Source of the DNA: an uncultured Bdellovibrionales bacterium
GTDB taxonomy: Bacteria; Bdellovibrionota_C; UBA2361; CAIXSY01
Reading direction: 5' to 3'
Assembly: GCA_964510065.1 (NCBI GenBank)
Contig: CAZEAC010000010.1
Span: 2,074 to 66,073, forward strand
Length of the DNA stretch: 64,000 nt
Part shown: piece by piece, positions 1 to 64,000 of the stretch
Position numbering within the stretch: position 1 is the stretch's first letter
How the letters are laid out: every line of letters starts with the position of its first letter
Made by a program: the position numbers and the translations under genes
The notes under the pieces: model-generated
Seen by the model: the letters and a program-made list of their open reading frames with translations, nothing else
Told to the model about the DNA's origin: nothing
The model's database searches: none

Positions 1-46
1 TCTCACAATTCCAGGCACAGCTCTTGAACGTGGTGACTTATGGGGA

Positions 47-1060
47 GTGAGTGCCTATGCCGCCGGGAATCAAGCCTGGATGGCTGATGATGGCTCGCTG
101 TTTACCGATCTTAATTCCTTCGATTTTAACCATCCGCCGAATACTACTTTCCGCACCTATCGAAGCTTCGGTGGTGGAGTTCTTGGACTTCAGTCATATT
201 TAGTGATGAACGCGGGCTTCGATAATATTACCAGCGAAGACAACCCGAATGATGCTACTGAGAGAAGCTCAGGCGTCTCAAATGCATCGCGGCGAATGAT
301 GCGACGATGGTCGGTAAATAACTTTCGCGATATTCTGTGCCGTCAGGCGCCGCTCCTTCGCACCACTGATGTTTCAAATTTGGTGTCTGGGTATCTACAG
401 ACTGTCACGGATCCATCAAAGCAGCTTCCCTTTAGAACCTCTACAGGCTGCATGTCATGCCACGCGGCGCTTGACCCGATGGCCGCTACTGTGCGCGCGC
501 TCTTTTACAAAGAGAGCCTTATGCCCTGGGCAACACCGAGCGAAGTGGTCAATAATTTCGAATCAACATTTCGAATTACATTCTTTACCAAGAATTCACT
601 CAGGGCCGATGCGCTTACTCCAGTATTGCTTCCCGCCGAGGCCCCGGCAAATGGCGAATACTCCAATATGTCGCGAGATAGCAGTTTTTACCGGCGTCCG
701 AGCACGGGCGACCTTCGTTACCGAAGCTATGATGGCTCGCTGGTGTGGCAGCACTTCGCGGCGACTGGAGATAGCGACGGCCTTCAGAAAATGGGGCAGT
801 GGATCGCGGCGAACAGTAATGACCTGTATGTATGCGCGGCATCGAAGTATCTGAAGTTTTTCACGGGAATCGAGGTAAACTTACAAGATCCCGGGGATCC
901 ACGATTGCCCGCGATTTCGGCGGCGGACGCGCACTATCGTGATATTGCAGTCGACCTCGGTCTAAAACTTAAGTCGTCACAAAGCTTGCGTTCGCTGATA
1001 AGAGATATTTTGAGCTCAAATCTGTATCAAAAACGAGGTATGAGGGACGTCGCGCAATGA
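47..1060 (+). CDS. hypothetical protein, probably 5'-partial (reading frame is open back to the window start; GTG at 47); possibly the DUF1800-like partner of the downstream Tat-secreted protein
   Basis: Long ORF with no in-frame stop back to position 2. Its stop overlaps the next start (ATGA coupling at 1057-1060). No catalytic motif recognised. Confidence 0.45.
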   Translation: MSAYAAGNQAWMADDGSLFTDLNSFDFNHPPNTTFRTYRSFGGGVLGLQSYLVMNAGFDNITSEDNPNDATERSSGVSNASRRMMRRWSVNNFRDILCRQAPLLRTTDVSNLVSGYLQTVTDPSKQLPFRTSTGCMSCHAALDPMAATVRALFYKESLMPWATPSEVVNNFESTFRITFFTKNSLRADALTPVLLPAEAPANGEYSNMSRDSSFYRRPSTGDLRYRSYDGSLVWQHFAATGDSDGLQKMGQWIAANSNDLYVCAASKYLKFFTGIEVNLQDPGDPRLPAISAADAHYRDIAVDLGLKLKSSQSLRSLIRDILSSNLYQKRGMRDVAQ

Positions 1061-2700
1061 AGATAAGACAGAAAAAAGTTCCACGAGTGGTCACGCGACG
1101 CCAATTCCTTTCGATGGCGGGTGTGGGCGCGCTCTATTGTACCAATCCCGATCCGTTTCGCATGCTTTTCCGAAGCCTCATTGATGGACTTATTGCCAGC
1201 GCACAGGCGCAAAGCGGCGTTTCCGGGGCGAAAAATTATGTCTCCATTCTTTATCCCGGAGCGCCGACGCGCTGGGTTTGGGACGGATTCATGAATCCGA
1301 ATAACGAAACACTTTCCAAAAATAATTCGGTAGCCAATTGGCTCGTTCAGGACAGCTATCAGGCGACACCGGCGAGTAACTACTCGAATGTTACCTATAG
1401 AGCAGAGACTGTGGCTCTCCCGGGAGGTGGTTCAATATATCTGCCTCCGCTTTGGAATAGAAACATTCCAACAACATCTGGTGGTACAGTGCCGATGTCG
1501 AGTCTTCTCAATAATACTTTGATGATGCGCGGTATCGATATGCAGATTGACCTGGGTCATGGCGTCGGACCAGCAAAAGTACTCTTTCCCTTGGGAGCCA
1601 CTGCGAGCTTGACTGGCTTGGTCGGGGATAGCTCCGCAACGCCTATCCCGGTGATAGGTATGCGTGTCGGCGGAGGCGATTATGCCAATCCGATTAACCA
1701 GGGTTACAAGTCGTTAAAGGGCACTTCATCAACCTCAGTTCGATTCGGTAATCCTCCGAATCCGTTGGGCACTACACTTTCACCCTTTATTAACGAGGAT
1801 GCGACGGTGAAGGCAAACGCCGCGCAATTTAACTCCGCTCCCGTGCAGACCGCGCTTAAGAACGCAATGGCCGAGCTTAGTAATTATGCGAAAAGCTCGC
1901 TTCCAGGATCTGATGTGCTCTACAAGAACGCAAGCAACGCGCTTAAACTTTTCCAGACTGCATTTGGCGATCTACAAAATGTGGTCTATCCACCGCTTTA
2001 TAATAAGTATCAGAATCTGTGTCTGCAGTGTGCTCGAACTGCGATTCCCAATATCATTCCGACCAGCGGAAATGGGAAATATAATCTTGCCGCTGGAGAT
2101 TTTACGAGTGAGTTTGCTGGTCAGTTCGCTGTCGCAGAGTATCTTCTCACCAACGGCTACAGCGCGGCGATTTCAATGGCTTCCGAAAATAGCTGCGGTG
2201 TCGCCGGATTGGCGTCTTCGAATGATGAACACCTGGAGCCTGATAGGCAGCAAAGTTTAATCTCGCACAGTTATCAATTCCTTTCGCTATCAGCAATGCT
2301 GTACGAGCTGCGAAGAGTGCTCATCAGCAAAGGAATGTGGAGCAACACGGTTTTTCATGTGAGCGCAGAATATGGAAGGAGCCCACGAAATGACGGTACC
2401 GGCACCGACCACGGAACTGCATCTAATTCGATGACTATTATGTCGGGAGCAATCACCAAGCCATTATTTATCGGCAATATCAAAACCGAAGGCTATGCTA
2501 ACACGGAGTATATCGGTACTTGGGGCATAGCCGCGCCCGTGCTTACTAATAGCGGAACGCAGATAATCACCAACAATATTGCCGCATCAACCGTAGCTAC
2601 GCTTCTTGGGGTGCAAAATCCGATTTCGGCAGCAGCGCCTGTTATCGCGGTAAATGACTCTGGGGTTGTAAGCCTCGCGGAGGCTCCCAAGAACGTATAG
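1057..2700 (+). CDS. Tat-signal secreted protein, DUF1501-like (alkaline-phosphatase/sulfatase-superfamily-like) - tentative
   Basis: N-terminus carries a canonical twin-arginine motif, TRRQFLSMAGVGA. C-terminal region AEYGRSPRNDGTGTDHG resembles the conserved metal-site block of DUF1501 proteins. Translationally coupled to the upstream ORF, as in DUF1800/DUF1501 pairs. Confidence 0.4.
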   Translation: MKIRQKKVPRVVTRRQFLSMAGVGALYCTNPDPFRMLFRSLIDGLIASAQAQSGVSGAKNYVSILYPGAPTRWVWDGFMNPNNETLSKNNSVANWLVQDSYQATPASNYSNVTYRAETVALPGGGSIYLPPLWNRNIPTTSGGTVPMSSLLNNTLMMRGIDMQIDLGHGVGPAKVLFPLGATASLTGLVGDSSATPIPVIGMRVGGGDYANPINQGYKSLKGTSSTSVRFGNPPNPLGTTLSPFINEDATVKANAAQFNSAPVQTALKNAMAELSNYAKSSLPGSDVLYKNASNALKLFQTAFGDLQNVVYPPLYNKYQNLCLQCARTAIPNIIPTSGNGKYNLAAGDFTSEFAGQFAVAEYLLTNGYSAAISMASENSCGVAGLASSNDEHLEPDRQQSLISHSYQFLSLSAMLYELRRVLISKGMWSNTVFHVSAEYGRSPRNDGTGTDHGTASNSMTIMSGAITKPLFIGNIKTEGYANTEYIGTWGIAAPVLTNSGTQIITNNIAASTVATLLGVQNPISAAAPVIAVNDSGVVSLAEAPKNV

Positions 2701-2859
2701 CGTTAATATTGGAGCATGCGGTGTCAGGGCGCAGTGTCATGTGTTGAGAGCGCCGGAGCGTCGGCGCGAAAGACCCTGTTTTATATGAATCGCAAGTAGA
2801 GGATCCATCATCTCACCTCGGACATCTAATATTTTGTCGTCTCGTGGGAGATTTAGGAA

Positions 2860-3594
2860 ATGAGAATTAAAATCGAACTTCTTGGCATACTCTTTTTCGG
2901 GCTCGCCTGTTTTTGCCTACCCGCATTGGCTGAAGAGGGGGCCGTTGGCGATCTGATGAACGAAGAATTTGGGGATTTTATGGACGAGTCGGATTTTCCT
3001 GAGCCGGTGCATGAAGGACCAGACCCGACCTGTTCGCCGACTCCGACTCCAACAAGAACACCAACACCAACACCAACTCCTACGAGAACTCCGACTCCAA
3101 AGCCTAGCGCATCTCCAACTGCGACTCCCTATAAGAGAGCGGAAAATATTCGGATTCTTGGAGCAAATCGCTTGAAGTGTGCCGCAGACGACACCGAGAG
3201 AGCGGCGCCAAATCCTGGAATCTTTGGCCAGTCCATCTACGAACCACCGGGTAAGAAACATAGTCATTACGAAGCGGATTTCCGAATGGAGATACCGCTT
3301 AAACCTGATGTCATTATTACGAAAGTACTTGATGGAGTAACTTACACTGAAAAGTGCAGCTTTTCAAAGTTTGAGCTTGCTTCTTTAGTGAACAATAATC
3401 ACCGCGGCCCCTACTGCAATTGTGTAAAAGACCCCAGCACTTATTGTGAAGATGTAATTGCCAAACTTAAGGAGCGACGTAAGTCTTACTGTGATAATAT
3501 GGATGCCACAATAAAGCCCTGTTACGATTGTGATAATGGCCCGGAGCCGACCTGCTCGACCAAGGATATTCCGCAGTGCGGCACCTGCGACTAG
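2860..3594 (+). CDS. secreted Cys-rich protein with a Pro-Thr (PTPTPTRTPTPTPTPTRTPTPKP) linker
   Basis: Signal peptide MRIKIELLGILFFGLACFCLPALA. Acidic segment followed by a PT-repeat linker. C-terminal domain contains more than 12 Cys (CxxC-like pairs, CYDCDNG...CGTCD). Confidence 0.6.
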   Translation: MRIKIELLGILFFGLACFCLPALAEEGAVGDLMNEEFGDFMDESDFPEPVHEGPDPTCSPTPTPTRTPTPTPTPTRTPTPKPSASPTATPYKRAENIRILGANRLKCAADDTERAAPNPGIFGQSIYEPPGKKHSHYEADFRMEIPLKPDVIITKVLDGVTYTEKCSFSKFELASLVNNNHRGPYCNCVKDPSTYCEDVIAKLKERRKSYCDNMDATIKPCYDCDNGPEPTCSTKDIPQCGTCD

Positions 3595-3617
3595 CTTGAC
3601 GTTGAGATAGGGCCTAG

Positions 3618-3674
3618 CTCTCCGTGTCTCTGTGGTTTTTTGAAAATAAGATAAACCACAGAGACACGGAGAGC
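3618..3674. repeat. palindromic element, copy 1 (perfect 21-bp inverted repeat CTCTCCGTGTCTCTGTGGTTT / AAACCACAGAGACACGGAGAG with a 15-nt AT-rich loop)
   Basis: Read directly from the sequence. Lies between convergent gene ends (2860-3594 + and 3703-7254 -). A near-identical copy occurs at 33158-33206. Confidence 0.8.
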
Positions 3675-3702
3675 ACAGAGATGGAGCTGTGAGAAGTCCA
3701 GG

Positions 3703-6700
3703 CTAACCATCGCGTAAGATTCCTGGATCTGCGCCGATTGTGTAAAGATATATTTTCTTAGGAGAAGACTTCTCAAGCCGCGTCAACGTTTGACGCGCAC
3801 GGAGTAGCCGGCGCATAAGCATTTTCCTGTCCTCATCCGAGATAACGTCAGGGCCTTGTAGGTACGTCTGTATAGATTCTACCCCCGAGCGCCAATGCGA
3901 AAGCTGCCTTTCGTGAAGAGTTCTGAGCCGTGCGCCGCGGTACCATTCTGCTCGCAGCATTGTTTGAAGCGTAAAGAACTTTCGAAGTGAAGGATCATGG
4001 AGAGTACGTCCTTGGTAGTGCCCATCACGCATAATATGGAGCAGTGCCTTAAGCGGTGGACAGGCGAGGTTAATGCTGCCATCTTGAAAATAGCGTTCAG
4101 CTACTACTCGCTGTGATTCAGTGATTGTACGAAGGCCCTCCGCAAATATCTCGCGGCTTTGAAGTTCGGGCTGTAACATTTCACGAGTGAAAACTTGATT
4201 CGGCCTGTCGTAGACCCGCGCAATAAATTTATCAAAATTGTGGATACGATAGCCAAGCCGGCTTGCGAGAAGCGTCTCACCCTTAAACTTGAAATCCTGC
4301 ATTTTTACCAGATGCCCCGCTTTGATAAGGAATCTAGGGTCGCGCTCCTCAGGTTTCATACGCGCCCAGATCTCGGCGACAAGTAAGCTAATATCATGAT
4401 CGACTCTAATATAGGGGCCGATGTATCCCGCAGCGGTCACAAAGATGCTCTCTTGAGTGAGAAGATGGGTGACGAATCGATCATTGAGGTCATGAATCGG
4501 GAGCAAACAGTTAAAGGGCCCCTTGGTGAGTGCTCCCTCCGATTCAACCTGCGTGGCGAATGTCGAAGGCGACTTTCCGGTGAGACTCGAAATCAGGTCG
4601 ATAAATGCCTCAGGTGTTTCGCGGTAGTGGATCGGATTGTAGACACACAGTGGCGGAATTCCCAGTTTTCTATCCGGCGGATTAAGACGGTGGCCGGTGA
4701 GAACATCGGTCGTGGGAAATAGCACTGGTTTGTCGATACCGATTTTTCGTGAGAGCCGTTCGCCGATCTCGGCGATATGTGCTCGAAATTCATAATCGCC
4801 GCGTCGCATCTTCTCTAAAAAACGTTGGTTCTTGCTGAGCTGCCCATCGGCATCGATGACAGGCTCCGAAGAGATAGCTAAAAAACCTTCCTGGCCGTCA
4901 CACCTGGCAGCTCGGATTATGCGTTCCTGCATAGGCGCGGTATATTTGTCGAACTTTAGCCGATCTTCCACCAGGTCACGTGTCTCAGCGATTTCAATGG
5001 CTCGGGAGTTGCTAAGAAAAAGTCCATGCGACGCGCCGTACTGCTCTTCCGTCGGTACATCATAACCAGGGTGTATTGCGTCGTCGGGTCGCTGAAAGAG
5101 CCGATATTCCGGGTTTTTGTTGAATTTATAGGCCGGAGCAATTCGATCGCTTGCGACGAGATCCTTTACGAGTCGTCGCGGGACGATTACCGTGCCGGTA
5201 ATATCGTCGAGCTCTTGCACCTTCTCGGCCGCCTCAACGTCCAGCCGCAATGAGAACAGGCGTGGCTCGCCTTTCTCGTCAAAACCAACGCGCACATAGC
5301 GTGCCATCAGCTTTCTGCCGTTAAAGTGCAGTTCACGACCCTTCTCGCCGTTAAATCCCGGAGCGCTAAAACACTTTTGCCACTCACCCATGCTCGGCCG
5401 CCAAAGCTCTTTGACAATTATAACCATCTCGCGAATGTGACTCGGGATGTTATTCAGCCATCTGTTGTATTGTGTTGTGTACTCAGCGGCGGGAGTAAGC
5501 AGCTTAATCACCGATCCGAGCGTGCGTTCGCGGCCTAAAATTGGGCGATTCTTGGTGGGTCTTTCATCTCGAAATCTTCCGCTAAAATCATGTGACAGCA
5601 CTTTCGCCACCATTGCGAGATCGTCATCTAAGTTTTCAATTCGTACAGGCCCGGTTTGCAGTGAGAGCTCGAATGGCTTGGCCACCTCGGATTTTCCGCC
5701 CCCCGAGACGGTCGAAGGCTTGTCGTAATAGATCCCATTCGCCGCGGTAGCGACTAAATGCCAGGAGCCGTCACGATCCTTCTTCGTGCATATTTTTATT
5801 CCGCTCGGATGAATATAGGTCGCTCGAAAGTCAAGTCTATACTTGATACTCTGTGCAGCGCTGCGCCAGCACACGCTCGATGTCTCAAGATCTATTATTG
5901 CATTGGAAGGCAGGTAGATTAAGTTCGGAAACTTTTTACAACGCGCGTACCCGCTTGGGTGGAGCACAATGCTATCTTTGAGCAGCTTCACTACGTCGGC
6001 GAACGTGCGCGGGGTCTCAACCTGCGAGCCGTCAAAGTTATCGCCGATGTTTGAGCGTCTATAGATTCGCGCGCCGCCCGAATGCTCCTCAGGGCCCTCA
6101 CCGTTAATATTTGCCGCGAAAGAAAGCTGAGTCTTTATTTCTTTTTTTGAGTAGCCAAAATAGTTGTCGCCGATAATGGTGACGACCACACCCGAGCGAA
6201 GCCGCAACGTAACTTTGTAGGGCTGGCCGCCGTTATAGAGTTCACTCTCGTCTTTGTAATAATGGTTCTTCTCGCGTTCTTCTGCGTCAGCCTGATCAAA
6301 ATGTTTAAAACCAAGCTCCTTTTTTGTAGCGCCGCAAATATGCGGAGCGAGAATGATGCACGTTGAAACTCCGCTCCATCTTTCCGGATCGAACTCGGCG
6401 TCGGAAGGTCGATGGTAGGGGTATCCGGCATTACCAAAAATCTGCTCCACGAAATCGAGATTGCTAATCAAACTTGCGGGAGCGAAATAGCGAACGTCGA
6501 TATAGCGCTCGGTATATTCGCGAAATCCATCGGGTAAAAGCGAGATCCCAGGAAGTGCCGGCTGTAGTGCGGGTCGAAGGTGCATTGAGACCAACGTTTT
6601 GTAGGGATTTTTGGCTTTGGCAGTAAACGGCAAAATTAGATCCTCTGCCGGTGGTGAGAATGCATGCTGTAACATTTTTGCGAAGACATACGGCGGGACC

Positions 6701-7254
6701 GCGATCTTATCTGCGGGAATGGGAAAGTCTCCTTCGCAAATATGAAACGAGCCCTTGGTTGTGCGCCGCGAGTTTCGAGGATTGTGAAGTACCCCCTGCC
6801 GATCGACAAGTCGATAAGACTTGAGCCACTTAGATTGAAAGGTGATGCCATCAAAAGGAAGCGAGGCAATTGTTGAAAGTCCCTCACGATCCATTATCAG
6901 ATGGTTTCCTCGCGCCGGGAGATGAAATGCTATCGGGTGGCCGGCTTCCGCAAGAAAGCGATTCACCGCGTTTTGAATCCTCTCATCAACCCGGGCGATT
7001 TCATGAGTCCGAGACAACGTTGAGGATCGAAGCTCTTGGGCAAGTGCTGGTGGAAATCCCGCGCGCCCTCGTGCCGGCGCGTATCCATGGCGCTCAAGCT
7101 TCATCCATAAAATCTGAGTCAGCTCGCGTTCAAGGTCAGTCGGTGGGAGAGCAGCAATCCTCCCTCTGGCGAGTTTGGCGGGGTGCAGAGCCTCTCCGCG
7201 AAGATTTCGGGCAGTAGGTGACCTGGGAGGAGCTGCAACGTCTTTGTGATACAT
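3703..7254 (-). CDS. large conserved hypothetical cytoplasmic protein (1183 aa); the size class matches PPi-type PEP carboxykinase, but this is speculative
   Basis: Uninterrupted 3.55-kb ORF. No signal peptide or TM segments. No Walker or other motif recognised. The PPi-PEPCK suggestion rests on length alone. Confidence 0.5.
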   Translation of the reverse strand: MYHKDVAAPPRSPTARNLRGEALHPAKLARGRIAALPPTDLERELTQILWMKLERHGYAPARGRAGFPPALAQELRSSTLSRTHEIARVDERIQNAVNRFLAEAGHPIAFHLPARGNHLIMDREGLSTIASLPFDGITFQSKWLKSYRLVDRQGVLHNPRNSRRTTKGSFHICEGDFPIPADKIAVPPYVFAKMLQHAFSPPAEDLILPFTAKAKNPYKTLVSMHLRPALQPALPGISLLPDGFREYTERYIDVRYFAPASLISNLDFVEQIFGNAGYPYHRPSDAEFDPERWSGVSTCIILAPHICGATKKELGFKHFDQADAEEREKNHYYKDESELYNGGQPYKVTLRLRSGVVVTIIGDNYFGYSKKEIKTQLSFAANINGEGPEEHSGGARIYRRSNIGDNFDGSQVETPRTFADVVKLLKDSIVLHPSGYARCKKFPNLIYLPSNAIIDLETSSVCWRSAAQSIKYRLDFRATYIHPSGIKICTKKDRDGSWHLVATAANGIYYDKPSTVSGGGKSEVAKPFELSLQTGPVRIENLDDDLAMVAKVLSHDFSGRFRDERPTKNRPILGRERTLGSVIKLLTPAAEYTTQYNRWLNNIPSHIREMVIIVKELWRPSMGEWQKCFSAPGFNGEKGRELHFNGRKLMARYVRVGFDEKGEPRLFSLRLDVEAAEKVQELDDITGTVIVPRRLVKDLVASDRIAPAYKFNKNPEYRLFQRPDDAIHPGYDVPTEEQYGASHGLFLSNSRAIEIAETRDLVEDRLKFDKYTAPMQERIIRAARCDGQEGFLAISSEPVIDADGQLSKNQRFLEKMRRGDYEFRAHIAEIGERLSRKIGIDKPVLFPTTDVLTGHRLNPPDRKLGIPPLCVYNPIHYRETPEAFIDLISSLTGKSPSTFATQVESEGALTKGPFNCLLPIHDLNDRFVTHLLTQESIFVTAAGYIGPYIRVDHDISLLVAEIWARMKPEERDPRFLIKAGHLVKMQDFKFKGETLLASRLGYRIHNFDKFIARVYDRPNQVFTREMLQPELQSREIFAEGLRTITESQRVVAERYFQDGSINLACPPLKALLHIMRDGHYQGRTLHDPSLRKFFTLQTMLRAEWYRGARLRTLHERQLSHWRSGVESIQTYLQGPDVISDEDRKMLMRRLLRARQTLTRLEKSSPKKIYLYTIGADPGILRDG

Positions 7255-7401
7255 CGTTCTGTCGATTTAAGCGACAAACCTAAGAGGATAGAGCTGAGGT
7301 TGTCAAAAAATCAAGGAAAAAAGTGCCTTCCGACAGGGCTCCTCAATCTCCCAAAAAGCGTGTAAAAGAGGGTGTTTTGGTGCAAGCTCTGAAAGGAAGT
7401 T

Positions 7402-9117
7402 ATGAACTCGGAAATAGCTAAAAAGATGAATGAAGCTGGGGAATCTGCCCCCGCGCCTGTTGATTTTATTCGCGACATTATCAATGAGGATCTCCGAGTC
7501 GGTAAGAACGGGAAGCGAGTCGCCACTCGATTTCCGCCCGAACCAAACGGCTACCTCCATATTGGGCACGCGAAATCAATCTGTCTCAACTTTGGAATCG
7601 CCAAGGATTATAGCGGAACCTGCAACCTGCGCATGGACGATAGTAACCCCTGTAAAGAGGAGCAGGAGTACGTTGACTCAATTAAGCACGACGTCAAATG
7701 GCTTGGCTTTTCTTGGAGCAACGAGTGTCACGCCTCGGATTATTTCGAGCAGATGTATAAGTATGCCGAAGATTTAATATGCAAAGGAAAGGCATACGTT
7801 TGTAGCCTCACCGCCGACCAGGTGCGCGAGTATCGAGGCACACCTACAGAGCCCGGAAAAAATAGTCCTGACCGAGATCGTCCCGTTGCCGAGAGCCTCG
7901 ATCTTTTCCGTCGCATGCGCGCGGGTGAGTTTCCGGATGGCAAATATACGTTGCGCGCAAAGATTGACATGGCTTCGCCAAATTTTAATCTTCGTGACCC
8001 CGCGCTCTACCGCATCCGCCATACCTCGCATCAAAGGACCGGCGACACTTGGTGCATCTATCCGATGTATGACTACTGTCACTGTGTATCGGACGCGCTG
8101 GAAAAAATTACTCATTCTATTTGTACGCTTGAATTCGAGGACCATCGTCCGCTCTATGACTGGTGTCTTGATAATCTCGATGTGCCGAGTCATCCACAGC
8201 AGATTGAATTTGCGCGGCTTAATCTCACGTATACCGTGCTTAGTAAGAGGAAGCTTCTTGATTTGGTGAAAAGCGGTACTCTCTCAGGGTGGGATGACCC
8301 ACGCATGCCGAGTATTGCTGGAATTAGGCGGCGCGGCTACACGCCCGAGGCGATTCGTGAATTCTGCGCGCGAATTGGCGTGGCTAAGGCTAATAGCACT
8401 GTAGACGCTGATCTGCTCGATTTTTGTTTGCGAGAGGATCTGAATAAGAAGGCGCGAAGGGTAATGGCGGTACTGAACCCGCTCAAAGTCGTGCTTATTA
8501 ACTTTCCGGAAGGAAAAGGCCAGGAGCTTGAAGCCCAGAACAATCCCGAGGACCCCTCGGCAGGAACACGCAAAATTACGCTGACCAGAGAGATTTACGT
8601 CGAAGCCGATGATTTTATGGAGAATCCGCCGAAGAAATTTTTCCGGCTGTTTCCCGGAAATGAAGTTCGTCTAAAACATGGCTACATTATCAAGTGCGAA
8701 AAGGTGCTGAAAGATGCAAGTGGCACCGTGACCGAGCTTCATTGCAGCTACGATCCGGCGACTCTTAGCGGGAGCGGAGAAGAGGGGCGCAAAGTTAAAG
8801 GAACGCTTCACTGGGTGTCCGCGGCGAATGCTATTAACGCTGAAGTTCGTGTCTACGATCGACTTTTCGCGGTTGAAAATCCCGACGATGTCGCCGAAGG
8901 CGAAGATTGGAAGAAAAATATTAATGCGAAGTCACTTGAAGTTGTGCGTCATGCAAAGCTTGAACCTTCGCTCGCTGAGGCCAAAGCCGGTGATCATTTT
9001 CAGTTTTTACGTTTGGGTTATTTCTTTGTCGATCCGCGTGACTCGAAACCAGGCGTACCGGTGTTTAACCGAACGGTCACGCTTCGCGATACCTGGGCGA
9101 AGATTCAGAAGAAATAA
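7402..9117 (+). CDS. glnS: glutaminyl-tRNA synthetase
   Basis: [29 protein letters not shown] (HIGH motif) is nearly identical to the E. coli GlnRS N-terminus. VLSKRKL matches the KMSKS-like region. AGGAAG ribosome-binding site lies 6 nt upstream of the ATG. Confidence 0.95.
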
Positions 9118-9119
9118 CA

Positions 9120-9200
9120 TCTGGACACCCAAACTCTTTTTCGTCCTAAGCCATCAAATTCACTCGAACTATTTTGCAGAAAGTTTGGGTGTCCAGATCG
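9120..9200. terminator. inverted repeat (17-20 bp arms, ATCTGGACACCCAAACT...AGTTTGGGTGTCCAGAT, ~42-nt loop) 3 nt after the glnS stop; possible terminator or another palindromic element
   Basis: Read directly. No U-tract follows, so this is not a classical intrinsic terminator. Confidence 0.35.
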
Positions 9201-9318
9201 CCATCCCCAATTTACGCCTCCTCGCGACGAAACCCGTGAGAAGTCCGGGCTAGTGCGCATGAGCGCAGTGTCGATATTTTTCGCATAACTTAGGTAGTCT
9301 CTGAAAAGGCAAGGTTTT

Positions 9319-9879
9319 ATGAGATTGCCGATAGTACTAATAATGCTGAGTATTTGCTCCCCGCTGCACTCGCAGGCTCCTTGGCCCAAAACACTCGAGA
9401 CCTTAACTGACGAGTCATTTACCGAGATTAAGGCGAGCACGCTCCATAAAGATATTTCTATAATGCAACGTGAAGATATCGATCAAAGCAAGCGCGTTCT
9501 TGGAATCTTGAAGCGCGATCTCAATCAAGACGGAACAAAGGAGATACTCATTGAGCATGATTTGGGGGCAGGTGGAGGCGCATATTATTCAATTTACCAG
9601 CAGCGTGGAGACAAACTCACTGCTATCGCAGAACTTCAGGGTAGTGAAATTGCCATTCTCGCCCCTTTCAATCACTTTGCGCAAATTGAACTTTGGAGTG
9701 GGTCGGGTGTCGAATATGAAATTCGCCTCCTCATGCGTTACATCAGGGGGCGCTATCGTTGTGTCCGCGTCGATCGCTTTAAAATTGACGGCGATACGCG
9801 CCGGTATCTAGAAACTGAAACTATTGATCAGTCAGACAAAGGAGAACGTGATAACCCCGCGACTTGGGAGATCAACTAA
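9319..9879 (+). CDS. secreted hypothetical protein
   Basis: Signal peptide MRLPIVLIMLSICSPLHSQA. No recognised domain. Confidence 0.5.
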   Translation: MRLPIVLIMLSICSPLHSQAPWPKTLETLTDESFTEIKASTLHKDISIMQREDIDQSKRVLGILKRDLNQDGTKEILIEHDLGAGGGAYYSIYQQRGDKLTAIAELQGSEIAILAPFNHFAQIELWSGSGVEYEIRLLMRYIRGRYRCVRVDRFKIDGDTRRYLETETIDQSDKGERDNPATWEIN

Positions 9880-9888
9880 GGGGCTCGA

Positions 9889-10626
9889 CTATTTCTTTGC
9901 AAACGACTGCACCAGCTGATCAATCTCGGTGTTCCAGGCGATATCGATGGTTCCTTGATGTTCGCGTACAAGCCCTAGAGTAAGCGCCTTGTTGGCAATC
10001 GAGCGTCGCTGCGTCTCGTCAAAAGTGTCTAGCCAATCGTTGCCAAATTTCTCGAAGAATGTGGCGTAGCCCCAGATATCTTCGGCTTTGAGCGATTTTT
10101 CATCCCTTATCAGCGCGAAGGTATTATTGACCCAGGTGCCGTCCTCTTTAGTTCCTACAAAGTTCGGCGCGACCGATGCATCAACGAGCTCTTCGATATA
10201 TCGTCCCCTGGTAAGATTGATGCTGCCCTGAAGCTCCTCGGGAATAGCAACTCCAGACTCAAGCACCTTCTGCATCCGATCTCCCTCGGTTTTCCACTTG
10301 TCGGTGTTGAAAAGGCTGGTAAGTAAACGGGTCATGGGGTTGTATTTTGCGTCAAAGTCCCTGATCTTCTGCATGGTACCGCCCCACTGCTTGCTCGCCC
10401 AGCCGTAAAACATCGAGGCGAGGCCTCCAGTATAATAGTCTGCTACTGCGAGGCCAATTCGCTCCTGTGTGGCCTGTATTTTCTGTTCTTCATTAGCACG
10501 GCTGCTTGCTATCTTTGCTAGATCTTGTCCTGTTTGCAGCACAATCATCGCGGTATTTCCCTGTGAGCTCCCCGCGGACTCCGCAGCGGAATAGGGGTTG
10601 TTTGTTGCTCCCTGAATTGTAGTCAT
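9889..10626 (-). CDS. hypothetical protein (245 aa)
   Basis: Clean ORF with coding-like composition. No motif recognised. Confidence 0.45.
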   Translation of the reverse strand: MTTIQGATNNPYSAAESAGSSQGNTAMIVLQTGQDLAKIASSRANEEQKIQATQERIGLAVADYYTGGLASMFYGWASKQWGGTMQKIRDFDAKYNPMTRLLTSLFNTDKWKTEGDRMQKVLESGVAIPEELQGSINLTRGRYIEELVDASVAPNFVGTKEDGTWVNNTFALIRDEKSLKAEDIWGYATFFEKFGNDWLDTFDETQRRSIANKALTLGLVREHQGTIDIAWNTEIDQLVQSFAKK

Positions 10627-10670
10627 TGGCTCTCCTTATTATTGAGCGAGTAGTTCTACTTTCTGTTCGA

Positions 10671-10836
10671 GGAAAGCCGCGAGAAGTTGCGTGCTTATTT
10701 CGTAGAACGGGAACCGCGCCGGTGCCGCCGCTGATGCCCATGCCATTTCGCCATGCCATTTCGCTCAGAGAGCGCGCGTGAAAGTGAATTGGCCAATAAA
10801 ATAAGTATTGCGTGGTCCCTGAGGGAATAAGCAAGG
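10671..10836. repeat. ~150-bp repeat, copy 1 (arrangement B-A, with an internal 13-bp micro-duplication CATGCCATTTCGC x2)
   Basis: Segment B (CCGCGAGAAGTTGCGTGCTTATTTCGTAGAACGGGAACCGCGCCGGTGCCGCCGCTG) and segment A (CCCATGCCATTT.GCTCAGAGAGCGCGCG.GAAAGTGAATT..CCAATAAAAT.A.TATTGCG.GGTCCCTGAGGGAATAAGCAAGG) recur at 11866-12013 in the order A-B. Confidence 0.85.
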
Positions 10837-11002
10837 AATAAGCAGGGGGCGCGCATGTAGGGAGTGGTAACTCTAGGATATGGTTACTTGCTGTCACCCC
10901 TCAAAAAGCTCCCTGAGTGGGCCTTTCCCCTTACACAGCAGCAGTGATGTGCTCACTGCTTCGAGAAGGCCGTATAATTACGATAAAAGAAGAATGGTCC
11001 TC

Positions 11003-11617
11003 CTAACAGTCTTCGCAAGTTTCAAACTTTGCCTTTAGCCGAAGCGCTCGATTTCCCTGATAAAGCTCGGCCATATCACCGCGCTGAATCTTAGGAATTA
11101 TAGCGTTACGATTTCTGCCAACGGAAAGACACGCTCGATCTGATTCGGCCAGTAAGCTTCCATCGGGAACACCGAGCATGACCGTAGTATGAGCCCCTAG
11201 TCCGACCCTCAGGCGAGGCGGATTGGCATCGTGGTTATATCCATAGCTCCATTGGCTCTCGAACCGAGGCACAAAGCACTCGGCGAAAGTCTTACCTCGG
11301 CGGCTTAAGCGAATCTTAAGCTGAAGCGAGTGCGCCAGCCTCTCCGCCTCTGCGATTGAAGCACGCCCCTCATTAGACAACGGAGATCGGTCGAAAACCG
11401 CAATCAGATTTAGAAATCTATCTTTAATTGCGCGCGATGCGTGTAGCATCTCCGTATCCACATCGAAGTTAAATTGAAATCTCACATCATGAGGATCGCG
11501 ACTCGCAGTCACGGTGAGATAGTTGGTACCGCGCGAGCTATAGGCGTTTAAAGGGACGGCCTGCGCCTGCGGCACAACAATAATAAAAATAAGAAGAAGT
11601 ACCATCAATGCCCTCAT
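11003..11617 (-). CDS. secreted hypothetical protein (204 aa) bracketed by the ~150-bp direct repeats
   Basis: Signal peptide MRALMVLLLIFIIVVPQAQA. C-terminal CEDC. No recognised domain. Confidence 0.55.
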   Translation of the reverse strand: MRALMVLLLIFIIVVPQAQAVPLNAYSSRGTNYLTVTASRDPHDVRFQFNFDVDTEMLHASRAIKDRFLNLIAVFDRSPLSNEGRASIAEAERLAHSLQLKIRLSRRGKTFAECFVPRFESQWSYGYNHDANPPRLRVGLGAHTTVMLGVPDGSLLAESDRACLSVGRNRNAIIPKIQRGDMAELYQGNRALRLKAKFETCEDC

Positions 11618-11865
11618 GCATCCTCCAAAATTATCGATGACGATCGAACTCTTTATAGAGACAGCCTATCTAAGCTCACTGGGCGTTGCAAAATTATAAT
11701 GGTTACAATGTAATGGTGACAATCGAAATGACACTATTGTGGCTTAAATGTCAGAGAATGCCGCAAAAGAATAAAGAGCCTATCAAGTAACAATGTTGCG
11801 TATGTGCAGACCGGCGGTCGCCCGCAATGGAAGAAGTGAAATTAACCCGCGACAGCTTCCTCCGG

Positions 11866-12013
11866 CCCATGCCATTTGGCTCAGAGAGCGCGCGCGAAAG
11901 TGAATTCCCCAATAAAATCAATATTGCGCGGTCCCTGAGGGAATAAGCAAGGAAAACCGCGAGAAGTTGCGTGCTTATTTCGTAGCACGGGAACCGCGCC
12001 GGTGCCGCCGCTG
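11866..12013. repeat. ~150-bp repeat, copy 2 (arrangement A-B); overlaps the 3' end of the downstream metalloprotease gene
   Basis: About 90% identical to copy 1 but circularly permuted (A-B versus B-A), suggesting tandem-unit origin. Confidence 0.85.
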
Positions 12014-13330
12014 CGTCTCTGCTGCCGCTCCGTTCTCCAGCGGGTCGGCACATGCGGTATAGCGTTGCTCGATGCTGCGCCGATTGGCCATGACAAGCGT
12101 GGACTGAAATAGAAATAGAAGCACAATCGCACCTAACAATCCGAAGATATAAATGAATGAATTAGGCTTCGCTGGTCTTTCAAAGCCCGGTGTTACGCCG
12201 CTTGCCAGCATTCGATCGTAGAGCGAAGGGTGTGTTGCGAAGGACTTCCCGACATGTGCTGGAAAAAGATTGTCCTGGTAGAGCTTTTCAAGTGCACTCG
12301 CATAGCGTGCAGGATCTTCAGTCTTTGTCCCATTATCTGCCCGATTCTCAAGACGCTGGCTTATAAGTGCGCTAAGGCAACGTGTGAGTAAAATTGCCAG
12401 CACAAGCGCAGGAAAAAAATAGAGCGAAGCATTCTCAAAAGTTGCAAGGAGCGGCCAAAGCCCAAGAAAGCTCATATAGAGAAAGAGCGGAATAAAGCGA
12501 GTAAGCTGGGCGATGCGATTTTCAGTGAGGTGCGCCAACTCATGACGCATAATCTGCTCTAGCTCTTGATCGCTCAGTATTTCCATAGCTCGGCTGGTAG
12601 CGGCGACGATGCTCCGAGAGGGAAGCGCGAAGGCATTGGCAATCGGCGATCTCATTTCGAAAACTTTGAGTTTTTCGGAAAGTGAAAATTCTTGCGCAAG
12701 AGGTTTCACAATTGAACGGAGCCGTTCCGAAGGTGGGAGAATAAGCCCGTAGAGTTTGAATACAAAGAGAGTGCTTCCGAGTTTGGTAAGGACCACAAAC
12801 AGAACAAAGGCGAGGATAGTTGCGTACAAAGCACCCCATTCAAACTCCGCAAGAAGTGTGTAGAACTGGCTCATGATGAGGCAGATAATAATGAAGTGAG
12901 TAAGCGTAGCAAGATTACCTAGAAAAAATGTCTTGCGATCAATTGTATGAGTAAACGTTGCGCGGCTAAATCGATATGCCGGGAATAGCGCGCCTAGATA
13001 CGCAGAGATCGCAAAAAGATTAGTCTCAAGTGCAGAGGGAAGTGGCGCAAAGCCATGATACAATAAGTTCGAGACCATAAATGTTGAAACTAATAACACT
13101 GCAGTCACACTTCCAAGAAGACTGCGCCAAGGATAGAGTATCCGTGCTCGGTCATACCACGGGAGCTCCCGACCGCGTGCGAGCTTCCGTCGAGCGATTT
13201 CTGCGATTATTGAAGTGAGAAGAAAGGAAAAGAGCATTACGAGACCAAGTTCAAGGAAGGTCTGTAATACAGGTGGAAGTTCTGGCCACACCGGCACAAA
13301 GCGGGAATAGTGCGCTGACAATTTCGTCAT
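11975..13330 (-). CDS. integral-membrane zinc metalloprotease, M48 (HtpX/Ste24)-like
   Basis: Multiple N-terminal TM helices. HELAH (HExxH) zinc motif in MRHELAHLTENR. The last ~13 codons lie inside repeat copy 2. Confidence 0.6.
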   Translation of the reverse strand: MTKLSAHYSRFVPVWPELPPVLQTFLELGLVMLFSFLLTSIIAEIARRKLARGRELPWYDRARILYPWRSLLGSVTAVLLVSTFMVSNLLYHGFAPLPSALETNLFAISAYLGALFPAYRFSRATFTHTIDRKTFFLGNLATLTHFIIICLIMSQFYTLLAEFEWGALYATILAFVLFVVLTKLGSTLFVFKLYGLILPPSERLRSIVKPLAQEFSLSEKLKVFEMRSPIANAFALPSRSIVAATSRAMEILSDQELEQIMRHELAHLTENRIAQLTRFIPLFLYMSFLGLWPLLATFENASLYFFPALVLAILLTRCLSALISQRLENRADNGTKTEDPARYASALEKLYQDNLFPAHVGKSFATHPSLYDRMLASGVTPGFERPAKPNSFIYIFGLLGAIVLLFLFQSTLVMANRRSIEQRYTACADPLENGAAAETQRRHRRGSRATK

Positions 13331-13368
13331 GGTAGTTCTTGGACTATCGGCCGTCTGGAGAAATAAGA

Positions 13369-14499
13369 TTAGTCCAGCGCTTTAGCCTCGGTTTTATAGT
13401 GTATAATCGGCGCCCCAGAAAATTGGAACTTCTGCTTAAAGCTCTGCCACTCCGTTTGGCTGCTTGCCAACGCTATCGTTATTGAAGGGGAAAATATCTC
13501 TAAAGTGGTATCTGGGTTTGAGCAGTGACGGATCTCGTCTTTCTTATGGTAGCTATCGACTTCGCGAATGCTAATCTTGCGCACGAATTGGGCGTCTACC
13601 TGGATTTGTTTAGGCGGTTTTTGTTTGAAACGGCCTGTGAGTCTTGACCACAGACTTGGCGGGGAATGCGGCGGTTCTGTGTAGCCGTTTCGGATCTTGA
13701 GAGCGATTACTTCGTAGCAGTTCTCGGTAAAGTCTCCGAGAAATTCTGCGGTGCTATTTTTATAATTTCGACTCTTGCTGGTTCCCGAGCGGAGCTCCCA
13801 ACGCCCGACGCCAATACAGCTGTCCAGAAAAGCCGCCAGCTCTTTTTTGAAATATTCGCTTTCCTTGAGCGTCGCCTCGGCTTCGAGTTCCTTTGTGATT
13901 CTTCCCGAATTAATTGCACCGAGTGCTTGCGCCGCTTTACGCTGCTGGTCAATTGTCGAACAGCGCATCGAGATTTCGCGTTTTGCAGCTTCGACCATGG
14001 TCGGCAGTGGAATTCCTAACAGCTGGGCATATTCAAGAAGACTTGCGGCAACAAAGGCGCTTGATGGCTTGGCAGCGTCTGTAGTGGTACCTTGCTCAAG
14101 CCTGGCCAATGGGCCCTCTTTATGCTTCAGCGTTTCAAACAAATTCTTTGCGTGTGCTATCTGCGCCGACTCTATAGCTTTCATGAGGAAGTCAGGAGGA
14201 AGGTTTGCTTTGTAGAGCGCAAATTGAAGCTGCTCCGTCGCTTCTTTGTATCCGGCAATTTCTGCAAGGGGAGGGCTAGCAGAAGCGCTGTGAGAAGCAA
14301 CCGGACCGGTTGCATGAGGGGGAAGCTCACGAATCGTTCCAGGTGAAGTCCGTTTAGGTGCAAGGCTAATTCGCACCGTTTCCTTTTTTGAGGTAGTTGC
14401 CGGAGCAGTTGGTAGTGGAGGAAGGCGAATCGTAGGTGTGTTGGTTGGCTTTGGCGGCAGACTTATACGTACTACTTCCTTTTTTGGCATTGGCTCCAT
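13369..14499 (-). CDS. hypothetical protein with a Pro-rich N-terminus carrying a duplicated motif (KKEVVRISLPPKPT / KKETVRISLAPKRT)
   Basis: ORF and internal duplication read directly. No domain recognised. Confidence 0.45.
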   Translation of the reverse strand: MEPMPKKEVVRISLPPKPTNTPTIRLPPLPTAPATTSKKETVRISLAPKRTSPGTIRELPPHATGPVASHSASASPPLAEIAGYKEATEQLQFALYKANLPPDFLMKAIESAQIAHAKNLFETLKHKEGPLARLEQGTTTDAAKPSSAFVAASLLEYAQLLGIPLPTMVEAAKREISMRCSTIDQQRKAAQALGAINSGRITKELEAEATLKESEYFKKELAAFLDSCIGVGRWELRSGTSKSRNYKNSTAEFLGDFTENCYEVIALKIRNGYTEPPHSPPSLWSRLTGRFKQKPPKQIQVDAQFVRKISIREVDSYHKKDEIRHCSNPDTTLEIFSPSITIALASSQTEWQSFKQKFQFSGAPIIHYKTEAKALD

Positions 14500-14543
14500 G
14501 GTGAGGTTAAGCCGTGGACCAGCTGCTTTGTCAGAAGTGTAGC

Positions 14544-16067
14544 TTACAGTTTTAGTAATAGTGCAACGCTGTCTTTGTAAATGATTGCGGGCGACGATTC
14601 AGGAATTGTTCTTTCTACGCCTTTACCACGCGGAAAGAGCACATACATTGCACCGTGAGCGCGCGCCACCTGGCTCCAGTCCAAAGTTCCTTCTTGGACT
14701 TTAAGATACTCGCGATACATCTCTTCACCGAGAAGAACGTTTCTGTCGTCCAGCACCGCCTTAATTTTGCCACCGCCAAAAAAGGTAATAAAGCCGCCCC
14801 AGTTTGGAGTTCCGTATACTACGGCATGCTCGCCTATAGGGAGTTTTTGAAGCGCAAGAAAAGGGAACTTTTTAGACGATGGGCCAAACTCGCCTTCGTA
14901 GAGCGGAATCTTTTTACAGCAAATGGGAACAGCAAGAATTATGAAGCTTACTAACCCGAGTGGTGCGAGAAACGCAAAAGAAAGTTTATCTTTAAAGTTC
15001 TTAGTTTGCTCTAGTGCTTGTCCGAAGAGTTTTCCGCCGCGTTCAATTAGGACCTGCAACGAATCCGCAAGCACGGGAAGGGCAACGATACTGAAATAGG
15101 GCAGCATCCGTGCCGAGCTAAGCGCATAGTGCCCAAATACAAGCAGGAGCGCCAAGTCGAAGGAATTCCAAGATGCGAACTTTTTAGTCTTAAGATACCC
15201 GGCAAGTAGAATCAGAAAAATCGTCGACTCGAAAAGCAGCCCTTCGATATGCTTAAAGCTTAGTGCCTTCCACTCGGAGTTAAGGTTCATAAAGAAATCA
15301 CTCTGGCCAAGTGCGACAATACTGTCATGAAGGTCTAGGCCGTAAGGATTGCCAAGGGTTGCCACTCCACAAAGAAGGGTGAGCAGTGCGGCTTTGGCAC
15401 TAAGTATCGATTGAAACTCATAGCCAAGCACAAACTTGTCAAAGACAAGCGAAGCACTTAAGACGATAAGAAGGAGAAGCCCAACAACAAACGAAGGGTG
15501 CAGGTTCGCCCATACGATAAATATAACAGGAAGATATAAAAAGCAGCGGTTGAGTAACATCTCCGCTGCGCGCGGCTCTTTCCCCCGATTAAAGAGCGCA
15601 TGAAAACGGGCTACGAGCCAGAAAGTAAGAGCGAAAAGGAAGTTTCCGATAAGTACCGGACGTAACGTGAAATGAACTAAGCCCATGCCAAAAGAGAGTA
15701 GTAGCGCGAGGGAGCATGCCATTACAGAGTTTCCGCGGCCGGAGCAGAGTAATTGACCGACCATATAATAAGTAAAAATAAATAGCACGCTTAACGCTGC
15801 ATAAAGAAACGGCCAACCTCCGACGCTGTATACTTTCCAGAGCAAGAGATCGCTGCCCCACTGATCTGAGATCCAGGGGCGTACTTTTTGGGAGTGCAGA
15901 AATGGATCGCTATGAGGGATCGTTCCCGACTCGGCAATGTAGTGGCCGGTAGCAAGATGCCAGCCCACGCCGGGGTCATCGGCAAAATCGCCGAGATTAT
16001 CGCCTAGTAACCAACAACAAGCGAGCAGCAGCGAGAGGACATAGCAAGATAGCGAGCGCGTAGACAT
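14544..16067 (-). CDS. polytopic membrane protein (more than 10 TM helices; possibly GT-C/YfhO-like glycosyltransferase-type) - function unknown
   Basis: Many hydrophobic helices. Start chosen at MSTRS to avoid overlap with the upstream GntR gene (the ORF track gives 14544-16190). Confidence 0.45.
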   Translation of the reverse strand: MSTRSLSCYVLSLLLACCWLLGDNLGDFADDPGVGWHLATGHYIAESGTIPHSDPFLHSQKVRPWISDQWGSDLLLWKVYSVGGWPFLYAALSVLFIFTYYMVGQLLCSGRGNSVMACSLALLLSFGMGLVHFTLRPVLIGNFLFALTFWLVARFHALFNRGKEPRAAEMLLNRCFLYLPVIFIVWANLHPSFVVGLLLLIVLSASLVFDKFVLGYEFQSILSAKAALLTLLCGVATLGNPYGLDLHDSIVALGQSDFFMNLNSEWKALSFKHIEGLLFESTIFLILLAGYLKTKKFASWNSFDLALLLVFGHYALSSARMLPYFSIVALPVLADSLQVLIERGGKLFGQALEQTKNFKDKLSFAFLAPLGLVSFIILAVPICCKKIPLYEGEFGPSSKKFPFLALQKLPIGEHAVVYGTPNWGGFITFFGGGKIKAVLDDRNVLLGEEMYREYLKVQEGTLDWSQVARAHGAMYVLFPRGKGVERTIPESSPAIIYKDSVALLLKL

Positions 16068-16089
16068 TCGGTTTGTTTTTAGCGAAATT

Positions 16090-16755
16090 TTAGTCCCCAT
16101 TTTCACGAGCAAGAAAGGCGTGCATTCCGTAACGCCAGTTCTCTTTAAGAGCTCGCGTGGCGCGATCTTTTGCGCCCTTACGAAGTGCACTCAAGATTTC
16201 CTTATGCTGCTGATACGACGCTTGTACTAGACCTTCTTCTGCCATGTAGCGTGCTTCGTAGCGCGCGAGTTTTAGCTGAAGAGATTCAAGCAGGTCGTTC
16301 AAAGTCTCGTTCGTGGCCGACCCAAGCAGAACTGAGTGAAATTGGCGATCGAGTGCTCGCGCTTTCTCCGGATTCTTACGAGCACGTAAAAACTGCTCAT
16401 TGATATCGGTAAGTTTGTCGCTGAGAGTCCGTGCACGTTCGAAACAAAGCTCAAGGCGAAGCGCTTCTAATTCACCGACAATTGGATACAACTCTTCGGC
16501 CTCAGTCCGCGAAAGTGGAGCTACCGAAAATCCGATGTTTGGCTTTGCAAGCACTATGCCGTCTCGCTCAAGTGCAATAAGAGCTTCTCGAAGTGGCGTC
16601 CGGCTTACACGGAGCCGCTTGGCAAGCTGCTCCTCTTTTAGTCTTTTGCCTGATTCAAGCTGTCCGGAAATTACAAGATGAAGCAGCTTGCGACGGAGAA
16701 TTTCTCTGTTGGTACCTTCGCCGCGCGGCTGAGTCTTGCTGATCTTGTCCATGGT
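16090..16755 (-). CDS. GntR-family transcriptional regulator (FadR/FCD-type C-terminal domain)
   Basis: N-terminal wHTH KRLRVSRTPLREALIALERDGIV is typical of GntR. C-terminal helical FCD-like domain. Start at MDKISK (the ORF track extends to 16848). Confidence 0.75.
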   Translation of the reverse strand, partial: TMDKISKTQPRGEGTNREILRRKLLHLVISGQLESGKRLKEEQLAKRLRVSRTPLREALIALERDGIVLAKPNIGFSVAPLSRTEAEELYPIVGELEALRLELCFERARTLSDKLTDINEQFLRARKNPEKARALDRQFHSVLLGSATNETLNDLLESLQLKLARYEARYMAEEGLVQASYQQHKEILSALRKGAKDRATRALKENWRYGMHAFLARENGD

Positions 16756-16972
16756 ATGACTTTTCTGAATGATAATGCAATTTTGCGGCGATGCAAAGTG
16801 AGGACGCAGTGCGGCCACGCCGCAACAATAATATCGAAAGGGCTCCATTCCGGCACGCGCGAGGCAGGGCGCGTGCCTGGCCGGCTAAGCCTCGTAGCAT
16901 GGGAGAAGCAATTCGCTTGGCGCGCTTTCAAAAAAGTAAAAAAATATTGCTGTAAGTTTATACCCTATCGCT

Positions 16973-19366
16973 TTAGTTTAGCACACGTAACCCACTTGGC
17001 ATGCCCGGCTGTCCGACGTCAACAGTTTCGGCAAGTGTCGAGTAGGCCATGTTTCCTAGCGACAAGGTAAGCCCGTGCGAACTTATAGCGTACTCATCGA
17101 CGAGGAGGGGACGATCGGAGTATGTCGCCTGCAGCGAGCCGCCGAACGCAGTGACTGAACAGCCCCATGGTCGAAATATAATTTGCAGAGGAAAGTCTTT
17201 GTCGTAGATATCAAGAAACTTTGGCCCCAAGTCGCCGTATATCTCTTTCGCGTAGACCATTTTCCCGTTCACATATTGGGTAAACACGATACCCCATGGG
17301 AATTCCTTGAGTCCGTTAATCTGCTTATAGCGAAAGCGTGAGTCAAAATTACGGTACGTTCTTGCCTCGATCTGATAATAGTTATTGGGGTCCTGTCCAA
17401 GGGTAACTATAATACTTGCATCTTCGCCTACGGTTTTTGTCGCGCGTAAAGTTGCGCTAAACTTCCCGCTGCTACTCACAGGAAGCGCCCCTGAAAGCGC
17501 TCCATTGAGTGCGAGTTGAGTAATGCTGGTACTAACGGTAGCTGGGGTGGTATGTGTCTGACGTGTGCTTTTGTCGGTACAGCTAATTTTATAGTAGTAG
17601 GTCTGAGACGCTTGCAAATTAGGCAGCGCATGACGGTGATTCGTCTCGTATGCGCTCGATGTTACTTGATTGCCGTATGCTGTCGTCGGTCCGTACTCTA
17701 CTCGAGAGGCGCATGGAGTTGACGATGTCCAGCTCACTTCGACGGAATTTGAGCTGCCCAAAGATACCGCAATGTTGCTTAACTCCGGTGCCTGATTATT
17801 TGGAGTTAAAGAAATAATTCGTACGTTATCTGTTCCCGCCAAGACGCCCACATTCTCTAGTGAGGAGGTAAGATAGTTAGAACGTGAAGCGCTTATTCTG
17901 TATGAGCCCTGTGCTACATAATCAAAAATGTACCTGCCATGTAGATCGGTGACTGCTTTAAACTGCAATGGATTGCCATCTATCGCGGTGTTTCGTGAAG
18001 CGCTGTATGAAGCGAGTGTGACCTCTGTTCCTGGCAGTACCGTTTGATCGACATCTCGCACCGTTCCGCTGACAGTGCCTACGACAGCATCTCGGTTGAG
18101 AGCCGTGGCAATGGTCTTGGCAATATCCCAGCCTAACCGTTGCATGCTGCTTCGAGTATAGTCGAAAGGTACGAGGCCGGCGTCTGTGACAAGATTGACG
18201 CCGTTCCAGCCATCTTCGTCGGTTATTTCAAAGAATCGATAGTCCCAACCGCTGCCAAGAGAGTAATCATTCCAAAGCTCCACGTTTTTCACCATAATCG
18301 GCAGTGTGTAGTAATCACCCGTATGCTTAAGACCTGAGATAGCGTCCATTATGCCGGCATGTTTATGCGCCCATAAGCTATCGCGCATTGATCGGTAGCC
18401 ATAGCGCCCCGCAGCACCTGAGTGACACTCATAGCTGTAGTAAAGTGGTCCCTTATTATGAATCCACTGGTAGGCATATTGAAAAATTCCAAAATTTTCA
18501 GGGCAGGATTGATTTAATTTGGGCGGATCGAATTCTCCCTGCCCGCAGTTTTCAAGATCGGTCCCAAGCGAGTTCAACGCAGAGAGACCATAAAAAGCCG
18601 AGTCAACATTCACCAGGGGAGCAATAATCCAAGTGAAATTTTTTCGAAGGCTGTCTGCTAAGGAATCGTTTGAGAGGAGATTTCTTATGAGTCCTTCGGC
18701 CTGGTGTGGACAGGTTTGCTCGGTCGAATAGTGTGGACCAAAACGTAAATAGACCGGCTTCTTGTTTGCTTCTGGAACCGAGCTGTCGGTTATAATTATT
18801 ACTTTTACCGGCAATCCGTTTGGTTGTGTGGCGGTGCCAGGGGAGTACCCTACAATTCCGTCTTGGACAAGCGGATTCACGTGTGCAGCAAGTTTAAAAT
18901 AGGGGTTCCCCGAAAACTCATTGATCATCTGATCTATGTACGAAAAGGGCATGGGAATCCGGCTGACAATATGTGCGGTATTTTGTTCAATCGTGAAACT
19001 AAAGTTGGCGTAGGTACCAAATGCGCCGTCGAGAGTGACAAGTTTCGGTTTCTCGATTGAATTTGGCTGCATGTAATTATAAATCACGTATGCATTCACA
19101 TGCGTACTAAAGTCGTCAGCTGAGGTCGTGCTATTAATATTAACTCTAAAATTAAGCGTTCGTCCCTGAGCGCCTTCGACGACACAGTGAAAGTAGCTGT
19201 TGGCCGTTCCGTTCGGGAATGGTTTGGTAGTGAAGGTCACATTGTCGCCACTGATCACGACATTTTCACAGCTCGCGCCTTCGAAGTCTCCGCGCAAAGT
19301 ATAGGCGTCGGCCTGTTGCGCGCAGATAATTCCAAGCACGATTAAAAATGTTATTAAAGCCCTCAT
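16973..19366 (-). CDS. large secreted multidomain protein with a carboxypeptidase-regulatory-like (CarbopepD_reg) beta-sandwich and a fibronectin-III-like domain; possible M14-like N-terminal region
   Basis: Signal peptide MRALITFLIVLGIICAQQADA. GTVRDVDQTVLPGTEVTL...DLHGRYIF...GSYRISASRSNY resembles CarbopepD_reg. SWTSSTPCASRVEYGPTTAYG...QTYYYKISCTD resembles an FN3/PKD-like domain. Confidence 0.5.
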   Translation of the reverse strand: MRALITFLIVLGIICAQQADAYTLRGDFEGASCENVVISGDNVTFTTKPFPNGTANSYFHCVVEGAQGRTLNFRVNINSTTSADDFSTHVNAYVIYNYMQPNSIEKPKLVTLDGAFGTYANFSFTIEQNTAHIVSRIPMPFSYIDQMINEFSGNPYFKLAAHVNPLVQDGIVGYSPGTATQPNGLPVKVIIITDSSVPEANKKPVYLRFGPHYSTEQTCPHQAEGLIRNLLSNDSLADSLRKNFTWIIAPLVNVDSAFYGLSALNSLGTDLENCGQGEFDPPKLNQSCPENFGIFQYAYQWIHNKGPLYYSYECHSGAAGRYGYRSMRDSLWAHKHAGIMDAISGLKHTGDYYTLPIMVKNVELWNDYSLGSGWDYRFFEITDEDGWNGVNLVTDAGLVPFDYTRSSMQRLGWDIAKTIATALNRDAVVGTVSGTVRDVDQTVLPGTEVTLASYSASRNTAIDGNPLQFKAVTDLHGRYIFDYVAQGSYRISASRSNYLTSSLENVGVLAGTDNVRIISLTPNNQAPELSNIAVSLGSSNSVEVSWTSSTPCASRVEYGPTTAYGNQVTSSAYETNHRHALPNLQASQTYYYKISCTDKSTRQTHTTPATVSTSITQLALNGALSGALPVSSSGKFSATLRATKTVGEDASIIVTLGQDPNNYYQIEARTYRNFDSRFRYKQINGLKEFPWGIVFTQYVNGKMVYAKEIYGDLGPKFLDIYDKDFPLQIIFRPWGCSVTAFGGSLQATYSDRPLLVDEYAISSHGLTLSLGNMAYSTLAETVDVGQPGMPSGLRVLN

Positions 19367-19448
19367 GTAGTCGATCTCCGGTATTGATATTTGCAAGGCG
19401 CCATATGTTGGCTCATAGCGCTGTATACTGTTAGCAGGTAATGTATAC

Positions 19449-19633
19449 TAAGGAACCTCTGAAAAACTATGCATTTCGTCTTCGCTGGCCTTTCGGCGAT
19501 CTTTGCGAGAAAACATGCCGGGAAAATACTCGAAATAGCCCTGCTATTCCTGCGTTTTTCCCGGCATGTTTTCTCGCAAATCTCATCCAAAATTCCAGCA
19601 AATCCAAAACGCCTAGTTTTTCAGAGGTTCCCT
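19449..19633. repeat. nested inverted-repeat element: perfect 25-bp inner IR (TTTGCGAGAAAACATGCCGGGAAAA / TTTTCCCGGCATGTTTTCTCGCAAA, 29-nt spacer) inside a 20-bp outer IR (TAAGGAACCTCTGAAAAACT / AGTTTTTCAGAGGTTCCCTA)
   Basis: Read directly. Lies in the divergent intergenic region between the 807-aa secreted protein gene and cpaB. Confidence 0.8.
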
Positions 19634-19922
19634 AAAATACCTTGCCATAAATACCCCCGCGGTCGTTTCTTTGAAGAACTGCCGATCTCTAATGCTTATT
19701 GTATTCTACAGGATATTTGGCTAACCGGTCGCCTTTCAAGATCAGGCGATCTCCTTGTCGCCTACAAAGGTAGGCCGCATCGGTAAACGGAGCCCGTAAA
19801 TCGCGTCAGGGCTCTGTTCCGGTGAGAGTTGCGAGTCCGGAGGATAGTGCTGATAGAACGGCCATTCGTTCATTTCGAACCAAACCCTAGCGCCCTGGTC
19901 TGATAGTAAAAGGAACGGCTCT

Positions 19923-20813
19923 ATGCAGGGGAAATTTCATTCACAGTACAGGCAATATTCAGTACGAAGGACGCGGATTGCCGTGTGTATAGCGACGTCG
20001 CTCTCTCTAATCTTTGGAGTGGCGCTAGTTTTGGTCCTGCTTCCGCTTCGGACGGCTCCCAAGGTGCCGGTAAGCGTGGAGAAAAGCGAAGCAACGGCGT
20101 ATCGCGCAGTTAAGCTCTTTACCGTTGAAAGTGAAATCGGGGCCGGAACAGCGCTTGGCTCGGTTCGTGTTCGCGAGCTTCAATGGCCGGCGAGTGAAGT
20201 TTCGAAGGATGCGGTTCGTAACCTTTCCGACTTAGAAGGTCGCTACGCACGAATTACCCTGGTTCCAGGAAATCCAATTCGCTTGAGCGAGACAACCAAT
20301 GAGCGGCCATTGATTAATCCTTTAGGCTCGCTCATTCCACCCGGGTACAGGGCGATTGCCATCCAGATCGATGATGTGATTCGAGAAGAGAACTTAATTG
20401 GGCCGCAATCAATTGTCGATGTGACGTTAACCTATCGCGAGAGCGACAGGCTCAAAAGTAAGATAATCGTCGAAAATGCTCTTGTGGGCTCGCGAAATGG
20501 AGATATCGAGCCGTATAAAGAGAGTGACTTAAAGACTATCAAGCAGAGCCGGACACTTACCCTGGTAATAAAAACGGAGGATGCGCTTAAAATATCCGTT
20601 GCGCAGCAGCTTGGTAAAATAGGCTTACTTCTCAAAAGTGAAGCCGCTTCACGGGCGAGTCCCGGAGTATTAGAAACTGATGAGTTTAAAGTGTTGAATG
20701 GTGAGGGTGCGGAAGCACCAGGCAAGCTCGCCTGTCAGAGAGGTACCGCGGTAATTGATGGGCGAAAAGTTGTAATTGGTTGCGATGATTCACTGACCGC
20801 GCTACCAAAGTAA
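19923..20813 (+). CDS. cpaB: Flp pilus assembly protein CpaB/RcpC-like
   Basis: N-terminal TM anchor (IAVCIATSLSLIFGVALVLVLL) and a SAF-like region (VRNLSDLEGRYARITLVPGNPI). Size (296 aa) and architecture match CpaB. Confidence 0.6.
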   Translation: MQGKFHSQYRQYSVRRTRIAVCIATSLSLIFGVALVLVLLPLRTAPKVPVSVEKSEATAYRAVKLFTVESEIGAGTALGSVRVRELQWPASEVSKDAVRNLSDLEGRYARITLVPGNPIRLSETTNERPLINPLGSLIPPGYRAIAIQIDDVIREENLIGPQSIVDVTLTYRESDRLKSKIIVENALVGSRNGDIEPYKESDLKTIKQSRTLTLVIKTEDALKISVAQQLGKIGLLLKSEAASRASPGVLETDEFKVLNGEGAEAPGKLACQRGTAVIDGRKVVIGCDDSLTALPK

Positions 20814-21571
20814 GCTTTTTCTCCAATCAGCGCATCAAGTGCGACGAATTCGAATCCGCGAGCACGTAGCTCACGAATAATCTGCGGCAACAACTGAACC
20901 GTCGCGTCGCCGTAATCGTGAAAGAGAAGAATTGCGCCCGGTGCTACCAATCGTAGTATTCGGCGGCGAAGCAACGCAGCATTTCGGATTACTGTGTCAA
21001 AGGAACGAAGGCTCCAGCCGATAGCCAGAAGATTTTGTTGCTCAATTGCTTTGGCCAGTGAAGGGGTGCTTACGCCGTTAGGCGGCCGAAAAAAGCGTGG
21101 CCGCTTCCCAGTAACTTGCATAATCGAGTCCGCGCATCGTTCGAGATCTCGACAAATCTTCGCGGTGCTTTGAATTGCGAAATAATGTGGATGAGCAAAG
21201 CTGTGGTTGCCAACGATGTGCCCCTCGCTGATCATCGTGCGCACAAGCTGCGGGTTCTCTTCGACTCGTCGCCCGATACAGAAAAAAGTCGCGGTAATCT
21301 GTTCGTTACGGAGAATCTCCAGTATTCGTTCGGTGTTTCCGGCAATAGGCCCGTCGTCAAAGGTGATTGCGATCTGTCTGGCCGAGGTTTTTCCGCGGCA
21401 GGTAAGTGGAAAGTAATATTGAAAAGAAACATCGGCCACGCCGAATGATACGAGCGTTACATACCATGCCACCGCGAGGAGAAGGATCCAACCGGCAATC
21501 CAGCCCTGGGCATAGATCACCGCAAGAAGCGCAAAAAAGGTAAAGAAAAGTATGCGTATCCGGAGGTCCAT
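20735..21571 (-). CDS. polysaccharide deacetylase (CE4, NodB-homology domain) with an N-terminal TM segment
   Basis: ITFDDGP...TATFFCIGRRVEENPQLVRTMISEGHIVGNHSFAHP matches CE4 motifs (TFDDG, H-x4-H). Start set at MDLRI (the ORF track extends to 21703). The C-terminal 79 nt overlap cpaB convergently. Confidence 0.75.
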   Translation of the reverse strand: MDLRIRILFFTFFALLAVIYAQGWIAGWILLLAVAWYVTLVSFGVADVSFQYYFPLTCRGKTSARQIAITFDDGPIAGNTERILEILRNEQITATFFCIGRRVEENPQLVRTMISEGHIVGNHSFAHPHYFAIQSTAKICRDLERCADSIMQVTGKRPRFFRPPNGVSTPSLAKAIEQQNLLAIGWSLRSFDTVIRNAALLRRRILRLVAPGAILLFHDYGDATVQLLPQIIRELRARGFEFVALDALIGEKAYFGSAVSESSQPITTFRPSITAVPL

Positions 21572-21647
21572 TGTCATAGGGCGCAGCCAATATATACTCA
21601 CTTTTGAGGCCTGCTCAATACAGAGCGGCAAATTGTCCATCTTGTTT

Positions 21648-24140
21648 ATGTCGTCAACGAGCGCGTCAATTATCCATGGTCGGGCCCGCTTCGAATTCGT
21701 CACCGAAGGCGCGCTGCGTATTGAATGGTCGGCAACCGCGGCTTTCGAAGGAAAAAGAAGTCTATCCGTGGCTGCTCGTAAGGGCTCGAAAATTGAGGTG
21801 AAAAGGAAGGTACGCGGAGACCGAGTTCAGCTCTGCACTCCCGTGTTGTCGGTCGAATATTGTGATGATGGCTCGGCGCTATCAGAGCAGAATCTTAAAG
21901 TCTCATGGCGCCGCGGAGGTATGCATGGGGTTTGGCACCCTGGGCTTGAAGATAACGCCAATCTTCGCGGGACTGCGCGCACGTTAGATGGAATCCATGG
22001 GGGCGAGGTAAAGTTGGGAGCCGGCTTTGTCTCACGAAGTGGTTGGAGTTTTGTCGATGACTCGAAAACACCGCTTTGTGGCGATGATGGATGGGTCGAG
22101 CCACGGCATGAGCAGGGCTATTTAGACTATTATTTATTTACGTTTGGTCTTGAATATCAGACGGCGCTGCGTGAAGCAGCGCTGGTATTCGGTCACCAAC
22201 CACTACCTCCTCGGTATGCGCTCGGCTATTGGTGGAGCCGCTACTGGGCCTATACCGATAAAGAGCTTGAGCAGCTCGTACAGAGCTTTGAGCGTTTTCA
22301 GATCCCGCTTGATGTGTTGGTGGTCGATATGGATTGGCACCTTGAAGGGTGGACTGGCTATACCTGGGATACTCGCTATTTCCCGGATCCGGCGGACTTC
22401 ATCGCCTGGGTTAAGTCAAAAGGGCTTCGATGCACTCTCAATCTTCACCCGGCCAAAGGCGTTGCGGCGCACGAGCAGGCCTTCCCGGCAATGAAGCGAG
22501 CCCTCGGCATTGCAAAGGCATCTACGGCTCCTATCGCTTTTGATTGTACTGACCAGCGTTATATGCGTCAGTACTTTTCCCAGTTACACCATCCGCTGGA
22601 GAAGCTCGGTGTCGATTTTTGGTGGATTGATTGGCAGCAGGGGAAGGAGTCAAAAATTCCTGGGCTTGATCCTTTGGCCTGGCTTAATCGAGTGCACTTC
22701 GAAGATAACGAGAAACAGCATCCGCGTGAGCGTGGACTTATCTTAAGTCGCTTCGGTGGCCTTGGCGCGGGACGTTATCCGATCGGATTTTCCGGTGATA
22801 CGAACTCGGATTGGGAGTCGTTACGCTATCAGCCTTATTTTACCGCGAATTCTGCCAATGCATTGTATGGGTACTGGAGCCACGATATTGGAGGGCATCA
22901 TAGTGAGCAGATGAATCCGGAGCTATTTCTTCGATGGATGCAGTATGGCTGCTACTCGCCGATACTTAGAACCCATACCTCAAAACACCCTTGCGCCGAA
23001 CGGCGCGCCTGGGCCTATCCAGCTCCGTTTGCTGATATGATTATCGCGGCGATTCGCCGCCGCTATGAGTTAGTTCCCTATGTGTATACCGAGAACCGGC
23101 GCTCATTCGACAGCGCAGTCTCGCTTTGTCATCCGCTCTATTATCATTTTGCTAAACACGCCGATGCGTACGAATGTCCTGAGCAGTATTTCTTCGGGAA
23201 AAGTATGATAGTGGCTCCAATAACTGCGCCGGCGGACCCAAGTAGTGAAACGGCTTCAAAAAAAATATGGATACCTCCTGGAGAATGGTTTGAGGAGTCA
23301 CATGGCATACTCAACAAAGGACCGCGCTGGATCGTCGCGAACTATCTGCACGATGAAGTGCCTATCTTTTTTCGAAGTGACTGCATAATTCCCAGCCAGT
23401 TCGCTCCGCAAAGGCTTGCTCGGAAAAGTTATCGCGCCCTTGTCCTCACAATACCCCCCGGAAAGAGCGGCGAATATGATCTGTATGAAGATGATGGGAT
23501 AAGCAAGGAGTATTTGAAGGGAAGTTCGGTTTTGCTGCCGCTTCGCTATTCATGGCGAGGCAATACGCTCGTGATACGTATCGGTCCCGCGATTGGCCGA
23601 TATCCTGGATATCAGGCGAAAAAAGAGCTTACTCTCAGAATCCCTGCAATAAGTCCTCCCACAAGCGTGCGCCATAAGTCACGTAAGCTTGCCTGGTCGC
23701 ACCGCGAAAGAGCTGGCTTTTGGAGTTATGATGGAGACATGGTGAGCACGGTAGTGTTGCTTGGTGTGATTAATGTTCGAAAGCTCAATAAAGTCGAAAT
23801 CGTCTATGCCAAGAAGCGCCGGGTAGAGGGTCTTAAAGGGGTATTGAACAAGCTCAAGCTCATGCACCGTCATGCAAACGCTGCGCTCGATTTTAAGATA
23901 CTACATCCAGAGGAGCGACTTAGCGCCGAACTTGCGCAGACGGGGAACAGGATCTCGCGTGATCCTAAAAGCTTTGATCGTGAGATTCGAAACATGAAAA
24001 GTACCATGACAAAACTTCCAAAAGTTTTTGTAGAGATGCTCGAGAAGCTTGAAAATGAGGAACGGAGGGCGAGCCTTCGAAAAGCAGTCGAGATAGTATC
24101 GCAACTCAATCAGTTGTTATCCGCTCGCTCCAGGAAGTAG
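21648..24140 (+). CDS. glycoside hydrolase family 31 (alpha-glucosidase/alpha-xylosidase-like)
   Basis: DVLVVDMDWH, FWWIDWQQG and GFSGDTNSDWESL resemble the conserved GH31 catalytic blocks (WIDMNE / HWSGDN..W). Start placed at MSSTS (the ORF track gives 21552). Confidence 0.65.
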   Translation: MSSTSASIIHGRARFEFVTEGALRIEWSATAAFEGKRSLSVAARKGSKIEVKRKVRGDRVQLCTPVLSVEYCDDGSALSEQNLKVSWRRGGMHGVWHPGLEDNANLRGTARTLDGIHGGEVKLGAGFVSRSGWSFVDDSKTPLCGDDGWVEPRHEQGYLDYYLFTFGLEYQTALREAALVFGHQPLPPRYALGYWWSRYWAYTDKELEQLVQSFERFQIPLDVLVVDMDWHLEGWTGYTWDTRYFPDPADFIAWVKSKGLRCTLNLHPAKGVAAHEQAFPAMKRALGIAKASTAPIAFDCTDQRYMRQYFSQLHHPLEKLGVDFWWIDWQQGKESKIPGLDPLAWLNRVHFEDNEKQHPRERGLILSRFGGLGAGRYPIGFSGDTNSDWESLRYQPYFTANSANALYGYWSHDIGGHHSEQMNPELFLRWMQYGCYSPILRTHTSKHPCAERRAWAYPAPFADMIIAAIRRRYELVPYVYTENRRSFDSAVSLCHPLYYHFAKHADAYECPEQYFFGKSMIVAPITAPADPSSETASKKIWIPPGEWFEESHGILNKGPRWIVANYLHDEVPIFFRSDCIIPSQFAPQRLARKSYRALVLTIPPGKSGEYDLYEDDGISKEYLKGSSVLLPLRYSWRGNTLVIRIGPAIGRYPGYQAKKELTLRIPAISPPTSVRHKSRKLAWSHRERAGFWSYDGDMVSTVVLLGVINVRKLNKVEIVYAKKRRVEGLKGVLNKLKLMHRHANAALDFKILHPEERLSAELAQTGNRISRDPKSFDREIRNMKSTMTKLPKVFVEMLEKLENEERRASLRKAVEIVSQLNQLLSARSRK

Positions 24141-24461
24141 AAGGGTCGGTGTCGGGCTCGCTTTGTTAATTCTCTTCTGCCGTTCGAGAGTCATTCTACA
24201 TTGTTTTCCCAGCAGATCGGTCTTGCAGTTCTCCTCGATCATCCCACAGCGACGTTTCATGGCTTCTTCGATTCTTTTTTTTAGCTGATCCTGCGATCCT
24301 TGCTTATGTTTTGCTTTGGAGATAATTGGGGCTTGCATTACGGCACTTTCGCACCGTTTTTTCGCCTCAGCCACATCGAGCATGGTAATGTCTTCGGCGT
24401 GGAGCGAGATAACGTTTAGACAGAGAAAGACAGGTACGATAATTGCTGCTTTCATCGACAT
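24117..24461 (-). CDS. small secreted Cys-containing hypothetical protein, probably co-transcribed with the TadG-like gene
   Basis: Signal peptide MSMKAAIIVPVFLCLNVISLHA. Lies 2 bp downstream of the 24464-26605 gene. Confidence 0.45.
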   Translation of the reverse strand: MSMKAAIIVPVFLCLNVISLHAEDITMLDVAEAKKRCESAVMQAPIISKAKHKQGSQDQLKKRIEEAMKRRCGMIEENCKTDLLGKQCRMTLERQKRINKASPTPTLLLPGASG

Positions 24462-24463
24462 AG

Positions 24464-26605
24464 CTATTCGACAAGGGTAACAACCTTGTCGCCCTCAGTT
24501 TTTGTGCGTACGATCAGATCAAAGGGTCGCTGCGGTGTGAGTCGGCCGCGCACGACATCGCAGCTTGCAGGCTGAGTGCCGCCCTCAGAGAGCTCAAAAT
24601 TATATGGGGGAATATAGGAAGGCAAGGTAAGCGGCGGATCCCAATCAGGCTCTCCGTCTGCGTCGCAATCGTTAGCGACATTTATATCACGAGTTAAATT
24701 GCTAGTTGAGGGGAACTCTGCCCATGAGCCGTATCGCTGCCGTGCTCTGCCAGTTTCAATTGAGTAATCATATATTGTAGTGCGGATAAACCCGGCAATC
24801 TTCCACCCGGCGGCATCAGCAGGATCGATATGCCGTTCGCTCGATCTGCCGTTTACTCCGCGGCAGCCATATTTGTCGTTGTCGCCCTCACGAACAATAA
24901 TCGGAACATTTACTACCCAGGCTCGCGCTCCTAACATGCTTACTAGCGGGTAGGTGGTTGTGCGTGGGTTATAGTTATTAAGAAGCGCCGACGAGCAGGC
25001 GCCGTTATTGGTTCGACTTGAAAATGGGGTGTCTGTTCCCATATAGGGTGGAAGAAATGATGGATCGAGATAGGTTGAATAATCTTTGAAAGGGCGGTAC
25101 TTCTTCACATCACCTGTGTCATAGTCCCAAATTGCGCACATAAAATCACCCCTTCTATCCCAAGGCGCAAACATTTGACATATTCCATTGTCGACCCAGG
25201 TAATAAATTCATCTTGTAGCTCGACATCGCTTGCGAAATTATCAATCCGGCCGAACATATTCTTAACGTCATTCCCAACAAGTGGCCTGTAAAAATCTAT
25301 CGGATAGAAATTGGCAGGGTCAATAAAGAGCCAGGGCTTGATATACGCCCACTCAAGTGGCGTGGTCCTTAGCTGTGGATTATCCTTTGGAATGATCACT
25401 GAGTGGAAGCTATTTGCTCCGGAGAGCCTATCGCGCATACGATTTCGAGCATTGTCCGAAGTCAGGCCAGCAGGAAGTATGCTGAACCAATCACCTATAT
25501 CAGCCTGAATGCCTCCGCTTGGGCAGACATCGGTACCCACAAGCGCATTTCGTACCTGTGCTTCGTTCACCGTATCAGTTTGCGAACCTACCGGGAGCCC
25601 GACTACTCCGAAATGGTCAAAGTGCGTGTAGTTGGTCCTATCAAGGCGGAAGGTATTCCAAAATGGGGTCTCGTTCGTTGTCGAATGATACGCGAGCTCT
25701 TGCTCAAGGGCGTACTTACTCTGTAATCCAGTCAGTGTAGTATCGGAAGCGATTGCGTCAAAGGCGGCGTCGCTCATTGTCTTTGGATTTACCGGATCTG
25801 CGTAACCCACCGGCGTCCAAGAATCTGGAAGCGGCAAGCTAAGGTCAGAGTCGCCATGATACGCCTCGACCGGAAAAGCTGGGTAGGCGCAGTTTGTGCC
25901 ATCATCATTACAATAGATTTTTACCGGCGCAAAAAGCCTATCGACGTCGTCGACGTCATTGATATTAAGCTCGCCATTGTTATCGAGAAGAGCACAGAGC
26001 GGAATTGCAAAGGGCGCTGCGCACGTTTGCCCAATCCTATCAGCGATGGCTGTGGCGGTAACTTCGACTTCAAAAAGTGCATTAATAAATTTGGGAAGGC
26101 CTGGCTGCACTATCGGTCTGGTTAACTTCACCCGAACCGCGTTGGCAGCGACATACGGCGGAAGCACGACACTGGTCGTACCTTCTAAAGATCTAAAACC
26201 CGCTTCTGCGCTTGAATCAGGAAGCCATCGACCGCGCTCAAGGCTGACCGCGAGATTATCGGAGCCGCCGGGCCCGGCGTTCCAACTAACTTTAGTATCG
26301 TCACTGAGGTCGTTTCGGATAGCGCCGAGTTGGATAACTTTACTTGCACCCGGATAGCTTAAAACTTTCTGTCCCTCGATTGCGTCAAGCGCGGCGATAC
26401 GGGACTTTTCCCAGCAGTCGAGTGAGGAGCATAATGTTGCCGCCGCTGCGGTCGCCGCCAAGTCTGCGCTGCCCTGTAGTTGGCTACGCGCGAGCGCGAC
26501 CGATCCAACAAGCACGACGGTTCCAAGGAGGAACATAAGCGCAACGGCAATGAATATCGCCATTACTATGGCGACGCCGCGCTCGTGAGTAGATGAGTAC
26601 CGCAC
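24464..26605 (-). CDS. TadG-like (Tad_N-domain) large pilus-associated protein (713 aa)
   Basis: N-terminus HERGVAIVMAIFIAVALMFLLGTVVL matches the TadE/TadG N-terminal signature (ERG..A.V.FAL). Large Gly/Asn/Asp/Pro-rich extracellular region. Confidence 0.55.
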   Translation of the reverse strand: MRYSSTHERGVAIVMAIFIAVALMFLLGTVVLVGSVALARSQLQGSADLAATAAAATLCSSLDCWEKSRIAALDAIEGQKVLSYPGASKVIQLGAIRNDLSDDTKVSWNAGPGGSDNLAVSLERGRWLPDSSAEAGFRSLEGTTSVVLPPYVAANAVRVKLTRPIVQPGLPKFINALFEVEVTATAIADRIGQTCAAPFAIPLCALLDNNGELNINDVDDVDRLFAPVKIYCNDDGTNCAYPAFPVEAYHGDSDLSLPLPDSWTPVGYADPVNPKTMSDAAFDAIASDTTLTGLQSKYALEQELAYHSTTNETPFWNTFRLDRTNYTHFDHFGVVGLPVGSQTDTVNEAQVRNALVGTDVCPSGGIQADIGDWFSILPAGLTSDNARNRMRDRLSGANSFHSVIIPKDNPQLRTTPLEWAYIKPWLFIDPANFYPIDFYRPLVGNDVKNMFGRIDNFASDVELQDEFITWVDNGICQMFAPWDRRGDFMCAIWDYDTGDVKKYRPFKDYSTYLDPSFLPPYMGTDTPFSSRTNNGACSSALLNNYNPRTTTYPLVSMLGARAWVVNVPIIVREGDNDKYGCRGVNGRSSERHIDPADAAGWKIAGFIRTTIYDYSIETGRARQRYGSWAEFPSTSNLTRDINVANDCDADGEPDWDPPLTLPSYIPPYNFELSEGGTQPASCDVVRGRLTPQRPFDLIVRTKTEGDKVVTLVE

Positions 26606-26920
26606 CTCTTTGCCTCCAATGCAAACCGGTATTCTTACCAGCCCGGAGCAGATCTCCGCATTAGAAAAGAGCTCCGAGCGGTATCTACCCGACGTAAGCT
26701 CTTTCCTTAATCTCTAATCGGCAGTACTCCCGAAAAATTCCAATAAAATTCCCTACTTCCTATTTTAAAGCGTCTTGGGCGGCCATTCAACCTCTTCAGA
26801 ACGACGTATTTAACCTGAAGCATGCCTCGCTCTGCATAGGATGTGTGTAATAGGAAGCTAAGTGGGTAGCCACTTCGCTAGTGCCGGTATTCTGCGCCGG
26901 TACGACACGGATGGGGATAT

Positions 26921-27424
26921 ATGCGCTCTTTTCACGTAGTTAGAGGTGGGTCGAGTATTGGTGGGATACTCTTTGAGTGTGCCGCGATTCTTCCAGTAAT
27001 AATGACCTTTGGTGCGGTAATACTTGAATTCGGCGCAAACCTTAATGATCGCGCAAAACTAACCAAAGAAGCATCCGAGGTAGCACGACTAGTCAGCCGT
27101 AGCGCAGCACTTTCAAGTAACGAAGCTTTCTGCAACGGTGATGCACAACACCCGGGGGCGCTGAACGTGGCTCAATCCCGGCTGGTGGCCGTGGGATTGG
27201 TCGATGCGCATAATCCACAAAACTCTCCGTTCAGATCGCATATTCAGGCATCGTTCTCGGACCTTTCTAAACGTTGGAGAATTTCAGTAAAAATTGAACG
27301 TAATTTAGAAAGTGGACTTAGCTTGGTTCGAAAGTTTACTGGATTGGCGTCGGCCGAAGTGATTTCGCTTGCGAAACCGGAATATGGACCGCCAAATCCG
27401 ATTGAGACTTGGGAATGTAGTTAA
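26921..27424 (+). CDS. TadE/TadF-like pseudopilin
   Basis: RGGSSIGGILFECAAILPVIMTFGAVILEF is a TadE-like N-terminal motif. Confidence 0.5.
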   Translation: MRSFHVVRGGSSIGGILFECAAILPVIMTFGAVILEFGANLNDRAKLTKEASEVARLVSRSAALSSNEAFCNGDAQHPGALNVAQSRLVAVGLVDAHNPQNSPFRSHIQASFSDLSKRWRISVKIERNLESGLSLVRKFTGLASAEVISLAKPEYGPPNPIETWECS

Positions 27425-27437
27425 TTCGGGAAGGGTT

Positions 27438-27893
27438 ATGAAAAGAGAAAATATACACAGGAACGCTGAACGCGGTGCTACGCTAGTCGAAGCGACGGTG
27501 GGTGTTCCGCTGCTGATGATAATTACATTTCTCTTTGTTGCCTTTGGGCACTACGCCTATGTATCGATAGCGATTACCGATGCGATTGATGTCGCGGCTC
27601 GCGAGGCGTTGTCTTCTTTTTCACGCGGGTTGTCGAACTCGCAGATCGAATCAAATACAAACCAGGCGCTGCTTACTCGATTGAGCAAGTTCGGAATTGC
27701 GGGACACGGCGCAGTCGATCCCATTGTGCATACAAGCGAACTTTCTACAGTGCAAGTAAGCACCAATGGTGAAACCGAATTGCGGATTGAAGCCGAGGTG
27801 TACGCGCATGTATTCTTGAAGCCGATGAGAATACTCGAGACCGATAGACGAGGCCTTGGCAAGATTACGCGGACTATCTCAGTGCCGCTGTAG
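27438..27893 (+). CDS. TadE/TadF-like pseudopilin
   Basis: ERGATLVEATVGVPLLMIITFLFVAF is a TadE-like motif. Start at MKRENIH (the ORF track gives 27369). Confidence 0.55.
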   Translation: MKRENIHRNAERGATLVEATVGVPLLMIITFLFVAFGHYAYVSIAITDAIDVAAREALSSFSRGLSNSQIESNTNQALLTRLSKFGIAGHGAVDPIVHTSELSTVQVSTNGETELRIEAEVYAHVFLKPMRILETDRRGLGKITRTISVPL

Positions 27894-27979
27894 AGTGCCG
27901 CAGTAGCGGCGCATTCGGAGGTTCCATAGTAATAACCCCGGCTAGACAGTCTTTGCGAACTGCGGGAGAATCGCGATCA

Positions 27980-28612
27980 ATGAAACCTGTCGCGCATGTT
28001 ATTACTCATCCTTTGCTCTCGCAGTGCCTTACTGTTTTGCGTGACAAAAAGTCCGGAATGGTAGCCTTTCGTAAGGCGAGTAGTATAGCTTCTCAGATTC
28101 TCTTCTTTGAGGCGACGAAGTCATTAAGTATGCGTGCGGTATCGGTGTCAACTCCGCTCGCAAAGACTAAAGCATTTCAGGTACGAGATGAGCTCGTGAT
28201 GGTGCCGATTCTTCGCGCCGGTCTGGCAATGCTCTCGGCTGTTGAGGACCTTGTCCCCGAGGCTCCGGTCGGCTTTGTCGGACTTCGCCGTGACGAAAAG
28301 ACCGCGGTTGCGCAGCGCTACTATGAAAATATTCCGGATAAGTTACTAAAGCGCGAAATAATTGTTCTCGATCCCATGCTTGCTACTGGCGGCACGCTCG
28401 ATGAGACAGTAACGCTTCTCGAAAGAAGAGGTGCTCGGAAGATACGCTGTGTCAGCATTGTCGCAGCTCCTGAGGGCATTACACGCATGAATCAACGACA
28501 CCCAAAGGTTGAGCTCTTTACCGCGGCCATTGACCGCAAGCTTAACGCCAAGAAGTTTATCGTGCCCGGCCTCGGTGATTTTGGCGATCGGTATTTCGGT
28601 ACGGAGGCGTAA
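27980..28612 (+). CDS. upp: uracil phosphoribosyltransferase
   Basis: VPILRAGL, IIVLDPMLATGGT (PRPP-binding) and KFIVPGLGDFGDRYFGT are classic Upp blocks. GGGAGA ribosome-binding site upstream of the ATG at 27980. Confidence 0.9.
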   Translation: MKPVAHVITHPLLSQCLTVLRDKKSGMVAFRKASSIASQILFFEATKSLSMRAVSVSTPLAKTKAFQVRDELVMVPILRAGLAMLSAVEDLVPEAPVGFVGLRRDEKTAVAQRYYENIPDKLLKREIIVLDPMLATGGTLDETVTLLERRGARKIRCVSIVAAPEGITRMNQRHPKVELFTAAIDRKLNAKKFIVPGLGDFGDRYFGTEA

Positions 28613-28731
28613 AGCCGAAACTGTAAGTCGCAGGAAGTACTCATCTTTCGCGACGACGCCTAGGCCAAATAGCAGGTACTTACGTTTGATTAAAGGTCGA
28701 TGCCGCCTTATTCTTACGGCAGGAAGGGATC

Positions 28732-30021
28732 ATGGAATATTTTGCGGCAAGAAGAGCAGAGCAGGCGCTCCACAGCCACTTTCTAGGCCCGATGATGTTG
28801 GCGCAAGAGGGGATGATCTCGCGGGAGGGCCTTGCTCCGGCAAACTCTCCGATAGAACTTGGATCGCTCGGCTCGGCGCTCAGAGCCGCATTCAAGGCTG
28901 GGCTTTCGGCGCAGGGTGTCGCGCAGTTTGCGTCCGAGATTGCTGTGCTCTATCAACTCTCGGTACCTGAGCGAATACTTTTTAGGAAGCTTATTGAACG
29001 TAAGGTAGAGGAGGTGCTCGGTAGTCCTGAAACGCAGCACGGCTCGGTGGTGCTGAGTAATGATCCGCCCGCGCACTGCGTCGATACAGATCGCGTGCGA
29101 GTGACAGAGTTCCAGCTACCTGAAAATTCAGAAGATCGTTTTTCGGAAAGAGTTCGATGGTTTTTTTCTGAGCTGGCAGAATTTCAGTGCTGCGACTGTG
29201 GCTTCTCGAATGTTTACGATCCTAATCTCCAGTCAATAATGAGGGTCTCGCAGTTTGTCAGAGTGTTTCCTCGAGATGATTCTTCTCACGCTTTGGCTCG
29301 AGAGAACCTGTGGGGCACGATAGTTTCTAATCTTTGTTCTGATGTAATAGCGCAGAAGAATTGCCCAGGCGGTGTCAGGCGGCAGGATGCTGGCCAGTTT
29401 AATCTTCTCTTGGTTGACCTGCTGACCATGCCAATACCTAGCGGCTCGACACTTGGGATGAAGGTCGTTCTTGAGGCAGTTGAAGCCCCTGGCAATATGC
29501 TACGAGCAGGAGTCGCGGCATTTCCGGAACGAGAGAGACTCTTGCAAGCGTTGGTGAAACGTGGCCAATCCCAAGAGTGGGAGAGGCTCGACTCTGAAAA
29601 CGGCGATGCTTTAAGCATTAAGCAGTGGCGTGATCTGGCCCGTACATGGCGCGAGTCCGTACTACGGAAAGTCTTCGAACAGCTCAGAATCTTAGATGCG
29701 AGCGAAGAGATTGCTACTTTGGCGTTATCGCTTTTTCGTGAATCGCCTTGTCGGAGCGAGGTCGTACACATCGCGCTCTCAGCTCTTGAGGGAATTAGGC
29801 TGCCGGGGCAATGTCTCGTGAGTTTTCAAAGTATCATTCGTGATGAAGAGCGACGAAAACGCCAAGAGAAGACGCTCTCTCCAGAGAACTTCGAACGGCT
29901 CAGTAGACTCTTCAAGGCTGCGAAGTCGAACCTCTCAATCGTGGATCAACTCCGAGTAACCTTTGGTCGAGCGATTAAAAAGCGTGTCAGTCACGACTTA
30001 CCTTCTTTTCGGCTTGTCTAA
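28732..30021 (+). CDS. hypothetical protein (429 aa)
   Basis: Clean ORF. No recognised motif. Confidence 0.45.
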   Translation: MEYFAARRAEQALHSHFLGPMMLAQEGMISREGLAPANSPIELGSLGSALRAAFKAGLSAQGVAQFASEIAVLYQLSVPERILFRKLIERKVEEVLGSPETQHGSVVLSNDPPAHCVDTDRVRVTEFQLPENSEDRFSERVRWFFSELAEFQCCDCGFSNVYDPNLQSIMRVSQFVRVFPRDDSSHALARENLWGTIVSNLCSDVIAQKNCPGGVRRQDAGQFNLLLVDLLTMPIPSGSTLGMKVVLEAVEAPGNMLRAGVAAFPERERLLQALVKRGQSQEWERLDSENGDALSIKQWRDLARTWRESVLRKVFEQLRILDASEEIATLALSLFRESPCRSEVVHIALSALEGIRLPGQCLVSFQSIIRDEERRKRQEKTLSPENFERLSRLFKAAKSNLSIVDQLRVTFGRAIKKRVSHDLPSFRLV

Positions 30022-30051
30022 AAAAAGGGGAAAGTTGTGACTGTCACGCTT

Positions 30052-30486
30052 TTATTTCTTAGTTCCGCCGCTAGAGCCGCCGCCCGCTCCGGGAAAAGAG
30101 AGTGCTTGAGTGTTGAGGACACCGCTTCCACATGCAGTCATAAAACTTTTCAAGGTTCTTATAAGGGACACAAAAGCGCGGCCGTCAGCGAGCAATTTTT
30201 TTATCTTTTGCAGCTTTGCGCCGCGAGCATTTCGCTTAAGATTGCGCAGTTTTGATAGCGCTTTGCGAAGTTTCGAGAGATTTTTATTTGCTTCGCGAGT
30301 GCCCTGCGCCACTGTTCTGTCCTGGTGGCTTCCATCGGAGTAGTAGGTGGTCAGGTAATTGCCCGCACTGCTCACCACACAATTAAGACCGGTGTTAGAG
30401 AACTGCACATAGCCATCGGCGAAGGCAGGGGCGACCTGAACAGCTACCGCAAAAAGCAGCGTACAAAGAAATCCTTTTCTCTTCAT
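30052..30486 (-). CDS. small secreted hypothetical protein with a Gly-rich C-terminus
   Basis: Signal peptide MKRKGFLCTLLFAVAVQVAPAFA. Confidence 0.45.
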   Translation of the reverse strand: MKRKGFLCTLLFAVAVQVAPAFADGYVQFSNTGLNCVVSSAGNYLTTYYSDGSHQDRTVAQGTREANKNLSKLRKALSKLRNLKRNARGAKLQKIKKLLADGRAFVSLIRTLKSFMTACGSGVLNTQALSFPGAGGGSSGGTKK

Positions 30487-30743
30487 CCTTCGGAAACTAG
30501 CACAGCTTCGATGTTCTATTCAACGCTTTCAAGCTTGCCTTGGCCATTCGGTTGAACTGGAGAAAGCTGTTAAACCCCCGATACCATCGATCTTTTGAGC
30601 ACCTGTCCTATGCGAACGTACCAGGGGGGCTGCCTAAGTGAGAGGTATCAGAACAGAAATTCTATTGGGCTACGTAAACGTACGGTGCTATCTATGAACT
30701 TGGCCTGTAATGATTTCTTCGTTACACAAGGAGTAAGCGAAAC

Positions 30744-31265
30744 ATGATTAGCACGGAGCGAATGCGATTAAATGACAGCTATGGCTCAGTAGTTGAAGAT
30801 TGTCGAGGGGTGGAAACGGGGTCAAAGCTTGGCGAGAACATTGCGTATGCGTGTGTTCGCGCAATTCATTTTTTGACAAGAACTGGATCGCCGCCCTTGT
30901 TGCCAAGAGATTGTGCGGAAAGGGTTGCCGAGCGATTTGATAAGCTAGAAGTTGGTGAACAGGAAGCATTGCTCCGCGCAGTAACAAAAGCGGTGGTTGG
31001 AGCAATGGGCCCGCACCCAATAACTTTGCGTGACGAGTGTGTTCTTTTTGCGGAAGCTGCGCTGGAAGCACTTCAAGCACAACCAAAACTTGCGATTCGG
31101 AACTTGTCTCCTGAAGAGAGAGCATTTCTCCGCACCTGGCTTTCGGGTGTCTGTGCCGGAGTAGAGCTCTCTCAGGAAGTTGCGCAGATCCGGAATCGGG
31201 CGGTGAGAGGCAGGGATAGAGAGACTGATTGGCCGTCGATGCCGCGCGGGTTTCGCCAGATTTAG
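30744..31265 (+). CDS. hypothetical protein (173 aa)
   Basis: ORF only. Confidence 0.4.
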   Translation: MISTERMRLNDSYGSVVEDCRGVETGSKLGENIAYACVRAIHFLTRTGSPPLLPRDCAERVAERFDKLEVGEQEALLRAVTKAVVGAMGPHPITLRDECVLFAEAALEALQAQPKLAIRNLSPEERAFLRTWLSGVCAGVELSQEVAQIRNRAVRGRDRETDWPSMPRGFRQI

Positions 31266-33115
31266 TTCCCGAGTACTATCTTTAACACGTCATCCCCATA
31301 CTTTCGAAGCTTGCTTTCGCCGACTCCGCTTATCTTTGAAAGAGCCTGTTTGTTTTGTGGCTTGGCGGCAGCGATCTGTTGAAGGGTTGCGTCATGAAAA
31401 ATTACGTACGCTGGTAAACCGAGCGATTCTGCGGTATTTCGACGCCAACTTCGTAGCTCTTCGAAGAGCGAAGTATCGTAGTCGACAGCTCCGGTTGCTT
31501 TCTTCTGCTTCTGGCGCTTCTCCCTGTCGAGTTTCGCCGTAAATATCGGCTTTCGAAGCATCACCGCTTCTTTGCTCTTAAGTACACGCTGTCCAGCAGG
31601 CGTGAGGGAGATTACGTTGAAGTGCTCGACCTCCTGCTTCCAAAGTCCCAGTCGAAGAAGCTCCTTACCATAAAAGAGCCACTCGGCGCGGCCATGCTCC
31701 TTGCCGATTCCGTAAGTGGAAAGTTCTTGATGGTCCCACTTCCGAACTTTTTCATTGTCGGCGCCGCAGATCACATCGACGATATGTTGTAAGCCAACTC
31801 GAAATCCGCTCTGCCTCTCGATGCGCACTGCGCACGAGAGAAGTTTTAGCGCTTCGGTTGCAGCATCAAAAGTCTCACGTGGGGTAAGACAGTTATCACA
31901 GGCCCCGCATTGCACACGCGCATCGCCATGTTCGTCTTTGTACGTTTCCCCGAAGTATCCCAGCAAGCTCACTCTCCGGCACTGTGCGCCTTCGCAATAT
32001 TCAAGAAGTGCCGCAAGCTGGCGCTTGGCGACCATGCGCTCGTGATCATCGCTCATTTGCTCGATAAAGTGATGAATTTTTGCGGCATCTCCAGGGCTGT
32101 AAAGTAATAGGCATTCGCTCGGTGCTCCGTCGCGCCCGGCGCGTCCGGTCTCTTGGTAGTAGCTTTCAATGTTCTTGGGTAGGTCGTGATGAATCACGTA
32201 GCGTACATCCGGTTTATCAACTCCCATGCCGAACGCCACGGTTGCGGTAATGATCGAAACATCATCACGAATAAAACGCTCCTGACGCTTGTCGCGCTCG
32301 GCCGCGTCGAGGCCAGCGTGATAGGCAAGGGTCTTGTGACCACGCGCAGTCAACTCTTTGGCTAGCTCTTCTGTGCGCTTGCGCGACATGCAGTAGATAA
32401 TGCCGCTTTCGCCTTTATGTTCCTCAATGGTGTCGGTTATCTGCCGCACCGCATTGGCCTTGGGGAGTACCCGGTATGACAGGTTGGGCCGGTTAAAACT
32501 CGCCACAAAAACGCGTGGCTTGTGAAGACCGAGCTGCGAGATAATGTCGTCACGAACTCGTGGCGTTGCCGTCGCGGTAAGCGCCATGAGCGGGACCTTT
32601 GGAAAGCGATCGCGAAGAGTGGCCAGTTTTCGATATTCTGGTCGAAAATCGTGTCCCCATTCGGAAATACAGTGCGCTTCATCGATTGCGATAAGCGCTG
32701 GATTCCATCGAGCGAGCTGATCGAGCATGCCGTCGAGTAAAAGTCTTTCGGGTGCGAGGTAGAGGATCTTGTAGCCCCCCTGGTGAAGTTTTCTCCAGCG
32801 CTCACTGCTTTGCTCGTCCGAAAGCGAGGAGTTAAGCTGCGTCGCGGCGATGCCGGCTTCGGCGAGACCGTCGACCTGATCTTTCATAAGCGCAATAAGC
32901 GGCGAGACGACGACAGTAAGCCCCTCGCGCGCAAGTGCGCTCAATTGATAGCACAGTGATTTCCCCGCTCCGGTCGGAAGCAACGCCACGACGTCTTCGT
33001 TTGACAGGGACGCTTCGATAATTTCTCGCTGCAACTCTCGAAAACTAGAGTAACCGAAATAGGTTTGGAGTAGGGACTCTAAGGGAGCTGATGTTGCTGC
33101 CAAGGTATCAGTCAT
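31262..33115 (-). CDS. recQ: ATP-dependent DNA helicase RecQ
   Basis: LQTYFGYSSFRELQREII, LPTGAGKSLCYQLSAL (Walker A) and IAIDEAHCISEWGHDFRPEY (DEAH) are present. A C-terminal HRDC-like region is present. Start at MTDTL (the ORF track extends to 33199 and would include the palindromic element). Confidence 0.9.
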   Translation of the reverse strand: MTDTLAATSAPLESLLQTYFGYSSFRELQREIIEASLSNEDVVALLPTGAGKSLCYQLSALAREGLTVVVSPLIALMKDQVDGLAEAGIAATQLNSSLSDEQSSERWRKLHQGGYKILYLAPERLLLDGMLDQLARWNPALIAIDEAHCISEWGHDFRPEYRKLATLRDRFPKVPLMALTATATPRVRDDIISQLGLHKPRVFVASFNRPNLSYRVLPKANAVRQITDTIEEHKGESGIIYCMSRKRTEELAKELTARGHKTLAYHAGLDAAERDKRQERFIRDDVSIITATVAFGMGVDKPDVRYVIHHDLPKNIESYYQETGRAGRDGAPSECLLLYSPGDAAKIHHFIEQMSDDHERMVAKRQLAALLEYCEGAQCRRVSLLGYFGETYKDEHGDARVQCGACDNCLTPRETFDAATEALKLLSCAVRIERQSGFRVGLQHIVDVICGADNEKVRKWDHQELSTYGIGKEHGRAEWLFYGKELLRLGLWKQEVEHFNVISLTPAGQRVLKSKEAVMLRKPIFTAKLDREKRQKQKKATGAVDYDTSLFEELRSWRRNTAESLGLPAYVIFHDATLQQIAAAKPQNKQALSKISGVGESKLRKYGDDVLKIVLGN

Positions 33116-33157
33116 AGGACGTGGGCAGAGAGTAATGTAACGAAGGTGCGACTGTCT

Positions 33158-33206
33158 ACTCTGCGACCTCCGTGTCTCTGTGGTTTTTAAGGTATTCAAA
33201 CCACAG
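33158..33206. repeat. palindromic element, copy 2 (CTCCGTGTCTCTGTGGTTT...AAACCACAGAGACACAGAG; one mismatch)
   Basis: Same core as 3618-3674. Lies upstream of recQ, between recQ and the divergent HEAT-repeat gene. Confidence 0.8.
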
Positions 33207-33346
33207 AGACACAGAGGGTGCAGAGTTAGTGTAAGAATACCCGGGATTGATGAGTCATTACCCGCCTACTCACTAACTGTTTAGTATCATTGTCTTTTTA
33301 ATCCGCACGCTACTGCGGCAAAATCGCATAACATTAGGGAATACGC

Positions 33347-33748
33347 GTGGTGGAGGGTGTCGGTATGAGTTCTTCTTCAGCTTGTGATCTTCGAGGTCTC
33401 TCAAGTCCAGATACAGACACCCGTGTCTCCGCAGTGCGTAGCTTACTCGGCAGCAGCGTGCCCTCCGAGCGCCAGCTTATTTGCCAAGCGCTTCGCGATC
33501 GGCGTTATCAGGTTCGGCTTGCGGCCGCCGAAGCGTTAGTAAATGTCACTGAGCCGGAGATTATCGACGCTCTTATTATGGGCCTCGATGATTGGAACAA
33601 TCATGTTCGCGCGGCTTGCGCGCTTGCGCTGGTTGGAGTTTCCGATCATCGTGCAATAAAGGCTCTTTATGAAGGCTTCCGCGATGACGATCATGAAGTC
33701 CGTGCGGCCTGCGCCCGAGCAATAGGGGCGCTTCCCAAAGCTGCCTAG
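33347..33748 (+). CDS. HEAT/PBS-lyase repeat protein
   Basis: Repeated D.RVRAAA.EALG..-type units (RRYQVRLAAAEALVNV, NNHVRAACALALVGV, DHEVRAACARAIGAL). Confidence 0.65.
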   Translation: MVEGVGMSSSSACDLRGLSSPDTDTRVSAVRSLLGSSVPSERQLICQALRDRRYQVRLAAAEALVNVTEPEIIDALIMGLDDWNNHVRAACALALVGVSDHRAIKALYEGFRDDDHEVRAACARAIGALPKAA

Positions 33749-33994
33749 TTTGCTGATATCACTGCGTGAGGCAAGCAGTCAGCCAAACCGTGGCCGAAAT
33801 CGGCAAGTCCCCAGAAGTGCGCTAAGATTCAATAGTATCCCGGCTATGCTCATAACGGCTCATTTTGTGGGAATAGTTCTTGCAGCCTTTGATTTGAGCG
33901 AAGATTCGAATGGAGAGTTCTTGCAGCTACCTTTGGAAACGGTAATGCTATCAAAATATTACTGAAATTTTCTGCGAACGCGTAGAAGCATACC

Positions 33995-36001
33995 ATGCGG
34001 AGCGAGAGCAAAGTGAAGCCAACTGATAAAATTACAAATGAGGCAGGTTTTTTACGGAAGTATTTTCGTAGCTACGCAAGGTCTCTCTTAGTCGGAATTT
34101 TGGCAATTCTATTACCGTGTGCCTGCTTTGCCGCGGATTTTTTTATTGATGGACCAAACGGCGCATCCTCGGATTCAAATCCCGGGACTGAGGCGTTTCC
34201 ATGGCGAACGATAAGTAAAGCGAATAGCACGTTACGAGCTGGTGATACTGTTCATATCAAGGCGGGCACCTACAACTCGTATATTAATCCAGTTAATTCG
34301 GGTAATGCCACTTCGCGAATAACCTACAAAAGCTTTGTCAGGCCCGGGAGCAGCGCCGCTGATGAGGTTATAATTTCGAATACGCGCTACGCCATATTTT
34401 TTGATGGCAAGGACTATGTCACGGTCATTGGGATAAAAGCGACTTTATGCACGCAGTTTGTCGTTCTCACCAATCAGGCAAGTAACAACCAGATCATAGA
34501 TAGTAGCTTTTATATACCTTCGGACCCAAATCAGTGGCCCAATTCCTTCATTGCTCAGGGCTCGCAGTATAATCACCTCTTACGCGTTCGTTTTGAACGG
34601 GGTGGTTTTTGCCGAAGTAGCGATCATGAAGATCAAGGAGCAGTGCTTGATATTGGAGATGAATCAAGCATAGATCTCACCCGCTTCAATCTTATTGAGA
34701 ATAGCGAGTTCTACCATGGTGGGCACCATGTCATCGGACTGTATGGTGAATCGAATACCTTCCGAAATAATTACCTGCATAATGAAAATTGGGCCGACGG
34801 AATTAGCACCTCCGATAAGCGCGGAAATCGAGCCCTCTATCTTAATGGGCAAGAGGGCAATACGGGAAAAAATCTAATCGAGGGAAATCGCTTCGGATAT
34901 TCGGGAAAGCCATGTGATTATGACAATCCTGACGGAAGCAATCGCTACGGGCCCTCAGGCATCGTTGCGATTTCAACTCCGCAGAATATTTTCCGTTACA
35001 ATAGTGTTTACTACGGTTTTGCGTACGGCGTTGGCACCAGCGCTTATTCTGGTTATACAGCCGGACGACAAAATCGATTTTATCACAACACTTTTTTTGC
35101 GAATGGGCACAACATCCCTTCGGCGTATTTGGGAGGCGGTGAGGACTGCGCCTTCCAATTTCGAAAGGTGACAAATGTCGAAAATGTGTTGGTTTCTAAC
35201 CTTTTCTTCTCACATCGAAATCTCTATCGCTACCATGAGTCGGCTGTCGCCTCGACGCAAGGCTTCGTCAACAACTACAATGGAGACAGCCAAGGCGATC
35301 CGCGCTTCGTCGGTAACCCGAGTATCGATCCACCCACGGACGTCTCAGGATATGATTTTAGAAATCAGGCTGCTCCCGATCTGCGCCTGACTCTGACGAG
35401 CCCCGCGAAGAATTTTGGGCCGGTGGCTACCACGGTGTCGTCTACTGATTCAGGGGCGGGCGTTTCTCTCCTTGTCACAGATGCCGCCAAACTTGGTGCC
35501 GTCGCGGCTGCGCCCGCTGGGCTTCTGCAACCACTTTGGATCGCGGTCGGATCGGAGAGTAATGTGGGCCAGATCGCATCAATTTCGGGCAATACTGTGA
35601 CGCTTCGATCCGCAGTGTCTCGGACGGCGGGTGCTTCTATCTGGATTTTAAAAAACCTGACTACGGTCGCGGCTGCCGACTCGGGAGCAGGTCTCACGCT
35701 TGTTCTTGCTGATGCCAGCTATTTTCAGGATGGCACCAAAGCGCCGCCGGGTACTGTTGAGGCCGATTGGATATCGGTTGGGACTAAAGCGAACCATGTA
35801 CAGATTACTCAGATTTCTGGAAACACAGTGACTTTGTCGCAATCGATAACCCGAAATGACAATGATCCAGTCTGGCTCTTTAAGAAGTCAGACGGCGAGC
35901 AGGTCTTTCAAGGTTCAGCTCCTGATGCCGGTGCTTTTGAATACTCTGAAGATTCTACGCCAGGAACACCTGCTGCGCCGCAGAATTTGAAGGTCAATTA
36001 G
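33995..36001 (+). CDS. secreted or anchored right-handed parallel beta-helix (pectate-lyase-fold, DUF1565-like) protein with a C-terminal tandem ~75-aa duplication
   Basis: N-terminal hydrophobic anchor. DGPNGASSDSNPGTEAFPWRTISKANSTLRAGDTVHIKAGTY is typical of beta-helix proteins. Two repeats of SGAG.(S/T)L.(V/L).DA...ISGNTVTL....R.....W(I/L)(L/F)K. Confidence 0.6.
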   Translation: MRSESKVKPTDKITNEAGFLRKYFRSYARSLLVGILAILLPCACFAADFFIDGPNGASSDSNPGTEAFPWRTISKANSTLRAGDTVHIKAGTYNSYINPVNSGNATSRITYKSFVRPGSSAADEVIISNTRYAIFFDGKDYVTVIGIKATLCTQFVVLTNQASNNQIIDSSFYIPSDPNQWPNSFIAQGSQYNHLLRVRFERGGFCRSSDHEDQGAVLDIGDESSIDLTRFNLIENSEFYHGGHHVIGLYGESNTFRNNYLHNENWADGISTSDKRGNRALYLNGQEGNTGKNLIEGNRFGYSGKPCDYDNPDGSNRYGPSGIVAISTPQNIFRYNSVYYGFAYGVGTSAYSGYTAGRQNRFYHNTFFANGHNIPSAYLGGGEDCAFQFRKVTNVENVLVSNLFFSHRNLYRYHESAVASTQGFVNNYNGDSQGDPRFVGNPSIDPPTDVSGYDFRNQAAPDLRLTLTSPAKNFGPVATTVSSTDSGAGVSLLVTDAAKLGAVAAAPAGLLQPLWIAVGSESNVGQIASISGNTVTLRSAVSRTAGASIWILKNLTTVAAADSGAGLTLVLADASYFQDGTKAPPGTVEADWISVGTKANHVQITQISGNTVTLSQSITRNDNDPVWLFKKSDGEQVFQGSAPDAGAFEYSEDSTPGTPAAPQNLKVN

Positions 36002-36112
36002 TAGCGCTTGCTGTGCTGTCGCGGATGAAAGCGCAGTTAAGCTGCTTTGCCTTTGGGATCGAAGGTGCCGCTGCTCAAGCTTGAAGGCTCGTCACTAATT
36101 CAATGTCAGGGC

Positions 36113-36985
36113 TCAATAATTCTGCTCTTCGAGAAGCTTGAGTAGGTAGCGTCCGTATGAGTTATTCTTGTAACTGAGCCCGATCTTCTGTACTTCCGCG
36201 CTTGTGATGTAGCCTTGCCGCCAGGCGATCTCTTCGAGACAGGCAACCACCAGGCCTTGGCGCTCCTCGATGGTTTGAATAAACACGGAGGCTTGAAGTA
36301 GCGATTCGTGTGTTCCGGTGTCGAGCCAGTCAATTCCACGCCCCAGCTTTTCAACGGCAAGCTTTTTCTTTGTAAGGTATGCACGATTGACATCAGTGAT
36401 TTCGAGCTCACCTCGTGGCGAAGGCTTCAATTCGGCGGCAATTCTTACTACATCGTTATCGTAAAAATAAATTCCGGTCACGGCATAGGGCGAACGGGGC
36501 TGTGGTGGTTTCTCTACGATATCTATCGGTTCACCTTTCTCGTTGAATTCGACGACGCCGTAACGCTCGGGATCGCGGACGATATAGCCGAAAATAGTCG
36601 CCCCTTCTTTTCGTGCGGCGCCCCGGCGAAGCGATTCGGGAAAACCATGACCAAAAAAGATATTGTCACCAAGCGCTAAGCTTACCGAGTCCTTACCGAT
36701 AAACTCTTTACCGATAATAAACGCCTGCGCCAGCCCATCAGGACTAGGCTGTACCGCGTACGAAAAGTTCAGGCCCCAGGTCTTGCCATCGCCTAACAGC
36801 CGTACAAAAGCTTCCTGTTCGTGTGGTGTAGTAATTATAAGAATATCGCGAATTCCGGCGAGCATGAGGCTCGAGAGCGGATAATAAATCATCGGCTTGT
36901 TGTAGACAGGCACAAGCTGCTTGCTCACCGCTTTGGTGATTGGATGAAGCCGAGTTCCGGTACCGCCGGCGAGTATTATTCCTTT
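36113..36985 (-). CDS. rmlA: glucose-1-phosphate thymidylyltransferase
   Basis: [52 protein letters not shown] is nearly canonical RmlA/RfbA. Confidence 0.9.
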
Positions 36986-37071
36986 CATGTCGGTATAATC
37001 TGTCAAACTAGCGTAATTTTGCAAGGCGCGCTACGCTGCTTCGGTGCTAATTTCATCGAGATAATCTTCTC

Positions 37072-38037
37072 ATGTTTATTTCAATACTACTTATACTCTT
37101 AGGTTTGGTCCTTCTCGCTGGCGGAGGTGAACTACTGGTTCGCGGCGCAGTTGGAATTGCTCGGCGCCTTGGTCTTTCGGCGGCAGTCATTGGGCTTACT
37201 GTGGTTGCGGCGGGCACCTCAGTTCCGGAATTGGCCGTCAGCGCGCTTTCGGCGATGCAAGACAAGACAGATCTTGCGATTGGCAATGTAGTAGGGTCGA
37301 ACATTTTTAATATTACCTTTATTATGGGAATTGCCGCGCTTCTCACCCCGCTTGCAATTACACATGGAATGATTCGTCTAGAGTACCCTGTGATGCTGTT
37401 CGCGAGCTTTCTCGCTGTCTTTACTTTCTACGACGGAGTGTTTGACCGGAGCGAGGCGGCGCTTTTTGTCGGGTTCTACGTTATGTTTACTGCTTACTTG
37501 GTGAGGCTTGTTAGGAAGGAGCAGACGAGCAAGGATGCGGCCGAGCTCAGGGGCGAATTCGAGACTCTCGAGCGTCCGCTAGAGAGCGATCTTTCTCTAG
37601 GCCGTGCTCTTTTTTTGGTCCTTACGGGCGTGCTCTTGCTTGCCGGTGGCGCTGAACTCACAGTTCGTGGTGCGGTTGAGATCGCGCGCGTATTAGGGAT
37701 GTCCGAGCGAGTTATTGGTCTTACCATTGTCGCTTGTGGAACGTCTCTTCCTGAAGTCATAACTTCGATTGTCTCTGGGATTCGCGGTCGCGATGATATC
37801 GCAGTAGCAAACGTAGTTGGATCAAATCTCTTCAATATTCTTGTGATTTTGGGAATCTCCGGATTAGTTCACCCATTACAAGTTGCGCCGCAAACTCAGA
37901 ACGCTGATGTATATTGGATGCTCGGAACGGCTTTGTTGGCTTTTCCACTGCTGGTAAGTGGCAAAAAAGTAACCCGTGCCGAAGGTGCATTACTCATTGT
38001 TGTATTCTTTAGTTATATCTTTTGGGTGTTGCAGTGA
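37072..38037 (+). CDS. Ca2+/cation antiporter (CaCA family, YrbG-like)
   Basis: Two alpha-repeat regions with GTSVPELAVS / GTSLPEVITS and GSNIFNI / GSNLFNI motifs. About 10 TM helices. Confidence 0.8.
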   Translation: MFISILLILLGLVLLAGGGELLVRGAVGIARRLGLSAAVIGLTVVAAGTSVPELAVSALSAMQDKTDLAIGNVVGSNIFNITFIMGIAALLTPLAITHGMIRLEYPVMLFASFLAVFTFYDGVFDRSEAALFVGFYVMFTAYLVRLVRKEQTSKDAAELRGEFETLERPLESDLSLGRALFLVLTGVLLLAGGAELTVRGAVEIARVLGMSERVIGLTIVACGTSLPEVITSIVSGIRGRDDIAVANVVGSNLFNILVILGISGLVHPLQVAPQTQNADVYWMLGTALLAFPLLVSGKKVTRAEGALLIVVFFSYIFWVLQ

Positions 38038-38903
38038 GCGCGGACAATCGGTGTAGCGTAGGTAAGTTTCTTGCTGAAATACGCGCAGAACCGAATACTT
38101 CCGCAATATCTGAACTTGATGTCGCGCTTTTGATCGAAAAAGTCACGGGGTGGACAAGGCTTGATCAAATAGCCTATCCGGAGCGTGAGATTCAAAGTGA
38201 AGCGGTAGGCCAATTGCGCGAGCTTATACGGCTCCGAAAGTCCGGGACCCCGCTTGCCTATCTCACGGGCAACCGCGAATTTTGGGGTTTGGACTTCAAG
38301 GTTAGTGAAGCCGTACTAATTCCACGCCCCGAGACAGAGCTTATAGTTGAGCTTTGCGTGAAATTTCTTATGCAGACTTCCGAGCCAACGTTGGGCCTCG
38401 ATTGCGGAACCGGGTCTGGTTGTATTGCGATCTCAATTCTTCACGAGACTAAGCGACGTCAGACTGTACGAATGCTTGCGCTCGACCTGTCACAAGCCGC
38501 ACTTGTGCTTGCCCGTAAGAATGCAGAAGTCCATCAGGTGCTCAATCAAGTGTCGTTTCTTCGCTCGAACTGGTGCGAAGCCCTTTCCGAAAAAAGTAGA
38601 TTCGATTTTATCGTAAGTAATCCGCCCTATATTGCGGATGGCGATCCAAACGTCTCGGAAGATACCCACGCTGAACCACGCCATGCGCTCTATTCCGGTG
38701 CACGTGGAACTGAAGCGTTAGAGCTGCTTTTTGCGCAGTGCGAAAAGCGTCTCAAGGTAGGCGGCGCTGCCTTTCTTGAATGCGGCGCGATGCAGGGCGA
38801 AGAGCTTCTAAGGTATGCTCGAACATTTTCGACGTTGCGCGCCACTGTGCACAAAGATCTCGCAGGGCTTGATCGAGTCGTTGAAATTAGAAAAATACGC
38901 TAA
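38022..38903 (+). CDS. prmC: release-factor glutamine methyltransferase PrmC/HemK
   Basis: FIVSNPPYI (NPPY), GTGSGCIAISI (SAM-binding glycine loop) and LIPRPETE are present. Confidence 0.8.
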   Translation: MGVAVSADNRCSVGKFLAEIRAEPNTSAISELDVALLIEKVTGWTRLDQIAYPEREIQSEAVGQLRELIRLRKSGTPLAYLTGNREFWGLDFKVSEAVLIPRPETELIVELCVKFLMQTSEPTLGLDCGTGSGCIAISILHETKRRQTVRMLALDLSQAALVLARKNAEVHQVLNQVSFLRSNWCEALSEKSRFDFIVSNPPYIADGDPNVSEDTHAEPRHALYSGARGTEALELLFAQCEKRLKVGGAAFLECGAMQGEELLRYARTFSTLRATVHKDLAGLDRVVEIRKIR

Positions 38904-39921
38904 GGCCCGAGCGAACTCTCCAAGCATTTTCAACGCTGCCACTTGCATCACCGCTTGAGTCTATCGCGAAATCGATACCAAGATTAAAGGCCCAAGAGTC
39001 TCCCGAGCTATAAATCACTTCGGGACCGACGAGTATAGTGTTATACGCCGAATCGTCCAATACAGCCCCGTTTTGCCTATCATGCGCTTTGCTTTCGCCC
39101 GAAAGCGCCGCGCGCAATGCCACCGAATTTTCATCCCATGTTGAGACAAAATACCCCGGGCCAACATCCCAAACATAATCATCGGCAAACTGGTAATTAA
39201 AACTGCCCTCGGTCCGTTTAGTGTATTGAAAGCTGCCCAGAAAAAACGCCCGATCATATCGCGCGAACGTGTGCGCGCCAAAAACATAGTCGTAAGAGCC
39301 CGATCCGGTGGTGAGCCCGCGACCAGAAACCCCTGCTGCAGGAGAGATCGGATGATGATGGGAGAGTATGTGATCATGTTCGTCCTCACCTTCATGGGCC
39401 TGTTCTTCGTTATGGCCGTCCTCTTCAGTGCGGGCGTTCTGGCTAAAGTTCGAGGCATCACCGGTTGGGAATTCAATTCCAGCGTACACGCCGGAAGAGA
39501 TCTTCAAGTTTGCGCCGTGATATGAGGGAAGCTTTGCCTTCGCGATGAGGGAAATATCGCTAAACCCCGACTCGGTCTCGTCACCGGCTTTGGCTCCGCT
39601 AAATTTATCGTAAAGATGGGGAATAGAAATGGCCGCACCCCAGAAATCGTCGGATTGATAGCCGATGGTGAGGTGGACGGTATTACTCCTTTCGACGCGC
39701 TCGGCGTCAGCCTCGTGGTCAGGACCAGCTTTAAAGTCATCGTACTGTTCGTTAACGGACGCGCTCCACGACTGTTTGCGCTGTGAGAGCAGCTCCGAAG
39801 CGCTAAAAAGCGCGCAGGGATCGCAGGCGTACGCACCTGCAGGAAAGATAGTGCCTATGCAAGCGCAACTTGAAAGAGACAAAAAAAGAAGTGAATGTTT
39901 GCGGCAATTCTTCGTCTTCAT
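38887..39921 (-). CDS. outer-membrane beta-barrel-like protein with a His/Glu-rich insert
   Basis: Signal peptide. C-terminal ...SGLSVFF (terminal Phe). Alternating amphipathic strands. HNEEQAHEGEDEHDHILSHHHP segment. Confidence 0.5.
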   Translation of the reverse strand: MKTKNCRKHSLLFLSLSSCACIGTIFPAGAYACDPCALFSASELLSQRKQSWSASVNEQYDDFKAGPDHEADAERVERSNTVHLTIGYQSDDFWGAAISIPHLYDKFSGAKAGDETESGFSDISLIAKAKLPSYHGANLKISSGVYAGIEFPTGDASNFSQNARTEEDGHNEEQAHEGEDEHDHILSHHHPISPAAGVSGRGLTTGSGSYDYVFGAHTFARYDRAFFLGSFQYTKRTEGSFNYQFADDYVWDVGPGYFVSTWDENSVALRAALSGESKAHDRQNGAVLDDSAYNTILVGPEVIYSSGDSWAFNLGIDFAIDSSGDASGSVENAWRVRSGLSVFF

Positions 39922-39999
39922 ATCCGTTAAATTCTATATTAATTTCGCGTAAAGTCGCAATTTCTCCCCAAAAAAAACATTCTGTGGTACAACGTCTCA

Positions 40000-41289
40000 A
40001 TGTCGAATTTTTTTGAAATTACTGGAAAAACTCCGCTTCATGGGCAGGTGCGAGTAGGCGGCGCAAAAAACGGCGCGCTGCCAATGCTGATAGCGTCGCT
40101 TCTTACCAGCGAAGAGGTCGAGTTCGAAAACGTGCCAAATCTTGAAGATATAAATTTGACCTCGCATCTTCTGGAGCAGTTCGGTGGCGAAGTGAGCCGC
40201 CAGAATAGCAATTTTAAAGTTCGAGTTCGGCAGCTTGTCGCGACTGAGGCAAGTTACAGCCTTGTGAAGGCGCTTCGTGCCTCTTTCTGGGTAATGGGGC
40301 CGCTTCTAGCCCGAGGAGGCGCGGCGCGAGTTGCGCTTCCTGGTGGGGATATCATTGGTGCCAGGCCGGTTGATATGCACATCGCAGCACTTTCGCAGAT
40401 GGGCGCGGACATAAAGGTAAAGCATGGTGTTGTATATGCCTCAGCGGAAAAAGGGCTGCGCCCGGCGAAGATAGCGCTTCGTTTCCCGTCGGTTGGCGCA
40501 ACACACCAGGTCCTGATGGCGGCGTCGCTTACGCCGGGAGTTACAATTATTGAGGGCGCAGCGAAAGAGCCTGAGGTTTCGGCCCTTGCGGCAATGATAA
40601 CTGCAATGGGCGGCGATATTGAGGGGGCTGGAACCAGCACCATCGTAATTCGCGGAAAGGAGCAGCTTGGTGGAGCGAAGATTCGTATTCTTGGCGACAG
40701 AATTGAAGCCGGAACCTATCTTTTGGCCTGCGCGGCGTCTGGTGGCGCGGTGCGCGTCGAGGGAATTGATCCATCCCATTTCGGTGCCTTTTTAGAGACC
40801 CTTAGTGCGATCGGTGTGGATGTAGAGCAGGGCGCAGATTTCGTAGGCGTGAAAAGTCGCGGGGCGATTCGACCAGTTAAAGTCGCTACCGCGCCATTTC
40901 CTGGGGTTGCCACCGATCTTCAGGCCCCTCTTATGGCGGCGTTAACGCTCGCCGAGGGCACAAGTGTTATTGAAGAGAATATCTTTGAGGGTCGTTTCGG
41001 GCATGCCTCCGAACTTTGCCGTATGGGCGCGATAATCCATGTGCATGAAAGAAGCGCGACTATTGAAGGAGTTACTAAGCTCACCGGAGCGCCTGTTGAA
41101 GGATTCGATATTCGCGCGGCGGCAGCGCTCGTAGTCGCTGCGGTTGCGGCTGATGGTGTTACCCGGATTTACGAGCCGCAACATCTTCGTCGTGGCTACG
41201 AATATCTCGAGCAGAAACTTACGTTGTTGGGAGCCAAGATCGCGTTCTGTCGTGATGATGCCGAAGATTTTTCATTCGCGGGGTGTTAA
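40000..41289 (+). CDS. murA: UDP-N-acetylglucosamine 1-carboxyvinyltransferase
   Basis: N-terminus FEITGKTPLHGQVRVGGAKNGALPMLIASLL and the overall EPSP-like fold blocks are present. Confidence 0.9.
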   Translation: MSNFFEITGKTPLHGQVRVGGAKNGALPMLIASLLTSEEVEFENVPNLEDINLTSHLLEQFGGEVSRQNSNFKVRVRQLVATEASYSLVKALRASFWVMGPLLARGGAARVALPGGDIIGARPVDMHIAALSQMGADIKVKHGVVYASAEKGLRPAKIALRFPSVGATHQVLMAASLTPGVTIIEGAAKEPEVSALAAMITAMGGDIEGAGTSTIVIRGKEQLGGAKIRILGDRIEAGTYLLACAASGGAVRVEGIDPSHFGAFLETLSAIGVDVEQGADFVGVKSRGAIRPVKVATAPFPGVATDLQAPLMAALTLAEGTSVIEENIFEGRFGHASELCRMGAIIHVHERSATIEGVTKLTGAPVEGFDIRAAAALVVAAVAADGVTRIYEPQHLRRGYEYLEQKLTLLGAKIAFCRDDAEDFSFAGC

Positions 41290-41981
41290 GCGTGACGCTT
41301 CAGCTGCCACTCCGAATGCAGTCTTACCTAAATTACTCTCCGCGTGAATTTGTAGCGCATGCAGGCGTGTGCACGCTTGTAGCCCACCTCCGAGAGGCCG
41401 CAAAGCGCGATCAGTTCTCGCTTCTTTTTGTGCAGGGGGCCGCGCGCACGGGTAAAACTCATCTGGCGATCTACGTCAGCGATCTTTTGGGAGGAGAAGG
41501 GTGTTATCCGCGCATAATTGAGGGGCGTGAGCTTGCGGAGCGAATTGCTGAATTAAATCCAGTCGATGCGACAGAGGTGCTGATTTTGGATGATGCGCAT
41601 CATTATCTTGATAACGTTACTCCCGGCGAGTCGGGACCGATGGTGCGGCTTGTTGAGAGTTACCGGCGAGCTTGCGCGAAGATAATTATTCTCAGCAGTA
41701 AGCCTTTGGGGGAGTTCCAGTTTGATCAGCATATCTCGAGTAGGCTTTCGTCCGGCGCCGCAAGCGTCATTGCTGATCCGGCAGCACAAGAAATGGAGCG
41801 ATTGGTTACCGCAATGGCCCGGCAGCGTGGATTGAAGCTTTCAGAGAAGAAGATTCAATATCTTGTTGGCAGACTTAATCGCTCAGTGAGCGCAGTTGAG
41901 GAATATCTCGAAAAACTTGGCTATCTTGCCCGAGTGTTGGGGCGCAATATTAATTTTCCGCTACTCGCAGATGCGCTTTAG
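41283..41981 (+). CDS. DnaA-related AAA protein, Hda-like
   Basis: Walker A-like GAARTGKTHL. Size (~232 aa) matches Hda. 7-nt overlap with murA. Confidence 0.4.
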   Translation: MLSVTLQLPLRMQSYLNYSPREFVAHAGVCTLVAHLREAAKRDQFSLLFVQGAARTGKTHLAIYVSDLLGGEGCYPRIIEGRELAERIAELNPVDATEVLILDDAHHYLDNVTPGESGPMVRLVESYRRACAKIIILSSKPLGEFQFDQHISSRLSSGAASVIADPAAQEMERLVTAMARQRGLKLSEKKIQYLVGRLNRSVSAVEEYLEKLGYLARVLGRNINFPLLADAL

Positions 41982-42010
41982 TCTTTAATGAGAACTGTTA
42001 CTTTATTTTT

Positions 42011-42877
42011 ATGATCGAAACTTCCAAGAAAACTAGCTTCGTCACGCGATCTATTTCAGCGAGAAATCTGGTCGAATCCTACGATACAATTCTGCTTGAT
42101 GCGTATGGGGTGCTTGTTTCGAGTGAGGCGGCGATTCCGCATGCCCTTGCGTTTATTGATCACCTAAACAAAATCGGGAAAGAATATCGTATCGTTTCTA
42201 ATGATGCATCAAAGCTTCCGGCCACGGCGCTCGCGCGTTATCGCGGCTTTGGGCTTAATTTGTGCGATGATTCAGTTCTCTCGTCGGGCTCGTTGCTTAA
42301 AAGCTATTTCGAGACAGAGCGGCTCGTCGGGGCGCGTTGCGTAGTGCTCGGTCCGAACGACTCCAAGGAATATGTGAAGCTGGCGGGTGGCAGCGTCGTT
42401 GAAGTAAGCGACGCTTTTGATGTCTTGGTTGTTTGCGATGAGATGGGCTTTCAGTTCCTTGAAACAATGGACAAAGTATTGAGCGCGCTTATCCGAAAAA
42501 TTGCGCGAGGTGACTCAGTTCGTTTAATTGCACCGAATCCTGATCTTATTTATCCGAGCAGTCAGGGGTTTGGTTTCGCAAGTGGTACGATGGCGCAGAT
42601 GTTCGAGGAGGCGCTCAAGTTACGCTTTCCCGGGCGAAACGATCTTTGCTTTACCCGCCTCGGTAAGCCTTTTTCGCCGATTTTCGAGGAGGCGCGACGC
42701 CGCTGTCGCGGCAAGAATATGGTGATGATTGGCGATCAGTTGGAAACCGACATCCGCGGTGCCAGCAATTTTGGAATTGATTCGGCGCTTGTCGCGACCG
42801 GAATTGTGAATCCGGAAGATCTAATGAAACATGACGGGCCTAGACCGACCTTCCAGCTCACTTCGCTTGCGCTTTAG
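42011..42877 (+). CDS. HAD-superfamily subfamily IIA hydrolase (NagD-like)
   Basis: ILLDAYGVL (motif I DxxG) and MIGDQLETDIRGASNFGIDSALVATG (motif IV) are present. Confidence 0.7.
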   Translation: MIETSKKTSFVTRSISARNLVESYDTILLDAYGVLVSSEAAIPHALAFIDHLNKIGKEYRIVSNDASKLPATALARYRGFGLNLCDDSVLSSGSLLKSYFETERLVGARCVVLGPNDSKEYVKLAGGSVVEVSDAFDVLVVCDEMGFQFLETMDKVLSALIRKIARGDSVRLIAPNPDLIYPSSQGFGFASGTMAQMFEEALKLRFPGRNDLCFTRLGKPFSPIFEEARRRCRGKNMVMIGDQLETDIRGASNFGIDSALVATGIVNPEDLMKHDGPRPTFQLTSLAL

Positions 42878-43679
42878 GGCCCACGGTTTTTGGGCGCAGA
42901 TACGAGGCAAATGTATCTCTTATCGCTGCCTCAGCGCGGTTGAATCGCTTAAGAATTCGAACAGCCAGCTCGCAGAGATCGACTTCGGGGACTCCGGCTT
43001 CAGGCCGCGATGCGAGCAGCTCTTCAGGTTTAGCGACCAAGGTACCGCGAACCAGTGGATCAAGCGTCATAAGTTCGGGTGTCATAACCGTAAAAAGTGA
43101 ATCAGAGAACTGTCTCGTAAAGAGCGAAGCTGATGCTGAGCCACCAGGAATGTAACGGGCGCGGAGAATCCAGGAGAGATTGTCGGCAATATCTGCTGCG
43201 ACGCCGATAGTCTTAAAAAATGCGCTGACGTGACGTTGATGATCGTAATAGCGGAGCAGGGCGCAATCGAATTGGGCGCGCCGTTTTTGCGAGCCACCAG
43301 GAGCGCGTGCCAATAGCTCCTGAAGGCGTTGCGGCCGAGGTGCCGTGCTTTCACGTAATGCTGCAATCAACTCCTGTTCGAGTGCGAGGGGATCGATGTG
43401 GCCGAGTACTTTGCTCACGCGTGCAAGAACATCTTTCCAGCGTTTTTGAAAAATAGACTTTTGCTGTTCTAGGCTGCCCGCGGCAATTTGGCGAGCTTTT
43501 GAGGTGAGTTCTTGCGCTGATTTGTAATTTTCAAGCGTGGCGAAACCGAAGCTGAATATCGCGCCCTGAGCCTCGGCAAGTACACGAGTTCGTGGCAATT
43601 CGCTCGGGTTAAGAAACTTCAAGTCTCTTGAGGTCGGCGCTGCGCCGCTGGACTTAGGCTGAATTTGCTGGCTAGGCAT
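42858..43679 (-). CDS. hypothetical protein (273 aa)
   Basis: ORF only. Confidence 0.4.
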   Translation of the reverse strand: MPSQQIQPKSSGAAPTSRDLKFLNPSELPRTRVLAEAQGAIFSFGFATLENYKSAQELTSKARQIAAGSLEQQKSIFQKRWKDVLARVSKVLGHIDPLALEQELIAALRESTAPRPQRLQELLARAPGGSQKRRAQFDCALLRYYDHQRHVSAFFKTIGVAADIADNLSWILRARYIPGGSASASLFTRQFSDSLFTVMTPELMTLDPLVRGTLVAKPEELLASRPEAGVPEVDLCELAVRILKRFNRAEAAIRDTFASYLRPKTVGPKAQAK

Positions 43680-43848
43680 GGCTTCAATTGTAGCTATAAA
43701 GGAGACAAGAGATAAAGAGCGGGGCGGCGACTGGCCTCATTTGAGCAGCCTTCTAATGTCTAAAAAGGCGCATGAAAGTCCCAATCCATTGACTTTCCAG
43801 CAAAAAGTTGAAAATCTATCGTTTTAATTATTCACAGGACCTTACTGA

Positions 43849-45090
43849 ATGTCGCGCCGTCGAGTCGTAGTTACAGGAATTGGAATTCTCTCCCCGCTCG
43901 GTCATACGCTCGCGGAGAGCTGGGATGCGGCTAAAGCTGGCCGTTCTGGAATAGCGCGGGTAACCCGTTTTGATGTTTCGGCTTTCGCCGCGCAGATTGC
44001 CGGCGAGGTAAAAAATTTTAATCCTGAAAAATTCCTTGAACCCAAAGAGGTGAAAAAACATGATCTTTTCTCGCAGTTCAGTGTCGCTGCTGCGCAGGAA
44101 GCATGGGATGACGCCAAGCTTGCTGAAAGCAGCTATGATCGGCGCCGAATCGGCTGTGTGCTCGGAATTGGCATCGGTGGGCTGGCCACGCTGGAAAAAT
44201 ATCACCAGGCCTATCTCGAAGGTGGACCGCGAAAGATTTCACCGTTTCTGATCCCGGCGATGATAAGCAATCTTGGTCCCGGAAACGTGGCGATTCGTTT
44301 TGGCTTGAAGGGCGTGAATTACACGGTTACCAGCGCCTGCACTTCGGCGACGCATGCGATTGGCGAGTGTTATAAGCTAATCGCCGATGGTGCGCTTGAT
44401 GTCATGCTTACCGGCGGATCGGAAAGTGCGGTAACGCCGATCGGCATTGGCGGCTTCTGTGCATGTAAAGCGCTCTCTACTCGAAACGACGCCCCCGAAA
44501 AAGCTTCGCGGCCATTTGATAAAGACCGCGATGGCTTTGTGCTTGGCGAAGGATCGACGATTATTGTTCTTGAAAGTTACGATATGGCCAAAGCGCGTGG
44601 CGCAAAGATCTATGCCGAAGTCTTGGGCTATGGCACTTCGTGCGACGCATATCATATTACCTCACCATCGGAAGATGGCGACGGCGCGGTTAACTGCATG
44701 CAGCAGGCAATTGAGTCATCTGGGCTAAAGCCCACTGACATTGGTTACGTCAATGCGCATGGAACATCGACTCCGGCGAATGATCGCACTGAAACTTTGG
44801 CAATTAAGAAAGTTTTTGGCGCCTATGCAAAAGATGGTCTCGCGGTAAGCTCGACGAAATCGATGACTGGACATCTTCTTGGAGCCGCGGGAGCTATTGA
44901 GGCTGCGTTTTCGATCTTGGCGCTTGCCGAGGGAGTTATCCCGCCGACTATCAACCTCGACAATCCAGACGAAGGCTGTGATCTTGACTATGTCCCGCAC
45001 AAGGCGCGCCGCGTGAATCTCCGCGCCGCTATTTCCAACTCTTTCGGTTTCGGCGGCACCAATGGTTCGCTTGTCTTCGGCAAGATCTGA
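43849..45090 (+). CDS. fabF: 3-oxoacyl-[acyl-carrier-protein] synthase II
   Basis: RRVVVTGIGILSPLG. Active-site context VTSACTSATHAIGE (Cys). Second His context VNAHGTSTPANDRTE (HGTST). C-terminal NSFGFGGTNGSLVF. Confidence 0.95.
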   Translation: MSRRRVVVTGIGILSPLGHTLAESWDAAKAGRSGIARVTRFDVSAFAAQIAGEVKNFNPEKFLEPKEVKKHDLFSQFSVAAAQEAWDDAKLAESSYDRRRIGCVLGIGIGGLATLEKYHQAYLEGGPRKISPFLIPAMISNLGPGNVAIRFGLKGVNYTVTSACTSATHAIGECYKLIADGALDVMLTGGSESAVTPIGIGGFCACKALSTRNDAPEKASRPFDKDRDGFVLGEGSTIIVLESYDMAKARGAKIYAEVLGYGTSCDAYHITSPSEDGDGAVNCMQQAIESSGLKPTDIGYVNAHGTSTPANDRTETLAIKKVFGAYAKDGLAVSSTKSMTGHLLGAAGAIEAAFSILALAEGVIPPTINLDNPDEGCDLDYVPHKARRVNLRAAISNSFGFGGTNGSLVFGKI

Positions 45091-45311
45091 TGGTCGAGGA
45101 GTTTCTTCGAGAGGAAAATCGAGCGGAAGACATTATTCTTGGTTCGCTCGGTTTCGGTGAAGAAGCGCGGATAATAAGCATCGAAAAGACATCTTCAGGG
45201 TTTCGTGGCAAGGGCCGGTTTACTGACGGCGAGGAGTTTGAGTTTGAAAATGACGACGCGCTGAGCGAGCTTCAGCTCTGGGCTCTTGAGACTTTGCTTC
45301 GGACTCTATAA
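45090..45311 (+). CDS. small acidic hypothetical protein (73 aa), start overlapping the fabF stop
   Basis: ATGA overlap with the fabF stop. Acidic composition. No homology recognised. Confidence 0.3.
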   Translation: MVEEFLREENRAEDIILGSLGFGEEARIISIEKTSSGFRGKGRFTDGEEFEFENDDALSELQLWALETLLRTL

Positions 45312-45320
45312 TCGCTCACA

Positions 45321-45965
45321 TCACACTTTCCGCGAAGGACAATACCGTGCCACCGTGCACGCAGCGCAGAGCGGATTTTGCGCCTTGCAGACTCTGCGGC
45401 CGTGAAGAATCAGCCAGTGGTGCATCTCGCGCCAATGTTTTGAATCAACTTTTTGCTTTAGCTCTATTTCAACTTTTTCCGGCGTCTTCGCTCTGGCCAA
45501 CCCCAATCGATGCGAGAGTCTGAAGACATGAGTGTCGACAGGAAAGGTCTTGATTACGCCGAGCTCCCCAAGGACCACGTTCGCGGTCTTATTTCCGACT
45601 CCGGGCAATGTGCGAATTTCGGTATAACTTCGCGGTATCGCCCCGCCAAATTCGGCCATGACTTTTTGTGCCATTGCGACGAGATGTTTCGATTTTGTAC
45701 GGTAGTAATTAACCGGACGAATAATAGTTTCGACTGCGCTAAGCTCGGCGCGGCCAAGTTCCGCGAAACTCGGATAGCGTGCGAAGAGTTCAGGGGTAAC
45801 CTGATTTACTTTTTTGTCAGTGCATTGTGCCGATAAAATTACTGCGACTATCAGCTGGTACTCGCTCTTAAAATCGAGTTCGGAGCGAGGATTCGGGTAA
45901 AGCTTATTAAACGCTCGTAAAAGCGCGCCGAGGTCTCTCTTATTATTCTTATGTCGAGATAACAT
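45321..45965 (-). CDS. nth: endonuclease III
   Basis: HhH-GPD architecture (LPGVGNKTANVVL) and a C-terminal 4Fe-4S cluster CKAQNPLCAACTVARYCP (C-x6-C-x2-C-x5-C). Confidence 0.85.
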   Translation of the reverse strand: MLSRHKNNKRDLGALLRAFNKLYPNPRSELDFKSEYQLIVAVILSAQCTDKKVNQVTPELFARYPSFAELGRAELSAVETIIRPVNYYRTKSKHLVAMAQKVMAEFGGAIPRSYTEIRTLPGVGNKTANVVLGELGVIKTFPVDTHVFRLSHRLGLARAKTPEKVEIELKQKVDSKHWREMHHWLILHGRRVCKAQNPLCAACTVARYCPSRKV

Positions 45966-46116
45966 ATCGAATTAAAATGGGTTATTGCACGGTCCGGATT
46001 TCTTGGCAAAGATTGCGAAGAAAGTCGGTTTTTTGGCTACCTTTATCCGAAGCTAGGCAATAACTACAGGAGTATCTGACGTTGTTGGCTCCGCAGCTGT
46101 TGACCGTTCCTTTCGT

Positions 46117-46827
46117 ATGCAAAAGTCGCTGATTGATCTTTACATGACTAGGATCTCGTCGGGCGATCTCTCGTGTGTCGAGCGTTTGTGTCAGCAGCTC
46201 TATGACCGCCTTGTGTATATCCCGGCAATCGCGGTTCGAAGTAGTGGCCGCATGGTGAATGTCGAAGTGGTGCGGCTAAGCAGCGGCGAAAAACGAATTG
46301 TACCGATATTTACCTCTGAAAAACGGCTCAAGACATGGCGTGACGTACATCCGGAAGTAACTGAATCCATTTCGGTTTTGGGTGGCGATTTATTTTCTGT
46401 GCTTAGGCCTGATGTCGGTGTTATTATCGACCCCGGCGTCGATCACTCAGTCACACTTGAATCCGAAGCACTGCTAAAAATCGGCGAAGTGGCGCGAGAC
46501 GACGAATTTTCTTCACAGCTTGAGAATCGAATGGACGAGAGCGGAGCTGCAGAAAAATTAGAGCACTCAACCCCGCGCACGCGGCTCAATGATGATCCGC
46601 CCTCGGCAGTAGGTGGAGAGCCGGGAGATCATACAAATCCATTTTCTGTTGTCTCCGGATTTACCGTTTCCCCTAATCCTGTCGTGGGAGCCAAGTCTGT
46701 CGAGACCTTTGATCCTGATTCCGAAGAGTATGCCTTCGAAAAAGCTGAGAACGTGGGGAACTCTGCGATGGTGGTACCACCTAAAGAAAAGCGCTCTTTT
46801 TTTGCTCTATTTGGCGGTAAAAAATGA
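46117..46827 (+). CDS. hypothetical protein (236 aa; weak SseB-like flavour)
   Basis: ORF only. The N-terminal region loosely resembles the SseB family. Confidence 0.35.
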   Translation: MQKSLIDLYMTRISSGDLSCVERLCQQLYDRLVYIPAIAVRSSGRMVNVEVVRLSSGEKRIVPIFTSEKRLKTWRDVHPEVTESISVLGGDLFSVLRPDVGVIIDPGVDHSVTLESEALLKIGEVARDDEFSSQLENRMDESGAAEKLEHSTPRTRLNDDPPSAVGGEPGDHTNPFSVVSGFTVSPNPVVGAKSVETFDPDSEEYAFEKAENVGNSAMVVPPKEKRSFFALFGGKK

Positions 46828-46997
46828 ATAGTACCTTGGTACTTAATTTCACCGCGTAATTGTGCTATAGTAAGCTTATAGTCAGAGACGGATAGCGGGA
46901 AACTGCATTCGAGCTCAAGGGCTTATGTAATTTGTTCGATATCTTAGACAGTCGCTTATAAGGCATTAGGCATTTACTGACTATCAGGAATGACTTT

Positions 46998-47873
46998 ATG
47001 ACTACCTCTATTGTTCCCACCTCACGGGTAACAGTTCCGGATATTGTAGCCCGAAAATCTGGCGAAAAAATAAGTGCGCTTACTGCGTACGACTACCTCT
47101 TTGCGAAGCTCGTAGACAGCGCCGGAATCGATATGATTCTCGTCGGCGACTCTGTCGGATCGGTCGTGCAGGGCCATTCTTCGACGCTCCCTGTTACTCT
47201 CGATCAGATTATTTATCACGCGCAATGCGTCGTTCGTGGGGTTTCGCGAGCGCTTGTGGTTGGGGATCTTCCCTTTATGTCATATCAGGTCTCGCCTGAA
47301 AGCGGGCTCGAAGCGGCAGGCAGACTTATAAAAGAAGGTGGTGTTGCCGCGGTGAAACTTGAAGGCGGCGTACCTTTCTCGGCAACGATTCGAAAGATAG
47401 TCGATGCGGAAATTCCCGTGGTTGGACATGTCGGGCTCACGCCGCAATCGATGAACCGCATGGGTGGATTTAAGGTGCAGGGGCGCGAAAAGAGACGCCG
47501 TGGGGTCGATGTGGGTAGCCGTGAGAGAGTTATTGAAGACGCCCTGGCGGTTCAGGAATCCGGAGCGTTTGCGGTGGTGCTTGAGGGAATTCCCGCGGAG
47601 CTCGCGTCCGAAATTACTGAAGAGCTCTACATTCCCACGATTGGTATCGGAGCTGGCGCGCGATGCGACGGACAAATTCTCGTAATGCACGATATGTTGG
47701 GAATCGGTCCTGACGCTCCGCCGCGATTCGTGAAGCAGTACGCCGCGCTCCGCCATGTAATTACCTCGGCGGTTTCCGAATATGTCAAAGAGGTGCGAGG
47801 TGGGGACTTCCCCGAGGAGAAGCATAGCTATCATGCGCCACGCCAGGTTCGGCGGGTTTTGTCGGTAAAGTAG
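46998..47873 (+). CDS. panB: 3-methyl-2-oxobutanoate hydroxymethyltransferase
   Basis: ALTAYDYLFAKLVDSAGIDMILVGDSVGSVVQGH and KLEGG are conserved PanB blocks. Confidence 0.9.
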   Translation: MTTSIVPTSRVTVPDIVARKSGEKISALTAYDYLFAKLVDSAGIDMILVGDSVGSVVQGHSSTLPVTLDQIIYHAQCVVRGVSRALVVGDLPFMSYQVSPESGLEAAGRLIKEGGVAAVKLEGGVPFSATIRKIVDAEIPVVGHVGLTPQSMNRMGGFKVQGREKRRRGVDVGSRERVIEDALAVQESGAFAVVLEGIPAELASEITEELYIPTIGIGAGARCDGQILVMHDMLGIGPDAPPRFVKQYAALRHVITSAVSEYVKEVRGGDFPEEKHSYHAPRQVRRVLSVK

Positions 47874-47882
47874 GGGGACGCC

Positions 47883-48278
47883 ATGGAAAATTTCAGAAGA
47901 GTCCTTCATTCGAAAATTCACCGCGCTACGGTCACTCACGCCGATGTCGATTACGAAGGCAGTGTGACAGTGCCGCCGGAATTGTTGGCGGCCGCCGATA
48001 TTCATGAGTATGAGGCGGTGCATATTTGGAATGTGACTCGAGGAACGAGGCTTGAAACGTACGCGATTACGGGTATTCCAGGCTCGCGCGATATCTGTGT
48101 CAACGGAGCTGCCGCGCATCTGGTAAAGCCTGGTGATATCGTGATTATTGCATGTTTCTCGCATATACCTGAAGATGAGCTGTCGACACATAGGCCGAAG
48201 CTTGTGTTTGTGGACGAAAAAAATCGGCTCAAAGAATCGCGCCCGGAAGTGCCTGGGCCCGCGCTTCTTCGAGTGTAG
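47883..48278 (+). CDS. panD: aspartate 1-decarboxylase (pyruvoyl-dependent)
   Basis: [20 protein letters not shown] (the Gly-Ser self-cleavage site) matches PanD, as does the length. Confidence 0.9.
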
Positions 48279-48299
48279 TGGCTTGCGAAGTACATTATT

Positions 48300-48776
48300 G
48301 TGAAAAAAAGTAACGCCGTGGCCGCAGACGGCATCAAGATTGTCGCCGAGAATCGGAAGGCGCGCGCCTATTTTGAAATTCTTGAGAAGTTCGAGGCCGG
48401 AATTGTACTCACGGGTGCCGAGATAAAATCGGTTCGTGCTGGTGGTATCAGCATTAACGAAGCCTATGTAAAACCCGAGAGTAATTCGGTGTTGCTCCTC
48501 GGCGCGCATGTGCGGCCCTACGCGTTTAGCAATGATCCCGAATATGTGCCGACACGCCCTAGAAAGCTGCTGCTGAGTAAAATGGAGATTAATAAGCTTC
48601 GCGGACGGGTTGAGCAGCAGGGGCTCACCATCGTTCCGCTCAAGTGTTACCTGCGACGTGGTTTTGCTAAGCTGGAAATTGCGCTCGCGCGCGGCAAAAA
48701 CGCCCCCGATAGACGTCAAGATATCAAGCGCCGTGAAGCTGATCGTGAAATCGCGCGGGCTACAAAGCGGCGCTAG
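48300..48776 (+). CDS. smpB: SsrA-binding protein
   Basis: IAENRKARAYFEILEKFEAGIVLTGAEIKS and GAHV.PY are conserved. GTG start. Lies upstream of the tmRNA gene. Confidence 0.9.
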   Translation: MKKSNAVAADGIKIVAENRKARAYFEILEKFEAGIVLTGAEIKSVRAGGISINEAYVKPESNSVLLLGAHVRPYAFSNDPEYVPTRPRKLLLSKMEINKLRGRVEQQGLTIVPLKCYLRRGFAKLEIALARGKNAPDRRQDIKRREADREIARATKRR

Positions 48777-48831
48777 GCGGCGAATATTTTCGGTAATGTA
48801 ACGAGATGAGAATATATGATTTAATGGCCTT

Positions 48832-49290
48832 ATGTCGCGCAAATACTTTCAAAGTACGGTATTTTCATTTCTGCTTTTAACCTCGTGCGCCACGCAGAAG
48901 CTGGTAGGGCCTTCGGAGCTGCTAGTTGACGGTGGTTCGTGCGGCGGATGGAAAGTAATGGCGCCCTCGATTTTGCAGAGGGTAACGCTTTCTGGTACCG
49001 GCACTAATGTCACCGCGAATCTGACCACGGGAGTGAGCATGGTAATTAACTCCGAGGGCGACGGTAGTCTTCGAGCAGTGGGTGCGTACGATTCGATAAA
49101 TCTCTTCGGGCGGTTTAACATGCCTGGAAAGCTTCTCGGCAATTGCCGTGGGCTTGAGGCATACTGCATGCAGTTCGAGGGTGATTTTCTTCTTGGTGAT
49201 GATGGTTCGGGCTACCCATCGGGAACGCGGAAAAAGTATGTGATGACATCGCGCTTCATGGACGAAGAGCAATCGGCGTCTACCATATAA
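48832..49290 (+). CDS. lipoprotein, hypothetical
   Basis: Signal peptide with lipobox LLLTSC. Confidence 0.5.
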   Translation: MSRKYFQSTVFSFLLLTSCATQKLVGPSELLVDGGSCGGWKVMAPSILQRVTLSGTGTNVTANLTTGVSMVINSEGDGSLRAVGAYDSINLFGRFNMPGKLLGNCRGLEAYCMQFEGDFLLGDDGSGYPSGTRKKYVMTSRFMDEEQSASTI

Positions 49291-49369
49291 TTCCGGAAGG
49301 CGTGAACGGCTATGCGCAGTATGGAACGCTGGATCTTTTTGTCGCTGATAAACCGAGGGGGTAATCGCT

Positions 49370-49822
49370 TTGGAATCCGAGAAGGATAGGCCGCAACGTC
49401 ATCCAAAACTTTTTGTCATTCAGCTTCTTACCGGCTGTTTCATAATTTCAATTCTTTTGCTTAATTTTGTCGCCTGGACAGTCGTTTCACGCGCTACGAC
49501 CGCTTCGCCGAATTTTCCTCTGTTCCCACTGCTTTTTGTGGGAGTTGCACTCATTGGTGGATCGTTTCTCCTTCCGCGTGTTCTCTTTCGAGCTAAACAT
49601 GGCGCACATCGCGAAGACATTCTTAACAAAAACTTGCCGGCGTTACTCACAATGCAGATAATAATCCTGGCAATTCGTGAAGCCGGCGCAATCTGTGGAT
49701 TCGTCGCGACGCTCATGAGCGTCGACAGCACCTACATTTATACTCTCTCGGCGCTCGCGGTAGCCGCGATTTTGGCTGATTTCCCGACTTATGATCGGGT
49801 GATGCGCAGAATAAACGGGTAA
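49370..49822 (+). CDS. small membrane protein (4 TM helices), hypothetical
   Basis: Hydrophobic helices. Confidence 0.4.
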   Translation: MESEKDRPQRHPKLFVIQLLTGCFIISILLLNFVAWTVVSRATTASPNFPLFPLLFVGVALIGGSFLLPRVLFRAKHGAHREDILNKNLPALLTMQIIILAIREAGAICGFVATLMSVDSTYIYTLSALAVAAILADFPTYDRVMRRING

Positions 49823-49888
49823 TCCCGGTTCGGCTCGTGTTGCCCAAGGTGGTAAATTCACTCTCAAATGGTTATAATAAGAGTCTAT

Positions 49889-50296
49889 GGGGGTGTCATG
49901 GTATCGACGGGATTTATGAGATCTATGTGAGCACGCCTAGGATCCGCAGGCCTAGTAAAAAAGGCGGAGAAACCTAAATGCAAACTCTTTTGATTTTGCG
50001 CAGAATGAAGAGCTGGCTATTGCCGCTTAACGTTCTGTAGATCGGTCCTCGAAAGACGACTGATCGGTTCTTATGCGACGCGCTTGTAATTGCATAAGGG
50101 CTTAAACTATTCGAGCTGGTCGCTGCAGCCGTTTGCCCTGCAGGGATGAGAAAATAGGCAGACTCGCTTGACGGAGATTCCGTAACAGTGAATCCAGATA
50201 GCTAAATTCGTCGCAAGGCGAAAAGTGCTGTTACTAAGCGTGTAGTGCATGTAGATTGAGACTTCTCGGACGCGGGTTCGACTCCCGCCACCTCCA
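49889..50296 (+). ncRNA. ssrA: tmRNA (ssrA); tag-like reading frame 49980-50030 encodes A-N-S-F-D-F-A-Q-N-E-E-L-A-I-A-A-stop
   Basis: 5' end GGGGGUGUCAUGGUAUCGACGGGAUUU. GUAAAAAAGGC precedes the resume codon. Tag ends in LAIAA-UAA. 3' end GGACGCGGGUUCGACUCCCGCCACCUCCA (T-arm and acceptor stem, CCA not encoded). Lies downstream of smpB. Confidence 0.9.
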
Positions 50297-50660
50297 GTTT
50301 TCCCATTCGGCATTCGAGCCCAGGGGCGGCCGCCCCTCTCGCTCGCTATGGCTCGCTTCTCCCCGCATCTCGGTTCGAATTGGTTCCCACCAGGTCCAGA
50401 CTTCGCCCCTCTGGGGCTTCGTCTGGCATGCCAGCTTTGCCGTGAAGCCTGTCGTCCCGAAGCTTTAGCGAAGGGCGACTATTCCCTTCGGCATTCTCGA
50501 GCCCAGGGGGCTCCGTCCCTTCTCGCTGCTGATTGCGGCTTCACCGCGATGACTCGAATTGGTTGCTGCCGCGTCAATGTTTTTCGCTTGGCACTTGGGC
50601 CCTTAGCGCGATGTAATTCGTCGCTCCGGCGGGTTCTTCTGGATTTACGGGCATCTCGCC
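50297..50660. repeat. two degenerate ~90-180-bp direct repeats resembling decayed copies of the ssrA 3' end (TCTCGGTTCGAATTGGTTCCCACC; GACTCGAATTGGTTGCTGCC)
   Basis: The blocks TTCCCATTCGGCATTCGAGCCCAGGGGC...CGGTTCGAATTGGTTCCCACC (50300-50392) and TTCCCTTCGGCATTCTCGAGCCCAGGGGG...GACTCGAATTGGTTGCTGCC (50483-50572) align at roughly 75% identity. They resemble the tmRNA T-arm/acceptor. Confidence 0.6.
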
Positions 50661-50803
50661 CACTTTGTGACGAATCCTGATGAGATTTGCGGGCTTAGGA
50701 CGTTGATCCTTCAGAATCGAATTTGCATTGTGAGAGAATGTTGATCGCTTGGATAGCTTCAATTATCAGGCATTTTTTTTAGTCGATTCTTGAAAAGCAC
50801 CTT

Positions 50804-51955
50804 TCATCTCGACTTTTGAGGTAGGAATGCAAAAACGATTTCTCTCCGAGCGCGTACCCCATTTTCAGTGCTTTCTATAAGCTGCATCTTTTTCAATGCC
50901 CCCAAATCGCGAACAAGAGTTTTTCTTGTTTTGCCTGCATAGGCTGCTGCAATCCGAGGAGAGATTTCTGGAATTTTTGCTACGGGGACGGGTGTAAAAT
51001 CCATAGCTAGTGCAAGATCGCGTCTGCGCTTTTCAGATTTGGATGTCTTCGCACCAAATAGCTCGTGTATAAGATTTCTCCAGGTCACATCAAATAATTG
51101 GTACTGAATCAATTTAAGCTGTTCCTTTAGCCCGTCAACAAAGCCTCTGATTGCATAATCGATAAACTGGATTGTGTCGCCACCAGATTGGCTTATGTAG
51201 TCGAGCTGACGATAATATTCATTACGAGTTTGGTTGTAGTGATTGCTTAATAGGTGTGCGGCAGCTGTAGGAACTTTTCCATTCAGAAGTAGCTGAAATT
51301 CAATAAGTCGTCCCGTGCGTCCATTCCCGTCTCCAAAGGGGTGTATAAGCTCAAAATACGCATGCGCCACTATTGCCTTCAGTATCCACATTCCTGTGTC
51401 GTATCCAGAGATTTGATTGAAGTCTGTAGCCAGCCATTTGCATAGTCCCTCCAGAAGATATTCGCAGTCTTCGAATGGCACGGCTCGGTATCGTCCGACA
51501 CCAACGGAATTCTTTCTGAATTCACCGGGTACGACGCCTTCTTCAACAGCCAACCCCTCAAGAACCATTTTATTGTATTCTCGAATCCGATCTATCGTCA
51601 CGGCTGATGGATTGTCACCGATCGCATCGTCCTTGATCTTGTTGCAAGCTTTTAGAATGTTATCGATTTCTTGACCGAGGTATTCCTGTGATGGTGGCAG
51701 TTCGAGTTTTTTTTCAATTCGTTGAATGACCTGTTCTTCTGACAGAGTGTTCCCCTCAATGGCAGTTGTAGCTCTTACGCCTTTCGCCAAGTAAAGGCTG
51801 TGAAGGTGATTTGCGATGACGGGGTGTAAGGGGGTGTTTGCAATGTGTTGGCACTTGGATTGTGCCTCGCCTAAACCAAGCCAAAGTGAAGGTACTGGTT
51901 TTCGCAAATCTAGGTTAAATTTTAACCAAGGATGTGTCTCTAAATATTTCCTCAA
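50804..51955 (-). CDS. Fic-family protein (AMPylase-type, with inhibitory helix motif and C-terminal wHTH-like domain)
   Basis: Fic active-site motif HPFGDGNGRTGR. Upstream inhibitory motif TAIEGNT ((S/T)xxxE(G/N)). Followed by a low-GC upstream region. Confidence 0.85.
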   Translation of the reverse strand: MRKYLETHPWLKFNLDLRKPVPSLWLGLGEAQSKCQHIANTPLHPVIANHLHSLYLAKGVRATTAIEGNTLSEEQVIQRIEKKLELPPSQEYLGQEIDNILKACNKIKDDAIGDNPSAVTIDRIREYNKMVLEGLAVEEGVVPGEFRKNSVGVGRYRAVPFEDCEYLLEGLCKWLATDFNQISGYDTGMWILKAIVAHAYFELIHPFGDGNGRTGRLIEFQLLLNGKVPTAAAHLLSNHYNQTRNEYYRQLDYISQSGGDTIQFIDYAIRGFVDGLKEQLKLIQYQLFDVTWRNLIHELFGAKTSKSEKRRRDLALAMDFTPVPVAKIPEISPRIAAAYAGKTRKTLVRDLGALKKMQLIESTENGVRARREIVFAFLPQKSR

Positions 51956-52215
51956 ATTTGTCCCTAGCGTATGTGTGCATAATATAGTGAATACAATATA
52001 TTATAGGATTATACGATGCAAAATGTCCAATAGAATGTCCTATGTATTGGGCGTCTAATTTGGCGCTGTTGTTTGATTCAATATTTCAGGTACTTAACCT
52101 GGACTTCTGTGATTACTCATAAAAGGCAGGGAAGGAATTCCCGGGGTTAATGGGTAATTGCGGACTTTTCACAGTTTCCTGCTGCGAATATCCAAGCACT
52201 CGAGACTTCGAGGTG

Positions 52216-52551
52216 CTATTTTCCAAACTTCTCAACGTAATCTTGCCGCACCGGAAAAAATGCATCGATGATTTTACAGTCGGTGAGCGCTTTGCCCGAA
52301 TGAATTGCATTCGAGGGAATTACTGCTACCGCTCCGGCATTGAGAACTCTCGACTCGCCGTTAATCGTGAGCTCAAACTCGCCTTCGATTATATTCGCGA
52401 GCTGCTCATGAACGTGCGAATGCTCGGGAAGTATGGCCCCTTTGGAGATGCTCCAGTGGGCAAGTGTAATGTTTTCCCCGTGCACGAACTTTGCACGAAG
52501 ACCGGGGAGTACTTCGATATCCTTTACTTTTGTAAGATCTATAAATGTCAA
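52216..52551 (-). CDS. cupin-2 domain protein
   Basis: G(X)5HXH(X)3,4E-like motif LPEHSHVHEQ...G and the second cupin motif G...P...H. 111 aa. Confidence 0.65.
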   Translation of the reverse strand: MTFIDLTKVKDIEVLPGLRAKFVHGENITLAHWSISKGAILPEHSHVHEQLANIIEGEFELTINGESRVLNAGAVAVIPSNAIHSGKALTDCKIIDAFFPVRQDYVEKFGK

Positions 52552-52623
52552 AATGTCCTTAACTTTTTCAGAACTACTTCTGAGTGCTTAAGAATAATCG
52601 CTTCATAGGTTATAATAATAAAT

Positions 52624-53520
52624 TTAAAAGATCGAGCATGTTGAAATGCGAAGCAGCTGGGTGGAGTGATCGGTCATGAGTATGTTGACGCCGTCGCCAA
52701 AGAGGCTTCTCCAATAAATTGGCCTGTCATAAACTGAGCCGGCGATATTCACGAGCGTTCGAATGCCGTGTTTCCGGATAGCACTGACCGCTTCGGGTGA
52801 ATACCACTTCTCAAGTTCTATAACGATCGGGTCTAAGTCTATTGATTCAGCAAGCTTGTCAGGTGAGCGTACTCGCATAAGGAGCGCGATATCGAAATAT
52901 TTATCCCTAAGAATTTTTCCGCATTGAGTACTCTTGCACTGTACAAGCACCCTGGCCTGATTATTGGTCGCACGAACCAGATCCAAGACTTGAGCGATTG
53001 CGTCGGGACTTTCATCCTTTAAATCTAGCTCAAGAAGTGTATTAAATGGCTTTACCGCTTCGAGCGCTTCGCGGAGGGTCGGAATCTTCTCGTCGTCTCG
53101 GCCTGCAAGTTCCACAATCTTTATCTCTTGATCGTTGAGCGAGTCGATTCTTCTTCCTTCGAATGTTCCTGGAGTTAAGGTGTTCCCACACTGAACCGTT
53201 GCGTCATGAAATAGAAGCGCGGTTCGTTCTCTGTTTAGACGCACATCGACTTCTAAAAGCGGAATGTGCAGTGAGGCGAGCTCTCGAATTCCGGAGAGAC
53301 TGTTGTCGGCGAAATGCTCTGTCCTTGCGCGATGAGCTGAGGGCCACGCGATTTCAACTGATCTATCTCGTAACGTTTCATGAATGGGGCGAGCTTGCGG
53401 CCATCGCGAGGAGCTCGCCGAAGGCGGACATTCGATGGTGGCATCGCGAATAGCCGTACAGCCGTTTAGCACCAACAGAATAAGGCAGAGGCCAAATTTT
53501 ATTGCAAAATTTATCGGCAT
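52624..53520 (-). CDS. glycerophosphodiester phosphodiesterase-family lipoprotein
   Basis: HRARTEHFADNSLSGIRELASLHIPLLEVDVRLNRERTALLFHDATV matches the GDPD catalytic block (HR...EN(T/S)...E.D...T.D...HD). Lipobox LVLNGC. Confidence 0.7.
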   Translation of the reverse strand: MPINFAIKFGLCLILLVLNGCTAIRDATIECPPSASSSRWPQARPIHETLRDRSVEIAWPSAHRARTEHFADNSLSGIRELASLHIPLLEVDVRLNRERTALLFHDATVQCGNTLTPGTFEGRRIDSLNDQEIKIVELAGRDDEKIPTLREALEAVKPFNTLLELDLKDESPDAIAQVLDLVRATNNQARVLVQCKSTQCGKILRDKYFDIALLMRVRSPDKLAESIDLDPIVIELEKWYSPEAVSAIRKHGIRTLVNIAGSVYDRPIYWRSLFGDGVNILMTDHSTQLLRISTCSIF

Positions 53521-53573
53521 AAGAATGCTGCGATGTAATTCAGATAGTGGATAGGATCGGCTCAGATTTGTTC

Positions 53574-56390
53574 CTATTCGCGATTATCGCCTGCTGTCGG
53601 ACTCAGCCTTTTAAGCAGTGATTCGAACAATGGTACCAACTTTTCCAGCGCGACGGCAATTCGCTCGGCGCTGTGTTCGAGGTCCGGACCACTTGCTTGC
53701 ACGGGAAGTGCGGTGAGGCGCTTTATAGTGCCCACGGCTTGAAGCAGCTCTTCAAAGCTTAAGGAGACAGCCGGGTTGGCCTTCGCTTTAATAAGTTCGG
53801 CCTTCTTCGCGCAGCAAAGGTTCGTAAGCGCGACTTTAATTGGTAAAGGGTTTAGGCCCAGGCATTCATTGGCGAGTTTCTTAAATTCCTCACTCTGCGC
53901 ATTACCGGGAAGCGGCGATTCGAGACTTTCAAGCATCTTGGAGATGATTACCTTTACATCCTCAATCTGCGGCCCTTTCAATTCAATGTGAATACCAAAA
54001 CGACCAAGCCGAAGTGCGGCGCGATCGACTAAGTCGATATGGTTAGTCGCCGCCATGAAGATTATCTCAGGATGCTTGGTTACTTCACGCTCGATGACAC
54101 GCAACATCGCGTTGGTAAGCGCGATCTGTTCGGGTGAGTTCTTTACAAGCTGCCGTTCAATCATCTCTCCTTCGATTTCGTCGAAGAAAAGAATGCAAGC
54201 CGGAGAGTTATCTTTGCGCATTTTTCCGGCGGCTTCTTCGATCTTTGTTTGAATAAATTTGGCGAGCTGCCGTTCCATCCGCTCCTCGGTCTCGGAGAGC
54301 AGCGCTTTATTTTGCCCCCACGACTCGGAGCTTCGTTTCGCGTCCTGATAAGCGGTGGACATCTCTTCTCGGGAGATACGCAAGATTGGCATACCCATGG
54401 TGTTACCGAGACATTGCACAAGAAATGTCTTGCCAACGCCGGGATCGCCGTAAAGAATAATTCCGTTCAGGAATACCTCTCCGGGACTCCTACCGCTCCA
54501 TGCGCTTTTGTTCTCGAGAAGCAATACGTGCTTTTCAATAAGCTCCGTGAGCGTGTTGACTATATCCTCATAGCCCCAATAGTCGCTACGATCGACGGAG
54601 TAGAGCCGCGTTACCGAACGTCGCGTATCTTCGACGTACTTAGCAACGGGCGAGTTCGAAGCCGTGAGATTCGCGGTTAAACTTCGCGAAAGATCCGAAA
54701 TATCATCCAGTCTTTGTAGCAAACTCTTTACGTTTCTTCGGACGAACTCATCTTTGGAGAGTACCTGCATCGATAACAGGACCCCGGCGAGGCGGGCATA
54801 CGGAACCTCTTTCGTCTCTTCCTTGCAGGCCTTAATTTCGTCATCGATAAGCCGTGCTATCTGTACGACATCGCGCTGAGCCATAAGTATGCGAATGCCG
54901 GTGGTCGTGCGGAGCAGTGGTTCGAGGCCTGTTTGCCGCATTGCTGACTCAAGTCGCTTGGCATTTTCCGGTAAGCCGAAAATGAGGTCTTCTACTGCCC
55001 ACGCGAGTGCCCGAATGTTTTCGGGTGATTCGAAATAATTTTCCGTTTTGTAGGTACTGCCTTGGAGCTTTCGAATCTTTCCCGTAAGCAGTTTTCCAGC
55101 GGCTTCGCGAATTGCTGGCTCCGAATGGGCAAGAATCGCCGAAACTAATTCCGCGTCGTTTTCGACGGGAATTATCTTTGAAAACTCAGGTGCAATCCGT
55201 CTTCGAAGTGCGTCCATCTCATGAAATGGATCGCGAGGTATGGAGATAAACGCGCTATCAAGCGTTGAACGGAGGCCATGGAAAATGCCTAAGAGCTCGG
55301 CCTGCATTTCAGGAGTTCGAAGGACTGCCTCAAGCTCTTGCGGTGCTACCCGCCACGCTGGAGCCGAACCGCTAAGCATATCGGTAGCAATTAGCTCGTG
55401 AAGATCGTACGTGTCAGGCTTTGTTGGATCGATTGCACGAGTTCCGAAAGAGATCTGAAGAAGCTTTGCGACTAGTTTCAGATCGCCGAGCAGTCCATCC
55501 AGTACTGCAGGCTTAAGCGATACTGAAAGTTGAGTTTCAGCAACGACAGTGTCGAGCTGGATTGGGTCGACATCGGTAATCGTAGCGGCGATCGTATAAA
55601 GCTTCTTGGAGAGCTCTTCAATTTGCTGCCCTATGGTTTCAGCGCGAGCACGGCATTCGTCGGCGGACTTTCGAAGACTACTGCCGTTCTCTTTGTCATT
55701 TTGCGCCTGCAGCTCAAAACTCGACGCTTTTGTCAGTTCGCTCGCTTTACTCTGCTGCTTTGATTTTAGCTCTTTAAAATGTGGAAGAAACTCCTCTTTG
55801 CGCGAACGAGAAAGCGCTAAATACGCCTCCGGCCCGGGAAGGTTCTCCATCTGGCTGTGGAGCCGAATGAATGGCGATCCGTAGCGGTACCACTCGCTGA
55901 GTGCGATAGTATCTCGATTGGCGCGAAGATAGAGCGAATGCAGCAGATCTTCCTCGCGCGATACCTTAGCCGGCTGGCGCTCGGTGAGCGCCACCTTCTT
56001 GCAGTCAACATGGTGCATAGCAATTGGAAGAAGCTCTAGAGAAACGGCTAAATCGCGTCGCGGATCGCGAGATCCAAAACGATTCACTGTCTCTAGAAAT
56101 TTTCCAAGCGCAATAAAGCCGCCGGTAGAGACCCGCAGTGCGTCAATAAATTCCTGAGCGTTGACCGATTTTGCTCGGAGGCCTGTGCCACGCGAGATAT
56201 CAATAGTTTCGTGAAGCGGTTGTCCGCGTACATATTTTGAGAGAAGTTCAGCAAGCTGTCGCAGCTCGCGAATTGGTGAAACTCGATCAATCGGTGGCAC
56301 GCGAGGTGCAGTTTTTACTGGGCTCGATGCAGGTGATGCGCCGCCACCTCTTGTACTAGCTTCATGGCCAAAGGCACGAGATTCAAGCAT
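53574..56390 (-). CDS. orphan classical-AAA ATPase with a ~640-aa predicted alpha-helical N-terminal region
   Basis: Walker A ILYGDPGVGKTF. Walker B ILFFDEIE. Second region of homology ATNHIDLVDRAALRLGRFGIHIEL (classical AAA clade). Large insert between Walker A and Walker B. Confidence 0.8.
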   Translation of the reverse strand: MLESRAFGHEASTRGGGASPASSPVKTAPRVPPIDRVSPIRELRQLAELLSKYVRGQPLHETIDISRGTGLRAKSVNAQEFIDALRVSTGGFIALGKFLETVNRFGSRDPRRDLAVSLELLPIAMHHVDCKKVALTERQPAKVSREEDLLHSLYLRANRDTIALSEWYRYGSPFIRLHSQMENLPGPEAYLALSRSRKEEFLPHFKELKSKQQSKASELTKASSFELQAQNDKENGSSLRKSADECRARAETIGQQIEELSKKLYTIAATITDVDPIQLDTVVAETQLSVSLKPAVLDGLLGDLKLVAKLLQISFGTRAIDPTKPDTYDLHELIATDMLSGSAPAWRVAPQELEAVLRTPEMQAELLGIFHGLRSTLDSAFISIPRDPFHEMDALRRRIAPEFSKIIPVENDAELVSAILAHSEPAIREAAGKLLTGKIRKLQGSTYKTENYFESPENIRALAWAVEDLIFGLPENAKRLESAMRQTGLEPLLRTTTGIRILMAQRDVVQIARLIDDEIKACKEETKEVPYARLAGVLLSMQVLSKDEFVRRNVKSLLQRLDDISDLSRSLTANLTASNSPVAKYVEDTRRSVTRLYSVDRSDYWGYEDIVNTLTELIEKHVLLLENKSAWSGRSPGEVFLNGIILYGDPGVGKTFLVQCLGNTMGMPILRISREEMSTAYQDAKRSSESWGQNKALLSETEERMERQLAKFIQTKIEEAAGKMRKDNSPACILFFDEIEGEMIERQLVKNSPEQIALTNAMLRVIEREVTKHPEIIFMAATNHIDLVDRAALRLGRFGIHIELKGPQIEDVKVIISKMLESLESPLPGNAQSEEFKKLANECLGLNPLPIKVALTNLCCAKKAELIKAKANPAVSLSFEELLQAVGTIKRLTALPVQASGPDLEHSAERIAVALEKLVPLFESLLKRLSPTAGDNRE

Positions 56391-56531
56391 TTTCCGTCCT
56401 CCTCACACAGCAGTCGCGCGAACAAAATAGAGCGCTCGAGTGCCCAATAGGCGCATTATAAACCCGCGATCTGGGGCAACCGAGTATATTTTGACATTAA
56501 GAAATTAAGCGTTATCGACGACATACTGAAT

Positions 56532-56951
56532 ATGAGCGAGATTCTACTCATTGATGACTCCGAAGACTATCGTGAAATTATTGGAACCATTCTGCTTGAT
56601 GCCGGCTATGTAGTTTCCGAGGCACGCTGTCCAGACGAGGCTTTTGGGCTGCTTTTTGGAATGAAGTTTGATCTTATCCTTTGTGATCTGCACATGCCAT
56701 TTACCCTTGATAGGCATATGCCAGAGTTTCCCTATTCAGTTGAAGTAGGGGTTCAAACAATTGAACAGCTGCAGAGCGCGCTTCCAAAAACTCCGATTAT
56801 CGCGATTACCGCATCGATGCCCTCTGACCGCGAGACGCTGCGTGACCGAATTGAAGTGGTGCCGATATTACGAAAGCCGTTTCCGGCAGACACCCTTATC
56901 CAGGCAGTAGAGTGGGCTTTACGTGATGATCCACGGGAAAGGATGCATTAA
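56532..56951 (+). CDS. stand-alone response-regulator receiver (CheY-like) domain protein
   Basis: ILLIDDSEDY...DLILCDLHMP with the phospho-acceptor Asp context. 139 aa. Confidence 0.75.
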   Translation: MSEILLIDDSEDYREIIGTILLDAGYVVSEARCPDEAFGLLFGMKFDLILCDLHMPFTLDRHMPEFPYSVEVGVQTIEQLQSALPKTPIIAITASMPSDRETLRDRIEVVPILRKPFPADTLIQAVEWALRDDPRERMH

Positions 56952-57020
56952 CTGTAAGCGCCTACGCCAACAATCAGGCGCTTACGTATTCTAGGGACAC
57001 GGCTAATGCGGCGCTGCTCA

Positions 57021-58379
57021 TTAAACCGCACCATCGGGCGGTAGTAATGGCACTGTCTCCCAGCCGCTTAATTCCCAAGAAAAGCCGATCTTCATTCCAG
57101 AGAACGCGCGCTGGCCGTCCAGGAAGAAAAGAAGGCTCAACATTAGCAAAACAAGAAATAATGCCCCTTGGAACGAAGCCCCGTAGCCGTGCCACGCGCC
57201 TGCGAGCCGAGGCATGAGAAAGAAGTAAAGCGAGACGAACCAATATGGCGAGTAAAGAAAAAATTCACGCCTGTGCCCAAAAAAAAGAATAAGGAGAAAA
57301 AAAACTGCAAAAATTGTAAGGAAAACGTAGGATTGGTAGATTCGCCGTACACTGAGACTCGGCCGCGCAATCAAACTACTCGCTAATAACCACGCCCAAA
57401 GCCATAATGTTCCGCCCTGCACAATTTCAGTGAAAGTCTGGCCGTAAAGCGGTGCCTGCAGGAGTGTACCTATGGTTCGATTTTTGTAGTCGAGCGGGTT
57501 CAAAACTGGGCCGAAAATGCTTCCGATAAAGACCGCGTATATTCGATCGAGAAACTCAGTGAGCCCGTGTGGCCAATACCAGTATTGATGATAAAATCGA
57601 ATGCCTGATTTTATGGAGGTTTGGTGGAAGAAGATCGGAATTTCTGGCCAAAGAAATGTCTGCAAATAGCCAAGTACTACAAGAAGTAGTGCGAGCAGTG
57701 AGGAAAAAAAAGCCAGCGCGCGAATACTAGCGACAAAGCTCTGACCAGAGCTTAGGCGAGAAAGTATAAAAAGAAATAGCGTAAGTGGAATTGAAAAGAT
57801 TAAAACGCCGCAGGCAGGTAGTGCTGCCAATGCCTGAAGCCACCAGCGGTTTTTCTTATCGAAAAGACTGAAGCAAAATAGTACGAGAAATGCCATGGCG
57901 TAGAGGTGGGTTTCGGGAACTGCTGAGAAGAAAATGATCGGGGGGGAGGCAAGCAGCGGTAGAGTAAACGCGAGATTTGTGCTCCAGCCGACGTTTTGCA
58001 GGGAGAGAAGATAGCAAAAAGCCGCCACGATCAGAGCGGCAGGGAACGCCAGAATAATTGAAAATGAGAGTTTCTCATTTCCCGTGAGCAGAGACATTAG
58101 CTTAAAGGGCGGGTGAACCATCAGCGGAAAAAGTGGGTGAGCTCGGATCCGATCGTAGGTTTCTTCGATTGAGCCACGAAAGGGTAGAGCCCGAATCTGA
58201 GCTTCGACCTTCCCTGTGTCGGCACCGATAAGCCAGTCATGCAGTGGTGACCAGGGTAGCTCCGATAGTCGAAAGCTGCTTGCAAGCGCTACCAGAAATG
58301 ACGCAAGGAAGACTAATAAAAGAGGCAGCCCGCGCTTAATAGTAAAATCCCGCGCCTCCGCCTTCACCTCCGACACCAT
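57021..58379 (-). CDS. polytopic membrane protein (more than 10 TM helices), hypothetical; last gene of the flp-like operon
   Basis: Hydrophobicity. 44-bp overlap with the upstream TadE-like gene. Confidence 0.45.
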   Translation of the reverse strand: MVSEVKAEARDFTIKRGLPLLLVFLASFLVALASSFRLSELPWSPLHDWLIGADTGKVEAQIRALPFRGSIEETYDRIRAHPLFPLMVHPPFKLMSLLTGNEKLSFSIILAFPAALIVAAFCYLLSLQNVGWSTNLAFTLPLLASPPIIFFSAVPETHLYAMAFLVLFCFSLFDKKNRWWLQALAALPACGVLIFSIPLTLFLFILSRLSSGQSFVASIRALAFFSSLLALLLVVLGYLQTFLWPEIPIFFHQTSIKSGIRFYHQYWYWPHGLTEFLDRIYAVFIGSIFGPVLNPLDYKNRTIGTLLQAPLYGQTFTEIVQGGTLWLWAWLLASSLIARPSLSVRRIYQSYVFLTIFAVFFLLILFFGHRREFFLYSPYWFVSLYFFLMPRLAGAWHGYGASFQGALFLVLLMLSLLFFLDGQRAFSGMKIGFSWELSGWETVPLLPPDGAV

Positions 58380-59079
58380 ACGCGGCCTGTGAGAGACGGG
58401 TGGACATTACCCCGCAAAGGTCATAATGCCCGGGAAGGTCAGGCATAATCACTACCCCCCAGGCGCGCCGGTCAGGCTGGGTACAATCAATTTTTACCAG
58501 CTGTTTGAACTTGGTCTTACAGCCTCCTACGTCGCGCTTAAATAAGGCGATAAGATCATCACAGCCTCTCGACGTAAGTATGTCGGTTCCATTACGCATG
58601 GCGTATGCGCCTGTTCCTTCGGCAAGCGCAAACAGTGGCGGCTCCGGCGGATTAAGATTCCACTGAGTACGATCGACCGGGGCATTAAGTCCTCCGGGAC
58701 AAAGATTTGAAATATCGTCAATCTGTACAAGAAATGAACAGACCCCTACTTTCAGGTAGGTATTATACGAGACTCGATTGCTTAACTTAAAGAGCTCCCT
58801 TTCGGCCAAAGTAGGCGAGAGTAGAATCCGTCCGCCTCTGTTCGGATCAAAGTCAAAAACTATCGGCTCAGGCCCAATTGCTGCGACGAGATCCATTCCC
58901 TGTTCAAGATCGATGGCCAAAATCCGCGAGCGCAATTTCGGGTAGATAAATAGATAGCCGAGCAAAAGAATTACTAAGAATCCTGAAAGGATGAGCGCAG
59001 CCTCAATAAGTGCAACTCCTCCAGGCTTTACTGAGCTACTACCGCGAAAGCGCGTTTTTCTTATTATCCTCATCAGCAT
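58336..59079 (-). CDS. TadE/TadF-like pseudopilin (247 aa)
   Basis: N-terminal PGGVALIEAALILSGFLVILLLG. Confidence 0.5.
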   Translation of the reverse strand: MLMRIIRKTRFRGSSSVKPGGVALIEAALILSGFLVILLLGYLFIYPKLRSRILAIDLEQGMDLVAAIGPEPIVFDFDPNRGGRILLSPTLAERELFKLSNRVSYNTYLKVGVCSFLVQIDDISNLCPGGLNAPVDRTQWNLNPPEPPLFALAEGTGAYAMRNGTDILTSRGCDDLIALFKRDVGGCKTKFKQLVKIDCTQPDRRAWGVVIMPDLPGHYDLCGVMSTRLSQAAYGVGGEGGGAGFYY

Positions 59080-59183
59080 AGCTATTAGCTACTTTTACCA
59101 CTTCAATCAATGGTTGCCCACCCATCGTATAAAGGGCAAGATACTTTGCTAGTAAGAATTAGAGCCGATGAGCGAAGCCCGGT

Positions 59184-60047
59184 TTAGAGCCGAGCTTCAA
59201 GATAGTTCGGCACTTCGACATTGACCTGTTTCTTCGATCGGACCACAACAGTAAAGGGCTCGCCGCTCGTATCAATTCCCAGCGCCGACAATAACTTTAC
59301 AATAGGCTGAATAAATTCGGGCGAAACAGCATAGATACACTCGAGTGCAAGGCTATTAGTTGGGATGAATTCCTTATAATCATCATGAACTTTATTGAAG
59401 AGTGCGCGCGCACCACCTCTCGCCGGCTTAAATTTACAGGTAAGACAGCCTGCTCCATCGGCCCTATTCGCGTCGGTTCCTAAAGGGTCACAGGGATAGC
59501 GCACCTGTCGGCCTAGGCTCTCGTAGATAAGGTTATTGGCATATCCTAGGCCATACATATAAATCGCCGGAAACTCTTTGGGGGTTGAGCCGCTCTCGAC
59601 TAATAGCGAATCGTAACTTTTTAGCACAGACTTATAAGAGAGCTCGGCCACTTCCACCGGTTCGCTTGGAGTGGCTTCTTTCCAGTTTCTATTGACTAGT
59701 CGGATTGGCGCGCCTGCGGCAAGGATGGACTTGGCATAGGACCAGTCATTCGTACCACTTAAAACTGATACAGTCCCGGCAGTTGCATAAAGCGGGTCAC
59801 GATCCGGTGAGTCGGTGCTCACTCCGCCAAGTGTTGGGACTACCGCCGAGCCGGCGCGGCGTGGATCGCCACGGGTAATTGCAAGTCTTACTGCTTGACC
59901 TGTTGCCCAGTGCACCGTAAGTGTTGCGTGCAGAACTGTGGCAAGCCAGAGTATAGCGAAAAAGAAAGTCATCACTATCGGAAGGGCGAAGGCCGCTTCA
60001 ATTAAGACAGCACCTTTAGAAATATCGCCGTGTATGTACCGCTTCAT
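59184..60047 (-). CDS. TadE/TadF-like pseudopilin (287 aa)
   Basis: N-terminal KGAVLIEAAFALPIVMTFFFAIL. Confidence 0.55.
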   Translation of the reverse strand: MKRYIHGDISKGAVLIEAAFALPIVMTFFFAILWLATVLHATLTVHWATGQAVRLAITRGDPRRAGSAVVPTLGGVSTDSPDRDPLYATAGTVSVLSGTNDWSYAKSILAAGAPIRLVNRNWKEATPSEPVEVAELSYKSVLKSYDSLLVESGSTPKEFPAIYMYGLGYANNLIYESLGRQVRYPCDPLGTDANRADGAGCLTCKFKPARGGARALFNKVHDDYKEFIPTNSLALECIYAVSPEFIQPIVKLLSALGIDTSGEPFTVVVRSKKQVNVEVPNYLEARL

Positions 60048-60311
60048 CTAAATACACTCCTCGGGCGAAAGAAAGCCCCGCCCGTCAGTACACGGACCCA
60101 TTGGACCGAGCGGTGTTCCAGTATACAGTGGCGTGGCCCCCTGTGGTTGCGAGGCAGCGTCTAAAGACTGGCTCCCCCGTCTTTCAAATGCCCCGCCTAA
60201 GAAATTACTTACCCCCATAAGCGCAACGAGGAGAATTGAGAGACCAAGTACATACTCGACAAGGGTTGCCCCGGTCGCGCATTGCTTATGGTTCCGCCAG
60301 GATCTGGTCAT
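60048..60311 (-). CDS. flp: Flp-family prepilin
   Basis: ATGATLVEYVLGLSILLVALMG matches the Flp motif G/(A/T)T.IEY.L..(A/S)LIA..., with a short charged leader. The C-terminal extension is longer than a typical Flp. Confidence 0.6.
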   Translation of the reverse strand: MTRSWRNHKQCATGATLVEYVLGLSILLVALMGVSNFLGGAFERRGSQSLDAASQPQGATPLYTGTPLGPMGPCTDGRGFLSPEECI

Positions 60312-62923
60312 AGCTTCGGCTCAAATGAGAACAATCGCTCCTCGATAAGTGATTTTACAAAGCTTGAGACGGTGACCCTTGTTGCGCACACGCCACTCGC
60401 GGGAAGACCATCAAGATGTCCAATGAAGTCTTTATAGAACTGATTTGAATCTCCACTACCACCACAGGAAGCCCCGGCCCCAGTCATAGTATCTGCCCAT
60501 GGGCTAATTACATAGAGACGGTTTCGGTAGGGTGCTCTAGGGCTCACCGAACTTGCCAGAGGATCTATTCCAAAGAGACAGCGGACTCGATCTACTGCAT
60601 CGCCATCGCAGTTAGCGGTTCCGGCATCAAGCGCGTCTGTCGGCGTCATCGGAATATAGATGACAGTTACCGGAAAAATACCCTGAGTCAGCTCCGGGTT
60701 GTTTATCCGAAGATCGCCGACATAGGCCAGTAAATTATGTTGATGAGGGGGGCGGTGAAGAATGATTACAGTCGGGGCATTTCTATCGAGCCGGTATAAA
60801 TTCGTTACGGTCTGGTTGCCACCGAAAGGGAATTCGGGCTCGTTGGCGTAGGTAGCAGGCCCGGGAGGTTCCGCCGGCCAAACCGTGAGCGGGAATAGCC
60901 CTGGCGGTGCGTAAAAGAAGGGATGTGGCTGGTTTGGTGCGCCAAAGTTATTTGGCAATCGACGATGATTAGCGAGAAATGAGCCGAAGTCGGGAAGCAG
61001 ATCGTTGTCCCCGCCGGGCTTTTGGCAAGGCCAGCCGGGAAAAGCTTCATTCAGAGGATGATAGCCTACGGGACAGGATTGGATCGATCCAATTATCGCC
61101 GCGACCTCCGGAGCGGTAAGGCCTCGGGAGGTATTATTGGTTTCGTCGTTAAGATCGGTGCTGTGTGGATCCACATTGCTGTTTGGCCAGGGTCTTGGCC
61201 CCTGCTCCCAGGGCTGACCGGGAGCGAAGGGTATATTTCTAAGCTTCGGGTTATAGGCAAACCCTGCCGGGTCAAACGGATCGTTACCAGGCAATATGAA
61301 TTGTGGCCTATCGATCCCATTTCGGTCATCTATGCCATTGTCATCTGGATCGAACCCGGAGTAGAGCTGATAGCAGATCCTTAGCTGCTCGGCGATAAAC
61401 TGCTGATGCTGGTCGCTTAGATTGTAGAGGTTCGCGTTCCCGTTTCCATCTCGCCAGGGGTTTATCGGACCATCCTTATTCTGGACACTCCACGCGTCGA
61501 AGTGTCCATCGATACTGCCAGTGACCGGGTAATCCTCTCGTGAACTATTGTAGTATACGTAAGGCAGCTGATACTGCGGCGCGGCAAGATCATCTCCTAG
61601 CAGTGAATCAACAATCTTTACAGGTTTATTTTGTCCCCAGGTCGAGCTGTAATAATCAGTGTTCGGTGATCTTCGGTTTGCCGGGTTTACTACGGCGAGA
61701 TCGGTTGAGTACCTGGTAAGAGAAGATCGCATAAGATACTCTAGCAATCCGCTTACAATCAGGTTTCTTACAAATATAGTAGGATTAAGGCAGGCCGCCA
61801 TGTGCGACCAAAGCGGGTCTTCACTGCCCCATCCTGAAATATGCATATAATCAAAGTAGCCACCGAGTTCATCACCTGCATCCGCAGGTGGAGTTCCATT
61901 ATCTACCGCATAGCCGCCGGGAGAGATGTCAAATTCAGTTGCTGGCTTTTTGTGATTGCCGGGATCGCCTATAAAGTGAGTGCTAAAAAGAGAACCATAT
62001 TCTCCAAGGGTAGTTAAGCGGAGGAGGCTATATTTATCTAAATACTTCTTGGTCTCTACTCCAAGAGCTCCCTCATTTGGTTCCCACCAAGGGAAATTTG
62101 CTGGGCCGGGAATTGGCGTCGTCATCTGAGGTGCCACCAAGATCTTAATTCCCATCGGCCCCTGCGGGGCTCCACCAGCGGTAAGCGGAATCTCGCCACG
62201 AGGTCTGCGCCAGAAAGCTGATTTAGCCGAGATAATTCTTGGCCCGAAAAAAATCGTTGAGTACTCCGCAACCGCTTCGCAGGCAACTGCCGCGCCGACT
62301 AGTGGGTTAGGAAAATTAGGAGGAGTTTCGGGGCAGGCGCCACCACCTGCTGTTTGCGGGGATACACAGCCGGTTGAGACCAAGTTGCCGCTCCAAAAGT
62401 TGTTAGGAAAGCCACCGCTCGGTGCGTTGAAATCAGTGGTGTCGTAAACATACTCGCATGTTCCAACAGCTCCAACATCACAGCTGGTAATGTTACATAT
62501 CCCACTCGCGCAGCCGCTGAGCAGTCCCGCTGCATTTGCTGTGAAATTGGCCTCAAGGTATCCCGGATCAAATACTGGGGCATACACCCGCGCATGGGTG
62601 ATGGTAAGATTTCGCTGACGCGGCGCAGCCGCCCAGGCATTTACCTGGTCGCGAAAGCCAACGACAACTTCGCGCTGGAAAAAAGGATTGTAAGAGACTG
62701 TCCTACAACGTTCATCAAGATCCCTTCGAAAGCCGGTTTCAGCGTGTTTGGTAAGGAGTAGATCAACTCCGAGCGCGCTTATCACTATGCTGAAAATCGC
62801 GCCCATTACCGCGATAAGCGGAATCACGACACCGGCGTCAGAGCGGAGCCGCTTAGAAAATCGTGGCAATTTATTGGGAATGCCCATATTCCTTAGATGC
62901 AGTTTTGAAAGCACAATGCGCAA
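60308..62923 (-). CDS. giant TadG-like / pilus-tip-like secreted protein (871 aa), first gene of the flp-like operon
   Basis: N-terminal RSDAGVVIPLIAVMGAIFSIVISALGVD (TadE/G-like hydrophobic N-terminus). Asn/Asp/Pro/Gly-rich body with many DPxxD/NG motifs. ATGA coupling to flp. Confidence 0.5.
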   Translation of the reverse strand: MRIVLSKLHLRNMGIPNKLPRFSKRLRSDAGVVIPLIAVMGAIFSIVISALGVDLLLTKHAETGFRRDLDERCRTVSYNPFFQREVVVGFRDQVNAWAAAPRQRNLTITHARVYAPVFDPGYLEANFTANAAGLLSGCASGICNITSCDVGAVGTCEYVYDTTDFNAPSGGFPNNFWSGNLVSTGCVSPQTAGGGACPETPPNFPNPLVGAAVACEAVAEYSTIFFGPRIISAKSAFWRRPRGEIPLTAGGAPQGPMGIKILVAPQMTTPIPGPANFPWWEPNEGALGVETKKYLDKYSLLRLTTLGEYGSLFSTHFIGDPGNHKKPATEFDISPGGYAVDNGTPPADAGDELGGYFDYMHISGWGSEDPLWSHMAACLNPTIFVRNLIVSGLLEYLMRSSLTRYSTDLAVVNPANRRSPNTDYYSSTWGQNKPVKIVDSLLGDDLAAPQYQLPYVYYNSSREDYPVTGSIDGHFDAWSVQNKDGPINPWRDGNGNANLYNLSDQHQQFIAEQLRICYQLYSGFDPDDNGIDDRNGIDRPQFILPGNDPFDPAGFAYNPKLRNIPFAPGQPWEQGPRPWPNSNVDPHSTDLNDETNNTSRGLTAPEVAAIIGSIQSCPVGYHPLNEAFPGWPCQKPGGDNDLLPDFGSFLANHRRLPNNFGAPNQPHPFFYAPPGLFPLTVWPAEPPGPATYANEPEFPFGGNQTVTNLYRLDRNAPTVIILHRPPHQHNLLAYVGDLRINNPELTQGIFPVTVIYIPMTPTDALDAGTANCDGDAVDRVRCLFGIDPLASSVSPRAPYRNRLYVISPWADTMTGAGASCGGSGDSNQFYKDFIGHLDGLPASGVCATRVTVSSFVKSLIEERLFSFEPKL

Positions 62924-62974
62924 CTCAACCTTAGCTACATCTGTCGACAGTAGGAGTTAACGTACTTAAGTAAA

Positions 62975-62990
62975 AAAATCTATAGATTTT
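62975..62990. promoter_or_regulatory. perfect 16-bp palindrome AAAATCTATAGATTTT in the AT-rich region ~50 bp upstream of the flp-like operon; candidate operator
   Basis: Read directly. Lies in a low-GC leader. Confidence 0.4.
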
Positions 62991-63071
62991 AACTACTTAA
63001 ATCAACTAGGGATATTTCTTAGAAGAGTCTCAGCAGCAAAAAAATATGTAGCGATTTCAGTCTTTTGCCCT

Positions 63072-63142
63072 AAACCCGTGACGGTCCCACATGTCCCTAC
63101 TTTTCTGAGAAAGTAGGGACATGTGGGACCGTCACGGGTTTT
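63072..63142. repeat. perfect 32-bp-arm palindrome (AAACCCGTGACGGTCCCACATGTCCCTACTTT-ctgag-AAAGTAGGGACATGTGGGACCGTCACGGGTTT)
   Basis: Read directly. Overlaps the stop codon of the 63097-63951 gene and lies upstream of the flp-like operon promoter region. Confidence 0.85.
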
Positions 63143-63951
63143 AGAAAATCACCGCGCGCGCTTTGATCTTGCATATCGAAAATATCCACACCACTTTTAA
63201 CAAAGTATGCTGCGCTGCCGTCAGCCCAATACTGCGTGGTAATCTCGCGCCAGCCTCCGAACTTGAATTGCCAGCTGCTAGTCTCTGAAAAGGGAAACCA
63301 GGGGCTCCAATTTCTTTCGCCATCATCAGAAATTCGAAAAAATTCGGCGCCTTTTGCTCGATGGTGGAAGGTCGCCTTTCGTTTGGCAATCGGTGTGCGT
63401 GACGAGGTTGCCCCAAGATCAACCATCGTATAGTCGATTATGTGGTCAAAGTTAATATCACGATTGAAGATAACGTTGCCCTTGGTTCCACTTCGAATCC
63501 GAGAAGAGAACTCCGAGAATAGTGCTCGGCCGTCAAGTGACTGAGCTCCCTTCAAAATCATAATCCGATTGATTCCTTCGCGAAGTGCAGTAGAGAATAA
63601 AAAGGAGGTCGCCCCATCCTCACTCTTTAGTCGGTCATTAGTAAGCGCTTTACCGTTAATGGTGATTGAGTGCGCGAGCGAACTTATGTTCATAGCTCGG
63701 TTGAATCTTAGCTTCACCACAATATCTCCCGACGGAACAGCCGAGTCATGCGGCGGATCAACCGAAAGAACGTATGGATCGAGCTCTCTATAGATTCCTT
63801 TTGGTACGAATATCTTCACCCCGTAGCCGGGGATTCCAATGACAACTTTTCTATCGTTGCCTACCTGCAGCGATTCGCGCGCATCGAGCGCGTTAACATA
63901 GCTTGCACTTCCGATACCCAAGGTGCGCGCCATGCTGAAGCTAGAAGTCAC
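63097..63951 (-). CDS. hypothetical protein (at least 284 aa; may extend beyond the window)
   Basis: ORF. No recognised motif. Confidence 0.4.
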   Translation of the reverse strand: MTSSFSMARTLGIGSASYVNALDARESLQVGNDRKVVIGIPGYGVKIFVPKGIYRELDPYVLSVDPPHDSAVPSGDIVVKLRFNRAMNISSLAHSITINGKALTNDRLKSEDGATSFLFSTALREGINRIMILKGAQSLDGRALFSEFSSRIRSGTKGNVIFNRDINFDHIIDYTMVDLGATSSRTPIAKRKATFHHRAKGAEFFRISDDGERNWSPWFPFSETSSWQFKFGGWREITTQYWADGSAAYFVKSGVDIFDMQDQSARGDFLKPVTVPHVPTFSEK

Positions 63952-64000
63952 TGTGCTCGAGGAGCGATTGACTGCAATCAGCGGGCCGAGTTCGCCACTT

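Follow-up and report, generated by a model that had tools for sequence, protein, structure and literature searches.

Gene content and repeats of the locus

In the window, that is, the whole 64,000-nt stretch of DNA analysed, two segments, A and B, each occur twice around a 204-aa ORFan, which lies between a gene for an M48-family (HtpX-like) membrane metalloprotease and a 245-aa gene (Table 1). A repeat search and blastn at word size 7 within the window found 62 of 64 nt identical between the A copies (97%, E=5e-26) and 81 of 88 nt between the B copies (92%, E=6e-32), and these pairs are the sole long direct repeats within the 64 kb. The sequence-only reading, which had noted two copies of about 150 bp and about 90% identity around the 204-aa gene, is borne out on this point. 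Copy 1 (10670-10838) has the order A-(17 nt)-B, with 2 nt of filler where A meets B, and copy 2 (11867-12013) has the order B-A, with B and A overlapping by AGGAA. The same five nucleotides stand at the left edge of each A copy and close each B copy on the right, and every breakpoint, as read from the sequence, has 0-5 nt of homology. The copies had also been called circularly permuted. Their order is indeed swapped, but all four segments, A(1), B(1), B(2) and A(2), lie in direct orientation and the repeats are therefore nested as A[B-gene-B]A, which is a better and simpler description than a permuted unit.

Table 1. Features of the repeat locus, listed from the 3′ side of the window coordinates to the 5′ side.
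Feature	Position	Strand	Basis
M48-family (HtpX-like) membrane metalloprotease gene, 451 aa	11975..13330	-	Pfam PF01435, E=1.7e-14
A(2), functional M48 3′ end (12 codons + TAA, 11975-12013) and 25 nt of 3′ UTR	11950..12013	-	repeat search, ORF list
B(2), quasi-palindrome of 88 nt, 20 nt past the M48 stop; homology from 11865	11867..11954	.	repeat search, folding
X, 1028-bp unique segment between the B copies, predicted self-contained transcription unit	10839..11866	-	ORF and promoter prediction
14-nt tandem TAATGGTNACAATG x2, overlapping the promoter of the 204-aa gene	11697-11723		
Predicted sigma-70-type promoter of the 204-aa gene, TTGTCA-18-TATAAT, 11/12 consensus match	11693..11722	-	promoter prediction
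204-aa ORFan with N-terminal signal-peptide-like segment	11003..11617	-	ORF list
11-nt tandem micro-duplication GGAATAAGCA(A/G) x2, 3′ arm of B(1)	10824..10845	.	tandem search
B(1), quasi-palindrome of 88 nt; homologous to B(2) in fact from 10736	10751..10838	.	92% identity, folding
13-nt tandem micro-duplication CCATGCCATTTCG x2, 5′ arm of B(1)	10738..10763	.	not in copy 2
A(1), displaced, non-functional copy of the M48 3′ end	10670..10733	-	97% identical to A(2)
245-aa gene, next downstream on the minus strand	9889..10626	-	ORF list

Divergence of the copies and reliability of the assembly

Copies 1 and 2 differ by about 6% overall, with nine mismatches in A and B (G/A, A/C, C/G, T/C, G/C, G/C, A/C, G/A and T/C). 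The divergence of A (2/64) and that of B (7/88) are statistically indistinguishable (Fisher p=0.30), which fits a single duplication of one contiguous stretch. At about 6% divergence the structure is old, and the details of its junctions may consequently have drifted.

A difference of this size also resembles strain-level variation, and the source is a MAG contig, both of which speak for a metagenome assembly artefact in which strain variants of one region were joined in series. The longest exact run common to the copies is, however, 29 nt, so that at k of at least 31 they share no k-mer and cannot be cross-joined. In addition, a Logan contig of 3810 bp (SRR16481186), which was assembled separately, matches both copies and all junctions at 100% identity, and A(2) completes a full-length M48 ORF. 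An assembly artefact is thus an unlikely source of the A/B structure, and we attach hardly any probability to it.

The protease gene and the displaced copy of its 3′ end

The protease has an HEXXH motif that is invariant in the alignment with its homologues. A(2) contributes QRRHRRGSRATK and TAA to the gene, that is, 12 sense codons and the stop, in agreement with the approximately 13 final codons previously ascribed to copy 2. On the minus strand, A(1) reads QRRHRRGSRSTK-TAA followed by 25 nt, and its end lies 44 nt from the ATG of the 245-aa gene, for which an AAGGAGA Shine-Dalgarno sequence was read from the sequence. By blastx, A(1) matches M48 residues 440-451 only, and no other M48 remnant was found near it. 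Two candidate interpretations of copy 1 were rejected: an M48 pseudogene remnant, because the match is limited to the 12-aa tail, and a real gene in the 53-aa ORF spanning B′-A′, which has no Shine-Dalgarno sequence and in whose frame 5 of 7 substitutions are non-synonymous. As a displaced copy of the M48 3′ end, A(1) indicates that an insertion or a rearrangement took place at this locus.

Segment B is a quasi-palindrome with a predicted hairpin and matched micro-duplications

Segment B is an imperfect palindrome, and its profile matches its own reverse strand in nhmmer. Folded end to end, B beats shuffled sequences on both strands, both as RNA and as DNA (z -1.6 to -3.45; -2.2 to -3.45 for the end-to-end hairpin of B(1)). 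The whole A/B unit folds no better than shuffles (z -0.5 to -1.2). Among the Rfam covariance models, tmRNA was the sole gathering-score match in the window, and positions 10500-12200 gave zero matches even at E ≤ 5. The folding and covariance searches that had been suggested for the 150-bp unit returned a predicted hairpin in B, but neither a whole-unit fold better than shuffles nor an Rfam match at the locus.

The 13-bp micro-duplication already recognised in copy 1 is present, and an 11-nt tandem duplication lies on the other arm of B(1); the two pair with each other in the predicted hairpin and extend its stem. Only five tandem duplications with a period of at least 10 occur in the 64 kb, two of them being these on the opposite arms of B(1).

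Such a structure raises the alternative that B, alone or together with A, serves a function and was kept after its duplication, either as an RNA hairpin in the transcribed spacers of a co-directional gene cluster (an mRNA 3′-end stabiliser, a processing site or an attenuator) or as a DNA hairpin site. Both copies do lie 3′ of minus-strand genes, 20 nt past the M48 stop and 164 nt past the stop of the 204-aa gene, and the hairpin is supported in both. The arm insertion of copy 1 is matched on the opposite arm, lengthening the stem, and the outer stem (first 11 and last 25 nt of B) is identical between the copies. We nevertheless consider a functional role rather unlikely, given the blank Rfam result and the whole-unit folds. 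The stability of B has no consistent strand preference, inner-stem substitutions fail to compensate one another on the transcribed strand, and no U-tract terminator was found on the minus strand; two sequences, moreover, give covariation no statistical power.

The bracketed segment carries an ORFan of native composition

The 204-aa gene has a Shine-Dalgarno sequence in addition to its predicted promoter, which is a strong one. The GC content and codon usage of X and of this gene are typical of the window, with no compositional mark of foreign origin. No homologue of the 204-aa protein was found among approximately 15 billion proteins overall: a search of 5.8 billion clusters returned the self-match alone, and a full HMMER scan of 1.84 billion representatives returned the protein itself together with three weak matches that were tandem-repeat artefacts. 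The protein has no Pfam match, Y1_Tnp included, and neither it nor the 245-aa protein matched any entry in Pfam, NCBIfam, PHROG, PADLOC or PDB. Single-sequence AF2 models reached a pLDDT of 36 for the 204-aa protein and of 38 for the 245-aa protein, the latter model being unusable.

Searches for further copies, recombinases and relatives

Neither blastn at word size 7 nor nhmmer --max with A and B profiles detected a third copy of A or B in the 64-kb window. Counting further copies had been put forward as the check on a mobile or recombination element, and, run on these 64 kb, it returned the two known copies only. Exact 20-mers of A or B had no match in GTDB species genomes, JGI metagenomes or IMG/VR, apart from a single metagenome match of 22 nt, which was rejected as a chance match with dissimilar flanks; A and B were likewise not found in plasmids and phages. 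A Pfam scan of 26 neighbouring proteins revealed no integrase, transposase or reverse transcriptase domain.

The best homologue of the M48 protein is 36% identical, and M48 homologues share no neighbouring genes with this locus. For GlnRS, encoded 1.5 kb away, the best match is 67% identical, and none of the 80 GlnRS loci from GTDB genomes, which come from many phyla, carries the neighbouring genes. An exact look-up of genes near the window ends and of a 376-aa gene gave no record. Judging from these comparisons, the organism is without a close relative in any searchable collection. It is present in the sibling sample SRR16481187, in which the contig ends at 10546, short of the repeats. The refuting condition named in the sequence-only reading, a unit confined to this locus and free of polymorphism, was applied to the 64 kb and to two sibling samples.

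These searches bear on the possibility that the locus holds two mosaic copies of a dispersed intergenic repeat (MITE-, REP-, ERIC- or BOX-like) that would have A and B as its modules and multiple copies elsewhere in the genome. REP, ERIC and BOX families comprise tens to hundreds of dispersed copies, and mosaic module orders are known for BIME and BOX elements. B resembles REP/BIME, ERIC/IRU and BOX elements in being an imperfect palindrome, 88 nt long, that lies in a transcribed spacer between genes of the same direction; its size is typical of such families, and the genome does contain a different small family of hairpins, dispersed at 3617-3680 and 33158-33226. Here, however, two copies lie 1.1 kb apart instead of being scattered, they are coupled to a piece of coding sequence, A being partly M48 coding sequence, and neither a further copy in 64 kb nor a match in the public collections was found. 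Terminal inverted repeats with target-site duplications are absent as well. Membership of a dispersed family is accordingly quite improbable.

A local rearrangement is the favoured origin

We favour, with a probability of roughly 45%, the interpretation that the locus is a rearrangement scar, namely a one-off local segmental duplication that left two copies, as opposed to part of a mobile or dispersed repeat family. About 150 bp would have been duplicated, made up of A (64 bp; the final 12 M48 codons with the stop and 3′ UTR) and the adjoining 88-bp quasi-palindrome B. Mechanistically, the likeliest course would be that very short homologies (AGGAA) allowed a template switch during replication or an illegitimate recombination, an event promoted by the hairpin-forming B. 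The 13-nt and 11-nt tandem duplications on the hairpin arms and the 2-nt filler at the A|B joint, all confined to copy 1, may represent slippage scars. The direction of the event, that is, which copy is derived, is something we only infer. The presence of only two copies in 64 kb, the lack of public matches, the native composition of X and the lack of nearby recombinase domains all point to such a scar.

Quasi-palindromes are template-switch hotspots in E. coli (PMC7202029), and long-distance template switching at junction homologies of 4-15 bp generates duplications in the same species (Slack et al. 2006, PMC1428787). The locus resembles the cases treated in these two papers, the former from the Lovett laboratory, in its breakpoint homology of 0-5 nt (AGGAA), in an event centred on an imperfect inverted repeat, in small templated or slippage duplications at the edges and in a local source and copy (1.1 kb). 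The cases documented there are, however, simple tandem duplications of 7-32 kb or point and short-patch changes inside a palindrome, whereas here 150 bp reappears in non-tandem, permuted form. Such an outcome would take several consecutive switches, or else an intermediate that is circular or tandem, and this requirement argues against a scar, as do the age of the structure, given the possible drift of its junctions, and the matched duplications on both hairpin arms, which could instead reflect selection for a functional hairpin. We know of no documented bacterial case with exactly such a permuted outcome.

The sequence-only reading had inferred a repeat-mediated cassette insertion or exchange site, possibly a mobile element, derived from a tandem array. 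An insertion or rearrangement at the locus and a bracketed, self-contained gene are retained from that proposal. The mobile or recombination element is not: with no third copy in 64 kb, no integrase or transposase in the neighbouring proteins scanned and a native composition, a mobile-element interpretation is unsupported. Nor is derivation from a tandem array required. The corresponding scenario, in which an array A-B-A-B-A had its middle A replaced by a segment carrying the 204-aa gene, would account for the presence of both A|B and B|A junction types, and AGGAA at both ends of the A-B unit could drive slippage duplication. It is disfavoured because the 1028-bp insert must have replaced the middle A exactly at the homology boundaries; blastn, nhmmer and blastx found no A remnant at either end of X, and at least three events would be needed. 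We regard it as very improbable.

The principal alternative is that a small circular DNA inserted into the M48 3′ end by a single crossover, of Campbell type or site-specific. The ancestor would have had the order M48-A-(68 nt)-245-aa gene, and a circle A-B-X-B would have recombined within A, such that A(2) now completes M48 and A(1) is the displaced original end. Topologically, a crossover in A between a circle [A-B-X-B] and the chromosomal A yields exactly the observed order. A simulated excision by crossover between the A copies removed 1280 bp and left an intact 451-aa M48 ORF whose stop lies 68 nt upstream of the ATG of the next gene, an operon-like junction with a good Shine-Dalgarno sequence; the cargo, furthermore, is a self-contained ORFan with its own promoter. 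Without a recombinase of its own, such an insert would be a CIME-like integrative element that is either decayed or non-autonomous and may be mobilised in trans. CIMEs are a recognised class of elements in which attL and attR persist after loss of the integrase (PMC5704250). With such integrative elements the locus shares direct repeats that bracket the insert, a displaced pseudo-3′ end on the far side and an ORFan cargo with its own promoter. The CIME-type att arrangement, in which direct repeats include the 3′ end of the target gene, is found in A(1)/A(2) (64 nt, last 12 M48 codons and stop), and since repeat A contains the 3′ end of its target, the M48 gene stays intact, as with integrative elements.

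A size of only 1.28 kb, however, sets the insert apart from such elements, as do the lack of any integrase or related autonomous element in the searches and the extra internal 88-bp B repeat, which is foreign to att systems. The scan of neighbouring ORFs for an integrase was negative, the internal B duplication would require a separate, unexplained event, the composition is native, and neither a second instance nor an empty site is known from the collections searched. Circle insertion is thus possible but doubtful.

Comparison with other known systems

As in an integron, a single gene is bracketed here by direct copies of an imperfect palindrome of about 90 bp. An attC site is an imperfect palindrome with the core sites R″ (RYYYAAC) and R′ (GTTRRRY), an intI tyrosine recombinase gene and attI lie adjacent, and the cassettes form an array and are promoterless. 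An attC site or integron cassette was rejected: the strands of B contain no GTT or AAC, such triplets occurring only in A and off consensus, there is no intI or attI, no Phage_integrase domain was found in the 26 neighbouring proteins, and the single "cassette" has its own sigma-70-like promoter with an 11/12 match.

MITEs and other IS-derived elements have terminal inverted repeats, a flanking target-site duplication and many dispersed copies. At this locus no identical short duplication flanks B or A-B, there are only two copies in 64 kb, and none was found in the public collections searched. IS200/IS605-type elements and PATEs carry subterminal hairpins at both ends, are served by a Y1 (HUH) TnpA in cis or in trans and occur in multiple copies; the hairpin at each end of [B-X-B] is a resemblance only. 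The 204-aa product has no Y1_Tnp match and no further copies were found in 64 kb, although a TnpA might act in trans from elsewhere in the genome.

In a DGR, the VR lies at the 3′ end of the target gene with the TR nearby, mismatches fall at TR adenines and a reverse transcriptase is adjacent. A TR/VR pair was rejected, given that the nine mismatches have no adenine bias and that the neighbouring proteins contain no reverse transcriptase domain. CRISPR was rejected because there are two copies only and no array.

It is also conceivable, albeit as a quite remote prospect, that the 1.28-kb unit is a miniature, non-autonomous single-gene cassette that differs in kind from integron cassettes, MITEs and CIMEs. 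Such a cassette would integrate by recombination within a 64-bp att-like site at the M48 3′ end and would have its ends marked by the 88-bp hairpin-forming direct repeats, and a recombinase from elsewhere in this deep-branching, uncultured lineage would mobilise it in trans. Should the A/B unit be found elsewhere in the genome, or excision junctions in reads, the locus would hint at a novel type of very small gene cassette, in a lineage without cultured or sequenced close relatives.

Implications for the bracketed gene

As it stands, the finding is ordinary to mildly curious and carries little weight. Read as a local duplication, the locus would be a clean example of a hairpin-prone gene 3′ end duplicated around a neighbouring gene, in which an apparently "permuted" repeat resolves more simply into nested direct repeats. 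The orphan gene that they bracket could later be deleted precisely by crossover between them, a loss that is possible by simulation. In addition to the A×A product described above, a simulated B×B crossover removed 1116 bp.

Nested direct repeats around an ORFan gene

The repeat region was read directly from the sequence and analyzed by repeat searches, blastn and profile searches for A and B with nhmmer --max. These two segments are the sole long direct repeats within the 64-kb window, and all four copies lie in direct orientation (4/4). In copy 1, A is followed by 17 nt (AT plus one additional 13-nt unit) and then by B, whereas copy 2 reads B-A, with the two segments overlapping in AGGAA. 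The sequence-only reading had described repeats in permuted order bracketing a secreted-protein gene. This description is correct, and the arrangement is clearer as nested repeats, A[B-X-B]A, in which the unique segment X (10839-11866, 1028 bp) holds the 204-aa ORF between the B copies. The 13-nt tandem micro-duplication that it had placed in copy 1 was recovered, together with a second one, making two in copy 1 and zero in copy 2.

Positions of repeats, genes and breakpoints at the locus (L, flank of A(1) on the 245-aa gene side; M48, protease gene; a slash marks each breakpoint boundary)
Feature	Position (copy 1, or gene)	Position (copy 2)	Strand	Size	Details
Segment A	10670-10733	11950-12013		64 nt	Identity 62/64; E=5e-26 within window
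Segment B	10751-10838	11867-11954		88 nt	Identity 81/88; E=6e-32 within window
Tandem micro-duplication	10738-10763			13 nt	5′ arm of B(1)
Tandem micro-duplication	10824-10845			11 nt	3′ arm of B(1)
M48-family (HtpX-like) membrane metalloprotease	11975..13330		-		Pfam PF01435, E=1.7e-14
204-aa ORF	11003..11617		-	204 aa	ORF list
245-aa ORF	9889..10626		-	245 aa	ORF list
Breakpoint L/A(1)					..TGTTCG/AGGAAAGCC
Breakpoint A(1)/B(1)					..CCGCTG/AT/GCCCATGCC
Breakpoint B(1)/X					..AAGCA/AGGAA/TAAGCAGGGGG
Breakpoint X/B(2)					..CCTCCG/GCCCATGCC
Breakpoint B(2)/A(2)					..AAGCA/AGGAA/AACC
Breakpoint A(2)/M48					..CCGCTG/CGTCTC

We treated the repeat structure as real. A separately assembled Logan contig of 3810 bp from run SRR16481186 matched window 9223-13032 at 100% identity, spanning both copies and all junctions. 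The longest exact run common to both copies is 29 nt; they thus have no common k-mer at k of at least 31, and an assembler therefore cannot cross-join them. In SRR16481187 the same organism was found at 100% identity, in a contig that stops at 10546, before the repeats. An assembly artefact is accordingly scarcely credible. The Logan contigs of the two runs (L001 and L090) both break exactly at window 9223, between the GlnRS gene and a 186-aa gene, and this may point to a repeat or to a junction that varies between strains.

Genes at the locus

The relevant genes all lie on the minus strand, in the order 548-aa ORF, 376-aa ORF, M48, 204-aa ORF and 245-aa ORF. The HEXXH and downstream motifs of M48 are invariant in an alignment with homologues. 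As the sequence-only reading proposed, copy 2 completes this gene: A(2) contributes the final 12 codons (QRRHRRGSRATK), the stop codon TAA and 25 nt of 3′ UTR, and B(2) begins 20 nt past the stop. A(1) keeps this frame and its stop (QRRHRRGSRSTK-TAA) with no gene body ahead; blastx over the whole interval recovered M48 residues 440-451 and no other remnants. A(1) ends 44 nt before the start codon (ATG) of the 245-aa gene, whose ribosome-binding site, AAGGAGA, is a good one. On the opposite strand, a 186-aa secreted protein (9319-9879) adjoins the 245-aa gene and gave a weak sub-threshold match to an NCBIfam XAC2610-related domain (E=0.002, 18.6 bits, cut-off 35).

X is predicted to be a self-contained unit with promoter, ribosome-binding site and ORF. 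The predicted sigma-70-like promoter (TTGTCA-18-TATAAT, 11722 to 11693) agrees with the consensus at 11/12 positions, and a 14-nt tandem (TAATGGTNACAATG x2, 11697-11723) overlapping its -35 and -10 hexamers could be an operator. The 204-aa gene has a GGAGG ribosome-binding site, and its product starts with a signal-peptide-like segment. It is an ORFan, matching only itself among 5.8 billion clusters; an exhaustive HMMER search through 1.84 billion representatives returned itself and three weak matches, all tandem-repeat artefact proteins. Its GC, GC3 and codon usage are mid-range for the window, and there is therefore no compositional sign of recent foreign origin.

Tests for a mobile element

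No third copy of A or B was detected in the window by blastn or nhmmer --max. Scans with exact 20-mers drawn from the best-conserved blocks of A and B, which miss copies below roughly 95% identity, gave no match in GTDB contigs (one genome per species) or IMG/VR. Across JGI metagenomes, IMG/VR and GTDB, the sole match was 22 nt in one metagenome (L088), without flanking similarity, a count equal to chance expectation. The whole 1.5-kb locus, searched by blastn in 'distant' mode, found nothing in plasmids or phages. It is quite improbable that the A-B unit belongs to an unseen dispersed family.

Pfam searches of 26 proteins, which cover ~10 kb on the upstream side of the locus, 18 kb on the downstream side and the neighbourhood of the tmRNA, revealed no integrase, transposase, HUH or reverse transcriptase domains. 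The neighbours (GlnRS, a GntR regulator, an M14-like carboxypeptidase, Tad pilus genes and GH31) are ordinary chromosome. In a comparison with about 15 billion proteins, all five encoded at the locus are singletons or near-singletons; the best homologue of M48 has 36% identity and unrelated neighbours. For GlnRS, the best identity is 67%, matches are spread over many phyla, and none of the 80 GlnRS loci compared carries the neighbouring genes. The organism thus appears, from these comparisons, to represent a deep-branching, essentially unsampled lineage.

The suggestion of a miniature mobile or recombination element is unsupported by these tests on copies in the window, neighbouring enzymes, public collections, plasmids and phages, and we give little credence to the remaining novel reading, a mini-cassette with hairpin boundaries that targets the 3′ end of M48. 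An IS or MITE was rejected since terminal inverted repeats with a target-site duplication are absent and the unit is not multi-copy in the 64-kb window or public collections. An integron cassette was rejected as well (B has no attC core sites, no intI was found, and the 204-aa gene has its own predicted promoter), as was a DGR (copy mismatches lack adenine bias, and the scanned neighbours include no reverse transcriptase).

B is a quasi-palindrome that folds end to end (stem CTCAGAGAGCGCGCG / CGCGGTCCCTGAG), with its termini forming the outer pairs and an AT-rich loop of ~30 nt, and its profile weakly matches its own reverse strand in the window (nhmmer --max). For either strand, and for RNA as well as DNA, its folds beat those of dinucleotide shuffles (z -1.6 to -3.45), whereas A (z about 0 to +1) and the whole A-B unit (z -0.5 to -1.2) fold no better than shuffles. 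Membership in an Rfam family was rejected, with no match at the gathering score or at E<=5 within the repeat locus. Taken by itself, B is similar in form to intergenic palindromes of the ERIC/REP type, but its copy number within the 64-kb window tested is not.

Origin of the arrangement

The locus is most economically read as a scar left at a hairpin-prone site by a single, old, local rearrangement, one that happens to flank an ORFan on both sides. A simple tandem duplication is ruled out because the spacings are unequal (1280 vs 1116 nt) and it cannot produce A-B-X-B-A. Ahead of a circle crossover, we favor local replicative template switching or illegitimate recombination, at a probability of roughly 0.45. 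The 149-nt B-A stretch, comprising the M48 3′ end and the adjoining hairpin, would have been copied to the far side of the 204-aa gene, amounting to one exact circular period with AGGAA at its bounds; copying in the converse direction is also possible. The B hairpin would have triggered the event by stalling the fork, leaving slippage scars on the derived copy. In E. coli, two studies describe quasi-palindromes as template-switch hotspots (PMC7202029) and duplications arising by long-distance template switches with junction homology of 4-15 bp (PMC1428787). Here, homology is 0-5 nt at all breakpoints, with AGGAA the recurrent one as read from the sequence.

Divergence between copies (2/64 in A vs 7/88 in B) does not differ significantly (Fisher p=0.30), which fits a single duplication of one contiguous stretch, now ~6% diverged; the event would therefore not be recent. 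In the fold of the extended copy 1, the additional 13-nt and 11-nt units pair together and lengthen the stem. Two micro-duplications flanking one 88-nt hairpin are not a coincidence, because only five of period at least 10 occur in 64 kb. These matched insertions on both B(1) arms are the best argument that B is a retained functional hairpin, a reading we nevertheless consider improbable.

A single crossover within A, between a chromosome (M48-A-245aa) and a circle [A-B-X-B], would yield the observed order in one step. Simulated excision restores an intact M48 ORF, placed 68 nt upstream of the gene that follows, and the geometry is that of elements integrated in gene 3′ ends and of CIMEs, which have lost their integrase (PMC5704250). 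The locus works like an att-bounded decayed integrative element and is at most a putative one. This crossover does not account for the duplication of B inside the unit, for the unit's tiny size and native composition or for the absence of any recombinase among the 26 neighbouring proteins, and we regard it as the main rival, though unlikely. Derivation from a former tandem array, as the sequence-only reading implied, with an insertion replacing the middle A, is disfavored as very improbable: the insertion would have to fall exactly at the homology boundaries, and the lost A left no trace by blastn, nhmmer or blastx.

Other hairpins and a possible islet in the window

Beyond a tmRNA gene at 49889-50299 (Rfam 140 bits) come a direct repeat (TCGAGCCCAGGGG..., 50314-50337 / 50497-50520) and then a Fic/DOC-family gene (50804..51955, minus strand), whose codon usage is the most atypical in the window and whose GC is the lowest. 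No integrase was seen in the Pfam scan of this neighbourhood, and 49889-51955 could be a small islet at ssrA. Strong hairpins at 3617-3680 and 33158-33226 (dG about -48 to -50 kcal/mol), 29.5 kb apart and both at gene ends, have a common stem (GTGTCTCTGTGGTTT / AAACCACAGAGACAC; 22-29 bp). They make up a small, dispersed family of palindromes, REP-like or terminator-like, whose sequence is not related to that of A or B. A long hairpin of ~210 nt (19437-19646, dG about -101 kcal/mol) comprises two imperfect nested inverted repeats (arms of 60 nt, 77% complementary, and 49 nt, 78% complementary). It occupies the intergenic space between two divergent genes, that of the M14-like carboxypeptidase (16973..19396, minus strand) and an RcpC/CpaB Tad-pilus gene (19923..20813, plus strand). 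ORF 63097..63951 (minus strand) overlaps at its 3′ end (63097) with an inverted repeat (63072-63141, dG about -66 kcal/mol) that is perfect over 32 nt, has a loop of 6 nt and also takes in the sequence just past the ORF.

Follow-up and report, generated by a model that had tools for sequence, protein, structure and literature searches.

The DNA analysed here, a 64-kb stretch referred to throughout as the window, contains a 556-bp gap (19367-19922) between two divergent genes, and within this gap lies a large palindromic element. The size of the gap is counted with the peptidase start at the ATG at 19366, which is preceded by a GGAGA ribosome-binding site. A preliminary description had placed the element in a gap of about 550 bp between a secreted-protein gene and cpaB: both the gap and its neighbors are as described, the cpaB gene being an orphan RcpC/CpaB-like gene. 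The features of the locus are as follows.

16090-16848, minus strand: GntR/FCD regulator gene, downstream of the peptidase gene
16973-19366, minus strand: gene for a secreted M14-carboxypeptidase-like protein (Pfam Peptidase_M14, CarboxypepD_reg); start 85 bp from the left end of the element
19448-19451, no strand: target-site duplication, left copy (CTAA); an identical CTAA lies directly outside both TIRs
19452-19631, no strand: whole element (candidate MITE), 180 bp, 45.6% GC compared to 50.3% in the window, without coding capacity
19452-19469, plus strand: left TIR GGAACCTCTGAAAAACTA, 18 bp, perfect; the 18-mer is also found at at least 120 metagenome loci and on a 1171-bp IS5-family insertion sequence
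19470-19501, no strand: left subterminal arm, imperfectly complementary to 19581-19613 (arm alignment)
19502-19526, plus strand: inner inverted repeat, left arm, 25 bp, perfect (sequence match)
19527-19555, no strand: central spacer, 29 nt, with a small terminal hairpin at 19532-19550
19556-19580, minus strand: inner inverted repeat, right arm, 25 bp, perfect (sequence match)
19581-19613, no strand: right subterminal arm (arm alignment)
19614-19631, minus strand: right TIR, 18 bp, perfect (sequence match)
19632-19635, no strand: target-site duplication, right copy (CTAA), identical to the left copy
19923-20813, plus strand: orphan RcpC/CpaB-like gene (Pfam RcpC); start 291 bp from the right end of the element

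The closest homologue of the RcpC/CpaB-like protein among 5.8 billion proteins is only 31% identical, and the host lineage is, judged by this value, very poorly sampled. An exact match to the CpaB-like sequence was found only on a 1.5-kb Logan contig, which ends 65 bp outside the element. Because the next CpaB-like relative is so distant (31% identity), no orthologous intergenic locus was retrieved for an empty-site comparison. The gene itself (19923-20813) lies outside any tad operon, its neighbors being a polysaccharide deacetylase and a GH31 glycosidase; a TadG-like gene (24464-26605) is found 4 kb away on the opposite strand.

Architecture of the palindrome

The element is built from two layers of inverted repeats. 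The inner repeat, TTTGCGAGAAAACATGCCGGGAAAA, pairs 19502-19526 (plus) with 19556-19580 (minus) at 25 of 25 positions across a 29-nt spacer (19527-19555), exactly as previously noted. The outer repeat, TAAGGAACCTCTGAAAAACTA, pairs 19449-19469 with 19614-19634 over 21 bp with one mismatch; its perfect part is the 18-bp sequence GGAACCTCTGAAAAACTA (19452-19469 and 19614-19631). An outer repeat carrying one mismatch had been reported, and the repeat is real; the mismatch, on the other hand, results from counting part of the target-site duplication as repeat, since the last three bases belong to the CTAA duplication, which is only partly self-complementary. The earlier span of the element (19449-19633, about 185 bp) is corrected correspondingly to 19452-19631, or 180 bp.

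Neither the inner nor the outer repeat occurred in any of 100 dinucleotide-preserving shuffles of the 64-kb window. A repeat finder returns both layers as parts of a single imperfect palindrome of about 210 bp (19437-19646), the fold of which departs strongly from that of shuffled sequence (z = -13.7 for the plus strand and -17.6 for the minus strand). Alignment of the two arms gives perfect blocks of 25 and 18 bp among 18 defects in 93 columns: if the defects were placed at random, runs of at least 25 and at least 18 would arise with a probability of about 0.0008 (about 0.08%), and the two perfect blocks are not expected from randomly scattered mismatches. The possibility that a second small element had inserted into the first was rejected: only TC is common to the two flanks of the inner repeat, and pairing runs through the junction.

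Open reading frames that cross the element have no relatives among 5.8 billion proteins or 1.8 billion cluster representatives. One match of a translated frame through the element, to a repetitive protein of 1287 aa, is spurious.

Three further palindromes were observed elsewhere in the window. Two hairpins (3617-3674, between convergent gene ends, and 33158-33226) have a common core, CCGTGTCTCTGTGGTTT / AAACCACAGAGACAC, with arms of 22 bp (perfect) and 29 bp (90% complementary), respectively: these look like members of a REP-like family of repeated palindromes. The third, at 63072-63141, is an inverted repeat of 32 bp without mismatches around a 6-nt loop (AAACCCGTGACGGTCCCACATGTCCCTACTTT); its perfect arm is longer than that of the element in the gap.

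Relatives with the same ends

No second copy of the element or of its repeats is present in the 64-kb window. The inner 25-mer gave no match in metagenome contigs. A 20-mer from the inner arm gave four matches among genomes sampled at one per species, each of a single arm in unrelated flanks; these are chance matches, because the 20-mer looks like an ATG preceded by a ribosome-binding site. In viral contigs one match was found for the inner-arm 20-mer and one for the outer 18-mer, the latter inside a coding region, and both are likewise attributed to chance. The 210-bp palindrome had no blastn match in plasmids and phages, and translated reading frames, used as a proxy for further copies, gave no true candidates. 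Across the window, metagenomes, species genomes, viruses, plasmids and phages, the known copies of the element thus number one.

The ends are another matter. The exact 18-mer GGAACCTCTGAAAAACTA is present at at least 120 metagenome loci, and aligning the interior of the element to these loci and to the 160-bp subfamilies gave no similarity beyond the TIR. Among the matches listed, an exact end has an inverted partner (allowed up to four mismatches) within 4 kb in 101 pairings: 96 of these span 34-247 bp, with 140 bp the commonest length and further classes at 50, 153-156, 162-163, 170-171 and 204 bp. Both ends are exact in only 12 of the listed pairs. Relatives with these ends occur in multiple copies on single metagenome contigs, contig Ga0228615_1000086 carrying at least four. 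The group is found in genomes ranging from very AT-rich to GC-rich, with Pseudomonas and Halomonas replicons among its carriers.

Target-site duplications are a common property of the group. Identical 4-bp flanks were found in 56 of the 93 distinct paired elements among the matches listed, compared to one of 93 for a control 4-mer taken further out from the same elements. The duplicated words among these 56 (again from the matches listed) include CTAA (13), TTAA (10), TTAG (10) and CTAG (2). A check of the element in the window for such a duplication, as had been proposed, was positive: CTAA is present on both sides, and this is the commonest duplication among relatives with the same ends.

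The interiors are wholly different between subfamilies, and members of 50 bp consist of little more than two ends: the ends are thus the propagated unit. Long foldback interiors nevertheless recur across the superfamily defined by GGAACCTCTGAAAAACTA. The 50-bp mini-elements (loci L022, L058, L113 and L124; for example L022:62-111) have two 18-bp TIRs around a 14-nt spacer and carry 4-bp duplications at their flanks, recurring at several sites; they may represent a minimal mobilisable unit for a transposase acting on GGAACCTCTGAAAAACTA ends.

A sister family of 140 bp, the commonest length, was aligned from 36 sequences (alignment A1, loci from L008-L127, for example L054:2361-2500). Standard pairs occupy 98.3% of cells in this alignment compared to 35-51% when the partners are slid; of 41 pairs, 17 have compensatory changes, and one helix covaries in each of its nine pairs. 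The structural covariation of this family is unusually clean. This covariation may be due to selection on a single-stranded fold, to co-evolution of both ends with a protein, or to copying at the DNA level. The family has a conserved central block, GAGTTTAyrcGt..TAAATGAGCATTTTGA. A copy on a Pseudomonas veronii plasmid (L129:1491-1637) combines the interior of the sister family with different ends (CAGGCTGTTGAAGAAC) and a TTAA duplication, an arrangement which suggests an exchange of ends between IS5-type transposase specificities.

Three elements of 1171-1172 bp among the matches listed have the same ends as the element in the window. One of these (L076), 1171 bp long and flanked by TTAG on both sides, encodes at 416-1360 (minus strand) a protein of 314 aa that matches the NCBIfam model NF033581, IS5 family transposase (transpos_IS5_4; E 7e-102, 340 bits, cutoff 140), as well as Pfam DDE_Tnp_1 and DUF772. 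L096 contains an identical copy of this insertion sequence in another location. In ISPa41, a named element of the IS5 group, the ends (GGAATCTCCGAACAAG) agree with those of the window element at 12 of 16 positions, the transposase and the L076 protein are about 50% identical, and the duplication is TTAG. The target duplication of IS5 is 5'-YTAR-3' (PMC5009759), and both the CTAA of the window copy and the main duplicated words of the group are of this form. The element thus resembles the IS5 group (IS5, ISPa41, IS2000) in its 4-bp duplication at YTAR and in ends that begin GGAA, and differs in being 180 bp long and without a transposase gene.

The defining properties of a bacterial MITE include a length of about 50-1000 bp without a transposase gene, TIRs, a target-site duplication, and TIRs shared with an autonomous insertion sequence. 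The element is of such a length and lacks such a gene, has both perfect TIRs and the duplication, and shares its TIRs with the 1171-bp insertion sequence of L076 and L096. Two further marks of a MITE are several copies in the host genome and empty sites in related genomes; the 64 kb of host DNA covered here contains one copy. MITEs that combine IS5-family ends with unrelated interiors are an established class, examples of which are BrickBuilt, MITE293 and MITE700 of Porphyromonas gingivalis and the Neisseria ATR element linked to ISNme1 (PMC4596501). Like these, the window element is short, non-coding and intergenic, has a target-site duplication, and carries TIRs that are identical or nearly so to those of an IS5-family insertion sequence around an interior unrelated to the parent (a 'type II' MITE). 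Unlike these, it has the TIR GGAACCTCTGAAAAACTA (in place of GAGACCTTTGCA), lacks internal tandem repeats, is foldable over its whole length with a perfect 25-bp inner stem, and has been seen in only one copy (in 64 kb of the host).

The absence of a nearby transposase, noted previously, holds: no IS5-like transposase was detected by tblastn in the 64-kb window, and no transposase domain in the large open reading frames checked between about 7.4 and 30 kb.

Operator and RNA readings

Because the same ends are found on a transposase-bearing insertion sequence and on short paired elements, with a YTAR duplication, the sequence at 19452-19631 is, in all probability, a MITE of the IS5 group inserted between the M14-peptidase-like and RcpC/CpaB-like genes. 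The preliminary description had offered a MITE as one possibility, and it is this possibility that is upheld by perfect 18-bp TIRs which an IS5-family insertion sequence and about 100 short paired elements have as their ends. Points against it are the single known copy, the lack of a cognate transposase in the 64-kb window and the extension of the palindrome past the duplication. Two other explanations, in which the palindrome serves the neighboring genes, bear on the same locus.

The palindrome could instead be a plain regulatory operator bound by a local factor, such as the neighboring GntR/FCD regulator. The setting is a divergent promoter region with the GntR/FCD gene just downstream of the peptidase gene, and the motif TGTATACT, four copies of which are present in the window compared to 0.53 expected, adjoins the element, with two copies 20 bp apart against its left end. 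Yet more than 100 unrelated contexts have the same 18-bp ends together with target-site duplications, and a transposase-bearing insertion sequence has these ends too, as a local operator would not; with its 180 bp and its 25-bp arms set 29 nt apart, the palindrome far exceeds typical operators in size; and the operator-like signal that is present (GTAT-N6-ATAC) sits in the flanks, outside the element. That the element itself is an operator is thus very improbable indeed.

The flanks deserve separate consideration. The palindrome extends 12 bp beyond the duplication, where 8 of 12 positions are complementary; in family members the mean beyond the duplication is 2.7 of 12, and the probability of eight or more under the null is 0.005. 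With the element and one copy of the duplication removed, the target-site string is ...GTATACTAAAATACC..., and the empty site, reconstructed as ...GGTAATGTATA[CTAA]AATACCTTGCC..., forms an imperfect palindrome of its own (GTAT-N6-ATAC). This motif lies inside the 8/12 palindrome and is followed by a tandem (A/T)AAATACC. The TGTATACT pair and the right flank are at 19422-19449 and 19635-19655; the other copies of the motif are at 15827 and 60120. The empty site may have been an operator for the GntR/FCD regulator (16090-16848, minus strand), and insertion of the MITE into an operator-like site is a possibility to be treated as a lead only.

The alternative of a strand-specific RNA hairpin, whether derived from a MITE or not, holds that a minus-strand transcript would place the element in the 5' leader of the mRNA for the peptidase (plus the downstream GntR gene), where a stem of about 90 bp could govern how stable the mRNA is and how it is processed or translated. 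The peptidase gene, 85 bp away, has the minus strand as its sense strand, and it is the minus strand that folds better (-133.7 compared to -100.9 kcal/mol for the plus strand), because on this strand each of the 15 arm mismatches in the element is either G·U (6) or purine·purine (9), with two tandem 5'-GA/3'-AG motifs among them; on the plus strand the same 15 positions are C·A or pyrimidine·pyrimidine. The accompanying skew is confined to the element (plus strand: 49 C, 33 G), the flanking intergenic DNA being unskewed (88 G, 84 C). Moreover, in the sister 140-bp family many compensatory changes preserve the hairpin. Against this, covariation of transposon ends can also arise at the DNA level, and the superfamily as a whole shows the purine·purine asymmetry, although not the G·U asymmetry. 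Nor does the better-folding strand show a clear bias relative to tandem flanking genes: it is co-oriented in 10 cases and opposed in 6, a crude count based on partly unreliable ORF calls.

Scans for RNA signals point in the same direction. At gathering thresholds Rfam gave no match to the element; at permissive thresholds it gave only generic miRNA-hairpin models (at most 35 bits compared to thresholds of 70-90), and a scan of the sister elements was likewise without a match. A search for promoters and terminators returned no more than chance (one 9/12 match compared to 1.1 expected): there is no convincing promoter upstream and no U-tract. An intrinsic terminator was ruled out, since the hairpin lacks a U-tract and none is needed between divergent genes. 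The option of a structured ncRNA, also raised in the preliminary description, accordingly gains no direct support, given that the Rfam scan was without a match and that the strand shows no clear link to the orientation of flanking genes. We consider the RNA hairpin quite unlikely. An RNA function, to which we would give only a slim chance, would in any event add to the MITE reading and not replace it.

The only Rfam match in the window at gathering thresholds is a tmRNA gene (49889-50299, 140 bits), which is followed by a stretch of lower GC content (50000-54000; 0.47-0.48) containing a gene for a Fic-domain protein (50804-51955, minus strand). This stretch may be an island integrated next to ssrA.

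Imperfect intergenic palindromes of about 100-200 bp are represented in enterobacteria by ERIC and in Neisseria by Correia elements, which, when transcribed, can form long hairpins and can alter the expression of neighboring genes. Their termini differ from those of the window element, and they have a TA duplication or none; we know of no sequence similarity between the window element and either ERIC or Correia.

A bolder reading combines these themes: elements with GGAACCTCTGAAAAACTA ends would form a widespread undescribed superfamily with actively preserved interior hairpins, the elements acting as single-stranded modules of RNA or DNA, and the copy in the window would have rewired the peptidase-GntR operon, either through a leader hairpin or by splitting an operator. 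It draws on the pairing and compensatory changes of the 140-bp family and on the superfamily-wide purine·purine strand asymmetry, and we regard it as rather unlikely.

Origin and significance of the element

Returning to the element as an IS5-group MITE, a probable history can be outlined. An IS5-group DDE transposase made elsewhere and supplied in trans would bind and cleave the 18-bp ends, cut out or copy the element, and insert it at a CTAA (YTAR) target in the intergenic region between the peptidase and cpaB-like genes; repair of the 4-bp staggered cut would then duplicate CTAA on both sides. The cognate transposase would be present in the host now, or would have been so once. The interior, including the perfect 25-bp inner repeat, would be dispensable for mobility, because relatives with the same ends have different interiors or almost none. 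Since both ends are exact in so few of the listed pairs, the perfect TIRs and intact duplication suggest that the insertion may be fairly recent or well preserved.

The exact TIR string was found in no relevant paper in the searchable literature, and sister-family members in Pseudomonas and Halomonas replicons carry no annotation. The group defined by GGAACCTCTGAAAAACTA ends seems, from these searches, to be undescribed, though the kind of element (an IS5-ended MITE) is common and known.

For the locus, a striking nested palindrome is thus explained as what is very probably ordinary mobile DNA and not a dedicated regulator, and its exact boundaries and insertion site are now fixed. Insertion 85 bp upstream of the gene for a secreted peptidase, beside TGTATACT repeats, may have changed the regulation of that peptidase. 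For the wider family, the 18-bp end defines a large group of mini-elements left unannotated in current records: its recognition could help the annotation of repeats in metagenomes, and the group offers a possible test case for why the hairpins of MITEs are conserved.

Follow-up and report, generated by a model that had tools for sequence, protein, structure and literature searches.

Tad pili and their dispersed tip genes

In the canonical tad loci of Aggregatibacter actinomycetemcomitans, Pseudomonas aeruginosa and Caulobacter (tad/cpa), the tadE-tadF-tadG trio lies inside a locus that also contains flp, tadV, rcpCAB and tadZABCD. The Tad-like Kil pilus of Myxococcus xanthus has several sets of kilLMN genes per genome, each a 'Tip' cluster of TadE-, TadF- and TadG-like genes, and three of the four sets are found in clusters of their own outside kil cluster II (PMC12075869). 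The tip protein, KilN/TadG, has a C-terminal domain that lacks a homologue in the PDB and contains many Cys residues; the tip3 cluster also carries a small Flp, KilO, and tip1-4 are restricted to Myxococcota (PMC12075869). The tad genes of Bdellovibrio bacteriovorus HD100 occupy at least six loci, one of which holds a lone tadG that codes for a tip protein and is needed for prey invasion; most core tad genes are located in one primary locus, and the place of rcpC is not explicit (bioRxiv 10.64898/2026.07.08.737194). A further report describes RcpC as a dodecameric periplasmic alignment complex (PMC12307814).

The neighbourhood at 19923-27893

The region analysed here is a fairly ordinary instance of the dispersed Tad layout already described in predatory bacteria. 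An earlier note had placed cpaB, a 713-aa TadG-like gene and two TadE-like genes, with embedded GH31 and CE4 genes, at positions 19923-27893 of the 64-kb window (the whole stretch of DNA that was analysed), and all of these genes were found where it had placed them. Pfam and NCBIfam HMMs confirm the identity of CpaB/RcpC, CE4, GH31, the TadG-like protein and one of the TadE-like proteins. In a database look-up, all window proteins were singletons among 15 billion sequences, and the lineage of the window is very poorly sampled. The strand order of the genes is +, -, +, -, -, +, +; because the strands alternate, the gene set is a neighbourhood and not an operon, with at least four transcription units. 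Within it, the two TadE-like proteins and the TadG-like protein probably constitute a minor-pilin module that stands by itself and would supply the 'tip', or priming complex, of a Tad/Flp (type IVc) pilus. The core machine of that pilus, with its ATPase, platform, secretin and peptidase, is assumed to be encoded outside the window, and the CE4 and GH31 enzymes probably do not belong to the system.

The TadG-like protein and its TadE-like partners

The TadG-like large minor pilin (713 aa) is encoded at 24464..26605 on the minus strand. A Pfam check that had been proposed for this protein matched both Tad (PF13400, 26.9 bits vs. GA 22.3) and Tad_C (PF09977, 24.2 bits vs. GA 22.1), each by a small margin of 2-5 bits over the threshold, and a vWA-type domain was absent. 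A single-chain model (pTM 0.77) predicts an N-terminal helix (residues 2-43), a pilin-like beta domain and a large C-terminal domain, the last being Cys-rich and without a solved structural homologue in model comparison. The protein has no Glu at +5, a feature that is expected of the tip-most subunit by analogy with GspK.

Homologues of the TadG-like protein were recovered by an exhaustive HMMER search, a word-indexed search having returned the query alone. They form a family with about 160 cluster representatives at 50% identity, most of them 550-730 aa long, conserved over the full length and with invariant Cys; Tad was matched in 31 of 40 members and Tad_C in 14 of 40. The nearest homologues occur in Bdellovibrionota/Bdellovibrionales MAGs, at an identity of only about 27-31%. 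Loci of this family were located with a 12-sequence alignment, a 40-sequence one being too diverse, and a metagenome scan with the same aim gave one short locus only.

The first TadE/TadF-like pseudopilin (167 aa; 26921..27424, plus strand) scored 15.4 bits against Pfam TadE (PF07811), below the GA of 22.9, and has a G/GILFE motif followed by a hydrophobic helix. By phmmer it weakly matched the first TadE-like gene in the modules at loci L005 and L010. The second (151 aa; 27438..27893, plus strand), whose start was confirmed by exact look-up, reached 29.2 bits against the same GA, carries a G/ATLVEA motif and matched TadE-like genes in eight related loci by phmmer. Both TadE-like proteins show the features of a pseudopilin (a short leader, a Gly site, Glu at +5 and a hydrophobic helix), with cleavage predicted from these motifs, and the G/xxxxE pattern recurs in 12 of 12 TadE-like neighbours of TadG homologues in relatives.

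The TadG-like gene and the TadE pair are separated by a divergent intergenic region of 315 bp (26606..26920), which includes a promoter-like site at 26790-26762(-) that is a consensus match only; promoter and terminator scans scored scarcely above shuffled sequences and offer hints only. In the window TadG runs opposite to the two TadE-like genes, whereas the trio is co-directional in all relatives. An invertible segment around TadG was considered and rejected, flanking inverted repeats not having been found. On the other side of the TadG-like gene, the source annotation contains a 114-aa ORF (24117..24461, minus strand) with a signal-peptide-like N-terminus and five Cys. It is probably co-transcribed with the TadG-like gene, since only a few nucleotides separate its start from the TadG-like stop. 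No family match was found for it, and it is lineage-specific.

Conservation of the module in relatives

Across 11 related loci, representing about six independent contexts in Bdellovibrionota-type MAGs, the conserved unit is TadE-TadE-TadG only. A TadG homologue accompanied by two same-strand TadE-like genes was present in every locus with enough flank (L003, L004, L005, L006, L010, L011, L015 and L016), and the adjacency to tadE/tadF, which together with Tad and Tad_C marks the window protein as a TadG-like large minor pilin, holds both in the window and in every such relative. The modules are bordered by housekeeping genes, namely IDO, M23 peptidase, ImuB/DnaE2, PfkB, MetRS, NfeD/Band7 and a cyclase. 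A phmmer search of about 130 kb across the 11 loci found no homologues of cpaB, CE4, GH31 or the 114-aa ORF. In the relatives TadE-TadE-TadG was kept, and GH31, CE4 and cpaB were never alongside. One MAG, Co_bin.267, contains two paralogous modules, whose TadG proteins are 35% identical.

In the mechanism that we propose, the three proteins would enter the inner membrane by their N-terminal hydrophobic helices, and a prepilin peptidase would cut both TadE-like proteins after the Gly of the G/xxxxE motif. The three helices could then come together as a bundle, and on this complex the platform and ATPase of a remote machine would polymerize the Flp pilin; the complex might in this way reach the pilus tip, where the variable, Cys-rich C-terminal domain of TadG would be displayed for target binding. 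The stand-alone CpaB/RcpC may contribute the periplasmic alignment-ring subunit, either to this machine or to a related one.

The closest parallels are the kilLMN sets, with which the trio shares three minor pilins and a Cys-rich large subunit without a solved homologue, a likeness drawn from descriptions. The predicted architecture of the TadG-like protein (N-terminal helix, beta domain and large domain without a solved homologue) agrees with the description of the KilN/TadG tip (PMC12075869). The window differs in that its TadG is divergently oriented, and both a heterotrimer and a role in predation are putative for the window trio. With HD100 the window shares the scattering of tad genes, as well as nearest TadG homologues from Bdellovibrionota/Bdellovibrionales; however, its cpaB is alone, and its TadG keeps two TadE partners whereas the HD100 tadG is lone. 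The canonical loci are alike in having TadE/Tad/Tad_C, a G/xxxxE leader on both small proteins and three adjoining genes. Unlike in those loci, there are no such core genes beside the trio within 64 kb, save for the lone cpaB and a remote Flp-like ORF, and the TadG-like protein is without the vWA-type domain.

CpaB, the missing machinery and a second module

The cpaB/rcpC gene (19923..20813, plus strand), encoding a Tad pilus periplasmic alignment-ring subunit, stands alone. Its product has a single N-terminal membrane anchor (TM, residues 21-39) and scored 109.2 bits against the NCBIfam equivalog TIGR03177 (cutoff 71) and 56.1 bits against Pfam RcpC (4e-15; cutoff 28.8), with Pfam SAF at 19.8 bits marginally below its cutoff of 21. 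The anchor, the SAF-like and RcpC domains and a score above the equivalog cutoff identify it as CpaB. A word-level search returned two homologues only, at 31% and 27% identity. The gene lies 3.6 kb from the tip module, and its tie to the module is positional, because this proximity is not kept in relatives.

The earlier note had reported that flp, ATPase, platform and secretin are missing from the cluster, and motif and Pfam scans agree. Pfam analysis of essentially all ORFs of at least 140 aa in the 64-kb window gave no match to T2SSE/CpaF, T2SSF/TadBC, a secretin or an A24 peptidase (Peptidase_A24); a TadV-like small multi-TM ORF was also absent from the window, its sole small multi-TM ORF being unlike TadV, and in 19-28 kb no Flp-like ORF emerged from a motif scan of all six frames. 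The window thus does not contain a complete Tad/Flp (type IVc) pilus locus. An Flp-like gene does occur 32 kb away (60048-60311, minus strand), encoding an 87-aa pilin recognized by a G/ATLVEY motif only, without a Pfam Flp match. It belongs to a second, non-homologous Tad minor-pilin module (57021..62923, minus strand) that further comprises an 871-aa anchored protein, two TadE-like genes (59184-60047 and 58336-59079, both minus strand) and a 452-aa protein with seven hydrophobic (putative TM) segments. Paralogy of the 713-aa and 871-aa anchored proteins was rejected, as no similarity between them could be detected. The second module matches the pattern of Myxococcus, with its dispersed kilLMN 'Tip' clusters, and of Bdellovibrio, whose tad loci are scattered; like tip3, with KilO, it includes a small Flp-like pilin. 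The suggestion of a split Tad system with machinery encoded elsewhere fits these observations, given the isolation of the trio in relatives, the second module in the window and the dispersed tad and tip genes documented in Bdellovibrio and Myxococcus.

An alternative is that the region is a decayed and rearranged remnant of a once complete tad locus, with pseudopilin genes that are out of use. The absence of core genes from 64 kb, the inversion of TadG compared with relatives, the unrelated genes that separate cpaB from the module and the marginal HMM scores could all be read in this way. Yet every ORF is intact and of full length, the processing motifs and the family-invariant Cys and Gly columns are retained, and a good Shine-Dalgarno sequence precedes TadG. 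Moreover, isolation is no sign of decay because the isolated module is the norm in relatives, and we regard this explanation as improbable. It is equally doubtful that the filament primed by the trio is not an Flp/Tad pilus but another member of the type IV group, for example a type IVa pilus or a pseudopilus resembling that of type II secretion. Its Pfam matches are to the Tad-specific TadE, Tad and Tad_C, its leader is of the Tad type, G/xxxxE(F/A/Y), and not GFTLxE, a bona fide CpaB is 3.6 kb off, and the same window encodes the Flp-like pilin with G/ATLVEY.

The CE4 and GH31 genes

PelA, encoded in a pel operon, combines the exopolysaccharide hydrolase and deacetylase activities in one secreted protein. 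The proximity of a glycoside hydrolase and a CE4-type deacetylase in the window is the only likeness to it; here the two enzymes have separate genes on opposite strands, the GH31 lacks an export signal, and Pfam scans of the window detected no pel-like genes. The hydrolase domain of PelA is not known to be a GH31.

The CE4 (NodB-type) polysaccharide/peptidoglycan deacetylase gene (20735..21640, minus strand; Polysacc_deac_1, 8e-34) overlaps cpaB by 79 nt at its 3' end. Its start at 21640, given in the source annotation, was confirmed by exact look-up; an alternative ATG at 21577 would leave a 70-nt spacer to GH31. The best NCBIfam matches are PdaB, PdaA, PgdA and NodB, every one below cutoff. 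The GH31 gene (21648..24140, plus strand), with its start confirmed by an exact sequence match, encodes an alpha-glucosidase/xylosidase-like enzyme with Glyco_hydro_31_2nd (1e-64), a C-terminal Glyco_hydro_31_3rd domain and DUF5110. The signal-peptide check that had been suggested for the two enzymes gave a divided answer: CE4 has about 40 hydrophobic residues at its N-terminus (segments within residues 5-45), whereas a sequence scan of GH31, N-terminus included, revealed neither a signal peptide nor a hydrophobic segment, and GH31 is probably cytoplasmic.

At least 8000 homologues of GH31 exist, the best being 42-50% identical over the full length, and the three homologue contexts that were sampled are unrelated to Tad and contain no Tad genes. 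A 707-aa neighbour of one homologue proved not to be TadG-like. Another homologue, at locus L012, adjoins a CE4; a conserved GH31-CE4 pair was nevertheless rejected because that CE4 has no significant similarity to the CE4 of the window. Horizontal insertion of the two genes was likewise rejected, their GC, GC3 and codon usage being indistinguishable from those in the rest of the window. Each is independently transcribed, and both are probably unrelated neighbours of the Tad genes.

The earlier note had also linked the pseudopilins to exopolysaccharide in a PelA-like manner. Extended to its full form, this idea holds that pseudopilins, CpaB, CE4 and GH31 form a functional island that remodels exopolysaccharide or (prey) cell-wall glycan at the pilus contact site. 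The interleaving of the genes within 8 kb, their uniform composition, the best subfamily matches of CE4, which are to peptidoglycan/chitooligosaccharide deacetylases, and the single GH31 homologue that adjoins a CE4 are consistent with it. Neither enzyme, however, accompanies the trio at even one of the 11 related loci, so an exported hydrolase and deacetylase co-occurring with a partner system across relatives are not what was found. The lack of a signal or anchor on GH31, the occurrence of this ubiquitous family in unrelated contexts and the placement of the enzymes on separate, alternating transcription units further leave the PelA-like idea unsupported, and a functional island of this kind is very unlikely.

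Implications

The preferred reading, a free-standing minor-pilin module, makes this region a clear case in which the minor-pilin genes of a Tad system form a three-gene cassette, complete in itself and apart from the pilus motor, and it removes a tempting link between Tad pili and the polysaccharide enzymes GH31 and CE4 as unsupported. The coherent TadG-like family could mark tip cassettes in Bdellovibrionota-type genomes. The boldest extension, that the tip module, the lone CpaB, a membrane-anchored, peptidoglycan-deacetylase-like CE4 and GH31 make up a lineage-specific contact or invasion island coupling a Tad tip to target-surface glycan remodelling, is highly improbable. In a milder and likelier reading, Bdellovibrionota-type bacteria would possess sets of Tad tips that are interchangeable. 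The two cassettes in the window and the two paralogous ones in Co_bin.267 suggest that cells with multiple tips occur outside Myxococcus too, which is useful context for studies of prey recognition by predatory bacteria. If such a repertoire is real, the 'adaptable tip' principle would reach beyond Myxococcota with a new TadG family.

Gene organization of the 19.9-27.9 kb region

The genes listed in the earlier note for this region were confirmed by HMM searches, the first TadE-like gene by motif. The cpaB gene (19923-20813, plus strand) encodes a 296-aa CpaB/RcpC protein scoring 109.2 bits against an NCBIfam equivalog cutoff of 71. It is followed by genes for a CE4 deacetylase (20735-21640, minus strand; Pfam, 8e-34) and an 830-aa GH31 enzyme (21648-24140, plus strand; Pfam, 1e-64). 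The 713-aa TadG-like protein (24464-26605, minus strand) exceeds the Pfam gathering scores for both Tad (26.9 bits against 22.3) and Tad_C (24.2 against 22.1). Across a 315-bp spacer, its gene diverges from two plus-strand TadE-like genes, TadE-like 1 (26921-27424) and TadE-like 2 (27438-27893), and upp, starting at 27980 (plus strand), lies 3' of the latter. TadE-like 2 scores 29.2 bits against the Pfam gathering score of 22.9; TadE-like 1 falls below it with only 15.4 bits, but a hydrophobic helix follows its G/GILFE leader. Hence, the N-terminal signatures previously described as clear held on HMM scoring for the TadG-like protein and TadE-like 2, but only as a motif for TadE-like 1. Because the gene strands alternate, these genes are neighbours in four or more transcription units, not members of one operon.

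Several features of gene spacing were also observed. The cpaB and CE4 genes are convergent, with 3' ends overlapping by 79 nt (20735-20813). The divergent CE4 and GH31 start codons are only 7 nt apart if the annotated CE4 start at 21640 is right; an alternative ATG at 21577 would leave a more usual 70-nt spacer. A 114-aa ORF (24117-24461, minus strand) with a signal-peptide-like N-terminus and five Cys residues shares 24 nt with the 3' end of GH31. No family match, and no counterpart in related loci, was found for this ORF, which is probably co-transcribed with the TadG-like gene. Just upstream of cpaB, the divergent intergenic region holds an imperfect palindrome of about 210 nt (19437-19646), the sole long inverted repeat of the 64 kb, whose 24-nt core is confined to its two arms. 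It folds as a single hairpin (MFE -100.9 kcal/mol; z = -13.7 against shuffles). No Rfam family scored above gathering, the matches being limited to generic miRNA hairpins. The palindrome could be a MITE-like element, an operator or a 5'-UTR structure.

Tad machinery and the second module

Pfam searches of essentially all window ORFs of at least 140 aa detected no CpaF/TadA, TadB/C, secretin or A24 peptidase, and the reported lack of an ATPase, platform and secretin thus holds for the whole 64-kb window. No TadV-like small membrane ORF was found in the window and no Flp-like ORF within 19-28 kb, as the earlier note had stated for flp in the cluster. Within the window, therefore, the module is not a complete tad locus; CpaB, TadE/F and TadG-like proteins are all present, one TadE/F member by motif only.

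A second module of five minus-strand genes occupies 57021-62923. It encodes an N-terminally anchored 871-aa protein without family match, an 87-aa Flp-like ORF (60048-60311) with a textbook Flp-type G/ATLVEY leader, TadE-like proteins of 287 aa (Pfam, 5e-6) and 247 aa (G/VALIEA), and a 452-aa protein with seven hydrophobic, putatively transmembrane segments and no family match. Beyond it lie a divergent response-regulator receiver gene (56532-56951) and a gene for a 938-aa AAA ATPase. Homology of the two modules at the TadG level was rejected, the 713-aa and 871-aa proteins having no detectable similarity. By a rough estimate that assumes a few-Mb genome and a handful of tad loci, three Tad-related loci are unlikely to fall within 43 kb by chance, which suggests a loose Tad neighbourhood; yet none of the relatives (11 loci) has cpaB close to the cassette.

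Elsewhere, the only Rfam family above gathering is a tmRNA gene (49889-50299, plus strand; RF00023, 140 bits). tmRNA genes are common integration sites, and a Fic-domain gene just downstream (50804-51955, minus strand) has the lowest GC (0.447) and GC3 (0.409) among window genes; on both grounds, it may be foreign. Many large ORFs lack a Pfam match, such as those of 1183 aa (3703-7254) and 548 aa (14544-16190). The window's lineage is very poorly sampled. All window proteins looked up were singleton clusters among about 15 billion sequences, and two also occurred in Logan assemblies, one of them CpaB, from a short contig of run SRR16481186.

GH31 and CE4 enzymes

Position alone ties the GH31 and CE4 enzymes to the pilin genes. 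Neither gene departs from the window's typical GC, GC3 or codon usage. The proposed link to exopolysaccharide modification was not borne out: a phmmer search of the window proteins against all ORFs of 11 related loci (about 130 kb) recovered the TadG and TadE-like genes and no cpaB, CE4, GH31 or 114-aa homologue. The GH31 family is very large, with full-length homologues at 42-50% identity whose source names include Armatimonadota, Sedimentisphaerales and Victivallaceae, and no Tad genes surround them in the three contexts examined. A conserved GH31-CE4 pair was also rejected; a CE4 gene adjoins one of the three homologues, without significant similarity to that of the window. The latter is a generic NodB-type enzyme, its nearest models being peptidoglycan and chitooligosaccharide deacetylases with scores far under their cutoffs. 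As to the suggested signal peptides, the N-terminus of GH31 is devoid of any hydrophobic segment, and CE4 begins with about 40 hydrophobic residues. The likeness to PelA is not supported; the pair lacks the features expected of a PelA-like module.

A conserved TadE-TadE-TadG cassette

A word-level search with the TadG-like protein returned nothing besides itself; exhaustive HMMER across 1.84 billion cluster representatives yielded 158 relatives at E<=1e-3 (88 at E<=1e-10). Most measure 550-730 aa, and their alignments describe a single family in which conservation extends from the N-terminal helix through to the C-terminus, with several invariant Cys columns and the motifs ERGRW, AANAVRV, APFAIPxCAL, DHFGVVGLP, VPVIA, IIGFV..D.DIG and CN.VR.R. 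Among 40 members, Pfam Tad matched 31, Tad_C 14 and vWA, a domain the earlier note had raised, none.

Related loci came from Bdellovibrionota or Bdellovibrionales MAGs and one unclassified MAG (L003-L006) and from assembled read sets (L009-L011, L014-L016). Wherever the contig reaches far enough, two TadE-like genes directly adjoin the TadG homologue on the same strand, as TadE-TadE-TadG or TadG-TadE-TadE, and all 12 TadE-like neighbours have G/xxxxE(F/A/L/G) leaders. Flanking genes are unrelated, including PfkB, MetRS, NfeD/Band7, a cyclase and a beta-helix protein. Since the phmmer search recovered the TadG and TadE-like genes without cpaB, CE4, GH31 or the 114-aa ORF, the conserved unit is a free-standing three-gene cassette. 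Three related genomes (L003, L004 and L016, about 5500-17300) share the conserved layout IDO, DUF4261, M23 peptidase (minus strand), TadE-TadE-TadG, ImuB-like and DnaE2, the cassette adjoining an error-prone polymerase operon. In two others (L014, 2434-2715; L015, 3122-3391), a further small ORF, which matches the Tad N-terminal domain of Pfam, runs across the TadG homologue's stop; that lineage may have in it a fourth minor-pilin-like gene.

In an AlphaFold model of the TadG-like protein, built on a 40-sequence alignment (pTM 0.77, mean pLDDT 71), a long N-terminal helix spanning residues 2-43 precedes a beta-sheet domain over the Tad_C region; the C-terminal domain is large and broken by low-confidence loops. 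Neither Foldseek of the model against the PDB (E<=0.001) nor a profile search of PDB sequences gave a match. The predicted fold could be that of a large minor pilin bearing a novel distal domain. Family members conserve a Gly but lack Glu at +5, which, by analogy with GspK-type tip pseudopilins, fits a tip-most position.

A putative tip cassette

In M. xanthus, KilL/M/N are homologous to TadE/F/G, and predictions join them in a spearhead-shaped heterotrimer, the Tip of the Kil Tad pilus; KilN is large, with a disulfide-rich distal domain lacking PDB homologues, and analogous tips are predicted in Bdellovibrio (PMC12075869). In B. bacteriovorus, tad genes occupy six or more separate loci, one of them a lone tadG, and prey invasion is impaired when tadG is depleted (bioRxiv 10.64898/2026.07.08.737194). 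RcpC/CpaB makes up a ring for alignment in the periplasm (PMC12307814). Based on these studies, we infer that the trio would be a tip or priming cassette of a Tad pilus whose motor would be encoded elsewhere, and the lone cpaB a component of a presumed core machine; leader cleavage, complex formation and tip location are likewise predicted. The split Tad system suggested earlier is thus supported, both by recurrence of the free-standing trio in relatives and by published dispersal of tad genes. In gene content and isolation, the module behaves like the Kil Tip clusters. Its unusual features are minor: the TadG-like gene is inverted relative to its TadE partners, whereas the relatives' trios are co-directional; the small Cys-rich ORF starts within a few nt of the TadG-like stop; cpaB is solitary; and the lineage is very poorly sampled, all its proteins being singletons.

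Myxococcus xanthus has four paralogous kilLMN clusters, three of them separate from kil cluster II and one containing a small Flp (PMC12075869). The MAG Co_bin.267 carries two paralogous TadE-TadE-TadG cassettes (L003, 9752-11737; L005, 9956-11698), whose TadG proteins share 35% identity across about 580 residues, which suggests that genomes of its lineage possess several tip cassettes.

Follow-up and report, generated by a model that had tools for sequence, protein, structure and literature searches.

The DNA immediately downstream of the tmRNA gene ssrA in the window, by which we mean the whole 64,000-nucleotide stretch analysed here, is in our judgement rather likely to hold three unrelated things: a scarred ssrA site, a mobile Fic cassette, and a resident set of genes encoding an AAA ATPase, a GDPD-family phosphodiesterase, a cupin and a single-domain response-regulator receiver (REC). 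The site would then be an ssrA hotspot of a familiar type with a single mobile Fic cassette, rather than a new multi-gene system. The arrangement is ordinary because it resolves into scars and a self-contained Fic gene, with the other genes native-looking and unlinked to it. The anatomy, composition, homology and lack of co-occurrence described here are direct observations, from which we infer how Fic was acquired, its part in defence, its autoregulation and the operon structure.

The ssrA gene (49889-50296, plus strand) was identified by ARAGORN, by Rfam (RF00023, 140.4 bits) and by alignment to the ssrA of L091, the closest relative to have kept ssrA next to smpB. Its tag is ANSFDFAQNEELAIAA, and the CCA end is not gene-encoded (…CCTCCA|GTT). 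Two units follow on the same strand. [quoted passage not shown] The second, R2 (50482-50578), is a more decayed copy of R1, with the motif TCGAATTGGTT at 50554-50564 and the direct repeat TGCTGCCGCGTCAAT at 50564-50578. The two are clearly homologous units of ~95 nt, with a local alignment score of 62 against 17.9 +/- 2.7 for shuffles. A sequence-only reading of this DNA had taken the repeats for decayed copies of the ssrA T-arm and acceptor. By plain local alignment the ssrA 3' end does not match the downstream DNA significantly (16 vs 16.3 +/- 2.4, a score equalled by 684/1000 shuffles). When the register is set by the shared motif CGAATTGG and the next 15 nt are compared with the terminal 15 nt of ssrA, TCCCGCCACCTCCAG, R1 is identical at 12/15 positions (P 6e-5) and R2 at 9/15 (P 0.018). 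Since the repeats match to this extent in the motif-fixed register, the resemblance is real, as had been proposed, albeit running from mid-T-loop to the acceptor end and not over the whole T-arm.

The same arrangement is found in L091, where the motif TCGGTWCGAATTGG is also present twice after ssrA. Across the two genomes, the motif and direct repeat stand in the same register in all four copies, with 12/15, 9/15, 13/15 and 9/15 identities (P 6e-5, 0.018, 3e-5 to 3e-4, and 0.02). Positions 50368-50408 of the window align with L091 11517-11557 at 83% identity across 41 nt (E 2.7e-7), and 16 consecutive nt of R1 recur unchanged at L091 11613-11628. Elsewhere in the window and in 90+ other loci, no copies of the motif were found beyond single chance 10-mers. 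These observations support the proposal that ssrA was once an integration site and that R1 and R2 are attR-type scars. We propose that integrative elements of a family specific to this lineage landed at ssrA, recombining in the T-loop region, and that two integration events would have left the two scars. In each, an element right end closing with TCGGTWCGAATTGG would run into a decaying copy of the final ~15 nt of ssrA, and each scar-bounded segment would since have shrunk to <200 nt.

Alternatively, the ~95-nt units may be miniature non-autonomous elements (CIME/MITE-like, with att sites kept) or a cis-element under selection in the ssrA 3' flank of this lineage. The 14-16-nt motif has been kept, twice per genome, in two genomes with an SmpB identity of only 65%, which is hard to obtain by neutral decay; the spacers between the units are not repeated, which argues against simple tandem duplication; and cis-mobilisable elements retaining attL/attR are discussed in PMC3146451. 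However, RNA folding of the units is not significant (z -0.5 to -2.1), Rfam gives no match, the direct-repeat parts are in decay, with two copies down to 9/15, viral contigs yielded no further copies, and the sample is two genomes only. We therefore regard this alternative as possible but somewhat unlikely, and continue to read the units as integration scars.

Beyond the scars lies a Fic gene (50804-51955, minus strand; 383 aa; Pfam Fic, 1.2e-13). The inhibitory motif TTAIEG is at residue 63 and the Fic motif HPFGDGNGRTGR at residue 205, so that the auto-inhibited Fic protein anticipated earlier is indeed present; from these motifs we predict a class II, N-terminally auto-inhibited AMPylase. 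The PADLOC single-gene SoFic defence model matches residues 48-371 (E 3.1e-57). The HMM behind this assignment is broad; the NCBIfam equivalog model for SoFic gives 49 bits against a cutoff of 550 bits. The gene has a GC content of 0.447 compared to 0.503 for the window, a GC3 z of -2.7 and a codon-usage z of -3.66, the most deviant among 51 genes, and is the sole compositional outlier of the gene block. The low-GC stretch previously noted does exist (50750-53000, 0.42-0.46 compared to 0.503), but it amounts to little more than Fic with its flanking DNA and does not take in the whole block. The low GC of Fic could be intrinsic to its family.

Several features point to Fic having moved as a unit. 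A candidate sigma-70 promoter and operator (52000-52050, minus strand; an 11/12 match in a consensus scan, with cross-locus DNA homology) comprises GGACAT at 52040-52035, TGGACAT at 52029-52023 as the -35 box and TATAAT at 52005-52000. DNA homology to the locus of the closest homologue, L081 (76% identity), runs from 52050 to 50862, that is, the Fic ORF and ~95 nt upstream, and then stops abruptly. Across four unrelated loci, the GGACAT boxes ahead of the Fic gene do not vary, which suggests DNA-binding autoregulation. More than 7800 homologues have 55-76% identity, with matches annotated from Chloroflexota, Thermodesulfobacteriota and Proteobacteria MAGs; the best SmpB match in the species-representative genome scan was 53%. 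Viral sequences carry homologues too, namely temperate Gordonia phages (E 2e-64, with 37% identity across 97% of the length) and one IMG/VR contig. The three homologue contexts examined are mutually unrelated: in L082 the gene lies 91 nt from a tRNA-Leu, and another homologue sits in a transposase/AIPR/CHAT variable region. Fic is thus probably a horizontally acquired, single-gene cassette with its own promoter. It lies outside the scar-bounded segments, which leaves its link to ssrA-targeted integration circumstantial.

It is unlikely, in our opinion, that Fic is instead a resident gene whose low GC and odd codons arise from family-intrinsic constraints or low expression. The Fic family is AT-shifted against its own flanks in every host examined (L081, L082 and L085), the L081 homologue might come from a related organism, and no repeats bounding the Fic gene were found, all of which would suit a resident gene. 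However, the neighourhood differs in each locus, phages carry homologues, the gene adjoins ssrA here and tRNA-Leu in L082, and the conserved upstream promoter region ends abruptly. On our main reading, that of a mobile Fic cassette, the inhibitory helix (TTAIEG, Glu67) would keep ATP from binding productively at HPFGDGNGRTGR. Once a trigger, for example phage infection, lifted the inhibition, the active protein would AMPylate host targets and cause growth arrest; its C-terminal domain may recognise the GGACAT boxes and so autoregulate the gene.

The remaining genes are of a different character. The AAA ATPase (53574-56390, minus strand; 938 aa; Pfam AAA), present as described from sequence, is a rare, lineage-restricted, classical-clade ATPase with a family-specific helical N-domain; among 1.84 billion proteins, its family is represented about 27 times. 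An alpha-helical domain with no recognisable relative of known structure spans residues 1-630, and the AAA module, which matches p97, VAT and Rix7 best in sequence and fold, residues about 640-900. Walker A (GDPGVGKT), Walker B (FFDEIE), the sensor-1 Asn and the arginines of the second region of homology are invariant across the family, in which no conserved pore-loop-1 motif was found, a variable helical insertion of ~45 residues occupying that place. The GDPD-family phosphodiesterase (52624-53520, minus strand; 298 aa; Pfam; native-like composition) has an N-terminal signal and a lipobox-like LNGC at residues 18-21, in keeping with the secreted protein expected, and is followed by a Cupin_2 protein (52216-52551, minus strand; 111 aa; Pfam; native-like codon usage). 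A terminator-like hairpin and T-run after the cupin gene (52129-52142, minus strand), like the promoter a consensus match only, may set these three probably co-transcribed genes apart from Fic. The stand-alone REC (56532-56951; 139 aa; Pfam; DD 8-9, D52, T93 and K115) had been placed in a minus-strand block with the other four genes, but lies on the plus strand, with 141 bp between it and the divergent AAA gene, and is convergent with the gene that follows. The GC3 and codon-usage z of all four genes fall between -1.5 and +0.4, such that of the block at 50.3-56.9 kb only Fic deviates. They look like native genes resident in the chromosome and show no link to one another or to Fic. Such typical composition is also compatible with an ancient island, AAA included, already at host composition.

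The sequence-only reading had regarded all five genes as probably one old, domesticated ssrA island, which would require that the integrase and distal repeat were lost and that the cargo other than Fic has ameliorated. The block does lie directly 3' of ssrA with its integration scars, the AAA family is rare and patchy, and the integrase is absent as claimed (no such domain in ORFs scanned across 42-64 kb). Shared synteny ends right after smpB in 4/4 related loci, as an old variable island would also appear; the best SmpB identity among relatives is 72%, at which presence or absence of the block at the exact site is not scorable. In L091 (SmpB 65%, PanB 60% and PanD 62% identical), the defence gene HsdR directly follows the ssrA scars, indicating that this flank is variable in the lineage. 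The gene order there is panB-panD-smpB ... AAA homologue-ssrA, the AAA homologue being upstream of ssrA and on its strand, compared to downstream and on the opposite strand here; a 'conserved linkage' of AAA with ssrA would thus amount to two genomes and need a rearrangement. Given that both scars lie between ssrA and Fic, that no distal ssrA repeat or motif copy occurs anywhere in the window to bound the block, that four of the five genes are native in GC3 and codon usage, that the L091 AAA homologue occupies a position between smpB and ssrA not produced by 3'-end integration, and that its own promoter and the terminator-like site split Fic from the other genes, we consider a single island decidedly unlikely.

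Single-domain receivers such as CpdR and RssB serve AAA+ machines as adaptors. A signalling-controlled toxin or defence module, in which for example Fic is switched on or neutralised by an AAA remodeller that REC gates, is nevertheless highly improbable: the genes are close together, Fic fits a defence model and there is a weak fit of the AAA domain to those for IetA and TRIP13 (PADLOC, generic AAA-domain matches only, E 1e-14 to 1e-13), but the combination occurs in 0/6 AAA-homologue contexts, all six lacking Fic, REC, GDPD and cupin, and in 0/3 Fic-homologue contexts, which likewise hold none of the other genes, the genes of the block form three separate transcription units in differing orientations, Fic differs in composition and moves as a promoter-plus-ORF cassette, IetS, HORMA and CD-NTase partners are absent by PADLOC, and SoFic is described as a stand-alone protein (10.1101/2022.05.11.491447).

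Compared with known systems, the AAA protein shares Walker A/B, the sensor-1 Asn and the arginines noted above with the classical clade (Cdc48/p97/VAT, NVL/Rix7, AFG2, PAN and FtsH), but has a single AAA module, lacks the conserved aromatic-hydrophobic-Gly pore loop 1 and carries no fused protease or other effector domain. Its similarity to IetAS and to CBASS with TRIP13/HORMA is confined to the AAA domain; the partner genes are missing and the N-domain is unrelated. Fic has the HxFx(D/E)GNGRxxR active site and N-terminal (S/T)xxxE(G/N) inhibitory helix of class II Fic AMPylases (FICD/HYPE, SoFic and similar; Engel et al., 2012), from which the conserved upstream GGACAT boxes may set it apart. 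Like SoFic (Millman et al., 10.1101/2022.05.11.491447; EcSofic, PMC12249575), it is a stand-alone protein of about 380 aa with a canonical Fic motif and a class II inhibitory motif, and may act in a SoFic-type defence. It is only distantly related to the S. oneidensis and E. coli proteins, its PDB matches being confined to the catalytic core (E about 1e-8), and no convincing AS1-like small gene lies downstream. Finally, R1 and R2 fit the pattern published for ssrA islands such as those of Dehalococcoides, which lie in tandem between 20-bp repeats of ssrA and cross over in the T-loop (PMC3146451). The site described here differs in that it lacks an integrase or integration module, its scar-bounded segments are empty, its repeats are heavily decayed and the genes of interest lie outside them. 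As in Dehalococcoides, however, it stands immediately 3' of ssrA, a variable defence-type gene adjoins the repeats, and each of the partial ssrA 3'-end copies in tandem is preceded by a conserved motif of the element end with no alignment to ssrA, which points to crossover in the T-loop.

In our best reading, the DNA 3' of ssrA is an integration hotspot that holds two scars and one mobile SoFic-like Fic cassette, alongside resident genes that include a rare AAA ATPase and an orphan receiver. The sequence-only reading had proposed an old ssrA island of five genes, of which Fic, the AAA ATPase and the receiver (REC) might form a signalling-controlled module. The gene inventory behind that proposal is sound. 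Pfam recovers the Fic gene (50804-51955, minus strand, E 1.2e-13), a Cupin_2 gene (52216-52551, minus), a GDPD gene (52624-53520, minus) whose product carries the lipobox-like LNGC already noted, an AAA ATPase of 938 aa (53574-56390, minus; residues 644-804 matching Pfam AAA at E 1.2e-21) and a receiver of 139 aa (56532-56951, plus; Response_reg at E 4.6e-16, with the whole model covered). The acidic pocket and phospho-acceptor residues of the receiver are all in place (DD at 8-9, D52 in LCDLHMP, T93 in ITAS and K115 in RKPF). The description of the block as lying on the minus strand is correct for Fic, cupin, GDPD and AAA and incorrect for REC, which is on the plus strand and divergent from the AAA gene. 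In agreement with the reported lack of an integrase, Pfam showed no domain of an integrase or recombinase in the ORFs examined between 42 and 64 kb, among which those at 57021-58379, 58336-59079, 60308-62923 and 63097-63951 have no Pfam match of any kind.

The block does lie directly 3' of ssrA, which ends at 50296 and is followed by the scars at 50300-50578 and by Fic from 50804. That its genes form one island is not supported. The scars do not delimit the block, since both sit in the gap from ssrA to Fic, they enclose segments shorter than 200 nt and there is no distal copy: beyond Fic, the AAA gene or REC, neither an ssrA 3' end nor the motif TCGGTWCGAATTGG, which ends the presumed element right end in each scar, is found anywhere in the window, and 23-mer or 15-mer copies of the ssrA end occur nowhere else in it. 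The predicted shift in GC content and codon usage across 50.3-56.9 kb was borne out for Fic and for none of the other four genes. Against a window GC of 0.503, Fic is the sole outlier among the 51 ORFs treated as genes (GC 0.447, GC3 z -2.7), with the most extreme synonymous-codon log-likelihood of the 51 (z -3.66), whereas cupin, GDPD, AAA and REC are of typical composition, with z scores between -1.5 and +0.4. The low-GC stretch at 50750-53000 is the Fic gene together with its AT-rich flanks.

The claim that direct repeats resembling the ssrA 3' end follow ssrA (49889-50296, plus strand; called by ARAGORN and matching Rfam tmRNA at 140 bits) is supported. The two units, R1 (50300-50399) and R2 (50482-50578), are clearly homologous, with an alignment score of 62 compared to 17.9 +/- 2.7 for shuffles, and they end in degenerate ssrA 3' repeats at 50385-50399 and 50564-50578, respectively. 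Aligned locally without an anchor, the ssrA 3' end and the downstream DNA score at chance level. We believe that this null result is outweighed by a motif-anchored comparison and by a second genome, that of the relative L091, in which TCGGTWCGAATTGG is present twice directly after ssrA. Window positions 50368-50408 are 83% identical to L091 positions 11517-11557 (E 2.7e-7), and one 16-mer is exactly common to both. When the register was set by TCGGTWCGAATTGG and the following 15 nt were scored against the terminal 15 nt of ssrA, R1 matched at 12/15 (P 6e-5) and R2 at 9/15 (P 0.018), while copies a and b of L091 matched at 13/15 and 9/15; the offset is identical in three of the four motif copies. 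Given these motif-anchored matches in two genomes, each unit is read as an element end and, after it, a decaying ssrA copy that would span the mid-T-loop to the acceptor end, and the scars support past use of ssrA as an integration site. If so, the attP or attL of the parent element would carry TCGGTWCGAATTGG and then TTCCCGCCACCTCCA. Searches of viral contigs for this parent element gave no match.

As the motif is conserved between genomes as distant as the window and L091, the units may be miniature att-bearing elements instead of passive scars. RNA folding of the repeats gave no signal, and Rfam returned nothing under E = 1 in them; across the window, only tmRNA reached gathering scores. 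An ORF at 50348-50680 (plus) overlies the scars, has no family match and was rejected as a gene. The ssrA gene itself differs at its 3' end between the two genomes: the terminal CCA is not encoded in the window (…CCTCCA, then GTT; 50294-50299) and is encoded in L091 (…CCTCCACCA). In L091, parts of the ssrA 5' end are also duplicated ahead of the gene (region 10745-11060), with a 31-nt copy at 10930-10960 and 11030-11060 and a 58-nt repeat at 10747-10804 and 10982-11039, and the ARAGORN tmRNA is over-long (10931-11422) because of these duplications. The piece between the duplications bears a weak likeness to the 5' part of R1, at an E of only 0.28.

Upstream of ssrA, Pfam identifies panB (46998-47873), panD (47883-48278) and smpB (48300-48776). 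A 520-codon TTG-start ORF antisense to all three (47280-48842, minus) is almost certainly spurious. The gap between smpB and ssrA (48832-49822) holds two small ORFs, for a lipoprotein-like protein of 152 aa and a membrane protein of 150 aa, neither of which has a family match or a counterpart in L091, L096 or L097. The L091 proteins are 65% (SmpB), 60% (PanB) and 62% (PanD) identical to those of the window, and the closest SmpB relatives on long contigs are those of L096 (72%) and L097 (68%); a scan of species-representative genomes with SmpB gave a best match of 53% identity, too distant to inform on gene order. L096 and L097 keep the order fabF-nth-SseB-panB-panD-smpB seen in the window, and smpB is then followed by a HisRS-like gene in L096 and by genes for an 823-aa protein and a NACHT-like protein of 1976 aa (13655-19585) in L097. 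No ssrA was found within the 10 kb fetched after smpB in L097, nor in L096 before the locus ends about 1.9 kb past smpB. Synteny therefore ends at smpB in all sampled relatives (65-72% SmpB identity), and at this evolutionary distance such a breakpoint fits an island or an ordinary rearrangement alike. Defence-type genes occupy the smpB/ssrA flank in two of these relatives, namely the NACHT-like gene of L097 and, directly after the ssrA scars of L091, a type I restriction R subunit (HSDR_N/ResIII; 12013-13137).

The motifs named earlier for Fic are present: residues 205-216 (HPFGDGNGRTGR) fit the active-site pattern HxFx(D/E)GNGRxxR, and TTAIEG at residues 63-68 fits the class II inhibitory motif (S/T)xxxE(G/N). 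Given that Fic matches the PADLOC SoFic model (PDLC03963; E 3.1e-57, 192.6 bits, model positions 49-345 of 361, residues 48-371), that it scores only 49 bits against the NCBIfam SoFic equivalog NF046030, far under the 550-bit cutoff, and that its PDB matches to SoFic and EcSofic are limited to the catalytic core, we take it to be a probable member of the broad SoFic-type class II family and not a SoFic orthologue. This family is large, with more than 7800 proteins at E <1e-10 and 55-76% identity, among them proteins from MAGs with Chloroflexota, Thermodesulfobacteriota and Proteobacteria annotations. Temperate Gordonia phages encode full-length homologues (37% identity, E 2e-64), as does one IMG/VR contig. 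The three homologue contexts that were fetched are mutually unrelated: a type III/flagellar export cluster adjoins Fic in L081, cyanophycin and riboflavin genes surround it in L082, with a tRNA-Leu 91 nt away, and a transposase/AIPR/CHAT variable region contains it in L085-87. In all of these loci, Fic is AT-shifted compared to its flanks. DNA homology between the window and L081 comprises the Fic ORF and about 95 nt upstream and then ends. Fic is best read as a self-contained mobile SoFic-like cassette. No repeats bounding Fic were found.

Upstream of Fic (window 52000-52050, minus strand) is a sigma-70-like promoter with 11/12 matches and TATAAT at 52005-52000, along with tandem boxes GGACAT-N5-TGGACAT, the second of which is the promoter -35. 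The GGACAT boxes are invariant in four unrelated loci, including the window, L081 (9906-10000), L082 and L085, and they suggest autoregulation, which the C-terminal domain of Fic would exert. A third GGACA box is found at the ribosome-binding position, and past the cupin gene, near 52129, lies a terminator-like hairpin.

For the AAA ATPase, 5.8 billion proteins searched by word index returned the protein itself and weak FtsH-like matches only, and exhaustive HMMER against 1.84 billion proteins, queried with residues 1-630, yielded 27 distant representatives, mostly of 840-920 aa and with the same architecture. Across 23 family members, K654, E738, N783, R794 and R797 do not vary, and D737 is nearly invariant. 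Between ISREEM (residues 672-677) and Walker B, the family has a variable insertion of about 45 residues, which the predicted model shows as helical at about residues 674-727, in the place of pore loop 1; no aromatic-hydrophobic-Gly motif is conserved in the alignment after ISREEM. Ahead of the AAA module is a near-invariant DYWG motif (residues 602-606). The family appears to be rare, with a predicted 630-residue helical N-domain that has no structural precedent and with no canonical pore loop. Six homologue contexts were fetched, compared to about 27 family representatives. The homologue adjoins a giant flagellin in two of the six, L088 and L092 (12918-14834 and 5623-7503; Flagellin_N, FG-GAP and Flagellin_C, about 630 aa), and lies among housekeeping genes in L093/L094, L089/L090 and L095. 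A metagenome scan with a 6-sequence alignment gave only one short locus, L095, in which the homologue is split into two ORFs of 513 and 265 aa (1653-4185), by a frameshift in a pseudogene or by misassembly. In L091, the order is smpB, a CLIPPER-domain gene (minus), AAA (plus), ssrA and HsdR. Since L091 shares panB-panD-smpB with the window and has an AAA homologue adjoining ssrA, the AAA gene may be a resident of the ssrA neighbourhood, which is suggestive only, as order and strand differ in L091. It is improbable, in our view, that the ATPase is a new lineage-restricted classical-AAA machine, possibly controlled here by the divergent orphan receiver.

A Fic-AAA-REC module is likewise not supported. 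No AAA, REC, GDPD or cupin gene neighbours Fic in its three contexts, and no Fic, REC, GDPD or cupin gene is found in the six AAA contexts. With no evidence for such a system, defence and effector screens should not count the block as a unit, and the practical outcome is the removal of a false lead. ssrA is once again seen as a hotspot whose flank gathers att scars together with defence cargo of one gene, in this case SoFic-like and in a relative HsdR. Only the AAA family and the operator-like boxes of Fic seem worth a further look: the N-domain of the former could merit structural or genetic study, and a widespread Fic subfamily that moves with conserved GGACAT boxes offers a testable handle on its regulation.

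The AAA ATPase has the Walker A, Walker B, sensor 1 and second region of homology with Arg fingers of classical-clade AAA ATPases; unlike those with a pore-loop-1 threading motif, its family has a variable stretch there. We rejected its assignment to the defence ATPases IetA or TRIP13, as the match is confined to the AAA domain and the partner genes are absent: IetAS and CBASS-TRIP13 pair the ATPase with the IetS protease or with HORMA and CD-NTase proteins, none of which PADLOC detected, whereas its neighbours here are GDPD, cupin and REC. An E. coli SoFic-type protein has been described as a toxic AMPylase (PMC12249575), and in the EcSofic-AS1 pair an antitoxin gene of about 47 aa lies directly downstream of Fic. 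The only AS1-like candidate in the window is a 62-codon TTG-start ORF (50574-50762, minus) without further support, and L081 has no space for such a gene downstream of Fic. SoFic has been reported as a Fic protein that acts alone in defence (10.1101/2022.05.11.491447); the Fic gene here is also a stand-alone gene, with its own conserved promoter and with neighbours that differ in L081, L082-84 and L085-87. The scar units resemble the tandem ssrA islands of Dehalococcoides, which have the same architecture of an element end followed by an ssrA copy (PMC3146451).
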